64,000 nucleotides of DNA from Botryllus schlosseri (lineage: Eukaryota), in NCBI GenBank assembly GCA_051294905.1, contig CM119373.1, positions 374,001 through 438,000 on the forward strand, written 5' to 3'. The stretch's first letter is position 1. Each line of letters begins with the position of its first letter. Shown piece after piece: positions 1 to 64,000 of this stretch. The notes below the pieces were generated by a model. The model had not been told where the DNA came from. It searched no databases and was given only the letters and a program-made list of their open reading frames with translations. The translations under genes were made by a program, and so were the position numbers.

Positions 1-770
1 CTGCCGCACCCCAAACCCTCAATTAGGGGGCCGAGATCGAAGGGAGCCCAAAATTATTTCGTGAATTAACATAAATCATGGTGTATGTTTTGGGAAGTTT
101 TCAAAATATTTTTCGCGCGGCGCGCGAATTAATTTTGTCAAATATCTTGATTATTGGGCACCCTTCCCACAACAAAAATACGCGTGATTAAGAGAAATGG
201 GCACTTGGGCGTCGGCCATTACCTTGCCACGACGCACCAAGACATATGAAGTTATAGGCTATGTACCATGCGACTTCGAGAAGTGCGCCAAAACGATCAG
301 CAGCGAGAAAACCTTGGCCGAAAAGGCCTGTCCGATATGCTGACCGAAAACTTCGATTCATACATATAAGTTTAATTGTCCACAGGTGCGTAAATATCTG
401 GCGCTGAATGTTCGTGTGCTGGTGATCCGAGTCCCACAACAAGACAAATGCCATGTCGAGGGAACATTATTTGCCAGTAGAGAAATACCAATTTTAAATC
501 GTGTTCGTGTTTTAGTTTAGTACGTCTGAGCGATTTCAATGTCTTTTGACATAGCCGATAGGACGTCACGAAATAGCATCATGTAACGAAGTCATTATAC
601 CAACGGGTGCGCCCGAAGATGTTTAATTAATATTTAGAGGACCTACCTTTTCTAACACACCTCACTCGATCAGCTTTACAGGTAAATCTGATTATGTGAG
701 CAGAGAGAGGATAAAAATGGATAGCAATAGATATATGCAATTCCCGATCATATTGACCGATTCAATCATG
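1..770. repeat. Diverged interspersed repeat; second copy at ~53575-54310 in the same orientation
   Basis: Colinear blocks are shared with 53575-54310, e.g. ctgccgca..cccaaaattatttc..gaat.aacataaat, cttgattatt.gg, and gatagcaata.atatgcaa..ttgaccgattcaat. Boundaries are approximate. Confidence 0.6.
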
Positions 771-3700
771 AATCATATAAAATTTTTGCGCTTCGCGCGT
801 TCAGGCGACACAACCACGCAACCGGCCCCCGATGTAGATGATAAGTATTGGCAAAAACCGCAGTACGACACCATAATTGCAGCAGAAGAAATAGTTCAGG
901 CTATCGATGGTAGATGTTGCCGGACTAACAGATTACTCTCATATCAGCAGAAGATATCAATCACTCTATTTCGCGCACAAATGAATAACAACCCCATCCA
1001 GACTTCGCGTGCCGCTGTGCTTTGTCGATTCTCGCTAGTTGGCCACACGGATAACGCAATTTGCATAATTTCAAATGAGCGAGGAAATATTAGAGATACA
1101 ATCGGCCTTTCAAACTGACCAGTTTCGGGTTTGAAATGAGAAAGGGATGTCCTTGGCAATGAGAGCTCCTCGAAACCGTCCTATGGCTACGCCATTGTTC
1201 ATCGCAAGTCATATCTTTTTGTATTTTCATTCACCTTCCGTGAATATAGTAAGTAAATGTGTCTATACCCGATCTAGAAGGAAATACGGTGTATCGAGCG
1301 ACCTATCATGTAACGCACTTGTCGTTCGCTGTTGCAAGATTGCGGCCAGCGGCCTCTACCAAATTGGAAAAGTGGCATTCGTTCATTCAAGTTGGTGACT
1401 CCTGATCGCTAAGTTCGCTGTCCCAAGACAGTACAGCGTTGATTCTCATTTTGGCCTTGCGGCATCCCATATGGGGAAACACTTAGCAGCACCCGAGCAA
1501 TGGATCAGCTTTGCAAGGTTTCCGAATCAGCGTTTTAAAGCACGGTATAAATAATGCCTGATAAGTTGTGCAGTACTACGCATATCAATATATTCATATG
1601 TGCAAATTATATCTTAAACTGAAATAGCAATACTAATGTGTTGAACTAACTATAGGCCTACTACTAAAATAACTAAAACTATTGTAGAACTACTGTTCTA
1701 AAACCCGTTTGCATCTATCTCCAAAGCAATATCTCAGCGTGCAATTTCTAACAGTATCGCTACCGACTTACTAAACGAGTCTGCAGAAATGGACAGTCAA
1801 TAACTGCCATACAATAATCCCGATACGCAGTGAAACTCGGTCGACATGACAAGGCCGTTATAATATTCCCGACTTGAAGTAATTGTTATTTACTGGAATT
1901 GATTACGCTCTTCCGAACTGTGAAATTGGATTAACTTGAGTGTGGTGCGTATATCGCACAACACAAAACGATACAGTGGCGTGGATATCTGGGTCAGTGC
2001 GAGCGATCGTTCCGTCTGAATTGTTCCTGGAATTATGTTTTTGAAAAGGAATGCATGTCATTGTACTGATGCGTATGCAAACGGTGAGGTTTGTTTGTTT
2101 TGTCACTTTACGTCGCTGTTTTGATATAAATCTTGTCCATGTATCATTTGGGGCCTTGCCGGCAGATGAAACGATACGGATAATTATCACCTTCACCGAT
2201 AAGCCCGATATATTCGACCGTTATTCAAAATATATGGCATCTATCTTAAGACGCATTTCCAAAATTTTAGAACATTTGTTTGAACAGCTTAAAGCCATTG
2301 ATTTGCTTGGACATGAAATAAACTAGAAATAAAGCTGCATATGGACACATGTAGAATGAGGCGGTAAGTAACGAATAAAATCTACTTTATCAATGTATTT
2401 GAGTAGGTTTTGCCATACAATATTTACTCGAATGGTCATCAATATTGACTACTTATCTTATACTTACCAGATTTCAGTTTTACAGACACAACTAGGCCTA
2501 GAATACTGACTTTTTTACTTACTTCGAAATGACTGCTCTAATTTGTACTCGAGTAGAAATGTACGACGTTACTTCTACTTCTACTTCTACTTGAGTATCC
2601 ACGATAACTCTTTCGACCACACCTGCCTGTAAGCCTTAAGAAATAGCTGAATGTTCCCGGTGTAGCCATTGCAGATTATAGTTCTATGACTACCAACTAT
2701 ACCATATTGTGGAGTCACGAAAATGGCCCGATATTGTTACCTCGGATGGCCGATACCAATATTTCTTTAAAATTATGACATTCGACTCGAATTCGACTGG
2801 ATATAAACAGCGAGTCGATAAATCGGCCCGGCTCTAGTGAATAGCGTGTGGGGTATTTATTTTATCCGTCTCGAATGCAAGACCGCTCATTTCACACATG
2901 CAAACAAACCATTTATATATTTCCACTGCGATGATCCTTAATTAATCAGAGGAAAGTCCTGTGCCTCGTATGCAATTATTTTCAATCATCACACAGCAAC
3001 TTCCAAGATGAGACGCTCATTATTGATATCACTGTATTTACATATATGCCAATTATGTTATTTATTGCGTCTTCAACCTTCGTTCTAGGCCCTGTTTGGG
3101 ACAAAGAGTCAGGGAACCATATTCCGTGACCGCCACGGTAGACTGGGAATATTCGTATGTTTCTTATATATCCAACAGGTAGGGTTGATTTCGTAAATTC
3201 ACAATCAAGTAGAAGTAGACAGTAGAGATTTCCACTTAAGTATAAAAAGTCAGTATTCTAGGCCTAGGTTGACCAAAAAAATGTGAAGTAAAAGAAGGCT
3301 AAATTCGAGTGATATGCAGTAAATCAGCACCGAAGTACGCTCCGGCGGGTATTTCGGGAGCTGAGCCGGAAGGTTGACCCTTTTTTAGTCAACCGCCTGA
3401 TAAAGTGAAAGAAAAACTGTATTTTGGGCACTGATCGAGAAAGTTGACCTTTTTTAGTCAACCGACCACGATGTGGGAAAAATTTACCATTTTGTTCAGG
3501 ATATTCCTCCGGTTTTGCAAGTCTGAAAATTCTGAAAAAGTATCCTCTTTTCAGATTTCAAAATATGGCAACCCTATTGTTACCGTCAAAGTAAATCTAT
3601 AAATATATTAAACTAAGAAACGCGGAGTAAGATTGCTTTGTGTTTGATTAGACGAGGATGTATGTGCCACTGTTTATTGTATTTCATTTTTAATAGAAAA

Positions 3701-4913
3701 CACGCACCAACAAAGCCAGTTTCTGTGCCTAAACGGGAACATATAAGCAACAAATTATTTCAATCCACTCTGTGGCGCGATCTGTGAGGTACGGCGACAT
3801 AGACTGTTATAAAAGTCGCCATACGGCCCTAAGGTGTTGCTACGGCTCCTCCACACGCTCGCCTATAGGAAGATAGTGGACACCGTTTCATTGTTACATC
3901 ACAGGACTATCTAGGGCTGACGTACACCGGTTTACGATGTAGTGTAGACCATGGTGGTACATTTTTTCTAATTAGTTATATATTCAGTCAATGCGAAGGT
4001 TGGGCTTGATTTTTATGAAAAGGGTTAGCCGCATGTAATATTGAATGTCCAAAACACCGCACTGCTTTAAATTCAGAAGGAACGTTTCTGAAAATCCACA
4101 TAACGACGATATGCTGATAGGAATATGAGCTTCAATAGAAAAGAACAAGGTTCAATAGTATACTTTTCTATAAGAAATTAGAATTTATTTCTTTTGTTAT
4201 CGTGGTGTAGCCTAAACATGGAGATGACAATTTTTTCACGGTTTGCATTGTAGCGGCTCGTAGCGGCTCTAGGGGCGCAAGTCCCACATGTTGGGAACCC
4301 CTGTTCTATGCAATGTTACGGCGTGCGACATTGCTTGAAGTTGCTGCAATGAGGAGATTTCGGTAATGTTTTCTCACGAATTATCACTAGCCATAAATAT
4401 AGTGTAGCTACTCATACGTTGCAGATAATATAGCCGCAAAGACATGATGGGATCCTCCACTGATACATGGGAATATATCTTACCCACTGACACCACAAAA
4501 AGACTCGTTTCTGACTGCTTTTTTTATTGCTACAGACGTATAACGGTTTTCTGAAAGAGAATCTGAGAATCTATACCAAACCAATCAGTAGCACAGCAAT
4601 TAAAATTACATACCAGACGGTGTTTCCGTAAGGGCAGATATACAATAAGACTGAAATATTTATAATTATTATTAGATTGGAAGCTATAAAGGTTGCAATA
4701 TGAATTACTATCCCAAATATAAGATTCTGGCAGAACCACGCAAGGCGAACGAAAATAAAACATCAAACCGGCAGGTCACAGAGGTATACAGAGTTTACTG
4801 AACCGCAAAGCTATGAAGTGCGATATCGCGATTTCACAGGTTGATATCGATATTAAAGATACGTCCCGAAATATTGGGTTTGGAAGTTTCTTTATTCAAC
4901 CTTCCGATCTTGT

Positions 4914-7755
4914 TTATGTAGAAATTTGACTTTCGAAGTACTGATCAGCAAGCTTGCGTAAATTCGTGGGTGTGCCTCTTTTCCCTGAATTATGAAAAAA
5001 AACTATTTTCATTGAATATTTCCTCTTAAAAACGGTGCACTGAACATAAGAATGCATAGTTATTTAGGCGTGTAAGAAATAATTAGAAATAGCCATTTTG
5101 ATCATCATTTCTGTCATCGTTATCAATATCACCATATCGAGATGCGGAAAGTCATCTAATGTACGGAATTTTAGTCCCTTATCAATTCCCGAACTTATAC
5201 AGAATATTCGACAATGATTATGGCTAATGAAACATCGACCATCGCAATAAAAATCACGAAAGATGATAAATGAATATTTTCTACTCGATATGTCAATCCA
5301 CTCTTTCGTCTATATCCCTGGCATCTGATCCGCGTGTGCGACATCTTACAAGTTTGAAATGGGAGGAGCTTCGACTTCCAAAACCCACACCTGGCTACGC
5401 CACTGCTAGTATAGTGATGACTCTGAGCTAGCAATGGCTGCGACAATCTCGTACAACAGAACACGTAACAGTGTTTTATAGTTGTTAAGCAACTAGCTTT
5501 ATTATAAATGTGCAACTTAGAACAAGAACTAAAACTGCTCACTTTTGAAAATCCGCGAATAGAACTAGAACTACTTAAGTAAAGAGTTGGTTGGACGTCA
5601 ACCATAACTGCAGATGTAGTTTGTACAAGTCTGTCGTCGAGGCAGGAACACGGATGACGATAATGTATAAATGCAGCCCTTACTAAACCATAAACTAGAC
5701 ATTGGGGTTATAGTTCATCGACTTGACAAATAAATCCAAACCTTCTTTTTGAGACCATAATCGAACCATAGCCACTCTTCTTTCGAGTTCTCTTGTATTG
5801 TCGCTTTTAATTTCGTCTACTTCCACAAAGTTTAAGCTGAGCCCGGTACCGGCAAAGGCAAATTTCTCGAATTCTTGGGCGCTTGCAAACCGTGAGGATA
5901 TGTCTGTGAATACGTCCTCTAAACGATCTTTTTCTGCAGTTGCGACTGAAATAAGATAAATAATCGAGACCCAGTTAAAATCACATATTTAACACTTGTT
6001 TGAAGTTGCGTTTCCAAAGGTAATGTAAAATTGGAACAAAACATCAAAAAACTTTCAAGTGATAAACTACCAGAGGTAGTCTGCAACAACGTACTTCTGC
6101 GTTCGCTATATTTTGTCCACCTACAATGCGTCCTTCAGTATTAGGGTTCAGACTACTTGTACTTGACAGATTTCAGTTTCTAGGCTCGGAATGCTTAGTG
6201 TTGCGAATCGTTACGTGCTTATGACCTATGAACTCTCATTTAGTATTTCTGAGCTTCTCATTTGGTGATTAGGTCAATAATTGATTTTTTTGATTATTAG
6301 TGTAAGACGTAGTGTATAAATGCGTTCGTGTGTTAGCCAGCCATTACTGTTAATTTGCCTGTGTTGTCTATGCTGGATGCTACTTGCTGCTGTAAAAACA
6401 GATTATCTGTAATAAATATAGTTCGATTGAAGATGTATCTCAAGCTTAGAAGGATTAGGTCAAGATAGATCGTTCATCACTTACGTTTTTTACTTATTTG
6501 TAAATTGCTACTTCTACTTTTACTCAAGTAGAAATTTACGTCGGTACTTCTACTTCTTCTTCTTTTCAGTACAAACGATGACTACTTTCACCACCTCTGG
6601 CAGCGGAGTCGGATTTGCCTTGCAGCGATTTTCTCACAAAAGGCGTTCGGTCCAAATTTCGGTGTTCAACTTCCAACTGGGAACAAAGTTTAGAAATTTC
6701 CGCGCATATTCTGCTGAGGATGCCGTTTTCAACCGATGGCGGGATGCTGAGAAGTCTTTTCATTTCTGTCGAGTATTTGTCGTACAATGGAATAACTTTC
6801 TTTGCGAATGGGAGCCGCATATCTAGGACTTTTTCGATATTGGCGATGTATGCATTTCCGAAGTGAATCATGTCTCGCGGTTTATCCATCTCAAATATCT
6901 TCTGATAACCTAAAAGGTTTTAAAGTAGGTTGAATCAATCTTGACATGTACAAAAATTCAAGATACAGGAACTGACAAAGCGGATATTGAAACCAATATT
7001 ATATCTAATTGCTTGGTATTATCAGGTTAATTAGGAAAATATATTTCAGACTGACAGCTGCTGGTACACTCTTCTTGTCACCGACATGTGCAGTTACTTA
7101 TCAAGTTGTCCTTTATTATACATGATTATCCTATATTCCTATTGCAGCGACGCGTTTGATATCAAGAGCATATCAGATATTCGGGACGTATGCAGTTTTG
7201 GTCTCAGCCCAGACTTGTACAAAGTACTGCATTTTCAAAATGAACTAAAACTAGAACTATTCGCTTTTCAATATATACGCAATTAGAAGTTGATCTACTC
7301 AAAAAAGCATTAGTTAGTTGACAGTCAAATAACTGGATTAGTGGTTTGTCCAAGTCACGATCCCATTCTAAACACGTTCCGCCATTCAATTTATTAATTT
7401 TCGGTTAATGGACGGAGATTTAGTCAGTAATGTAAACAATAAATTAATTTTAATATTTACTTTCATCGGATTCGTTATCAATTTGCTTCATCTCGTCCAC
7501 AATTTGTAGCTTTGCGTCTCTTTCCGCGATAATATTTTCAGAGAGGAGCTTGATCCTCGCTAACTTGTCTCCTCTTAGGACAGAAGAAGGACTCAATATA
7601 TATTTTGAGTAGTCGATAAGAGATTTATCAGCCACGTAGCCAAGTTTGATGAAAATGTACATCTTAATGAAACAGATTCTTGTTTCTTCCGTCCTCATCT
7701 TCACTCTTTTACATTCTTCAACATCCGCAACATTCGAAGCTTGATGATGGGCCAT
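4914..7755 (-). CDS. Death-domain protein, 4 exons, ~295 aa; helical N-terminal region of unknown family plus C-terminal death domain
   Basis: Exons 7755-7461, 6909-6592, 5945-5742 and 4984-4914 join at phase-1 GT-AG junctions into an 888-nt open frame. The C-terminus LEDVFTDISSRFASAQEFEKFAFAGTGLSLNFVEVDEIKSDNTRELERRVAMVRLWSQKEG|KRGTPTNLRKLADQYF fits the death-domain pattern. Confidence 0.7.
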
Positions 7756-7955
7756 GGCATATCTTTATCGATTGCTAATGATGAAAGTTATCCATGACTT
7801 CAGTGCCAATTCATGTAAAATGTATTTTCCTCAACTTAAAAAATGTGATCCGTGATTCTCTCGCTAAAATACAACTACCTGAATTCAATTCGGAAGCAAA
7901 TCCTTCATTTTTTATTTTATCAGAATCGAACAGAAATATAATGGCAACCAACTGC

Positions 7956-8491
7956 TAGGGTTGCATTTAAACCAAAAATCAATTCAAACCAAACAAGTTT
8001 AAAACATAGCCCATGTTTAGAACACGTTTTCTTGTGATTTTGTTGTTTATGTTTTAGTCATGACGTGAAGTATTATCAACTGTGACGTCACAGCGAATTG
8101 ATATTCTTACAGGGCTCCGCAATAATTACGATTGGAAATATAGCCACGAGATTACTGCTTTGACCAAAAAGGGCTTCTGTCCCATGTTTGATTAAACGGA
8201 CCAAAAATACCTTTCACTAAGACTACATCGTCATGTATAGCATCCTTACGGTCGGCGGTCATTAACATCATAGCATCCATTCGGTTTGAGTTATATAGAA
8301 GTACGTGCTATAACTGTTGAACCGACAATGATTCGAAGGTTCCAACATCGTATACGTCGACTATGACATAATTATTCAACGTTTTAAAATTAAATTATGT
8401 TTTTTTCTAAATGACATCAGTTTACAACACTGCTTAAAACATGTTTTGATCAAAGTGTTTTGAAGCACACCTTGTTTCAAATGCAACCCGA
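7956..8491. mobile_element. MITE (TAGGGTTGCATTT terminal inverted repeat family), relative of 36746-37122
   Basis: Ends are tagggttgcatttaaa...tttcaaatgcaacccg and the interior resembles the 36746 copy. No clean TSD. Confidence 0.65.
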
Positions 8492-8693
8492 GCTAGTAGT
8501 GATGAGTCTGAGCTATAGTATGGCTGCAAGAACATCATGCAGCAGAACACCGGTATCACGATTCACGCCAAACGACGACACCTGTCTCTATTTGTTCGGC
8601 AACAAGTTTTTATATCTAATGTGCAAGTAGAACTAAAACTTATCACTTTTTAAAAATACGCAACTATAGAACTACCTAAGAAACAGTAATTAG

Positions 8694-10749
8694 CAGGGTT
8701 GTAACCAAGTCACATGGTTCCGAGTCACGAGTCAATCATACTTTTGTGGTTTTGACTCGAGTAGAGTCGAGTCATTTTCAATTCATCACAGACTCGAGTC
8801 CGAGTCCAAGTCACCGTTTAAAGGGTCAAGTCCGAGTCATGGTGTTATGATTCGAGTCGATTCCAAGTCACAGTATTGAAGTCATGTTCAACTCATGTTT
8901 TCAATCCTGCTTGGGTGATATCGAATTCCCTGTTTGCGAAACATGCTCATTTTGTCCCTATCAGAGTCTTGGCACGTGTTTATTTAGGCAGATAACGGAC
9001 AGGTCCTGGCCTCATTTACCGATGCTAAAGATAACTTTACTAATCTTAGAACTTAAAATCAAATATCTCTCTTGTCAGTCTGATACATCACCAATACAAG
9101 CATTCAGTTTTTATTATGAACACATCGACGATAGCTCACGAATAGCTGATAGAGAACCAACGAATTCACGTCTACATACTATCTGATAGAGAACCAACAA
9201 ATCCACGTCAAGATACTAGTTGATAGAGAATCAATAGATGCATGTTTATGTAGAGGTATTTACAACAGGCCAGCATGCTGTAAAAGCGTGCATGCAACTA
9301 TGTGCATTGTGCAGTGACAACAGAACAGATACCTTTTGATTATACTGAAGGTTTTCCCAATTGCATTACCGACTACATCGCAGTTACTGCATTGGAGAAA
9401 TATTTGTACAATGGGGCTGTTCAAAAACAATTTTTCAAATTTTCCGGCTACTTCTTAAAATTGCTAGATTGCCTAAATATCAAATTTGGCTCAATTCCAA
9501 CCAGTAGAAAGCAATGCTATGAAAGAAAATTTTAGACTAATTACAAATGAAGATTTTCGAATTTTACCGGCTATCTCATGATATTGTTACATTGTGTAAA
9601 AATATGATTCATAGCAAATTTGACTCAATTCCAACTAGAAAAAGTGAAGTTATTAGAGTAGAATGTTTTGGATATGAAAAAATAGTCGGCTTACTACTAT
9701 GTAATTATATTATATGAAAGAATTTCTCACTAAAATACTCCATTTATTTTCAAATCCAAAATATTCTCCTCTCAGATCATTGATCCACTTTTTTCAAATT
9801 AAGCCAGATTCAGTGTTCCTTTTATGCAACATAACAATTTTATCATGTAACCACCCAGTAATATAAAAAAGAAGTTATTTTAGAACAGCCATATTGTACA
9901 AACATCACACAACATTAGCCATTCATTATTACTCACGTGCACAATGCACATACCTAACAAAACGTCAAATGGACGAGGGGCATTGTGTGTTTTCACAGAC
10001 AGCAGATCAAATCAATGAGTTACACCTCAAAAATACTAATGTGGAAAGGAGATCCTCAAATATGTTAAAGCGGCATGGCCGTAGAATGAATCCACATCTA
10101 CTGAGTACACGTTCCACTAGTGCACTAGATGCAGGAATTGACAAGCATTTTTGAACCACACTGAAGAGCATTGAATACTCATTCTTTCTAGTCGCCCAAA
10201 AATGCAAAGAATCATCGCCTTCAAATCTACATATGAGCTTATCAGTCTCTTCACCATCTGAGTCATTTCATTGGCTCTAATTGAACTTTGATTCAATTGT
10301 TTGCTTGTATAATTGAAAAGTCTTGAGTACTTTAACTGCGGAGGATCTATTACCTCTTCATCACTGGACGATTTTGTACAATGCATTGCTACTATGTATC
10401 ATTTTCTGTTGTTTTTACGGCGGCATATCTGATATCAGACAAGTGCAACGAAAGCAGCGGTGACAAATAGCGATGTCGGCAGAATTCGTCGGATGCGTTG
10501 ATCTAGCCATTATGATTCGCAAATTTCTTCATCTTCAAGTCATATAAAATAAGCCGAGTCAATGACTTGGGTCGAGTCATGTGTAATGACTCGAGTACAA
10601 GTCGAGTCAATCCAAATATTGACTCGAGTCGAGTCGAGTCATTTTCCCATTTCAAGAAAATGACTCGAGTCAAGTCGAGTCATAAAAAAATCGTGACTCG
10701 AGTCTGACTCGAGTCGAGTCATGACTCGAGTCATTGACCGCCAACTTTG
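8694..10749 (-). mobile_element. Internally deleted hAT transposon with GACTCGAGTC subterminal repeats
   Basis: The left end cagggttgtaaccaagtcac matches the element at 47989. Both ends carry dense gactcgagtc arrays and the interior holds a transposase remnant. No convincing TSD. Confidence 0.75.
10007..10386 (-). pseudogene. hAT transposase C-terminal dimerisation domain remnant
   Basis: FWATRKNEYSMLFSVVQKCLSIPASSALVERVLSRCGFILRPCRFNIFEDLLSTLVFLRCN matches the hATC pattern (W..L..P.SSA..ER.FS..G). It is frameshifted relative to ORF 10117-10386. Confidence 0.85.
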
Positions 10750-10754
10750 GTAGT

Positions 10755-11340
10755 ATGTAAAAGCCTGTCTACATACTCCAACCTTTATGTTTCGTCTGTA
10801 ATCCCATACTGAGTAGAGGACAACGAATTAGAAATGCCGCGTAATAAAAATTTAACTCAAACTCAATTTGTAGTCGCGAGGACGTCGTACTCCTCAACAA
10901 TGGCCAGAATTCTCAATAGTAATATGCAGGTGGTTTTATGCCACTGCAATTTCCATCTCCTCTCTCATAAGTTTTTAAGCCCTCACTATAATTATCTTCA
11001 AGGGAAGATCTATATCATTTCAGATCAACGACTCAGTCGAAGACTACCATTATTCATCTCAATAACATTGTCGATGGTTATTGTCAAATGTTTTGATAGT
11101 AAGCATGAAATATAGTTCGCTACCCATTGTTGGATACAGCCATTGTTAAATGTTGGATGCTCGTGATAATGTGCAATTGTATGCGTTTCGTGACGGAATT
11201 CTGAACTTGTTCCGTTCAAACTGCGGCTGAGATCCTTTCTTATACTTGATTATATGAGGTCAATTCACACGCATAGCTTTTTTAATACATCGCCATCTCA
11301 TCCGTGTAAGCGGTGTCTTAAAAAGCCTAGAAGTGGGCAG
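10755..11340. repeat. Segmental paralog of ~35135-35880, the region just downstream of the NLR gene
   Basis: Colinear diverged blocks: ctacata..tttatgtttcgtctgta.tc.cata.t.ag.agaggaca.cgaatt, and tttgatagtaa.catgaaatat..ttcgct.cccattgtt. Confidence 0.7.
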
Positions 11341-12899
11341 TGCTACAAGACGGCAGCTACGGAATCAAATAATAAGAAATATATGCCCGGTGTTTATATA
11401 TATATCGACTTTCAATTAAATAAAAGGGCAAACGAAAACAGGAAACAAAAGAACATCAAGATAATCCGTTTTGCGCCCTTGTTAAGCGCCTCCAGCGTGG
11501 GCGGTCGTGGGCGTCTTCGAGCGAAAGCCCGCGTTGCGCTATAGCTCGGTCTCTTGTCGAGCGCCATGTGGTTCTATTCCAGCCCCCTATGTGCCTGGTG
11601 TAAATGACTATTGTAACAAACAAACACGCATAGCAGAGTAATACAGCATATATCATCGTACAGCGAGCGACTTATCGTACTACCAAGAGCGAATCAGATA
11701 TAAACTAATTACACCCGAGTATGAAAAAAACATTAGTTGAATAGTATATTAATAATAAAATGAACCCGAATATTTTCGGCTGACACTCGTCAGGGGTAAT
11801 TGCCAACAACTAGTAGACGATTGGAAAGAGCATTGTATCAACAATCGCATCATAACATATGACGTCACCGGCATGATATTTTGAACATTCGGGGCGAAGA
11901 GAGCACTTAATCTCAATATACTAATATTAAATGGGTTGGTTGGCGTATTTTGATTAAAGACGACTCCACGAGACACAAATAAAAATGTGAACGTCGCGTC
12001 GTCGGGAAGTAACAAGACTCCCTGTCAAAAGTCGATATTGCTTTTATAATTTTGACTCGATTCGAGTCGATTCATTTTTTATCAACCACTGAGTCAAATC
12101 AGACTTCAAGTCAGAGAGCAAAGGGTTGAGTGAGAGACCTAGTCAGAAAGTAATTTTTAGTCGCAACCCACAAATCGTGGTACAGATGGTTTGAAATATT
12201 CGGCTGCTTCATACCTTTCGGCGCTGAGAAAAGTATTCGTTTCGCTGGTTCGTGGAAATACAATACATATTGGTAGTTGCTACGTGTGTAATTCCTGAAC
12301 TAGACAATCTTACTGTGGCAATTTGCACTGTTGTGGTGACCATGCTTGGCTCCATCTACGCATATGGGCAGAAAAATGTGGCGCACACTACGAATCACAT
12401 GAATTAGTTAACAATGTTATTGGCCGTGGCGCAAAAGGCCGTCAGGCGATATGCGCCATTATTTATATTTAATAAAAAACAACAACAACATGAATTAGTT
12501 CTACCAACAGTCACAAATTTTCAATTTTGACGTGACAGTTGATTGATATGCATGACTCTTTGGGAGTTTAAATTGAAAATTTCGGGCCAATATGACTCTT
12601 TTGCCGTGAAAGGTTCCCGACCCTGCTCTGCTATATAGCTAAAATCTGCTATACACAGCGCAGTACAGATCGCATGTATAACCATTTTTGAGATATCCAC
12701 CATCGCCGTGATGGTTCAAAGGCCGCAAATAGTATTCTTGTTGAAGGAAATCTCAGCATTGATCTACAACTAACGCAGAATGACAATTTTAGGAAGCTAA
12801 GTAAATCTAAAAATTTTCATAAACCAATTATTCACATACCTAGTGTCGACATCTGTGTGGAGACGAATTGGGCCGGGATCTTCGAGAAATTTTCGTTAA

Positions 12900-13420
12900 A
12901 TTACGCCAAAATAACATGATATGTCTACAGTGGAATAATAATTATAATCGTGGAGCACGTTGTGTGATAATTGAAAATAATTGCTTATGAGCCATGAGGC
13001 AATCGGACTTCTCCTTTCCAATCTGATTAGTTGCGGATCCTCGCTATTGCAAAGATGTGACTGGTTTGTTTAGCGGCGTGTAATGGACGGCCTTCAAATC
13101 GAGACGAATAATATAAATACCTCACACGGTATTCTCACACCGCGATAAGATTTGAGGACAAGATTTATAACTAAAATGCGATGACCGAGTAAAGTGACAG
13201 AAATAACAAGCCCCATTTTTGCATTAGGATCAGTACGATGATATGAATTCGTTTTCAAAAATATCATTCGAGTAACAATTCAGATGGAACGATCGCTCGC
13301 ACTGACCCAGATATCATTTTGCTCTGTATGATATACGCGCCACCGAGGTAATACAATTACTTAGTTCAGAAGAGCGTTTTCAATCCCTGTACATGGCAGT
13401 AACTGTACGCTGCGGAACAC
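12900..13420. repeat. Diverged inverted paralog of ~1880-3050
   Basis: ggaacgatcgctcgcactgacccagatatc (~13286-13316) is the reverse complement of gatatctgggtcagtgcgagcgatcgttcc (~1984-2013). tgtgtgataattgaaaataattgc (~12961) mirrors ~2972-2995. Confidence 0.7.
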
Positions 13421-13952
13421 GATCTCTCATTGAGGTTATTATTCAATTATACGCGAAATGGAGCAAAGTAAGATGTAACATGATGGTGATATAATACGCG
13501 ATGCAACAGGTGAACGGACGGCCAGGATAGCTGCTCTCAATTATCGCGTCTGGTGCGATTGTGATATCGTACTGGCAACAGACTGGTGACGTGAAATGGA
13601 ATTTTCAGTACAGAACAAGAACAATATATTTATACTGCCAAATATTTCCAACTAAAAGCTTCAAGACTGACTCCCACCAGGAGTGAACGTCATTTCCAAG
13701 TATGAATTCGTCAACATATTTCATGTCAAACTAATTCGAAATTCATTCGAATAACCATAACTGGCCGTCAAGAGACTCGGAAAAACGTAATTCATTTGCA
13801 CTAATATAAAAAAAAACATGAAACATATGAAACCAACCACGCGCACTACTTTAAGTGTTTATGATTTCAGACTATTTCTACTTCTACTTGACAGTGTTTA
13901 TTTGCTTAGGCAAAATTATGTCTAGAATATTTACTTTTCGCTTGCTTGTACG

Positions 13953-14859
13953 CAGTGTTGGGATGACTCGAGTCACTTTGCTTGACTTGACTCGATGTTT
14001 CAGAAATGCGGATTGACTCGTGACTCGAAGCAAAATTTACGAGTCAATTTCAAGTCATCAATCGATGTCGACTAAATCGCTGTAGCTATTGTATACGTTC
14101 GAATTGTCAACGATACGCCGATGTGACCTGTGAGAGCAATCAATCATTCAATAATTATGCGTTGCACCGCCCCTCGATTGTTATATAAGAAATAAATTGA
14201 TGGCAACCGCAGTTGTCGGAGCTTGCAGCTTACGTTGTCGTAAACTAGTAGTAAAGTAGTATAGCCTACTAGCAATGCATCTCTGTTCTATAAACTGCTC
14301 ACAGTTCTCAGTGCTCACCTTAACCAACCCTTTTGTATGATATAAATCGAACGAATATCGTCTATACGTTTATAATTGTATATCATGGATAAGTAGGTGG
14401 GTGGGGTATTGCACCATATCCTCTTTACAACATTCTGAGGTTTCGTATTTTATCCTGTGTTGTGGCGGATAATTCTAGACTGCGGCTACCGCTACTTGCG
14501 TAGTTTAGCAGTTCTACGTATGCGTGATCGATACGGCACTTTTATTGCGTGTATAAATCAACTCTTTATTCGTTTTTCGATTCATAATAAATGGGGAATC
14601 CATCTGTATTTAACACAGCATAATGCAATGACTTTTGAATTATGTCTGGTACTTTGAAAATTCAACTTGACTCGACTATCGACTTGACTCGTGACTTGAC
14701 TCGAGTCACCTCCAAAAATCGAGTGACTTGACTTGACTTGACTCGAGTCACCCTTGAAAATCGATTGACTTGTCGATAGACTTGACTTGACTCGAGTCAA
14801 AATGTCCAATGACTCGAAATAACTCGTGACTCGAAGTTGGTGACTTGATCCCAACACTG
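13953..14859. mobile_element. Non-autonomous hAT element / MITE
   Basis: TIR cagtgttgggat...atcccaacactg. Perfect 8-bp TSD cttgtacg at 13945-13952 and 14860-14867. gactcgagtc/gacttgact subterminal repeats. Confidence 0.9.
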
Positions 14860-14926
14860 CTTGTACGTCGCTACAATTTTGCCTTAAAAGTAATCTAGTA
14901 GAACAGGAAGTAGTGTACAAACCCAG
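14855..14926 (+). repeat. 72-bp direct duplication flanking the tandem insertion (second copy 19642-19713)
   Basis: cactgcttgtacgtcgctac...gtgtacaaacccag is identical at both sites. Confidence 0.9.
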
Positions 14927-17166
14927 CCAGGTGCAAATAATGAACGTATGAACCATTAAGTAGTAGGCCTATAGATGATACGAACCCTATCCATTCGATG
15001 GTGTTATGGCGGATGAAACACGAGTCACCTGACAATTCGTATCTTCAATATATTCGTATGCAAGCAAAGACAGTTCGGAATATGGAATTGTTGTTTGTTA
15101 GTAGTCGTTAGCGACAAAACTACTTCATATTGTGACGCAATATACGCATGTGTAGTATGCTAGGTAATTATGGCTCATGTAATTGAAAATATACACGATA
15201 TCATCTATGGGTTGGGTTACAGAATACATATAAAAACAATACAATTATATATGATCGGGTTAGGGTTACGGTTTGGGTATAGTATATAGTAAAGTATAAC
15301 GAAATATTGCTATAAATCTACGTGTTAGGGTTAAGATTTGGTATAGTATATATAAGCTGAAGAAATAAAAATATTTTTTTCTAGGGTTGTAGGAATTAGG
15401 ATGAGGTATAGGAAATCGAAAAGGTGGTTTGTCAGATAAGATGTTATATAATATCCAGTGGTCTGGTTGATTAGCCAATCTAAGAACTACACAGACGGAG
15501 TTACGATCGAATACCGTGATCCGGAGTCGTTCATAGTTGTAAGCTGCCGAAGGCAGCATAGCGGTAAAAGCTTGAAACACTGCGCCCGCAGGGGCGCAGT
15601 CTAGGGCTTCCGCGAATGGATCCACCAGATTCCTTGTCGGGGTTTAAAGAGAATGTATTATATATGTTGCTCAACAATTTGGTTAACAAGACATTCTGGT
15701 GTTTTACGATAGGATCTTCCTCGGTAAGATGTCATAGGCGGGCTTGACCCTACCAACAAGAATTCAAAGATTGGACGTTTTGGGTGGATATCATGTAACA
15801 TAAAATCTGGGAATATTTAAGATTAGGAGTCCTTATGGTAAGATACAGTATAAATAAAGGTAAAGCCACAATAAGGAAATAAAATAGATATCATAATTTA
15901 TAGTATAAGCAGAGGGAAGTAATGTAGCAGCATGAATATGACTCAGTCCAAAGCAACTCTACCATGGCACCTCACGTCGTCAGGGGTGGTAAAGGCGTAG
16001 GTAGGGCGTATTAGCCTCTCCTTTTCTGTAGCAAATACCGGTAATGCTTACGACCCGAAGGAGCAGTTGCAAATCTTTTTTAAGTTTTGGAGTCATGTTC
16101 CTAATGCTACATTACGAAGATGAGAATGAAATCATAAGATAGTATAGGAGTAAAGAGCGTAAATTAAAGTAGGTAATTGAACAGGAATAGGTGCAAATAA
16201 TGAACGTATGAACCATTAAGTAGTAGGCCTATAGATGATACGAACCCTATCCATTCGATGGTGTTATGGCGGATGAAACACGAGTCACCTGACAATTCGT
16301 ATCTTCAATATATTCGTATGCAAGCAAAGACAGTTCGGAATATGGAATTGTTGTTTGTTAGTAGTCGTTAGCGACAAAACTACTTCATATTGTGACGCAA
16401 TATACGCATGTGTAGTATGCTAGGTAATTATGGCTCATGTAATTGAAAATATACACGATATCATCTATGGGTTGGGTTACAGTATAGAGACTGTAGGATG
16501 GAGCGACGACCCATTGTTCTAAGTTTAGATCCGTCACGCTTGACTTTGCGGAGTAAAATTCCATTCGCGAGAGTCCGATTGTCCTATTTTACATGTAAAA
16601 GTATAGGCTATTTCGGAAATACAGGGACGAATTTGACCGCCGAGAAAGGGTGGAAATATTCTAGCTAGACGTTTCAAATTTTGCATGTTACGAGGAAGCA
16701 TCAATATGTTCTCACTATAAAAATTTCACAACTGGCCTCCACCCAGAACACGTTTAAAATCAATTTCCCGCAATGCCTTATTCAGCGATAACTCTCCGCG
16801 GCCGAATCCCGTAAACTCGTAGACAATGCTATGATTGATAAAAGGCTTTATGCGGTAACTGAGTGGCCGCTGATACCAATACAAAACTGCCCAAACTATT
16901 TTCTGTGCATAAGCAACCGATGAAAAAAACGAATAGACTACACGGAAAGCGGATGAAAGAGAGCGACGAAAAGATTATCACTACATCCAAAAGATCAATA
17001 TCGTACACTGTTTCATCGGGCATCAGGCCTATGTTACATTGGAAGACTGTACTTGTTCGTTTTGACATCTTCTTTTCTGTTCACTAGGCTACATCGCATT
17101 GTCTTATATCCCGTTGTACATTTCGCGTCTTTAGTAGTTAAAAATAATAGATCCTCCGCGGCAATT

Positions 17167-17540
17167 ATGGCCAAAAACTGCGCTATCCCTGGATGTACCT
17201 ATGTGAACATTCCGCGTAGTGATCAATCTCGTAAGAGGTCCTTATTCACGGTACGAAGACCAGAGCTGTTAAGGAATGAAGCGGCCCAGAAGCAGCACGC
17301 AGCAATGGCCAGCCTCCTTCTTTCCATCAGGGACCCCTCAAAAGGAGATCGTATCAAGACGTTGCTCCATAAGGAGACGTAAGTAAAGCAGCTGTCTCAA
17401 CTTCATCAGAATTAACAGTGTAATTTATAATAGAGCCGCAATCCGCGAAAATTATTTTGAGAGCGACATCATTCGTCAGCTCAAAACCAGAAAGCAACTG
17501 AAAGTGGGAGCTCTGCCTAAGCTAAATTTGCCTGAAAGAT
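17167..17540 (+). pseudogene. THAP domain remnant (2 exons); catalytic transposase core deleted
   Basis: MAKNCAIPGC...SLFTVRRP, then a short intron, then AAIRENYFESDII...LKVGALPKLNLPE. The C..HF motif has decayed to R..YF and an AVP-like box remains. Ends at a 33-bp tandem duplication (~17540-17606). Confidence 0.7.
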
Positions 17541-17604
17541 GTAGCACAATCATAAAGGTATGCAGGGTAGGCTGTAGCACAATCATAAAGGTATGCAGGG
17601 TAGG

Positions 17605-18276
17605 CTATCTCTCACTCAGATCAAGAAACCAATGCACCAAACGATTCCAATTGATATATTTATTCATATAGAAAGAAAGGAAGATACCTTTTCCAAGAAA
17701 AGAGTTGCCAAAGACAGTGAGGCACAAAAATATTCCAGATTTGGTACAATATACCAATATACCCCCCGATTCCCTGCTATTGATACCAGACATTCTTGCA
17801 GTGAAAACTTTTTCCTCAGCTTGGTGAACAAGTGCATCAACAATCTTCACGAGCAAAGATGCAGCAAGAAGCTGATGCTGCAGTCCAAGAAGGTTGCTTG
17901 CCTGCTGGCAAATGTTGGAGTAGTATTGATAAATGCCATCAGTACCAACGTCACAGAACACAGCATTCAAGCGTTTGACAAGTGGAACAATAAGATTTAA
18001 ATCCAATTCCTCAAATCGTGGTCCACACCTGGAAATAGAATGACAATTACGGCAAGCAATCTTCAAAATGTCCACTATTCGATCGATGTCAATTTGCTCA
18101 GTTGGTGACGGGAGCTTATGCACTTTCCCGTGCTTCTTGAGTTCCCTTACGGTGGGAAATATGGCTTCACAGACGTCACAACTTATTCCACTCCACTCAT
18201 CCAATCCTTCAAAGCATTGGGAAATTTCCTCCTCGGTGATGGATTCCCAATCCTCCCACAATGATTCTTCGGCCAT
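17605..18276 (-). CDS. C2H2 zinc-finger protein carried by the P-like element; probably 3'-truncated
   Basis: 223-aa ORF with an acidic N-terminus and CDVCEAIFPTVRELKKHGKVH. It is convergent with the THAP remnant. Confidence 0.55.
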   Translation of the reverse strand: MAEESLWEDWESITEEEISQCFEGLDEWSGISCDVCEAIFPTVRELKKHGKVHKLPSPTEQIDIDRIVDILKIACRNCHSISRCGPRFEELDLNLIVPLVKRLNAVFCDVGTDGIYQYYSNICQQASNLLGLQHQLLAASLLVKIVDALVHQAEEKVFTARMSGINSRESGGILVYCTKSGIFLCLTVFGNSFLGKGIFLSFYMNKYINWNRLVHWFLDLSER

Positions 18277-21200
18277 AACTTTTACGAAAAAGTATCGGTT
18301 ATGAAGGAATCAGAATTTCTGTGAAAGCATAATACTCAGAATTTTATTTCCGTTTTGCTAATCAAATAACAATTACCATACCGGAACAGTACATGAAGAT
18401 AGCTCGCTAATTCTATAGTATCACATCAATGTCCTCCAATAGTACGGTAAGTGACTTATATTTTCTCGTCGGCAGGTTGAAATACATACAGATTCTGCTG
18501 AATGACGCCTTCCAGAAGGACCATGGTATGGCATACCCACTTCGCCTGCAACGAAATGCCGTTTCATTTTCATCGCCTGCCCTATTATTGTTATCTTCTA
18601 TAATCATATAATACGCCACTATAATAGCTATTATATCATAAATCATCGCTGGTATTCACCGACCGTGCGCATTGTGCAGCGATTATATACCGGTATATTC
18701 ATCGCTTCGTACGGCAACAAACGCAAGACTGTCACGCAAGTATCCAAGATATTCACTAATCAGGCCAAACATATTAAGACGTCCAATTAGTCACCGAGTC
18801 CGTTATAAGTATTCAACCTCCAATACACCGACTCATTCCCATCGATAAGCATGCATTAAACCAACCAAACACTCAACTTTCCACCGTGTGAATTCCATGT
18901 GGGATTATTAATGGTACACGTAACAATGGGTAGCTCCCTCCGCAAAGCGGAGCGTGACCTATCTAAAGGGAGTTGAAAATATTATTGCGCGCAGTGTAAA
19001 TAGAGTAGTTCAACTTATATAGATATTTCGGTATATCAATGCACTAATACCGGTATAATATCTCATATTTATAGTATTATGGGCAAAAATACCATAAATA
19101 TCCATTTTTACAAGATAATTGCTGAAAAACCACGCAAACAAAATATGTTGCGGATGAATATTAATTAGGCATTTAAATCAGTCGTCACTCCATCATACAA
19201 TCTCTATAGTTACAGAATACATATAAAAACAATACAATTATATATGATCGGGTTAGGGTTACGGTTTGGGTATAGTATATAGTAAAGTATAACGAAATAT
19301 TGCTATAAATCTACGTGTTAGGGTTAAGATTTGGTATAGTATATATAAGCTGAAGAAATAAAAATATTTTTTTCTAGGGTTGTAGGAATTAGGATGAGGT
19401 ATAGGAAATCGAAAAGGTGGTTTGTCAGATAAGATGTTATATAATATCCAGTGGTCTGGTTGATTAGCCAATCTAAGAACTACACAGACGGAGTTACGAT
19501 CGAATACCGTGATCCGGAGTCGTTCATAGTTGTAAGCTGCCGAAGGCAGCATAGCGGTAAAAGCTTGAAACACTGCGCCCGCAGGGGCGCAGTCTAGGGC
19601 TTCCGCAGTCTAGGGCTAGGGCTTCCGCAGTCTAGGGCTTCCACTGCTTGTACGTCGCTACAATTTTGCCTTAAAAGTAATCTAGTAGAACAGGAAGTAG
19701 TGTACAAACCCAGTCACTTGCGTAACTACTCCAACTAGGTAAAATCTACTTGAGTGACCTTAAAAATTACTACGTTACCGACATATTACCATCTCTGGAT
19801 ACAATCGATATGATAATATAGTCAGAGTTCGAGTTATTGTAATTAAAGGATGTACCAGTGCATGGAACGTGGGAGAGACCAGTCAATCTCTTCACAAGAG
19901 AGTAAATGGTCATCGACATGATATTGCGAAAGCCAACAAATCGAAACCGTCGGTAAACATATTCTTCGGCTGGACACTCCTAGAACGACATACTAATTAA
20001 CGTATTGATCGGTAACATTGAAGATTCTACCAAGAGATATTGACAAATTGGGTACATTCCAACAAGGGCTGAATAGAGGGTGCATGTTTCACTACACAAT
20101 GTTCACTTGACTCTTTTCTGCAAGTGTGTTACACTATAAACACCTTATCGTATCCAATTTTTAGGAGTACAAGTTACCATAGTGATCCAAACATCAACTG
20201 GATCTTAATGTCGATGACGTCATAAAGTACGCGATTTTGGAATCTGAAAGTTATCACCCACTATGATGTCATATTATACCTATGTCCAAATACAAAATCT
20301 TTTTTGCTTTGCTTTTTCTGCGTTACTTTCGCTTTAACACCCGATGCAGGAGCAGAGCTGCGAAAGCTCGTGTAACTATAATAAAGTTATATTCATACAA
20401 GTGGACGTAGAAGATGCTAAGGTATATATATATCATCGTCTACTATCGGCCCAATAAAGTAGGTAATCAAAGGGTGATTCAAATTCCGAATAGCACAAAG
20501 ATGATTAATTCTGAAAGGCTACATCCCTAATATAGTATAATTATATAGAAGACGAGTTACTGGCTCTGATGCTGATGCAAACCTAAAACCGTAGTAACAC
20601 CCATATAGCTTGGTTACTATTTTATCCGTGGTACTTCCTGAGTATCCTTCGGTGATAAATGTTATTGCTCTATTTGGAGCTGCGCCTATACGATATTCAA
20701 CTGTTGGTCGTTTCTGATATTGCTAAAAGTTGAACAAGCAGCTTCAAGGACATTTGTCGGAGTCTCTATGAAAAATTACATGCCGTCTATTATCATGCGG
20801 AAATTTGGAATCGCTGTAAACCTCAATACCAGGGGTTCTCAGCCCTTTCTTGGTCGTGGCCCATTTTCCGGTTTGAAAATGTACTGTGGCCCACCTCTTA
20901 TCCGAGATTCTTAATCTTGCTCAATGCGTGGTAGTCGACGGCGATGATATGCCTATTTGTCTAAAATATGCGCATTTTTCTCTTAATTTACTGATTATAT
21001 TTCAATCTACACCTCTAGGGACATGAAAATTTTCTAGTTGAATAAATATCCTCAACAAACGACCAACGAAATAATCTTGGGCCGGCGCCTACGATATTTA
21101 CGGCATTATCTGGTACATTACACTTGCAAGAGCTAACAGGCCGATGCTCACAAAACAGAAATTCGCTATTACTCTTGACGTAATAATGGGCGAAAGTTTT

Positions 21201-22536
21201 GATAGGACGATTACTCTCAACGTGACAATCGGCGATTGTCTCGATTTCGCTTCTCATACCGGACTCTTCGCATTTTGAAGCGAGTTTTCGAGTTGAAGGT
21301 TGACAGCTATGCTTTAAGCTGCCGTTTTGACCGTCTTGTACTATTAGGCAGGCTACAGTAATGCGATTGAAATACTCTGTAGCAGACCCCTCAAGTTTGA
21401 GTTGAAGTTTTCGAGCTCGTCGCCGCGTTTGAAATGTTACAGGATGATGCCGTGATTAGCTAAATGCTCCAGGGACGATATTCCGTATATAGTGTAGTGG
21501 AAAACGTTTAGCTGTCGTTTTGACCGGATTACAGCGTGGCGTAGGATACCGCTATGCCAGTGGTTCTCAACCTTTTTGTCCTCGCGGCACACTTTGAAAA
21601 CGAAAAATCAGTAGGGGTCTCAGCTTTCCCGTGGCCACTTACTGGCCACAGATTTTTCTGTGGCCGGCCACGAAATTTTCGTGGCCGGTCATGGAAAGGC
21701 GGTATTTCGTGGCCGGCCACAGCGAATTTCATGGCCGGCCATAATGATTCATCGTGGCCGGCCACAGGTTCGTGGCCAGTTAATGATTTTTGAATATCAT
21801 ATTGAGGTTCTGTACATCCAAGAAGCCCTTTAATGATCTTTGCTCGTCTAGATTGATTGAAACTGTCATCTTTCCATCACTGTGACTATCTGAAGCAGAT
21901 CATCTCTATTTGCACTGCGTCGGTTTGGTTTGTGAAGTATAATTACACGAATATCGTCAGTTATCAAATTATATCACTAAACCTACTACTTCATGTCGTC
22001 GGGAAGGGTCTAAAATTTCATCGGCTCGGCACATATTTACGCTTTTCCTGCATGCGTTGTAGAAATGTATTTTATCCTCTCTGACTATCACAAATTTACG
22101 GTGGGGAACGATGTAAACTCTACTAGTGCTACCACCCGAACAGAAGTTCCTTAAACCGTCCTGTCTACTTGTCCACTTGTCTTGAAATCATAATCCTCTA
22201 CATCAGAAAGTGTGTTCCTATACCAGTTTTATATAAAGGAGAGTATATAAAATCATAATTGCGAACTGCCAGCCACGCCGTCCCATCGCTAAAACGGCGT
22301 TTAGATGAACTCTTTCGGATTATCACCGCACTGACGTATTGTACACAAGGAATCCATTAATATTATACAAACGAATTGATTTTATTAGTCTGATACACAG
22401 ATTAACGAATCAAGAAAACCAGTAGAATTTATTTCGAGGCGTTACCCGAAGCGTCTCCTCTGCAATACGTCCTTTTCTGTGGTAAAAGAAACTATGAATA
22501 AGCAAAATTTCAAACCTAATAATACACAAATTTACC

Positions 22537-23070
22537 AGTAAAATCTAAAAGCATGTTCCCGAATGCCTGACGATATTGACGGCAACACTCAGTGCTCGCA
22601 GAAAAGTCGAATTCCTCGTCACCATTCAGAAAGTGCTCGGCAAACTGAAACAGCAATTGCGATTACACATGAAGAGTCTTTTGAAATTTTGAGTTACCTT
22701 CAATAACAAGACTCCGCAGTTATAAGAGTCATTCTGTTGACTATGAGTCCTGGATACGATTTCCCACCCAGTGGCAGAACTATTTGTATGGTACTTCCAG
22801 AATCCCCTGGGAGCATAGAGATATGCAGTGTCAACAACATGTAATATCTCAGTTACTCACTTCCAATTACGTTCCAAGCGGCTTCGGTAGTGTTCCTCAT
22901 TGCCCACGGGGTCGTATAAGTAGAGTGTTTTTGAATTTAGGTTAGTCGCCTGCCACAAATACATTTGATTTAATTATTAACACACCAATAAGCCGTAAGG
23001 CCCCTAGTCGCTTCCTTGTAGGGCATTAATCATATTTCCTTTCTCCTTGGTGTGAAGGATGAATCTATAA
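22537..23070 (-). pseudogene. Spliced Ulp1/SENP (peptidase C48) protease remnant
   Basis: Successive short exons read EI*LMPYKEATRGLTAYWC / ATNLNSKTLYLYDPVGNEEHYRSRLERNW / GFWKYH...THSQQNDSYNCGVLLLK / FAEHFLNG. These match the C48 HW, YD and QxNxxxCG motifs. There is a stop, and the His codon reads tat. More degraded exons probably extend to ~24260. Confidence 0.8.
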
Positions 23071-23161
23071 ACCGACCTATCCATCTTTGTATCCAATTCA
23101 TCAGTTACTTGAAGTCGAGGTAGATGCAAGTATCGTTCTAGTATTGTTATCATAAATAAGT

Positions 23162-23501
23162 TAGGCTTACCATATTTTGGAAATCAAAAAAGAGGACACT
23201 TTTTCAGAAATTTGCAACTTGCAAAACCGGAGTGAAATTCTCAAGAATCGGTGAATTTTTCCCACTTTGCGATCGGTTGACTAAAAAAAAAAGGTCAACT
23301 TGTCGCTCAGAGCTTAAATCACCGTTTTTCACCTTCACTTCTGTGCTAATATGTGGCATATCACTCGCAATTTCCTCTAAATCTGCTCTAAATCCTAAAA
23401 AAGAGGACAAAATCTCAAAAAAGAGGACAAAAGGGCGTCCTCCGAGGACACTTTCAAAAAAGAGGACAAATCCTCTTAAAAGAGGACGTATGGTAAGCCT
23501 A
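23162..23501. mobile_element. hAT Blackjack-like MITE
   Basis: TIR taggcttaccata...tatggtaagccta. TSD aaataagt on both sides. Internal aaaagaggaca repeats. Confidence 0.88.
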
Positions 23502-26029
23502 AAATAAGTCCAACCAGTAAAATCCAATGATTGACGACATGCAACGCTGTGATGAACGAGTATGTCAACGATTGATGAATCTGGAAATATTCTGTATCGA
23601 TTAATACGGAGAAGAAAAATTGTTTCTATCAAAATTGTTGATTACGTACCAATTTCTTGTGACGGGTTCCACGGTATCTACCATCACACCACCACAACGT
23701 GGAGTACTGGCAATCCAAGTACATCTCACTGCTACCTGTCTGAAATGAGTATATCTAGATAAACTTTCGGCATTTACTTTTACCCCTTTCATTCGTACAC
23801 GACTCTTATGACATGAAAGGACAGCACATAAATAGAAGAATTCAAAGAGGGAAATATTCAAATTACCCTGCTTATCCATCAACATTATGTCCAATAATAA
23901 TTTGGATTTCAATATTCACCTTAGAATTTGGAAATAGAATGAAACTCAATGGTATCGGACAAAAAGGTCGAAAGCAAATTTCTGGAAACAACAGAAGATG
24001 TGCTTGAACCCTGCCAATATTACCCAGTGCTACGTACCTGCATCACAATCATTGTCCTTTTTTACATATACAGCAAATCTGCAATGAATTAAGTCCAGGT
24101 GTCGGTACAGTAATGTACTACTCATGAATTCGTCAACGCAATTCACAGGGCACTTTAGATTACCCCCCGCATCTTCCAACAATTTTAACGCCAGGTCCCT
24201 CGAGGTTGATGGTGGCGAACATGGTATATACAGCAGGATGTCGATGATCAAATATAGACCTGTATATAACCTCATGTCGCAGACTTATCGTAGACCTGGT
24301 ACAGAAAAGAAGGATTGTATCAGCCCGGCATTACGCAATACACAGCTATTCAGCAATACGAACGATAACAAACTATGTAGTTGTTTGCAACTACATGTTC
24401 CATACCGTTGGAAAAGAGATATCAGGTCGGGGGAAGCACCGGCCACAGCGAGCCGCGAGCTGTTCTGTGGCCGGCCACAGAATGTGATGTAGATTTCACA
24501 GCGTTTCTGGAACTTAAAAGAGTATCTTCCACATATTCTTTGTTCTTTGATTCCCTAATTGTTTCGTCCGGGTACTGTGATTACGGTATTTAGTACTGAA
24601 AACGAGAAACAGGTTAAATGCCCGCATATTGACCGTTCGTTCACGTATCTCGATGAAACATATAGATTATTATGTATTCAAGGTGGTATATAGTCGAATC
24701 TACTTGAGCGTAAATCAAACAAATCTGCAGTGAAGTAAGACAATTTTCCAGTGCAGTATTGTATTATTCATAAATTCACCAGGGCAATTCACGAAAGATT
24801 TTAAACTGCTCCTACATCCTTAAACTACATATGATCCAATATATACGTATAACTTCTCATCGCAGACTTATCATAAACGATAAACATGGTTGAAAAATGA
24901 AGGACATTAATCACATTATCAATATCATATTGTTTAATCGTTCATTTTCATATTTACAAAATATAACCAACCATACATACGATTGCAACTGCACAATGCA
25001 GTAGAAAAATCAATATCAGATCGGGGGAAGCACCGGCCACAGCGAGCTCCGAGCTGTTCTGTGGCCGGCCACACAATGTCATGTGAATTTCGCAGCTTTT
25101 GTTGAACTTATACAGATTTTCTGACATATATTTGGTGCACATTGTTTTTTCCAATTCTATACAGTTGCTTACGATTAGCTCTGACGAGTCTCAGCCGAAT
25201 ATTTGGGGCTATTTCTACAAAAAAGCATCCAAATCAACACTTACCAGTTACCAGTTTTGATATGTCTTCATTGCTTCTAGCTTTCTATGCCATTATTTCC
25301 TGTTTCATTTGGCGGATATCTCCCTTTTTAATGCATTCTTTACATCATTTTGTGTGCTTCCAGTTGATATATAGAGACTATGCCAGATCGTTTCGACTTC
25401 TTCCTATCGTTTCATTGTATCGGTATTCATCTGGTATTTCGGGTGAAAATGCTTATAAACGGAGCTAAGCTCTCGCCTTCGCCTAGTTCTATTTACTGTA
25501 CGCCCATAACAGAACATAATTGATCATACATTAGACCACGATTGGGTCACGTACAGTACTTATCATCAATACTAACTTGATATATTGCAGCCGGCCATGA
25601 AATTTGGCTATGGCCGGCCATGAAATTTGGCTATGGCCGGTCATGAAATTTGGCTATGGCCGGCCATGAAATTCAGTCATGGCCGGCCATGAGAATGAGT
25701 TTGACATGGCCGGCCATGGAAATTTCATGGCCGGCCATACCGAAATTTCGTGGCCGGCCATAGAATAGCACTTTTCATGGCCGGCCACGGAATATCTGTG
25801 GCCGGCCACGAAATTATCCGTGGCCAGTAAGTGGCCACGGGAATGCTGAAAGTCCGTCTCCGAAAAATACTTCGCGGCACACTAGCACAGTGGTTCTGAA
25901 TTCTTTTGGCTTACGGCACAGGCAAACTACCAGAATGCGTATAGCAGCAACCATAGTCTTACAGAGGCGGGCAGTGGGCACTGACGAAGTACTACTACCT
26001 TTTCGGAGCACTCAAGTAAGCTTATCTCT

Positions 26030-26220
26030 GCTTGAGTTTTCTTTTATCTCAGCGGACATCTCACAAATACGTATGCGAATGGTATCATTAGACATGGGAA
26101 TCGTTTATAATTCTTCCCTAACATTTCTTTACAATTTTATTGCAGGCCGGAAGAATAACTTTCTCCGCTTCCGTGTGAGGTTTTGAATTATCCGCTTACC
26201 ACATAACTGGCCTGCTGGGA
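26030..26220 (-). pseudogene. Buster/ZBED5/SCAND3-type transposase fragment
   Basis: The minus strand reads ASYVV...SKPHTEAEKVILPACNKIVK..MLG...IPMSNDTIRIRICEMSAEIKEN, with frameshifts. Confidence 0.8.
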
Positions 26221-27879
26221 TCTCGTTTAAACTTCAGGTCGAGCTTAATTTCATGAGATTGGCTTGACAATAAAGTCTGCCCACTAACGCATTGTCGATG
26301 TAATTAACCGTCGCATTGAAGAGTCGAGTCGCGATCGCCACTAACCGATACAGAGGCGTAGAAATGTATTATGCCAAACGCATTTCCACGCAGATCGTGT
26401 AATGGCACCTGTGATGATAGTATACCTCAATAGTGTTGCTGGCAGCCAACCGCAGTTGTATTGCAGTTCCAACAAACCGGAATAATAAACCTCTGCGATG
26501 AGAAATTTGTAACTGATATAATTTTATTAACTTTATTCTCAATTCTGGAATTTGTCGCCTGCAACATAACTTTGCGCGCTGAGCCTACATTTCACCTCCA
26601 GTGCTGGCACGCTACCTAACAATCGCAATGTGAATGGCTATGTTGGTAATTCTAATTTGTAAACGTGAACATCACTTCCAAATGAGTTCATTTCTCGATT
26701 GTGAGAATGCCTTTCCCAGGTGTTGGAGGTTTATGTAGGCTGCTACTCGTCCTCCGATCCGTAAAAGCAGTGTCTTACAAAAATTGGGGGGCCGTGCTAT
26801 AGGTTGGCATCTCAGGAATCAAAATAAGTAATATCGATATGGTTTAAAATTATCATCGATTACAAAGACATGGCAAGAATACGACTACAAATATAAACAT
26901 AAAAAGGTCATCAACCTGCGTCATGTCCCTGTTCTGCATCCGGTTCTGATGGGGGTGACAAGTATAAGGTGAACACCTTCAGCCACACCTCAATATCACG
27001 GTACAATTGCCCGAGTTTAGTTATCACCTTTCTAAATGCTACTATGCGTGGGCAAACTAGCGTATCGCCCCCATTGACGGTGGAGGCCCCAGTTTGATTC
27101 ATGGCAGTGCAGTAGCAAGTCACGAAGAATCGCGGATTTATTAGATTCTCCGTCCTATACGTTGCTGTGCTCAAAGCGTCTTTACAATATGAAGCCCAGA
27201 GAAAGACCCAATCCATGACCTAATGGGGATGTCAGATTGAGATACGGTCGCCGCGACATCCTTATATCTGTTACTGCATCGTATTGTGCATCGCGTGTCT
27301 TGATCGGGTAAATTCAATAGAAAAACCAACAATGACACACTCAAAATTTGGATTTTTCTGATACTTCGACATAGTTTACAACATTTGCTCGCGGCACACC
27401 TGAGCAGTCCAATTGGCACACTAGCGTGCCGCGGCACACCGGTTGAGAACCACTGCGCTATGCAGTGGTTTGATAATTCTTTATGGTGCGTATTATGTAT
27501 GTGGTGAAGAATTGGTGGCGAGCTTCATGTGACGTTTCTTCCAGTTAATTTTGACTGATTGTATATACTTGGTGACTCAGGTTTAGCTTAAAGGACATCT
27601 TCATCGGTTAAATCGACTTTCCATTATTCGGTAGATATATTTCCACTGATTTTGAAAATACATATGGTTTTGGCAGAAAATGAGTATTTTTCAAGATATC
27701 GGGCGTAAAACAGCAACCCCCCGCTGAAACGACACAAAATCAGTCGAGCGTGGGATGACGTCAGATTGTGTGCAGTTTTATTTCTGTTGCTCACTCACCG
27801 TGGTACATATTTGGCGATCTGTTGTCTTGTTCCTTATTTCTGGTAAAGTGATTAGCGACTTTGCCGTGTATCGAGGAAT

Positions 27880-29951
27880 ATGGACAGAGTAGATAGCAGC
27901 CTATCGAAGAGGAGACGAAAAAACGGTAAACGATGCGTGGCTTACGGGTGCTCAAATGACTCTTATACAGAACCTAAGGTTTCGTTGCATGCGTTCGCCA
28001 GGAAAGAGTCTGAACCTATAAGACACAAGGCATGGGTTGATGCGGTTAGGAGAACGAGGAAAGATTGGTTGGAAACGCCAGTAAAACCATCCTCCTTCTT
28101 AAGTTGTGTTTTGTGCTGCAACCATTTTGAACCGGAATGCTTTGTGCCTATAAACGATCTTCACAGGCAGGCAGGTTTTCGATGCAGTAAAGTGCAGCTA
28201 AAAAAGGATGCTATTCCAAGGAAACTGATCCGTGTGATATGGATATCATCGAATCATCTATGGGCGAGAGTACTTCTGCTGGTGATGCCTATTCCAATCA
28301 CCGAATATTATTAGATAAAGTGACTCAGACAAATAAAGTTAAGCTGAGTTCATATGGGAGCAAGGGTGTGAATGCTATAATGGAGATGAAAGATTTTTCA
28401 TGTCAGGCTGGTAGTAGCTATATTCATTACCCCAATGTGGGGGATTATAGCAATGAAAGTGAATACAATTTGAGTGATGCTGAGAGTGACGAGGAATCAG
28501 AAATGAGCGATGTAACTGAAGAAATTGAATGCACCACCAGTGGATTTGTGATGGTTAAAAAACAGAAGATCATTGATCTTTTTTCAAGCTGCCCTTTGTG
28601 CCAAATGGAAGCCGACATTAAAGTTGCATGCCATGGCACCTTGATGAAAATTGATCAAAAGTGTCCTGACAAGTCATGCAACTATCACCGTACGTGGGAA
28701 AGTCAGTACTTGAGGGAAGGCAAGAGTGAAGGAAACATTGTGATGAGCAGTGCTATCATGTTAAGTGGATCATCTCCTTCGAAAGCACTGAAAATGTTTC
28801 GTTTGATGGGTTTACAGTCGATTTCCCACTCTACGTATATGCACTACCAAAAAGCATATTTGATTCCAGCTGTGAATCATGTATATACCACTGCAAATGA
28901 GTGCGATTTGACAATGGTTGCTGGAAAGTCACTGATACTATCTGGTGATGGGAGGGCTGACAGTCCAGGACATAGCGGAAAGTATATGATATACACTCTA
29001 ATGGATACCGCCTCAAGAAAAGTTCTGAGCTCCGAGTTGGTTCGGTCAAATGAAACGGGAGGTAGTGCGTATATGGAGAAAGAAGGTTTGAGACGATGTT
29101 TGAGTGCATTATCCAGTGTTACAGTTGAAGAGCTTGTCACAGACCGACATCCTCAAATTAGGAAATATTTGCGGTTAGATCATCCGAACACAAGACATAC
29201 ATTTGATACGTGGCATATTGCCAAAGGGTTGAAAAAGAAGCTCTCATCTTTGTCTAAAAAAAAAGGATTGTGAGCTTATTGGACGTTGGCAAAAGTCATT
29301 GGGCAGCCAGGTTTACTTCTGTGCGAGACGTGGGAATGGCAACCCAGAGCTTAATCAGCAAATTTGGAGTGCAGTTGGTCAGCACATAATTAATGTACAT
29401 GAACACCCAAACAATGATTCTGTCCTAGTTTGTGAGCATGGTGAATTGTCAAGACCTCGACATTGGTTCAATCCGGATTCATTCGCTTACGACAAAGTTA
29501 TGGAAGTGCTATATTCAAAATCAATGTGCAAAGACATACGACAGCTTTCAAATTCCAGCAATACTTCGGGCAACGCTCCTTCAACGCACTCCTCAATCAC
29601 TTCTGTCCGAAATTATACCATTACCACTAATCACGCCAGAAAGCAAGAATGCAGCTAGCGGTACTTCATTTTAATGAAAACGTGTCGAGGAAGCATCGGC
29701 TAACTACTGCTGGAACACCTCTTTATGCTGTGAAATATCACAAATACAAGAAGGGCTGCTCAGTTCAGAAAGTTCTTGAGGATGCTACATATGACTACTG
29801 TGAGAAACTGATTGCCGAAGTCGAGCGTCGTATCACGTTCGGATTGCCTTTGGAGAAGACAGAAATACCACCACCTCTTGCATCACTGTCAGAAAAAACA
29901 GAGAGAAGTGATGCAATCAGATCTCACAGAAGCAGATACCATCACACTTGA
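27880..29951 (+). pseudogene. Kolobok THAP-DDE transposase, frameshifted
   Basis: THAP (CVAYGC..LHAF..W..CCNHF..DAIP), then CxxC/CxxxxC, GDGRADSPGHSGKY, LVTDRHPQIRK, DTWHIAKG, SFNALLNHFCPK and LAVLHFNEN. Frameshifts near 28230, 29260 (poly-A) and 29575, plus an in-frame stop. Confidence 0.88.
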
Positions 29952-30782
29952 AAGATGGACCACTTTATTATATATTTTCCAATTCATGCTATATGCATAT
30001 GTGGGTAGCGTGGTAATTTGTACCGATTGGCAAATGAGTTGCTGTGTAGGCCTGTTACGATGGGCATTTCATGTTTATTGGGGGGTCTATAGTTTGAGAG
30101 CCATATTTGTATTCGCTTGATTGCGCATGCTCGACATCATTTCTTGGTCATGTCTTTGGAAACATTCTGGATATAGGTGTGATAGGGTACTCTGTACGTA
30201 TCAATAGTAATCGGCCCACCAGACGTTCGGCACTATATTTATCGATCTTGCTGGGTCTTCAAAACTATGTTGTTTCGATCTATTTCAGTACCGTATTGTC
30301 TTATCATTTGAATATAAGTATCATCGATCAATTGGTACTTTCAATCAATATACCGATAATACTTCAGGATCGCGTGTAATTACATAGGGAAACTTACAGG
30401 ACTTTGTGGCGCTGGCAGAAAAAAGGAAGACAGCTCTACATCTAGAATCGTATAGGCAGTTCAGTGACCACAACAGGACCTACAGTACTAATGCCGTTAC
30501 AACAAGGAATGTATCGTGCTCCTAATAGATTACCAGGGGGCTAGTAATATAGTACTTTACGTAGATATTGGTTACTCGTGCTACTTCTACTCGACAATTT
30601 TCAGTTTTTGAGATCAGACTAGGCCTAGAGCACTTACTTTTTACTTGCTACTTTTTTACATGGTTCTGCCTAAGTACCAGCAGTGGCTGCTTCGACTATC
30701 TCTGTATGCACTACACAATCCATATACTCACTAACTACATTGACTTTCGTAGAACGACATCTTTACTTCTCAACAAATATAT

Positions 30783-31531
30783 TCATGAATGATTAAAAAC
30801 GAATCCTTTATAGCTGTCAGAGGTTAATTCTTTTCTGATTCTTGTCACCACGCACGAAGGCAAAACTTTCCTGTTGTCTCTGCCACACCATCCCCATATC
30901 CATCGCACAAAATTACGGTAGGATGTATGCCTCAATTTCCTGCAATTGAGAATTGATATACATAGTTGCTGAGCTGAATATGTACCTACACGTACTCGTG
31001 TAGTGTGTATCTGCTTGTCGACTGCCTTCCATATTGCTGCCTATACCCATAATATGCTGTTTCAAGAACCCATCTATCCAAACAGACCGAAGAAAATCCA
31101 GGGTGCTCCGTGATGCACTTAATGCTAGGATAGTCCAAACGGTCGCGTACGTAGCAGAGCTCCTTACAGCACACTGGTTCTCTGCCTGTTGGCATAACAT
31201 GGCACAGCGAGCACTGGCACCTTATAGATAAAATATAGTATTGAACACATGCTGGACAAGTGACGAGAGGGATCGCTATAATCACCATTCGGTGTTGCCT
31301 TGTCTTGTGCTATTGCTGTCAGGTACTGGGGTTGGATTGATGGTGCTGACCTCTCCATCCGAAACCATGGGTTCTAACTCGGTAGGATCAAGAACGTCTA
31401 AAATCACAAGTAGATTAATTAAAAGGCGTTGGCTATATATTTCTTTGATATCACATATAATTGATACCTTCGTCCGAAAATTCCTCCGAATAACTTCCGC
31501 TTCTAGATGTATCACTGGTATCTCTTTCCAT
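30783..31531 (-). CDS. KolX-like Cys-rich accessory protein (P2X7 ballast-domain homolog), 4 exons, 185 aa
   Basis: Exons 31531-31468, 31397-31286, 31220-30996 and 30939-30783 give a 558-nt open frame. Motifs: WCQCSLCHVMPTGREPVCCKE, CITEHPGFSSVCLD, RHTSYRNFVRWIWG..RKVLPSCVVTRIR. Confidence 0.85.
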
Positions 31532-31786
31532 TATTATTTAGCGTTGCTAACTAACTAGCGTTGGATTGCCTTGGCGACTTGCCGACTTTGCACACAATCT
31601 GACGTCATACAACGCATCACTGACTCGCAGCTCGTTTTTTGTAAGGTCAGGATTCTCAACATTCAACTTAAAAATTCTCCGTCATGCTGCGTTTTTCGGC
31701 AGTCGTTTTAAGCTATAAATGTTCAGCATGAAAAACTCTTCAATATAAGATAAAGTTGTATTTGACGATATAGATGATAATTGATA

Positions 31787-32900
31787 ATGGTCGATAAATG
31801 CTGGGCTTATGATTGTATGGCTGGATATTTGACAACTAAACAAAAAGTTTCAATTTCCATTTGAGGATTTGGAGGTACAAAAAATGGATATCTTTCGTGA
31901 ATGGACGTGATTGGAAGCCAAAGAAGAATTCTGTAATTTGTGCGATGCACTTCGAAGAAGCAAAGTACATCAACGACTGTGGCTTTCGAAAAAAACTGCT
32001 CTTGGATAGAAAACCAGTTCCTACCATCCGATCGGAGCCTGAGCTGCAACGGCCTTCATTGATCCCGACTATGACCCCTTGCAGGAAACCACCGAAGAGA
32101 AGGATATTTCAGAATGATCAGTTGAAAGATTTTGAGCTGTCTGATAAGATGAGCAGTTTATAAGATTTGACCGAGTCCCACACTCCAGAAAGCTATATAC
32201 CATGTACAGAAGAGGGTAATCAATATGTAATTTTCTACCGTATGGAATTCAATGATGACTAGGTGTGGCGTGGCGCATTATTCAACTTCCCGAAATATCT
32301 CAAAAATGTATGAGACAAATCCGAGCACAATTTACTGGAAGAACTTTTCGAGCCAAGAAATTTGTCTTCCTCCATTTTCATTCGCCGTTGATTCTTCAGG
32401 TGTATCATCACCCGGCGGATTTATTGCATGGAACGATCTTCACAAAATCAGGGAATCTCATGATAATGATTCGAATTTGCGGAAAGCACCAAAAGTGATA
32501 TATGCCTCGTTACATCCAAGCAATAACAAGCAGAATGTCAACTTAGCTCTTGCTCCATTCTATGAGTCGACTATTGCAGCTTGCAAAAGTTACTTGCCTC
32601 TCACGGAAGATATGGCTTCATTCTTGAACCTGATTAATGCTTGGTTGACGATTCTCACGGTATAGGCAAATGTGTGCGGGGGGGGGGGGAGGTTTCTGGT
32701 TGGTTCAACAGAAGTTACCAATTCTGAAAAGATAATACTGCTCTGTTCCATCCTAAAAATTGACATCAAGCTCAAGTCATTTTTACCATTTCAAAAAAGT
32801 CATTGAAGAAGTGGCTATTCAAATTACCGAATCATTTCTATCTCATTACAGTGAGACGGTGTCGTGCGTAGTTGCTGGGTAAATTGTAAGCAAGGTCATG
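31787..32900 (+). pseudogene. P-element/THAP9-like transposase remnant
   Basis: MVDKCWAYDC...KWISFVNGRDWKPKKNSVICAMHF...PVPTI (THAP) and WNDLHKI...LRKAPKVIYASLHPSNNKQNVNLAL (P-transposase GTP-binding region). Stops, frameshifts and deletions are present. Confidence 0.8.
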
Positions 32901-35900
32901 CTATTCCGACTTACTCGATCGTGGGGGACTGCTTACTCCCTCAGAACCACTTGCCGTGTTGGTTTCATCCAGTTTTTTAATCCTAGATTGTTCTGATAAA
33001 ATCATCTGCCCTCACCCTAAGTCGCGGTGAATAAAATCATTGTGAATATATATTACAATAACAAGCAGGAGCTAGTTAATGCCTCTGTGAGAAAATACTT
33101 TAAATACGGACTTTAAAACAACGACAGTTGAGCAAGACGTAGCTTGCATTCTTCGGTGATGCATTTCATTCTCATTACCGGTACTTATGGCCGTAGCTTG
33201 TATGCTGCAAGTTTGTTTTTGATACAAGTTGGTTATTGCAAGTAATTTCTAATATGACATGTGTACCAATTCTTCTTCACGTGCTTGAATTGATTTTACC
33301 ATGCAATAAAATTGTTTACATGAGCATGTCGGTGTTTTCTCACTACTTAGCCTACTTCTGCAATAGGTGGATAACTGCATCTACGAGGCTGTCTCTTGTC
33401 ACTTTCTGACGGTAAGGTACTGATTTGACCTGTTGTACGAATACATACAGCTTATCTGAGGCGATGCGTCTGGTAGCGAGAAGCGAAATAGCGCATAATC
33501 GCGAATTTCTGTTTTGTGAGCATCGGCCTGTTAGCTCTTGCAAGCATACCAGATAAAGCCGTGAATATCGTAGGCCACGCTTGGGCCCTTTCGAGCTCCC
33601 CCAATTGGGAATTTGGGTGCGGCAGTTACTGCCCTCGTAGATCATAGGCTAAAACTCCTGTGTATATTATGATCGTCCGCTGCTCCATTCGCGTCGCGAA
33701 ACACAATGATCAAATTCCCGCATCCACTTTGTGATTAGAATTTTAGTTCCACTATTGTGGGTTAAAATATAATCATTCTGGACCAGTTTCAAACAATTCA
33801 TTAGTAAATGGGGTGCTACTACTCCAGAGAAGTGGAGAAAGAGTTTTTTTTAATATGCATGCTGTACAATGCACATGTACACATGTATGTTTGTACCAAA
33901 TAAACTGAAGTTGCAATGACAGAATATTCAATCCAATGATACAACCAATTCATGTGACTCTTAAATTATGTTCAATGATTTCCAGGTCAGACATTTTAAA
34001 CCGACTCCAAAGATTAATGCGCTCTGCTTAATCCTCAATCCATTACGGTTCGTTGCGGTGGTGCAGTATACCTTCACCAGAAGTTGCAAATAATTTTCAA
34101 TTATGGCTATGTTTGTCTTACCATAATACGACCTGCCGAAGTACAGTAAATCTATGCATCAATTACACTTCATTCCGAGTTTATTGCACCCCCTTTCCAC
34201 GGCATACGACCTATGACCCTGTCGGAATACTCGGCTACTTCAGCATTACCTTCCAGTTATCATATACTCGAAATTACTTTAGTTACTGTTAGCTGTAGGT
34301 TGTCATAGCCAGTGGATAAAGCCGCCGTTTGTTCCTCCCGTTTTCGACTGGTACATGCTGACTCCATGCGTGCCACTACGTCTGATCAAAGTCGGATGAA
34401 AAGTTTATGAATATATTTCTAGCGTTTAACATAACTAATAAAACTAAACTTGCATTAATTCTAAAATTTTCTAAATAGCCTCGTGGCCCACCTCAAAATG
34501 CTCTGTGGGCCACCAGTGGGCCATGGCCCACCCTTTGAGAACCCCTGCTCTATACGTAATCGCGCACAAATGTCTGCCTGCAACCGACGGAAGTTGATTT
34601 CGAAATTCATGAGAACGTATATCATGCATGACATGCAAGTATATGTCGAAAATATATAGGCAGGGTTATAACCAAGTCACAAGATCGGTGATAAATGATA
34701 TATTTATCATTCGGAACAAAGATGCAACTGATAAATATGCTACTGCTACGGCTACTACCAAATCCTACTGAATATATTGAATACAATTCTGTTATTGAGC
34801 TTGCGTTTCAGCTTAAAGCCATGCACATTACCAGGGTGTGACATTGTTTCAAGTTTCCGCAATGGGATGACTTCCGTAGTTGAGTTCTTGACAATGTCTT
34901 TATTCACAATCAAACTGGTAACTACACGTGCAATCCGGAGAGCAACATGACTGAGTCGATAGTGCGCAGAGTTATTGCAATGCCTTAGCCATGAAACGGC
35001 AAATGGTATTACTGGCCAACAGCAAATTTTGAAAGGATATGTGATTATGTGATTATGGCTAACTAGAACTACACCGTCGCTACAGAAAAAGTATAGTTAT
35101 TGACCTTCAAGTAACGATTGATTGGTAGTTTGTATATAAGTCTGCCTACATAGTTGCACTTTTATGTTTCGTCTGTACTCTCATATTTAGCAGAGGACAG
35201 CGAATTTAAAGTGCCGCCCAGCATTCGACTCACACTGAACCTCGTGGACATCGTGAACCTTGTCGGTGTTCGCAAACAGTCGGCCCTCACAATGGAATTC
35301 GCAAATGTCGAGATTCTGGCGGTTATATGGATTTGCGATTCCCATTTACATACGCATAAGTTATCAAGTTTCTATTCTAACTATCTTTTTCTGGTAATAT
35401 CGATATCATTTCAGAACAAGTCCGTCGAACACCACAACTACATATTTTTATTGAAGTTTTTTTGATAGTAAACATGAAATATTCGCTTCCCATTGTTCGC
35501 CACTGATATCGGATACACAGTATGACTGTGCTAGTGTGTGCGTGTCATCCTTGCTGTTACAATAGTAATGTAATATCGAGCACTCGACTCTGGGCACTTT
35601 CCTGCCGAGGGTGGGTTGAACGCTTCATTTTCAGTGCCCAAATGCCTTCTGACAAGGACGATGTAACAATACGAGGTGTTTCGGATGTGCCTAATTATGA
35701 TGTCAAATAATAGTATTTATGTAATGCGTACGGCACGGTACCGGGGACAGTATCAAACCGTTCACGATTGTTTTTCTGTAGTCCCATATCGCATTTTATT
35801 TATAAGTCTCGCCATCACCATGGCCGATTCTTAATGAGATGCGCCGCCTTGCATCTATACTAGAAAGCATATATATACTAAAAAGCATTATGAAGTCATA

Positions 35901-36080
35901 GTAGTATTTGCATCGAGCTCGCTCGCCAGAAAGGTTACGCATATACACTTCTGTTTCAGAGAAAATCACGATAGAACGTTTTGACGTGTTTGAATCGATC
36001 GAGTTGCATAAATTCGTTGATTTTCCTTCTTTTTATCTTTTGCAGGAATCACATCACATCTGTATAACTGATGTGCGTAT

Positions 36081-39000
36081 TCATTGCTTTGGGTGCGTGG
36101 CGGATTGTTTTTTCCTGACGAATATCCCGTTTGGAAGACGAAGTACTTTTATCTGTAGATGAGAAATAAATCGAAATAAATCACCACCAGACGAACAGAC
36201 AGACGACGCGAACAACTTTGACGCAATATATTATTACTGAAAGTAATATTTTCATTGAATTCACGATCGTGTCTAGGAAGATCACGAACCTTTGAATTTT
36301 CAAGCTGGATTGTTTCTTTCAATCTCTTCTCTCCGTTTGCATCGATTTTCCAGTCATACAAATATAGCCCTTCGACAGTAGACGTCATTATGTCACATAA
36401 AGCCGATATATTACCATCAATTGCAGTTGTATGCGATTCTTGAATGAAAAGCTTCGAAATCTGGAATAAAGCATATGATGTTGTTTCAATGGAATTCATG
36501 GTACAATAGCTTGACTTATTACATTTAGTGTTAATGTGGGTTATAAAAAGTAGACCTATGCACATTCTCGGACTTACTGTGACCCAAGTTCCTCAAGTCA
36601 CAATATTGGAAACGAATACGCCACAGTAATGCGGCTTAAGGCGGATAATTTTCCTCTGTTGCGTTTTCTAACGAATATTTATTATGGAAGTGGGCGAAAA
36701 GCATTTCTGTGTGTGTTGCATATGGCGAAATAATGGTGTTATGACTAGGGTTGCATTTAAAACAAAAATCATTTTAAAACATGCATGTTTAAAACAAGGC
36801 CCTAATTTAAACATATTTTTATTGTTTTCTATGTTTTTTAAAGCCATGACGTCACGGATATTCAATTGTGACGTCATAGTGGATTGACTTTGACCATTGA
36901 AAATATAGGGTAAAATTAGCTCCTGTGACGAAATATATATGTACTATTGCTGTTGAACTGATTTTTTTGAGGGTTCCAACCATCCCATATCGATATACGT
37001 CGGCTACATCGGGTGGTAATTGTCCGTAGGCTCATACAACATGTTTTTTGTAAAGTATTTACACAATTATGGCATGATGAACAAAGTGTTTTAAAACACC
37101 ATTTGTTTTAAATGCAACCCTGGTTATGACATTCAAATCCTAGGCTAGCACCTTGCTCAGTTGCTATGATGTCAATCCGAATTAAGTCCTGATTTTGTGG
37201 TTAGTTCATATTTCACCTTTTTGGCATATTTTAGAAAAGGGATAATGTTACTATGAATTCAATAATAAAGCCAATCTATATATAGGCTACTAATTACTCA
37301 CTACTATTTGTTTGTCTCTGCAGGCGATCGCGAAAGCCTCCAACTTGTCCGGCGTTAAATCGCTCCTTCCGAAACACACTTCCTTACAATGAGTGATTTG
37401 AACAATCGCTGCCACGTCCTCATAAACCTCTGGAGGCATTGTACTATCGACTATGGTCAGTTCTGGTAGCTGAATTAGAATAACAGCTTCCATAAAGTTT
37501 CCGAAAATTAGGCGATTAGTTAATTAATATTCTAGGTCACGTAGAAACTTTGTTGTCAACATATAGTATATATCGTCTTATCACGTGTAGCATTGAACTC
37601 GACCGTATTGTGATCACCTAAATGGCTGTAAGGTTGATAACAATTTGCATGTTTTATTGTATTTGAATCAATTCGATGATGGCTGCTGGCTACCACAAAC
37701 ACATTACGAATGGACTATACTCCGAAATAACTTCATTCTTGTATGGGAACTACCACTATCCATGTGCAAAATGTGCATGTACAATTCTACATCATGATAC
37801 CGCTAGAAAACAAGCCCATTCGTATATTCAGTATTCAAATGTTTGTAGACTCTATTACGATACTTTCAGGCTAATTTACCGTAGCATTTCTCTTCCTGAA
37901 TCCCTGTGATAGTCGGCGTAACTTTGTCTTGTTCAGCCCACAGAGCTCAAGTTGGAATTCCTTACAATCGGTTAGATTTATAACGCTACTGACTTCTTCG
38001 TACCCAGCTTCGTCCATCGCTTCATCTTTGATGATGAGCTTTTGGAGCTGAAATGATTGATATCGTGCATTGTGCAATGTACATCGTTTTTATGCTAATC
38101 AATGAAGGCATGGACTATACCTGAATATTGTAGCTGTGACAGACTGAAGCAATCAATTTCACGTCAGTTTCTGTTAGACGACATTTAGCGAGTGAAAGTC
38201 CTCTTATACCGCATTTTCGGAAAACCTCCAAGTACCCGCGAAGTTTTTCGGACGTCAAAGATTGATCCTCGATGACTAAAGTGTTGACCTAAAATGTAAC
38301 AGAGAAAACGGATATTTGGCAATAACTAAATGCCAGAAGGATTTCTACATATTATTACTCGGTCAAAAATGTACAAGTTTTAACAAATTAACGCTTTTTT
38401 GATCAACGCCCTACATAAAAAAGACAGTGTCCCCATGAAACTACTCAAATTTTTCTCATAAACACCACACCAATATTTATAAATATCACACTTTACCGAT
38501 TTTGTGATATGCTTGATTTTTCCGACCTATTAGACAGCGTAAATCTCAAATTATATTTTGGTTCCGTAAGATTTGTATGTATATTTTAGAATAATCTTTA
38601 CAACCAGTGATCAGATCTCGTTAAATATGATTATGAGTTATTTTATTGGGTTTGAATGCTATCAGATTTTCGCTTGGTGTCCAGAAACAAGCCACCAAAA
38701 TCAAGCAATACAAAATCACGAGTAAAAATTGTTACCTTCCTCGTTTTTGCCCCGTAAGATATAATGATCTCTGTCAGTTGTGATTGGAATAAATTAGGAT
38801 CAACGTTCAGGCGAAGAAAGTCCAATGGTTGGTTCGACAAAAATACAAACAATGTCCGTATAGTGTCGATACGAGTTATATTCAATAAGCCAAGCTGGTC
38901 CAGCTGTATCTGAAATGAAAATAGATTGCAAGTTTTTCCTCATCTCGTCATCAACTATATCTATAACAAATTTAATCTGTTTAACTTCTTTAGGAGTATT

Positions 39001-42000
39001 TGTCCTCCTTCATCAGGAGCACGAAAATGTCCCCCGAGGACGCCTGAATTGCGTCGTTTTTGACGAATCGCCCTCCTTTATAGCTTCGGCAGCGAGGCCG
39101 TAGGACTGGCACAGCAAATAAACGCCATATTGTAAAATCGAGCGGGTCTTTTGGAGTCGGACTGGAAAATGACCCCTTTTCTAATCAACATAAGCGGATT
39201 TCCAGTCGAAAATTTTAAATCTGCATTTCTCAAGTTCAGTAATGTAAATTTTATGATTCGCAAAAAGTGTCTTCTTTTCCGGAACCCAAAATTTGGTTTC
39301 CATATATATATATATATACGTCATAAAAACTCTACCGACCTTGCCTAAGCACTTTATTATGACACACAGGGGTGGAGTGCATATCCTAGATTTTTCCAGG
39401 ATTCAATTTTCAATGATAAGGAAACACAAAAGTCGACGTCAAAATATGAGAATATGTTTGTTTGTTGCGGTATTCTTGGTGTTTGTCGACTACTATGGTC
39501 ATTTACTCCAGGCCAATTTTCTTCATTTGTATTCCGTTGATGCCGACTTGTAGCACGGCAAATTCTGGGCGTTTTATAAAACACCGCTTACACGGATGAT
39601 ACGGCGAGGAGGAGGAGGCTAGACAAACCCCCAACACTTAGGTAGGAATTCGCTATCTCTTCACGTCTATAAGGGTTATTTATGGGCAATTCAAGTCATC
39701 TAACAACAGAATTTATCAAAATAGCCGTCTGGTATATCGATTCAGATAACTTGTCGAAAGGCATAGAAATTGCTACCTGTCCTTTCTGAATCCAATCGAG
39801 TAGAAATAGGAGCTTCATATCATCACAACACCGAAGGTTAACGCAAAGCAATCGTGAAGCATTTAGGATTTCCATGGCTTCGGGGAAGTGACATTCATTC
39901 ACTGAATCCGTAATTTCGTATCCCACCTTTTAATAGAGCAAGGAAACCTTTGACACGCGTTCTTTACAACCATAGAACCGACAAAGTTCATTAATAGTAG
40001 CCTAATCTGTATTGAGCTATTGCGTCTAGGCAGAACAAGGCGAAGTCACTTTGATCGGGAATAAATATTCACCGAATGATTTCCTTTTGCTTGAAAAGGA
40101 AGCTTGATATTACCTTGAATAAATCGACATGAGCGTGACAGTCTTTCACGTGCTGAATCAGTGATGGAGTCAGTTCGAGTTCCGAAATCCACACCAGTTC
40201 GAGAGGCGACAGCATCTTTACCATAGTTACCAATTGGATCTGATCGTTTTCGGGCAGACCAACGGCGTTGATAACGATGCGTCTCACGCTGTTTTCGATG
40301 CGAGAAATAGTATCATACCCACACTCGCTTATGAGTTTGATGGTTTGCAAGTTACATATAGCGCCATTTTTCATCAGATCACGAAGTTGAGTGTATAATA
40401 TCTCGCGACAGTCATCTATCGAGGTTTTTCTGTCTGTAAAATATAATTTGTAGCGAGGATAGTTTTAGAATGTAATGCAGGGAATCCATCAAGATAAGCC
40501 ATCACTGTGGAATCGAAATATCTTATGACTGAGAAGATTAACTTCCTGTAAAGTTTTGATTTTCTTTCGATCATATCTTCGCCTTGAATGATTTTGAAAC
40601 AATGTGATAAACATGAACGTGACCAGATATGGACAACAAAGAAAATTTTACAAAAAGTGATTTGTATGGTGGAACTGAAAATTTGAAAAATGGTCATAAG
40701 CTAGTTTGATTTCATAACGACGATTTGATCCGTTAAGGCTTGCATAAATGCAAGATTGGCTGAAGTTTAATTTAACCGGAAATATCCATATTTCGGATCC
40801 ATACCGATATCATGCCCTTGTAGCAATTGCAAATGTATCTAATAAAGGCTAGAAAATAAATAGAATGATTTCTTTGCGCCATTATACGTGATTTCACCAT
40901 CCCGTACACCCACCCGTAAGATATTTTCTCATCGGCTTAGTAACTTTATCATCCAATATCAACCCGTACAGAATTTGTCTCGTTAGCTCCATTCTCCCTT
41001 CGTTCAGGTGGGTCGCGACGAATTCTTTTATTGAATCCGAATTTAGATTTAGGACGTGCAGAGTGCAGCAAAATTCCTGAAATATATTATATATATTGCA
41101 ACAAGCGATATGCTCACATTGGCTGATTTATTCCGCTCCGAACTTTTTGACTGACTCTCACGAGGAGCGAACGTCAGTAAATCAAATTTGGAATCAGAGC
41201 AAAGGAACATTTAGGAAACTAGATTATAATTACATTACGGGCGTTCTGTTATAATTATTCTTATTAAACAACTCGAATTATCTAGCTCTCCAAGTCTGCC
41301 TCGAACCTGCATTGTCTGGTGCGAGAATACAAAGAATTTGTCATCCGAAATCGCGGTTTCATGCCCTTCATCTAAATCCGCACCGGGATTCAGAAAGTGA
41401 AGAACCTCATTTGGATTTATTGCCAGTTTTCTCAGATATCTGTACCCAAAAACGAATTTACGTTCCTTCATGCCGTGGTAGGCCAGCTTCGCAATTTCCT
41501 CATAGTTGTTTATCTTGTACGCGTGTAGAAAATCACGGAAGAACGCTGAAATCAGCCCCGACAAACTATCTGGTAAACTTTTTCGATTACTGTGGAATAT
41601 TTTGGTCATGTAATTGAGAAACATCGGGTTTCGACACAATGTTAACAGTTTGGGGGAAGTCTCACGGAGTTGGTTGAGCATGGTGTCGCTATCTGTCGTC
41701 AAATTCGACGCTGCATTCTGTAAGTTTTCATCGTCCAACCCTCTCAATCCTAGTGTCTTATCAGGTTTCTGCTCGCTTGTAAGATCCCAATAGGTATTCC
41801 ATCGGGATGCTGTGAGAATACGTACACCAGGCCAGATTTTCCGCGACAGTATGTTTGCGATAACGTCGTTTGCCTTCGCCGGAATTATGGCTGAGATTTC
41901 GGGATATCTCCTACATCCAAATTCTTCCAAACATTGGTCCAGACCATCAATTGCTATGAAAGTTTCGCCCGATTTCTGTTTCAACCATATTCTTCCTGCT

Positions 42001-45000
42001 GATTCTTCATCTGAAGACAGTTCTGTATCTCGATCGCCAGCCATTTGGTCCACGAATAACATATTGAACGCATCCGATAGAGTTTGATTTTGAAGGGTAC
42101 CTGCGTCCACAAAATGAGTCATTTTATTGTTACAGAGCGTCTGAACCCTGCCCTCAGACACGGCCGTTGAGTAAGTTTTCAGAAGCGTGGATTTACCGGC
42201 CCCTGCCTCACCAAGAACCATAACATGCACGGGCGTTTTGTCATATATTGCATCGTGTACTTGTTCAATATCGATTCTTTTAATGTCGCGGCCGAATAAG
42301 GTATTATTTCCGGTGTTTCCCTTGCCGTTCTCCATGTCTATGACCATGATTGTGGGACAGGCTGGAAGATTCTGGTTTACATTCACTTTCTTTCGAAAAT
42401 GTCGGTTGACTTTCTCAAGAAATTGTGTCTCTGAGAAAACAATTGTTTATGAGTTGTGTTCCCAGTACTGCCGTACATTACTGTTACGTATAGCTCGGCA
42501 GATTGGACCGCAGTCCTATGAATACATAAATAGCACAATCAAAATGTCCTTGGAGACCAGAGTAAGCATAGGGCGTGTTTGAGATTACTGGTACAGGTTG
42601 GATTGTTGATTATATGCCGGATTGGAAAAAAATTACATCATGTGATTTGATTATAGGAACCGAACTTGGCCTCGCCCTTGAGGATTGCACTGCTGTTCGA
42701 ATATAGTTGCCGAAAAAGGTATGACATTGATCAAACCAGCGAACAAATATTATAAACATGGCTTTTTTTCTGACCGTTTATCAACAGCTGTTACCATTGC
42801 CAAATTTTCCTCACTACGAAAAACTAGATTCGATAATTTGGATATCTATTTGCGAACAAAATGGATTTCATTGACAATGTTCGAGTTGATACACCCGCCA
42901 ATCATGCAGAATAAATGTATATAGGCTTGCGTGAACATTTACAGATATATTTTCACTTGAAAATTCGCTGGATGTCCTGCTACGGAATAGGGGACAATAT
43001 ATGCGCTTTGTCGGGTGTAGCATATCTTCAATACCCCAAATCAAAATGAACAGAAAATCTTCGATAACTCACCGAGAAGATTTGAATCCGCATTTTTTCT
43101 AGGCTCTGTTAAATGAATATCGAATGTAAATTTTCTTCTTCAAGTTTTACTGTTTACCCCATGGAATTGCCAACTTGTTTAATCAAAAGCTAAAAATCGA
43201 ATTCGGCTCAATTTTAGCTAATAGATGCGAATCTATTTGAGCTGTAAAACTTGGGTTTGAAAAACAGTGGTTAATCCTAGAATTATTAATGAAAAACTCG
43301 AATACCATCACTTCTACGCGATGGAATTGAGTCAAATTGGTTTGCATCGTTTTTGTAGACAACTATAAGCAATTTCATGGGTTAGCCAATTAAATTTGGA
43401 AAAAAGACTTGTAAATTGCTTGTAATAAATTCAGATCTTTCCAACTCTAATAGCTTCACTTCTATTCGCTAGAATTATGCCAAATTTTGTGAGCAAGTGT
43501 TTTAGTCATCCTTGGAATGTTAGCTAATAGCCGCAAAAAGTTGAAGAAAAAGTCTTTTAGAACAAGAATTGTGCGCATATGATGCTTGTACCTGTAATGT
43601 CTTTACATACATGAATGTGTTTGATGATCTGATTCCCTGCAACGATGTTCAAGTCGCAGTTTACGAATTTCTGAACGATACCATCCCCTTCGGCAAGCGA
43701 CGTATGTCCTGTACAAACGTGGGCAGTAAAAATGATTTTTGTCATGAAAAAATGCTTCCGCAAATATTACTAGAAAACGGGGAAGACGCGCTGAGGTTAA
43801 CGGAGACAATATCACCTCCCACGTAAAATTATGAAATACTTTCATATGTAGCAATGCTTCTACAGTTTGGAATAGAGCCAACATTGGTGTGCATCGCTTT
43901 TATAGGCAACCTATCAATTTTAACAATTTGTTAGCCACGCTCAAATGTAACAATGGGTGTCATGCTTAAGTGATTTTCTGTGCTCAATACTTGTCTGTTT
44001 ATTTCCTTTGGCCTCATGTTCTTAGCAAGATGTTTGTAGTGCAGTAATTTGTCAGGCTTAATTTGGTTGCATTGAGACCTTTATTTAGTTACTAAATGAT
44101 TGAATATTCATATGTTCCGGCATTATATTATAGTGTAGCGATATTTGGTGTACCACTTGAACTTGGTGCTTTTTATGTGCGGCTTTGGCCATCTACAATA
44201 AACGGTTGCCCTGGAGGGATGCATAGTGCCGAGTGATTGATGCGTACACTACCACACTATCGCCAATACTCCACAAATTAGCAAAGGAAATTTGAAAGAA
44301 AAGTGGTTTTTGAACAGCCCTACTAACCACCTCAGCTTTTGTTTCAAAGTATCTTATTCATCCATGATTCACGGAAAAGAGATCACGGCACAAAGAAACT
44401 ATACACTCACGACTTGAGTTACCTCGACGATACATTAAATATAGTCGGAACAATACGCTCCATTGACGGTGGCGGGGATAAGATTTGAAATTAACGATGA
44501 ACATAGGCCTATAGGCCAGATATTAACGGATTTGCAATTTTTATTTCCTAATCCAATCCAAATCCGAAGCTTAAACGCCTAATCCAAATCCCAAAGCAGA
44601 ACTTTTATATATTCAAATCTGTGTCCAATCCTAATCCGTTTCTAACTTGAAATTCAGAAAAAAGCTAATTTATGCAAGGAAGGAGTTGGAAATCTTTCTT
44701 TCACAACCAACAATTCTCCTAATTTAAGATAACATAGCACAGCACATCTCATATACATTGGCACCGAGTGTACCATAAGTACATTACCAACTGATCTGAA
44801 TAAAGTTTGTCGCCATTCGCCACACGACATATGAATCTTCCAGGAAATCGGTAAATTCAATTCAAATCCTAATCCGTTCAGAAAAAATCTCTAATCCTAA
44901 TCCGATCCTAATCCGACTGAAATTCACAAATCCGTTTTTTTTAAACCTAATCCTAATCCATGCTCATCTCTGATATAGGCAGAAATCACATGCATGAAAA

Positions 45001-45836
45001 TGGGATATTTACCATAGAACAAGGACAAGGAAAGACGGGACCAGTTCGCCGGAAGAACATGAAACGTAGACAAAAGACCCCCATCGAAAACAAGAGGATA
45101 TATGTTGGTGGGGACCGACAAATAATGATATAAGGAAGGGGCGAACTGGTGAGGTCCGACTGCAGGCATTAAGAAAATAGCCATTGTGGTGAAATTTTGT
45201 GCCGTCTGAGGCGGTTGAGGTGGGGGAAATACTCTCTTTTATATTAAGGTTGCCAATCCCTTAAAAAAACGATGCCCGTGTGCCTGCGCTCGAACCCTTG
45301 TCTGGCAACTTCTTCAACCGTGTCTTCCAACGCAGATTCACCTTGAGATGAAGAAATTTCGTAAGGCGAACCAATTCGTGACAACAGTCGGCGCCCAATG
45401 CCAACTAACAGTCACGAACCAGCGCCCCCAAGATGCATATAGTGACTAGTCGGACCTTGGTCCAAATCCCGTAGGCGTCTCTGTACGCCCTGGACTCGCG
45501 CCCTGTTAACTAACGCAGTCTGAAAACTCGACTGTCAGGGTTTCCAACGCCTCTGGGACTCCGCAAGTTACCCGCGCGACCAACGTCAATCTTCCACGCG
45601 CATTCGCCCGCACATGGGGGTCAATGGAATTGCCCATCTTTTCCTTGTGCGTCGAATTTGTATATTATAGGGCAGGCTATGTGTATTATGTATTATAAGA
45701 ATCGTTGATAAATATGAAACCTTTGCAATCAGTATCTCCATGCGGTATTCATATATATGCCGTACTCACGTGTCACATCATCCTCGGTCAAAAAGTTGGT
45801 TTCCTGGCGACGCGGACTCATCTTTGCTTGTGCCAT
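36081..45836 (-). CDS. NLR-like NACHT-LRR protein, 13 exons, ~964 aa
   Basis: Exons: 45836-45770, 43708-43592, 43105-43073, 42430-41307, 41076-40914, 40433-40114, 39926-39777, 38909-38736, 38288-38121, 38047-37880, 37469-37302, 36460-36290, 36152-36081. All are GT-AG and phase-consistent (2895 nt). Walker A GEAGAGKST, Walker B IAIDGLDQ, LTASR, CRNPMFL, FSHQTMQEF, and ~168-nt phase-0 LRR exons. The 5' exons are the least certain. Confidence 0.8.
36746..37122. mobile_element. Intronic hAT-type MITE
   Basis: TIR tagggttgcatttaaaacaaa...tttgttttaaatgcaaccctg. Perfect TSD gttatgac. Confidence 0.9.
39455..39660 (-). mobile_element. SINE copy (same family as 48337-48612) with most of the tRNA head deleted
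   Basis: Shares ggtgtttgtcgactactatggtcattta..caggcc...acaccgctt. The junction ggaatt|cgctatctct skips the tRNA body. A third diverged copy lies on the + strand at ~26700-26890. Confidence 0.65.
44517..44972. mobile_element. Intronic hAT-type MITE with AATCC(T/A) repeats
   Basis: Ends are cagatattaacggatt...aatccatgctcatctctg. TSD ctataggc/atataggc. Confidence 0.65.
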
Positions 45837-46211
45837 TCTTTCGGATTATGTCCTCGTTAGTAACGTTTTGGTTAAAGTAATGAATGAGCGGTTATCGGTA
45901 ATACTGTTGGCAACCTTTGGATTAGTGTCAAACTAAATGATATTTGCTTCATAGCCGCTTTGAGGTACACAACTTCAGGATACAATTGGATGATGTTGAC
46001 ATTGAAATAAAAATAGATGGGTCTATTTCAATATCAATACATTACTAAATGATATTGGTGCAAAATGTTACTGCGTAGTGAAGGTACGGCTTGTTTTTTC
46101 AAGTAACGGGCACTGGGGTCCATAATTAAGGTAGTGTCGTACGCGAAACTAATATAATAAACTGCGAAACCTAAAATTATATCTAGACATTCCTTCGACT
46201 ACTTCTGCAGC

Positions 46212-47482
46212 AAGAGTTGTAAAACTACAAAAATTTCAGCTTTTCCAACGTAAATTAGAATTAAAACTATAGCTAGACAGTTTTGCCAAATTGCATTGGA
46301 ATTGAAATCATATCTATACAGTTTTACGAAAATTTGATTACAATTAGAATTATCGCTGTAAGGTTTCTTCGGAATTAGACTAGAATTAGAATTAAAATGA
46401 TAGCTACACAGTTTTTATAAAATAGATTAGAAATACAATTGCAGCTACACACAAGTTTTTACGAGTTAAATTAGAATAAAGATATATAGCTATAGTTTTT
46501 TTTTTAATTGCATCGGAATTAGAGCTATAGCTTTACATACAATTTTTTATAAATTAGATTACAATTACGATTATAGCTACACACTTTCCATGGAATTAGA
46601 ATTAGAATGATAACTAGACACTTTTGTTTTATTAAATTATAGTCTACTTAGATTGATAGCTTCAACATGTTTTTCAAATTAGATTTGAATTGCAATTGTA
46701 GCTGCACATATTTTTCAGAATTAGATTAGAAATAGAATGATAGCTAAACATTTTTTCCAAATTAGATTAGAATTCTAGAATTACAATTGCAGCTATAAAG
46801 TTTTTTAAATTAGATTAGAATTACCATCATAGCTTGACAGGTTTTTTCCGAATCTTATTAGAATTAGAATGATAGCTACATATTTAAAAAAAAAAATAGA
46901 TTAGAATTGAAATTGCAGCTGCACAGTTTTTTCAAATTAGATTAAAGTTAGAATGATAGCTACACATTTGTTTCCAAATTAGATTAGAATTACAATTGCA
47001 GCTACACAGGTTCTTCCGCATTATATTAGAATTGGGATTATAACTACACAGTTTTTTTTAAATAGATTAGGATTAGAGTGCTAACTACTCAGTTTCCCAA
47101 AATTAGTATAGAATTATAATAGTAGATACCCGGTTTGTTTTCCAAATTAGATTAGAATTGGAATTACTGAACTTACGGAAAGTTTAACATGGAATCAAGT
47201 CAGTTCATATCAAATTTGAGTTGATTCTCAAGCACGAGAATAGCAAATGTCTGTGCAGCAAGCTTGGCTCGTTTCGCACGATACACTCCTCCGGAAGCAT
47301 TTTCATGAAAACCAGACCTTAGATTAGAATTATAATGAAAGCATGGAAACATTTCACAAATTAGAGCAAGGAAATATTTGACAAATTAGCTAGAATTAGA
47401 TGACCGGCATTTGCTCTAATTAGTATAAATAGATAACTAGAATTATTTATTATATTGTCCAGATTCTAGTTGTCCAAGTCTG
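46212..47482 (+). repeat. Degenerate ~40-bp tandem array (aattagattagaatt..atagctacacagtttttt) within a MITE-like element; related inverted copy at ~48860-49780
   Basis: The array spans ~46250-47160. caagcttggctcgtttcg (~47260) recurs inverted at ~49033-49050. Ends are agagttgtaaaacta and tagttgtccaagtctg. Confidence 0.7.
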
Positions 47483-47988
47483 TGCCTAACTCACAAAATA
47501 AAAGGCAAACCTAAAATTACATCTTGAAGTGTACCGAGTAATTCTACACTCCTCAGGTCTAGCATCTTCGAGGCATATCCTCTCATTTTCATAGCATACC
47601 CACACTACATATTACAGCTCCCATCAACACTGCATTCACTCAGTATCAGTACTCGAAGACATCTAAATATCTGGAAACATTTTGGAATGCAAACCACTCA
47701 CATCCGTTTCAAAGGCGTCCTAGCGCAGCACGAAAGCAACGCAAAACCTAGCCGTCAAGATAGGCCTATGTAACCATCCGACGTATGATGTCATTGTATG
47801 TAACATTTTCTGCGTGCGCATCGTTTCACAATATTATTATGTGGTTATAGTGTTACAATGTTGTTATAGTGATGTTTCAAACGCTTCCGGTGATCAGATC
47901 AATTGATATAACAGCGGTCTACAGCAGTTGCCGTTTAGTAGCGTTATAGTACTCCAAACACATCATAACTAGCACGACGCGTCAGCGG

Positions 47989-48824
47989 CAGGGTTGTAAC
48001 CAAAAGTCACGAGGTTCCGAGTCTCAAGTCGATCTCACTTTTATAGTTTTGACTCGAGTCAGGTCGAGTCATTTTCAATTCACCACCGAGTCAAGTCCGA
48101 GTCCAAGTCACAGAGTAGAGTGTCGAGTCCCAGTCATAATGTTTTGACTCGAGTCCGAGTCCAAGTCATTGTGTTGAATGATCAGTTCCGAGGTAATGTC
48201 ATGTGAAACCCACTTTTTACAGCTCTGCTCGGTGATATCGATAACTTCTCCTTCATAATACACTAATATTCCTCACTTTTAACAGTTTTTGGTAGCATTT
48301 TTAAGTACCAGTACTGATAGACGAAATAGCAATAGTGTTGGTTGGTTTTGAGGTATTCATGGTGTTTGTCGACTACTATGGTCATTTACACCAGGCCGAT
48401 ATTCTTCATTTTTTATTCCGTAATTGCCGACTTATAGCACGGCCCACTTCCAGGCTTTTTTAAAGACACCGCTTGCGCGGATGAGGTGGAGAGGAGGAGC
48501 CGAGATAAACCTTCAACACTTGCGTAAAGGAATTATGAAGTCGATTTCGGTCGGACTCGAACGCGCAACCCATTGGTGTTGCAGCCGTGGATTATACCAC
48601 TGCGCTATCTCTCGATAACTTTACTATTCTTCGAAATTACAATGAAATGCCTGTCATATGACTTGGTCCAAGTCACGCGCAATGACCCGAGTACAAGTCG
48701 AGTCAATACACAAATTGACTAGAGTCGAGTCATTTTTCATTTTTATAAAAATGACTCGAGTCAAGTCGAGTCACCAAAAAATTGCGACTCGATTCGAGTC
48801 ATGACTCGATTCATTACAACCCTG
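47989..48824. mobile_element. Non-autonomous hAT with GACTCGAGTC repeats; contains a SINE
   Basis: TIR cagggttgtaa...ttacaaccctg. TSD gtcagcgg/gttggcgg. Confidence 0.8.
48337..48612 (-). mobile_element. tRNA-derived SINE
   Basis: The minus-strand head gatagcgcagtggtataa...gcgttcgagtccgac carries A and B boxes. The body is repeated at 39455-39660. Confidence 0.75.
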
Positions 48825-49128
48825 GTTGGCGGTTTCAAATTTATGATATTTAGCACCAGAATTGGACGAGTATTGATATAATTCTCGTTCTATAATTGGA
48901 CTAATTAAAGAGAAATGCAGTTATTCCAATTCTAATCTAATTTGTCCAATGTTTTCTATCCTCAAATCTCAAATGTTTAATTCTAATCTCACGTTTGGTT
49001 TTCCTGAGAATGCCACAGGAGAACTGTATAATACGAAACGAGCCAAGCTTGATCTACAGGCATTTACCATTCTCTGAGCTGCATTCGAAGAGCTTCATGG
49101 TGGTAGAGAGCATCAATACAATTGAATA

Positions 49129-49452
49129 AGAAGGAAGGAAGGAAAGAAGGACGTAGTTTATTTTTGCCCTTGATGTTCTTGCGGCATATACATCGACTCG
49201 TGATACACATGATCTGTGCATTGCATATGCATACCATGACTGCATCATGTGCATGTGCCGCTGGACAAGGAAGGTAGAGATATAGCCTTGTATGACTTTC
49301 TACGTCTTGTACCCCCTCCATGATATCCCAATCCGCCAAGCGGGGAAGTCATAGTTACCAGTGTTACTAATCAGGTCTTTGGTGTGACCCGGCTGGGGAT
49401 CGCGCCCACGACCTCCCGATCAAGATGCCGGACGCTTCACCATTACGCTATC
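49129..49452 (-). mobile_element. tRNA-derived SINE of a second family, with (CCTT)n tail
   Basis: Head gatagcgtaatggtgaagcgtcc...ggtcgtgggcgcgatcccc, then gggtcacaccaaagac. The tail appears as (gaag)n on the + strand. Confidence 0.75.
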
Positions 49453-49459
49453 TTGTCTG

Positions 49460-49665
49460 TCGAATAGTATATTCATATTGAAGTAAACCCGGATAGATTC
49501 GACTGACACCCGCCAGGGGAATTGAAAACACCATGTTATATTTTGTGATAAGATTGTTGATATACGATGTTCTTACCAATTCTCTCCAAGTTGCTGACGA
49601 TTACCCGAAACAAGTGTCAGTCGAAAATATTCGGGTTTATTTCAATATCAATAGACTATTCAATT
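49460..49665. mobile_element. Small foldback MITE (~55-bp TIRs); similar end at ~11735-11810
   Basis: gaatagtatattcatattgaagtaaacccg..ttcgactgacac mirrors gtgtcagtcgaa..cgggtttatttcaatatcaatagactattc. Confidence 0.65.
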
Positions 49666-51025
49666 GAACTTGATTCGAGATTCGAGCAATTCTACTTTTT
49701 TTCTAATCTAATTTCGAAATAACTTTGAATCTATACTTCTAATTAGGAATAGCTGAAAAGTTCTTAGTTGTGCAACTCTGTCTGGCTCAACTATTGGCGA
49801 TGCATACGATGGGTATTTCTATTCTCGGCATTTAATGAATATCAGAGACTTATTCAGTGTATGCATCCAACGGAAATCAAAAAAGCGAGCTAGGATATAC
49901 TGTACCACACCGGTGCACAAAATGAACTGGGCATCGACATAGTGGTAAAAGAACAAATTCAATAAAACATAATTTCACACAATACGAAAACATGATAGCG
50001 CTACTATCACTTCCTCGAAATCAAACACTAATTAGAGACGCTGAAATGCAGCTGCTGTGTCCACCATACCTTGTTGTAACGTGGTGAGGAACGAACCGAT
50101 TATACTACAACGCAAACACTGTTTGTATTTGTCGAGTTTCTTAACCTTTACAGGCATAGTAGTAATGTTTGATTAAAGGATGTTGCACAGAAATATGGTT
50201 TCATGAAACGGCGCGAAACGATCTTGATTTGGCACAGACAAACAAATATCGTTCTGAGTATAGTCCTAACATATGTCGATATTTATCAGGAAAAGCGAAT
50301 GGTCGACCGAGGACGTCCAAAAATGCCGAAATGTCCTATTATTTCTCATTTTGAATATGTTGATCCTAATTTCAACACTATTTTTAGACGAGACTTTTTA
50401 TTAGTTGGATCAGTTGGCTACTAGCTGGCTATTATTTCGACGATGTTTCATGCAAGCAATATCACGATCTCTTTATAAATGATCATTCGTTATTGGCGAA
50501 AGTTGACGGAGCCGCAAAGTAATCATGGTCTGAATTTGAGTATAAATTTTATATATATTCCATTGTTCATTTCTGTTTTGGTAACTGTTGCCAGCAACTA
50601 CCAAGGAAACATAAGACATCATCAAGCTTAAACGTAGCAATCCTACTTTCGTTTTAGTTGCCGGTAAAAATGTTATGTTTTTGAATTCTGAAAATATGGT
50701 AGTTATACTGGTACTGACTATTTTAAAGCTCTATTATATTGTCTGATGCACTAATAACCAATTGCATGAAAGGTATTATAGTCCTGTACCATTTTGTATT
50801 AAAGAAAACATCGGGTTCGGATTAGTGTGGATTCAACTCTCTGGTAACTTAATGTCTTTCATTGCGAATTATCAGGCATTTGGTATTCAAGTTCCAAAGA
50901 CAGTAGGCGATTGTATAAGTTTGCACTGTGCGTACAGGTCGTACAGGGATTAATGACCTGTGAATAAATAAACATTACCGTGCTGTGATTAGACCCGCCT
51001 TGATACGCTGTCGATTGCGCTAGGA

Positions 51026-52295
51026 CAGGGGTTCTCAGCCCTTTCTTGGCCGTGGCCCATTTTCCGGTTTGAAAATGTGCTGTGGCCCACATCTTATCTT
51101 AGACATAATCGTGTTCAATGCGTGGTAATCGTCGGCACCGATATGCCTATTGAACTAAAATATGCGTATTTTTCTCTTAATTTACTGATGATATTTAAAA
51201 CTACACCTCGGGGACAGGAAGTCGCGCGAAGCGCGAAGAAAATTTTCGAGTTGAATAAATATCCTCCGACAAACGACCAACGAAATAATCGTGGGCCCCT
51301 TCGAGTTCACCCAATTGGGGGTTTGGGTGCGGCAGTTGCGGCCCTAGTAGACCATAGGCTAGGGTTAGGGCTAAAATTCCCGTGTATATTGTGAATGTCC
51401 GCTCCTCCATTCGCGTCGCGAAGCACAATGATCAAATCCCCGCATCCACTGTGTGATTAGGGTTTTAGTTCCACTATTGTGGAGAATAATATAATCATTC
51501 TTGTCCAGCTTCAAACAATTCATTAATGAATGGGGTGCTATAGTACTACAGAGAACTGGAGAAAGAGTTTTATTAATATGCAGCTGAACAATGTACATTG
51601 TATAACATGTACCAAAGCAGCTGAAGTTGCGATGTCAGAATATTCAATCCAATGATACCATCAATTCATGTCATTATGTTCAATGATTTCCAGGCCGGAC
51701 ATTTTAAACCTACTCCAAAGATTAATGCTCTCCACTAAATCCTCAATCCATTTCGATTCGTTAAGGCTCTCCGCTAAATCCTCAATCCATTACGATTCGT
51801 TGCGGTGGTGCAGTATGCCTTCACCAGAAGTTGCCATTAATTTTCAATTATGGCTATTATTGTCTTACAATAATACGACCTGTCGAAGTACAGTATAATC
51901 TATACATCAATTACACTTCATTCCCAGTTTATTACACCCCCTTTCAACGGCATACGACATATGACCCGGCAGGAACACTTGGTTACTTCAGCACTACCTT
52001 CCAGTTATCATATACTTGAAATTACTTTAGTTGCTGTTAGCCGTAGGTTGTCATAGCCAGTGGAAAAAGTATACGTTTGTCTCTCCCGTATTTGACTTGT
52101 ACATGCTGACTCCATACGTACCACTCCGTCTCGTCAAAGTCGGATGAAGAGTTCATGAATATATTTCTGGCGTTGAACATAACAAATAAAACTAAACTTG
52201 CATTAATTCTAAAAAAATTTAAATACCCTTGTGGCCCACCTAAAAATGCTCTGTGGCCCACCAGTGGGTCATTGCCCACCCTTTGAGAACCCCTG
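51026..52295 (+). mobile_element. Complete 1270-bp non-autonomous Charlie/Buster-type hAT
   Basis: TIR caggggttctca...tgagaacccctg. Perfect TSD cgctagga. Confidence 0.92.
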
Positions 52296-52364
52296 CGCTA
52301 GGATCATCAAATGAAAGTGAAATTATAGCACAATTGCCGAGCTTATAGCTGCAAGACTATCTAC

Positions 52365-52687
52365 CAGAGGTCTCAAACACGCGACCCGCTCAAAGATCCG
52401 CTAGCGTCCTCTCGCATGATGTCTATTAGTCATTATTTTAACAAATTATGTCCAGCACAAAAACAATTTTGTTCAAATATTTGGATATATCATTGTTTTT
52501 CGGTGCCAAGCGTGAATAGTACAGTAGTAAATTACATTTTTACGGTGTTTGTGGAATGCCTGTCCTCATGGTTCCGTCAAACAAGGCCTACTTGGAAATT
52601 ATACATTGAATAACTCTGATGCGCGGTCCGCGGCGTCATCAACAATAGGAAATTGGCCCGCGAGCACATTTGAGTTTAAGATCTCTG
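52365..52687. mobile_element. Old hAT-type MITE
   Basis: Ends are cagaggtctcaaacacgcgacccgc...gagtttaagatctctg. The TSD has decayed. Confidence 0.55.
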
Positions 52688-55629
52688 CTAACATACAATT
52701 TAATAATATAGTCGTATTGTTGATATACAATATTCTTTGCAATTATTTACTAGTTGCTGACATTTACGGTTGACGAGTTTCAGCCGAAAGTATTCGTTTT
52801 CTTTCAATATCAATATAATATTCCATTGTTTAAAGGCATTCTGTTGACATGTTTCATCACACAACACCTTCGGAAACACTTGCTTCATTGGCCTATTAAT
52901 GAAACGGACATATATTGTTCTGTCTCATTAGAAAGCTGCATTATATAGCAGCAGGTACGATGCCACGTACAAAATATTCCTTACATTTATGCTTGGTAAA
53001 CCATTTGGTATTTATAAGCTACTATTGTTGTAAACAAGCCCGCGTTGAGAAGCCAGATTTATATAATTATATGTCTGTTCCGCGCCGAGTCAAGTCCGAG
53101 TTCCAGTGAGGGTGCAAAGAATCGAGTCTAGGTATCAGTGATCACAACTCGTTATCGAGTTCAAGTCAGGTTCAAGTCACTTACTTATACAACTGTTTTG
53201 GCGATATCGAATGTGACACCGAAGAATCGCGAATCTGGTCATTGCAACATTCCCAGGCTAGTACAGTGGTTCTCAACAATTGTCCCGCGATGACCTTGCT
53301 GCAGGTCCGCCAAATATATTACAATTGTACACCGAAATTCCAAGATGCAACATGTTGAAGGCTTGTCCATTGATAAAATAAATAAAACATTAAAGTTTAA
53401 ATTAAATCAGAACTCCATTGGGTAACATTATTTCTGCAAACACGTTCGATTTGACTTGAAGTTTGATTCGTGACATTTGACGGCATGCGAGCGACAAGTA
53501 CAAGCTGACTCACTAAACAGCGCAGGTTGCGCGATCATTCGTCTTCGAATAATTCATTTTGTGTGTGACTGTGACTGCCGCATCTCTAACCCCACAATTG
53601 GAACAGGGTCGAGCTTTAAGAGGACCCAAAATTATTTCTTGAATGAACATAAATTATTGAATATTTTACGAAATTTATCCAACTTTTTTCCATTTTTTTG
53701 GCGTAATCACTTAATGTCTTGATTATTAGGGGCCCTTCTCTAAAAAATTTAACTGATTTACAGACATCGGCATTCCAGCGTCAACAAATACCGTACCACC
53801 ACGCACCAACACAAAATGAAGTTTAGGTTAACATTGGACTGCGAAAATGTGTCAAAACATTCGGCCGCGAGAAACCGTTAGCCGAAAACAACTCCCCGTT
53901 GTTGTTCCGAAAACTTCGATGAATTGTCCATAGACGCCTAAATGGCTGTCACCGAATCTCACTGTCCTGACAATCTGTACCCACCAACAGGACAAATGCC
54001 ATACAGCAGACAAAAAATAGTTTCGAGTGAAGATATACCAGTTTGGAATCGTGTGCGTCTTCTAGTTTTGTACGCTTCGGCGGTTTCAATATCAATTCAA
54101 TATGTAACAGACGGTTTGTCACGAAATAATGGCATGTAAAGAAGTAATTATTCCAACAGGCCCACCCGAATATATTTAATTATTAGTTACGTGCCCTAAA
54201 ATCTCCAAGACGACACCTAACTCACCTCTACGGGAAATTCTGATAATTTTGATAGGATACAAAATTGATAGCAATATATATGCAAATACCAATATTATTG
54301 ACCGATTCAATGAGTCGAATGAGTGTGCTCACCAGTCCTGGTGTAAACATCCCTCAAACTGTGGGGTCTTGGGGCTGAACCCATAGAAGTTCGGTTTATC
54401 ACCCTGTGGGTGGTCCAAGACCAATGTTCCCTCTAATTTTTTACGACTCTGCGCGCACACACCAACTCACTGCGCGGTCCGTTGGATAACAGTGCGCAAC
54501 GACTAAAAAATCATCACTTCGGATATTTTGAGGGTTTTCGTGTGGTGCATAGTAGTTAGGGAAATGTGCGGAACTCGCGCATGCACCCTATTTACTTAAA
54601 CAAACCAAGATTATCAATATAATAGATAATTAAAGAAATATCTGATTCTCAATTTAGCAGCAATACTTTTATGACCCTGTGTGCGGCAATCAAAATGGGG
54701 GAATAATTAACGCTAGAGAGAAAAAGAACAAAGAATCCCGATTGACCTTTGTACTCTGGCCAGACACGAAACTTTGGATTGATTTATTATAATACATTGT
54801 AATTTTACTGTATTTTTCCACGATCTACAGCTGTCTTCGGTCGTACACGACGGAGCTTGATAATAGTTGCCTGCCCTGACCTGTTGTTCCGTGGTCCAAT
54901 TTCGTGGCTTGGGAACAATAGCCCGTCAAACTGGTTGACTTGTCGTTCCGTGGTTGATTCAATTTCGTGTACGGTAGGTCATGGGAATAATTGCCGGTCG
55001 TGACGCTAGTATAGTTTTCTCCTAATCCGTGAGATCCTGGTGCGTGTTTTAGATGTCAATAGGCTCGACTGTACAAAGTGACGCTTGTTGTCTGTCTCAT
55101 ATACATATTGTCGTACTTGACCCCTGTGATTTGTTGTCGACCCAGACGGTAACGAGAAATGTTCTGTTATGGTTATAAATATGCGTGTCATATCGAGAAC
55201 AACAAGGAATGTCGTGTAGTGGAAATGTGTATTAGGCGCCCCAGCATAGATTAACTTAAATAAAGTAACATTATGAGTATAATAAGTAATTAAAGAAATA
55301 GCTGATTCTCAATTTGGCTTACATCAACGTGTTAACTTCCGATATTACGTACCTAGTAATTGGTGCAAGCAACAACTGCTGTTCCACACCTTTACCACGT
55401 TCTAGCGTCTTCATATACGACGCACAGTCCCAACCAAACAATGTATTTATGATGGGTTCTTTTACTGCTTCACGTCTGGTCAAGCGTAATCATGCCGGTG
55501 ACTGCAAATGATATACAATTTACCGCGGCATATTAATTTTGTATGCTGTACATGATGTACAACTTGAATCGATCAGTTGGCGAACTAATGCTTTACCCGT
55601 CTGTACGATATATATCGATCGCGAGCTCA

Positions 55630-55885
55630 CCACGCACTGGTCGTTCGAGAGCGACTAATTTCGCTATAGACAATCAGTTGTGTTCGCGTGTACCGTAACA
55701 TAACCTCAACACTTGTTATGCCAACACCAATATCATACTAAGGATATATTGCTTCGGCAGCCACGCACTGTCGTTCGAATTCGACTAATTTCGCTGCAGA
55801 CAACGAGTTGTGCTCACGTGTGCCGTAACATATCCTCAACACGTGTTATGCCAACACCTCCAAAACATATTTGCAGCATCATTCT
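55630..55885 (+). repeat. Diverged ~130-bp tandem duplication
   Basis: ccacgcactg.tcgttcga..cgactaatttcgct..agacaa...ccgtaacata.cctcaacac.tgttatgccaacacc occurs twice. Confidence 0.8.
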
Positions 55886-56029
55886 ACGGATATATTGACT
55901 CGGCGGAGTGTTACCGTCAGAGAATTGCTCCGTCACGCCTTCGAGCCTCGCATTTCCCGTTCTAACTCGGTAACTGCGAGTATGATGTCAGATTCAATTA
56001 TACAGTGACGAATCGGGGTAGCTCGCTTC

Positions 56030-57155
56030 CAGGGGCGTAGACAGGGGGGTAGAATTGAAGAACGTTCTACCCCCTTCCAGGCTCGATTCTATCCAGAAAA
56101 TCCCAAGTCAACGCTACTGCTATGACAACATTTCTTCACGTTATCGCCTAATTTCAATTTGCTGCGCGCGACGCCGATCGCCGACGCTGATTACATGCCT
56201 TTTTCTCGTCGATCTCTCGTCTATGGAAGCGCGTCTATGCAAGCGTGAAAGGGGCATTGTTACATTTTTATCTTGGCGAGGGTTAGCGATCAGCTTAATC
56301 CCTTTATTCTGAATGCACTCGTCGCGCAATAATAACATTTGTCGCGTCGTTCACGCGTTGGTTTTCTCATCAACAGTTCATTGTAAACGATAACGAACAT
56401 TAATAACATGAAAATAACAACTTATAACTGAATGAAATCATGTTTTAAAGCAATCGCTTCTGATTCGTGTTTTGCCGAACTCAAGCCTGTTCCCCAAAAC
56501 AGCGTGAAGACACAATACATTCGATTCGCATTTTATTTTTGACGCCATTGTTGTGCGTTGTCTTGACCTCAATGACCATGTATACGTCATACTAGATTAT
56601 GCCTTTCGTGATCGGTATCCCACCGGGACGCATTCAGCCTTCAATAGCCGCGCCGAAACTTGTTTGAGATTCCCTCGCTTTGCGAATAAGTCATTATTCA
56701 CACGCCGGTACAATTAGTATATGCGCCATGTTCGAAATGATTGGAATTAAAACGCCGAGAAGACGTTACTCTTACACGCGAATTGAATCATGTCAAAATT
56801 CATGAAGATATACCAGATTCTGCGCTGTGTAGATTGTTCGTCGTGAAATGTTGTTCTGGTATTGTTTCAAGGTCGATACTTATTTGAATACAAATAAGAT
56901 CTCCTGCACTGTCACGGGATGAGCGCGTGCGCATCGTAATATGATCCCGGTGCAAGTTGTTGATTGCTAACACGATCCCCGTGCACGCTGTTGATTGCTA
57001 ACTCGCTTTCAGTAATTAGATCCGCCAATTAGTTATGCTTTCAAAAGCGTACGGAATACAGAAGTCGCTATCGCTAAAGGTATGACGCATAGAGGCTCAT
57101 TCTGCCCCCTTTATTCAGTTCCACCCCCTTTTTATCTGGGCTGGCTACGCCCCTG
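56030..57155. mobile_element. Non-autonomous hAT (Tip100-like termini)
   Basis: TIR caggggcgtag.cag...ctggctacgcccctg. Perfect TSD ctcgcttc. Confidence 0.88.
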
Positions 57156-57690
57156 CTCGCTTCATCGGGGATCAGTGGACTGACCTTATTTGGCTGAAAC
57201 GCGCTCGGTTTCGGTGGTGCAGTAATGGGAATGAATTGTGACAGATCATACGTGATGCGATCTATAGCCTGCTTTCGGTGAGGTGTAAAGATGAGTGGGA
57301 GATTTCGAAATCGGAATCCACTGCGACTATAGGGTTGCAAAATCAAAGTCCAAAAAATCTGACTGGCACGCAAAGTCCTGGTATTTCCATGTATTAGGCT
57401 GGTAAAATGTAGCATAAATCCGACTCTCAAAGACACTTGGTCGCATCCAGCCCGGGTTTAACCAAAACTGATGAAATCTGCGCCGGGTCCGGAAACGAAT
57501 CGTGACCACCCCCGTCCATACAAAACAGTTCTGCTGTAAGGGGAGTGTCGCCGTACATTAATTTGCGTACAGCGAGACTTTGTATCGACTCATTGGCGGA
57601 CTTCTGTTTGTCTGTACAGGTGTTATTAGTGTCATTAGATCTGCCACCACAAGGAGCATATTGGCAAAATCACACAACGATAACAACTTT

Positions 57691-59541
57691 ACCCGCCAAC
57701 AACTCTCATGACTTGTCGTTGGTACGCTTCCAACTTCGATGTGGTGTGATGTACGCGAATCAGCTGTGATCAATCGAGCGTGACACAATCGATGTCAGTC
57801 ATCAATCCGCCTGTTTGGAAAAACTCGCGTTTTCGGGGAGGGTTGACAGCAACACAATACGATGCATTTGATGTCACCATCGACCCCCCTATTTTAATAG
57901 GGTTACCATACGTCCTCATTTAGGGGAGGATATGTCCTCCTTTTCCCAGATATACCCCCACTTCGACCAAATGTACCTTGTCAATTTGCTCCCTTGTTAG
58001 CTCAAAATCTCCAAAAAACACCGCGAATTACGCAAAATGCGGGCCTAGTTTACGAAAGTCGAGTATTTAGGTAGTCAAGTCGAAAAAATGACCCTGATGG
58101 CATTGCGCGGGATGTTACGTGGATACGGGCCCGTGTAAACATGTATTGGTGAATAGTTAAAGCGACCCAAGCTACCATCACATGATAAAATCGATCGCAC
58201 TCGACCGTCCCTGTCGGGATCTACCCACCTTAGTACAGCCAAATGATCCGATGTCGTACCGAGAATATACGGGGGTGCTGATACATCATTCTCACAAGAT
58301 GTACTTTGGAACGTGTGTGAAATCGGCATCGTCCGTTACTCGACTGAAGCAAGTCGCCACTGCAATCCCTCTCTGTGTTACACAACGTACTAGGTACTGC
58401 AGATCTAGACGAGACTACGCATTCTGGCGAGGTTATCGAGATAGCTGGAGCGCTTTACAACACATGCTTAATTTACTTCAAATGGAAGCACAAAATATAG
58501 CTTTGAAATACTCAAGTAGAAGTAGTTTTAAAGAAATGTCGGTATCGTGAAATCGCTTTCTATCCTAATTATAAAGAGTAGGTCCCCATAAAACTGTCGA
58601 GCCAAAATGCAGTTTCGAAGCAATCCAGTAATTTGTAAATCTTATTTATGGGTTGCACGGTGTGCTAATTGATTAGAGAGAAGCAGACACGGCGGTGCCT
58701 GTATAACAAGGCTGTTCTCAAATCCACATTGTCTTCTTTACTATCGGCGAGATATGGCTTTGCAGTGACATTGCGGTCGTTAAAATACATTGATTAAATA
58801 CGATTTATCCCTCGTATATGGGGGATCAATGGGCGAATAATGTATCGATTCAGCAATTCGGCCCGCCAAGTACCTAATTTTCTTATATCCGGCCCGCCGA
58901 CTGAAGAAGTTGCCCGCTCCCTTGTATAACAAATATGTAAATTGGGCAATAGCGACAGCTAACGGTTGTCAATCATCAATAAAAACACACCTAGGCAGTA
59001 ATCTATACAGCTGTCAAGGATAAACTAGGAATATCTGTGTGAGTCGCCTTGAATGACCCATGGGGTAAGTTGAGACACAAAAGCTTTTTGAGGTGTGATA
59101 TAATGCCAGTAATTGTACTATATTTTTCCACGCACACATACCACAATCGAAAACGGGGTTCGTCTGTCTCATTCCCAGCGATTGCCTCGAGCAAAAGTGT
59201 AGGGTATAAGTGACCATGGGTCTACGCCGAGTCTGTCCAACACTTTTGAGTAGATATTTGGAAAGACCGGCTCGTGATCACCTCCATACAAGGCATAATA
59301 GTTCTGCGTGCAGCGAAACTTTGTAGTGACCTATTTGCGGGCTGTGTATGTGTTGTTAGTGCAATCGTGTTTAGCACCACAAGAATGTAGTAATTTGAGG
59401 ATGAATAAAATCTTACCCCACAACAATACCAGCTTTACCCCCTCGACGACTCCGACGGTATGTATTTATGTAGATTTCATATTATTATGAATAGCTAATC
59501 AACCACAAGATACTGTTACGTGCCATCTCCTTTTGGTAGGG
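57691..59541 (+). repeat. Left arm of a large inverted repeat (may extend further left)
   Basis: Reverse complement of 62150-64000. Five ORF-track translations are identical in mirror image, with coordinate sum 121691. Confidence 0.95.
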
Positions 59542-62149
59542 AGTAAAAAGAGGCTTTCGGTATACCCTTCCGAAACGTATGGTCACGGGGGCATGGGCGG
59601 GCGCCCCGGAGACTGGGGACATACCTTATTAGTAATTTTATCGCACGACTTATTTTAGCACCGGGTAATTTTAATACCTTTTTGAAGATGTTGTGTTTTA
59701 TTTGACGAAGTCAGAGGTTTGTTTCACACGGTGGTGATTACGAGCGATAAATTGCAAACATAATTTCACACAGCAGGTGTCCTGACGGGTCGCGGTGCGG
59801 GACAATAAAGACGGTTACCGTGCGAGACGTACAAGTCACCATAGCTACACAGAGGTTGTCAGCAATGCCGCTACTTTTTTCCGGGTACTCGAGTCGATTC
59901 TGTCTACTCGCCCTGCAGCAAGTTATCAATGTGGCTAGCTTATTCTACGTTTCTCTAGGAAGCCACTTACTTTTAATAGTTGATAAAAGTTTAGCGACAC
60001 CCTCCATATCATGCGACGATAGCGGAACTGTTAGGCTTGACTAGAGTTGACCACGATACGGACACGCATTTTCATCGGCTCGATGTGGAACTGTCTTTAA
60101 GAGTCGTCCGGGTTTTACCCTCCCAATACGCGGGAATAACGAGGCTTTACGTACCAGCCGTATCGTTTGGAACTTCGAATTGTCGCCCTGAGCTGACATA
60201 GCATCCGAGCCAATTTTCTTTTTCAACCCGCACGGCTATAAGTCTGCAAGTAGCAGATTGATGAGCCGTGCCCGATCACAGTTGACCTTCCCCAGCAAAA
60301 ACCTGTTTAAACGGCAACTGTGAGGATCAGTAGACGCTGATTCGCCTACACTACAGTAATTCAGTCATGGTACCATTCAAGTAAATGGGTATTTCTGTAG
60401 TATATGACTGATAATAATTGCCAATATGTTCTGTTGGGGATGTGGGCATAACAGGCGAATTGCGAATTTAGCTTTCCATAACGAGTGTCACCAGAACATA
60501 TTCAGGCTTATTTCCATGCCGATCCATTCTTGTATCGATTTGTTGAGGAAATAACGATTTCAAGGATGCAACTCTATCCGAAGTACTCGATTATGATTTG
60601 TCCATCTGTGCTATATGAGTCGTTATGTTTCAGACTGCCTCCGCTTCAACAGTTTTAGGTGTAGCTACTTACTTTTCGGGCGTTGGGATATTGAAATGTG
60701 TAAAGTAGTTTATAAAGGAATTTACCACACTCTTACGACATTATCAATCAGACACCAAAATCCGTGGGCTCGTCTCGCTAGACAGTGGGGGGGGGGGGGG
60801 GGGATAGATCATACATAAAAACACTTGATAACCAGGCGGTATCTATGTTAGTGAGAGGGATCTAATTGAATATCGATATACAAAGGCAACGTCGCGGCGC
60901 CATACGCGTCGCATAATTCCACAGGATAATGAGAGTTTTACGGGCTTGAGTATCCCACTGTTGATCAGTCTTGGGGTGTCGCTAATCTGTATTGTCTAAC
61001 CACAGAGCCGTAATATAGACAACGCGGTAATACTGTATATTTCAAGGGTGGGCAAAAGTATATCTTTTTGACAGCAGATCGACGCAAATCACAAAATTAA
61101 TATACGATCGATACCAACATGGTATACCATTTTACACACAACGGATTGAATACGCAGGTGGTGATCAGGTTTTAATCGATTTTTAATGAGGTCGGGCACA
61201 GGATAAAGTGGTTTGAGATTTAAATTGAATTTGCTTCACTGAAATACACAAAACAATACCACGTTTTTAGGTTCCACCCCCGGTTTTTCAAACTCTTTCA
61301 AATTGCAAGCCGAAGCCAGATGGACTTGACTGTCGAGTTGTACTGAATCTGAAAACGTGTCAGCGGAAAATATCGCGGGTTATTTCCATATCTGTATATT
61401 ATTTCTTCGGTTTTTGTGTTGTGGACTTGGGTTGAGTAATGGTGTCACGGTACTGATTCGAGTACTCGGTACTTGTGCTGTATACTCAAGTCGTTTTAAC
61501 TTACTCCTCAAACGTTTCAGGTGAAATTACTTACTCTTTACACGTTTGAATTCAAAAAAGCAGAAAGTATAGTTTTGTAATGAGTTTACTTCACTTTTAT
61601 AAAGTTATCAATCAGACCTACACCAAAATCCTACATTTGAATAACAGGAATATGCAAAAACAGCAAGATAGACCCTACCCGTCTCTCGTAGGTCCTCATT
61701 TCGCGTTATTCATCGTCTTTTGGGTATTTTAAGCCGAAACGGAGAATAAATTAACACAAAAAAGGAGTACATTTGTGCGGGGGATATTTTCCTAGAGAGG
61801 GGGGACGTACGGCAACCCCCATTAGTATCAATGGGGGCATCAAATATATCGCATTGCCGTCAACCTTACTGAATATACGAGTTTTCTCAAACAGCTGATA
61901 GGACTGACTTCGATAGAGTCACTCTCGAGTGATCACAGCTGATTTGCGCACATCACACCGAAATTACAAGCACTCGTACGACAAGCGATGAGAGCCCGTC
62001 AGTGTGATCATCGTTTCCGTTGTAAAAACAAGATTGCTTTTATCGAATACCCCACCGTCAGACGGGTGTATCACTAACGAATTCCCCTACCCTTTTAGAG
62101 CTAGTGTAAAAGGCCATAGCTCCCGACCATCATGTTACAATACGAACAA

Positions 62150-64000
62150 CCCTACCAAAAGGAGATGGCACGTAACAGTATCTTGTGGTTGATTAGCTAT
62201 TCATAATAATATGAAATCTACATAAATACATACCGTCGGAGTCGTCGAGGGGGTAAAGCTGGTATTGTTGTGGGGTAAGATTTTATTCATCCTCAAATTA
62301 CTACATTCTTGTGGTGCTAAACACGATTGCACTAACAACACATACACAGCCCGCAAATAGGTCACTACAAAGTTTCGCTGCACGCAGAACTATTATGCCT
62401 TGTATGGAGGTGATCACGAGCCGGTCTTTCCAAATATCTACTCAAAAGTGTTGGACAGACTCGGCGTAGACCCATGGTCACTTATACCCTACACTTTTGC
62501 TCGAGGCAATCGCTGGGAATGAGACAGACGAACCCCGTTTTCGATTGTGGTATGTGTGCGTGGAAAAATATAGTACAATTACTGGCATTATATCACACCT
62601 CAAAAAGCTTTTGTGTCTCAACTTACCCCATGGGTCATTCAAGGCGACTCACACAGATATTCCTAGTTTATCCTTGACAGCTGTATAGATTACTGCCTAG
62701 GTGTGTTTTTATTGATGATTGACAACCGTTAGCTGTCGCTATTGCCCAATTTACATATTTGTTATACAAGGGAGCGGGCAACTTCTTCAGTCGGCGGGCC
62801 GGATATAAGAAAATTAGGTACTTGGCGGGCCGAATTGCTGAATCGATACATTATTCGCCCATTGATCCCCCATATACGAGGGATAAATCGTATTTAATCA
62901 ATGTATTTTAACGACCGCAATGTCACTGCAAAGCCATATCTCGCCGATAGTAAAGAAGACAATGTGGATTTGAGAACAGCCTTGTTATACAGGCACCGCC
63001 GTGTCTGCTTCTCTCTAATCAATTAGCACACCGTGCAACCCATAAATAAGATTTACAAATTACTGGATTGCTTCGAAACTGCATTTTGGCTCGACAGTTT
63101 TATGGGGACCTACTCTTTATAATTAGGATAGAAAGCGATTTCACGATACCGACATTTCTTTAAAACTACTTCTACTTGAGTATTTCAAAGCTATATTTTG
63201 TGCTTCCATTTGAAGTAAATTAAGCATGTGTTGTAAAGCGCTCCAGCTATCTCGATAACCTCGCCAGAATGCGTAGTCTCGTCTAGATCTGCAGTACCTA
63301 GTACGTTGTGTAACACAGAGAGGGATTGCAGTGGCGACTTGCTTCAGTCGAGTAACGGACGATGCCGATTTCACACACGTTCCAAAGTACATCTTGTGAG
63401 AATGATGTATCAGCACCCCCGTATATTCTCGGTACGACATCGGATCATTTGGCTGTACTAAGGTGGGTAGATCCCGACAGGGACGGTCGAGTGCGATCGA
63501 TTTTATCATGTGATGGTAGCTTGGGTCGCTTTAACTATTCACCAATACATGTTTACACGGGCCCGTATCCACGTAACATCCCGCGCAATGCCATCAGGGT
63601 CATTTTTTCGACTTGACTACCTAAATACTCGACTTTCGTAAACTAGGCCCGCATTTTGCGTAATTCGCGGTGTTTTTTGGAGATTTTGAGCTAACAAGGG
63701 AGCAAATTGACAAGGTACATTTGGTCGAAGTGGGGGTATATCTGGGAAAAGGAGGACATATCCTCCCCTAAATGAGGACGTATGGTAACCCTATTAAAAT
63801 AGGGGGGTCGATGGTGACATCAAATGCATCGTATTGTGTTGCTGTCAACCCTCCCCGAAAACGCGAGTTTTTCCAAACAGGCGGATTGATGACTGACATC
63901 GATTGTGTCACGCTCGATTGATCACAGCTGATTCGCGTACATCACACCACATCGAAGTTGGAAGCGTACCAACGACAAGTCATGAGAGTTGTTGGCGGGT
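62150..64000 (-). repeat. Right arm of the large inverted repeat (runs off the window end)
   Basis: Mirror of 57691-59541. The inner junction ccctaccaaaaggagatggca matches. Confidence 0.95.

Follow-up and report, generated by a model that had tools for sequence, protein, structure and literature searches.

Ulp1 proteases as cargo of transposons have been published for Ginger1, animal and plant Mutator-like elements (MULEs), CACTA, Crypton and NeSL/Utopia, in line with what an earlier, sequence-only reading of the locus described below had taken as established. Ginger1 has an intron-containing gene with a C-terminal Ulp1 domain, terminal inverted repeats (TIRs) of 44–270 bp and 4-bp duplications of the target site (TSDs), which are of CCGG/CCGT type, and Ulp1 is also present in Mutator elements of hydra and lancelet (PMC2836005). 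In Arabidopsis, Vandal MULEs carry an accessory Ulp1 gene (Kaonashi (KIU)/VANC) and family-specific motifs, for which an anti-silencing model has been put forward (PMC13317346). Roles of Ulp1 in transposons have been proposed (PMC2836005), and its function there continues to be described as unknown (PMC13317346). The TSD is 8 bp long in Zisupton and Dileera, and usually so in hAT elements (PMC12730594). Its range is 8–11 bp in MULEs according to the pertinent passages of PMC6446971, which describe Spectre with an 8-bp TSD, 74-bp TIRs and a C2H2 open reading frame, and Rehavkus with a 9-bp TSD and a minisatellite ahead of one TIR. The Zisupton gene is multi-exonic (PMC9297572).

The locus considered here occupies positions 21609–25860 of a 64,000-nt stretch of Botryllus schlosseri DNA (the window; contig CM119373.1, positions 374,001–438,000 of the forward strand). 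It is, in our judgement, probably a decaying, non-autonomous copy with internal deletions, from a cut-and-paste family with a multi-exon gene ending in a C2H2 finger and a C48 protease. With Zisupton/KDZ elements it shares TIRs, an 8-bp TSD (not exclusive to that group) and a multi-exon predicted gene, but no KDZ, CxC, SWIM or SAP domain was detected in it, it measures 4.3 kb and a C2H2 finger precedes its protease. Bohne et al. are said to have found, in 2012, a SUMO-protease domain in the platyfish Zisupton protein. The 8-bp TSD is also common to hAT elements, whose termini are typically YAG..CTR, whereas those of the element are CAG..CTC. The same TSD length recalls the MULEs (the 9 bp of Rehavkus would require one mutated base), as do the inverted ends and C2H2 finger in the case of Spectre and a subterminal minisatellite in that of Rehavkus; the element differs from them in having no match to the MULE DDE domain or to PHD, and the Spectre passages of PMC6446971 mention no protease, unlike what is found here. 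As in Ginger1, an intron-containing predicted gene with Ulp1 is combined with TIRs, but the 8-bp TSD and the lack of a detected integrase place the element outside that group. As in the KIU/VANC case, an Ulp1 gene accompanies the element's own repeated motifs, but the present element is from an animal, has TIRs and codes for a C2H2 finger, whereas Vandals are MULEs of plants that lack TIRs and have a VANC domain.

As to the superfamily, we would tentatively place Zisupton/KDZ first without calling it probable, followed by a MULE of the Spectre or Rehavkus kind, which is possible but rather doubtful, while hAT on the one hand, and P, Merlin or another superfamily on the other, are each unlikely to a similar extent, all these gradings being approximate. 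The suggestion that the family is undescribed is likely to be correct at the family level only, because no close protein was found; Ulp1 cargo is already in print, and so is the anti-silencing idea attached to it, which has been discussed for the Ulp1-carrying VANC/KIU genes (PMC13317346).

The element and its ends

With inverted ends, a TSD and other copies, as expected of a TIR transposon, positions 21609–25860 are a real transposable element nested inside another repeat. The host repeat, which we take to be hAT-MITE-like, starts at 21558–21600 (plus strand) with a CAGTGGTTCTC end, is found at high contig depth and resumes at 25869. The element is 4252 bp long, or 3904 bp after subtraction of a nested MITE and of the MITE's duplication. 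The 8-bp TSD of the sequence-only reading was confirmed as exact copies of CGAAAAAT at both flanks, 21601–21608 and 25861–25868 on the plus strand; any common 8-mer was found by chance in 0.9% of random pairs of 30-nt pieces of the window (20,000 draws). Furthermore, in public contigs of runs X1, X5 and X8 position 21601 is joined to 25862 with 4260 nt skipped (4252 + 8), a joint that a 9-bp TSD with one mutated base equally yields. As the joint may stem from uninterrupted paralogues of the host repeat, it fixes the boundaries without demonstrating an insertion polymorphism.

The inverted termini previously noticed are present as arms of 79 nt with 84% identity (21620–21698 and 25771–25849), each beginning 11 nt inward of the target duplication, but the outer 11 nt match at only 5 of 11 positions, within a left inverted end at 21609–21698 (plus strand) and a right one at 25771–25860 (minus strand). 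Two contigs from other loci align up to 25859–25860 at the right end and differ from the element at 39 and 30 sites over about 225 nt. Subterminal repeats built on TGGCCGGCCA are found on the left at 21661–21767 (22-bp period repeated 2.9 times; five copies at no more than one mismatch) and on the right in a minisatellite at 25590–25825 (23-bp period repeated 6.4 times; nine copies at the same stringency), and are likely candidates for transposase-binding sites. All 16 copies of TGGCCGGCCA in the window lie within the element, with none in the rest of it; two are internal, in blocks where 8 of 81 nt are mismatched, compared with 26 of 86 nt for the finger block.

The nested MITE (340 bp, 23162–23501) has TAGG..CCTA ends, its own 8-bp TSD, AAATAAGT, and a very high copy number, and a MITE-free joint skipping 348 nt is seen in X5 and X8 contigs. 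The insertion is present as had been described, but it sits within the predicted intron 23514–22950, which does not support its reading as an inactivating lesion.

The predicted gene and its protease domain

From splice signals, reading frame and homologues, a nine-exon gene is predicted on the minus strand, with 290 codons free of stops from 24284 to 22446 and eight introns, all GT..AG and seven of them of 52–69 bp. Exon A (24038–24284; provisional 5' boundary, in-frame ATG at 24275) is an open stretch containing a C2H2 finger with the pattern C-x3-C-x3-F-x5-L-x2-H-x4-H (codons 24152–24086), which gave an E value of 0.039, under the cut-off, with Pfam zf-C2H2_ZNF451_1st, and scores of 0.83–0.86 with C2H2-type Atlas clusters, to be read as a lead only. 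Exons B (23920–23981), C (23799–23867) and D (23650–23739) come from the model, B from GT..AG signals and frame, with no Pfam match for C and D; homologue support is absent for exons A–D. The homology to C48 proteins covers exons E–H, namely exon E (23515–23580), aligned with a Ciona protein (P0009) and carrying the catalytic His (codon 23529), aligned to that of SENP1; exon F (22861–22949) with the catalytic Asp (codon 22913) and exon G (22698–22806) with the oxyanion Gln (22736) and catalytic Cys (22718), both placed by homologue alignment; and exon H (22536–22644) with the C-terminal helices of C48 (18 of 42 residues identical to P0005; pairwise E 1e-8). Exon I (22446–22476), a short tail, is the last one placed, and a further exon is expected after it.

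The multi-exon C48 motifs were located as LYDP (codons 22919–22910) and QQND..YNCG (22739–22715), and the triad, the integrity of which had been set as a check, is intact in the spliced model in the order His-Asp-Cys, with the Gln six residues ahead of the Cys. The supposed change of His to Tyr is not found: His is present as NHWILL in the exon matching the Ciona homologue, and the sole Tyr-Trp site found near the Asp exon, AYWC at 22993, is intronic. Similarly, codon 24029 of a second HWVIL motif, thought to hint at another protease-like domain, falls in a 56-bp GT..AG intron (24037–23982), so that there is no second protease.

The closest relatives are 'uncharacterized' products of Ciona intestinalis LOC144745135 (XP_078487063.1, i.e. 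P0009) and LOC108950842. The spliced protease is identical to P0009 at 62 of 131 residues of the protease core (47%; E 2e-43 against six sequences) over four exons. The Ciona homologues have the same triad and the same splice points, homologue models breaking or reading through at four of them, namely on either side of the His exon, at WK and at LK; unlike the element gene, they are annotated at 98–153 aa and have no finger. P0009 (31.4 bits) and P0011 (24.0) exceed the gathering cut-off of Pfam Peptidase_C48 (PF02902; 20.7 bits), P0005 (20.4) and P0006 (17.1) stay below it, and none of ten proteins from the unspliced frames of the window matches, the C48 identity of the gene being suggested by the homologues that pass Pfam. 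All 30 Atlas matches are C48 (best 0.96). A profile of the window exons and the Ciona proteins matches SENP1 (6nnq) at E 1.2e-4 (0.001 for P0009 by itself), the H, D, Q and C residues lining up. That chance motifs have produced a spurious C48 assignment or a spurious exon model would agree with the lack of a Pfam C48 match in the window's own frames, with the uninformative AlphaFold model of P0009 (pLDDT 38) and with the lack of an RNA splice joint among the 15 of 313 joints listed, but it is barely credible in view of the triad alignment, of the splice points in common and of four exons that are 47% identical to a protein exceeding the C48 cut-off. The depth of RNA reads across the protease (0–1.65 per strand; one raw RNA run, 6% read) is neutral regarding expression.

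Few relatives of the protease were found, all uncharacterized; one of five homology matches, P0008, a bacterial Ig-repeat protein, was dropped as spurious. No longer homologue was detected among 5184 candidates of 428–2000 aa in a word search (a weak negative) or in a separate homology search with no length limit, and no long homologue of the finger exon among 25 candidates (also weak). By sequence comparison, the protease appears to be a divergent tunicate C48 lineage with its triad intact and a zinc finger in front. The copy adds this lineage to the known cases as one more example, in cut-down form; its weight would be greater only for a family shown both to lack a transposase and to be under selection, since the role of the protease would then stand isolated.

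Transposase and possible mechanism

The absence of a visible transposase was borne out by a Pfam scan of all six frames, in which X stood for stops (no family in any frame), and by scans of sub-regions; it is a weak negative, since C48 itself escaped the six-frame scan. Neither the KDZ transposase domain (PF18758) with CxC clusters nor a MULE DDE transposase was matched in the six frames and sub-regions, at low sensitivity for split and decayed exons, so that a complete KDZ domain, at the least, is missing here; no hAT transposase or dimerization domain and no Gypsy-like integrase was matched in the six-frame scan. A complete transposase would not fit into the element. An autonomous partner was looked for but not found, an end-motif scan of metagenome contigs gave no matches, none of five viral-contig candidates was a related locus, and two candidates from 114 stretches scanned were discarded, their motif matches being unrelated and their DNA not similar.

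In the reading that we prefer, the parent gene would encode a DDE transposase upstream of the finger and protease, as in the C-terminal Ulp1 add-on of Ginger1. The parent transposase would bind the TGGCCGGCCA arrays, cut with an 8-nt stagger and so mobilize the present copy in trans, and the parent protease may act on the transposase, on repair factors or on silencing proteins at the element by removing SUMO or some other ubiquitin-like tag. We infer both the transposase fusion and the superfamily, as no transposase remnant and no autonomous partner were found.

It is unlikely, in our estimate, that the family never fused its protease to a transposase, in which case a finger-deSUMOylase, as the sole gene of a satellite or helper element, would bind the TGGCCGGCCA arrays of the family and lift SUMO-dependent silencing, the transposase being borrowed. 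This would agree with the triad and with the 290-codon frame with its ATG at 24275, an openness that is not required of a long-dead copy, with a finger of DNA-binding type adjoining the protease, with the confinement of the 16 TGGCCGGCCA copies to the element within the window, the two internal ones being better conserved than their flanks, with Ciona homologues annotated as short stand-alone proteins and with the failure of the homologue searches to detect a long one. There is a plant precedent in the KIU-carrying Vandals, which recognize their own motifs and escape silencing (PMC13317346), and Drosophila piRNA-guided silencing is described, in the passages concerned, as requiring SUMO. However, the Ciona models look fragmentary because of intron read-through, and one C2H2 finger is rarely enough for specific binding to DNA. 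Further elaborated, the same idea would make of the element a transposase-free tunicate TIR family using finger and intact protease as an anti-silencing factor at its own arrays to counter piRNA silencing that depends on SUMO; it would parallel plant KIU/VANC independently, and Ciona would have retained related genes. We regard this as quite improbable.

Decay and other copies

The conclusion that the copy is dead is retained in part: the reasons given were mostly wrong, but there are stops in the 5' part and no transposase was found. A stop codon adjoining the Asp exon falls in a 54-bp intron, whereas true stops lie further 5'. From the acceptor at 24295 all three frames reach a stop ahead of the zinc finger, and the 5' region (24300–25590) contains 21–28 stops in each minus frame and results in part from a duplication. 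This internal tandem duplication consists of unit 2 (24074–24537), with the intact finger and a motif block at 24402–24516, and unit 1 (24720–25132), with a decayed finger and a motif block at 24996–25110, the two being about 75–77% identical. The 5' region looks like degraded and duplicated coding sequence, with stop codons where the exons would meet, which fits truncation and argues against an originally stand-alone deSUMOylase. Among the 40 of 809 variant rows listed, ten private changes are exonic, three synonymous and seven non-synonymous, a pattern close to neutral that also speaks against that alternative. The copy is unable to move on its own and is probably not under selection.

The protease is more than a one-copy capture, other protease-bearing versions being present among public contigs: at position 22881, in a protease exon, other letters are carried by eight contigs in X1, seven in X5 and four in X8. 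The contigs do not extend far enough to place these versions of the protease between the same ends, and some of the variants may be allelic or derive from pooled samples. Summed X1 depth is roughly 4,400–12,300 over 24292–25843 and 200–540 over the protease, a contrast that even shorter derivatives would produce by being more common. The greater abundance of the flanking part, the retained introns and the neutral look of the private changes among the rows listed would also suit a Pack-type capture, in which a non-autonomous TIR element took an intron-bearing part of an Ulp1-like gene from the host or another transposon and spread it passively and without function, as in the transduplication of Ulp1 known for MULEs and CACTA (PMC2528002, PMC13317346). 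We consider this improbable, given that the protease is distant from cellular SENPs (compare the E value of P0009 with SENP1), that its relatives are few and uncharacterized and that the decayed finger exon of unit 1 also lies in the abundant part, which indicates that the gene is old in the family.

A PHD-like Cys pattern at approximately 22345–22270 had no Pfam match, needs several changes and was not accepted. In the 5' region, a decayed frame is seen at 24952–25428.

Boundaries and ends of the element

The element occupies 21609-25860, where the sequence-only reading had placed it, with the exact 8-bp duplication CGAAAAAT on both sides (chance of any common 8-mer, 0.9% in 20,000 draws of random 30-nt window pairs) and ends reading CAG..CTC. 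The inverted termini described earlier hold for two 79-nt arms of 84% identity (21620-21698 and 25771-25849), both starting 11 nt inside the target duplication, but not for the outer 11 nt, where 5 positions match. A 21601-to-25862 joint, found in contigs of three public runs, skips 4260 nt (4252 + 8). Because the element is inserted approximately 50 bp into a high-copy repeat starting at 21558, this joint may stem from uninterrupted paralogues, and it fixes the element ends without demonstrating polymorphism. A target duplication of 9 bp with one mutated base would lead to the identical joint, but would require one additional change, and the 11/11 symmetry of the ends would be lost. With up to one mismatch, the motif TGGCCGGCCA is present in 16 copies in the element (5 left, 9 right, 2 internal), arranged as tandem arrays with a 21-23 bp period, and in none outside it on the same strand of the window.

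The protease gene and its state of preservation

Scanning all six frames against Pfam, with X in place of stops, returned no match and missed the protease too. Comparison of the two motif exons with 1.84 billion representatives gave five matches, four of them related; a bacterial Ig-repeat protein was dropped as unrelated. The named homologues are uncharacterised Ciona intestinalis proteins, indicating a tunicate-like host. In one of them, P0009 (XP_078487063.1), the real His motif, HW then IFL, is visible in a region aligning to a 66-bp exon (23580-23515) upstream of a nested MITE. The minus-strand model comprises nine exons (A to I) over eight GT..AG introns, seven of 52-69 bp and an eighth of 565 bp that contains the MITE, and 290 stop-free codons. 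Exons E-H rest on homology: the spliced model and P0009 are identical at 62/131 positions; the Peptidase_C48 cut-off (20.7 bits) is passed by P0009 (31.4) and the homologue P0011 (24.0), with two others, P0005 and P0006, slightly under it; all 30 clusters that P0009 matches in the Atlas belong to C48; a profile built from the window exons together with Ciona proteins finds human SENP1 (E 1.2e-4; P0009 alone, E 0.001), the four residues His, Asp, Gln and Cys lining up; and four splice points coincide with breaks or read-through in the homologue models. Exons A-D are modelled from splice signals and frame only, exon A (24038-24284) showing the classical C2H2 arrangement at codons 24152-24086, with a Pfam match (E 0.039) short of the cut-off.

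This copy had been considered dead from a stop codon, a His to Tyr change and the MITE insertion. The H-D-C triad is intact (His 23529, Asp 22913, Cys 22718, plus Gln 22736). The Tyr-Trp site at 22993 falls in the long intron, as does the MITE (23162-23501), a real, very high-copy one with TAGG..CCTA ends and its own 8-bp TSD, presumably hAT-like, with partial copies at 3403-3576, 57898-57944 and 63747-63793. The second HWVIL (24029), once taken as a hint of another protease-like domain, lies within a 56-bp intron (24037-23982). The stop adjoining the Asp exon likewise lies in an intron, of 54 bp, but damage does exist elsewhere, 5' of the finger: the strong acceptor at 24295 meets a stop in all three frames (24274, 24162, 24287), with resumption possible from an in-frame ATG at 24275, the next 1291 bp 5' contain 21-28 stops per minus frame, and the 5' part includes an approximately 600-bp tandem duplication with finger ligands lost in the outer unit. 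The element is real and its protease is better preserved than had been supposed, an artefact in the C48 call or the exon model being a very remote explanation.

The end motif also occurs in two internal blocks (24402-24516 and 24996-25110), one of which is a 20-bp palindrome. Between the duplicated units the blocks show 8/81 mismatches versus 26/86 for the finger exon, suggesting a putative cis-element. They can also be read as a common short Cys-containing peptide frame.

Transposase and proposed mechanism

The claim that no transposase is visible agrees with the six-frame scan, but the same scan missed the protease, so that a remnant may persist. A whole multi-exon transposase has no room, because the 5' 1291 bp are stop-ridden and in part duplicated and 666 bp remain on the 3' side of the gene. 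The element is probably a non-autonomous derivative of a family with the gene order transposase, finger, Ulp1. The parent gene would have run in that order, and the element would be mobilised in trans via its end arrays, with a cut staggered by 8 nt. In the vicinity of the transposition complex, or on silencing proteins, the parent protease would probably strip off SUMO or a similar modifier.

Other copies and variants

In the copy survey, 4/24 public runs were aligned at an 80% threshold, and every bin was covered in three contig sets. Contigs over the protease region show about 2-10% divergence from the window, alternative exon letters recur in several contigs per run (8, 7 and 4 at 22881), a MITE-free joint is present in two runs (X5, X8), and the right end (25859-25860) is reached by contigs of other loci. 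Therefore, the protease is not peculiar to the present copy, contrary to an incidental capture seen here only, although allelic variants and the pooling of samples may make other copies seem more numerous, and the contigs do not span far enough to join protease with ends. Passive capture of the protease is held to be improbable. Summed depth over 24292-25843 is about 10 times or more that over the protease, which is not a copy number, and suggests that shorter derivatives are commoner than protease-bearing ones. Among the 20 variants tested (21875-24136; among 40 of 809 listed), 10 are exonic changes, 3 synonymous and 7 not, and leave the triad residues unaffected; in this small, selected sample they are compatible with neutral drift of the present copy. 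A separate AT-rich contig (L001, 1-290), unrelated to the element, carries the C-terminal motif of a Ulp1-like protease.

Comparison with known Ulp1 carriers

Lacking the transposase by which superfamilies are defined, the element is assigned to none of them. A SUMO-protease domain is reportedly found in Zisupton. Zisupton and Dileera are described as making 8-bp TSDs (PMC12730594), and the Zisupton gene as multi-exonic (PMC9297572). For MULEs, TSDs of 8-11 bp are reported, with Spectre combining an 8-bp TSD, 74-bp TIRs and a C2H2 ORF, and Rehavkus a 9-bp TSD and a subterminal minisatellite (PMC6446971). Published Ulp1 carriers include Ginger1 and Mutator elements (hydra, lancelet, plants), for which a function in transposition or repair has been suggested (PMC2836005), grapevine CACTA (PMC2528002), Cryptons (PMC3212892) and NeSL/Utopia (PMC4640811). 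Ulp1 is already known as transposon cargo and the element is an additional member, working like the carriers described but differing by its missing transposase. SUMO is also described as having a part in piRNA silencing. KIU genes, which are VANC genes with Ulp1, are reported to enable Vandal elements to evade silencing; the paper gives the function of their Ulp1 domain as unknown (PMC13317346). A transposase-free anti-silencing helper is an unlikely alternative to the non-autonomous derivative, and an animal finger-deSUMOylase acting as such a helper is doubtful.

Neighbouring features

At 27856-29951 (plus strand) a THAP domain (E 7e-11) precedes long ORF pieces in which a DDE-like motif is seen, and a Cys-rich ORF lies on the opposite strand (30989-31309, minus). 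We take these together to be Kolobok-like; Pfam had no match for the DDE-like pieces or the Cys-rich ORF. A second THAP domain (E 6e-7) with broken ORFs downstream (31840-32665, plus) is presumably P-element/THAP9-like. The 403-codon ORF at 41235-42446 (minus) is a predicted NLR-type gene: it encodes a NACHT domain (E 4e-10), together with a weakly matching NOD2 winged helix. Between near-identical ORFs at 15266-15643 and 19259-19609 lies a 234-codon ORF with a C2H2-like motif (17605-18309, minus; no Pfam match at E 0.01), possibly another transposon. Close to the window end, two 129-codon ORFs (58161-58550 and 63141-63530), spaced 4980 bp, are identical, which indicates either a tandem repeat or a duplication that occurred recently.
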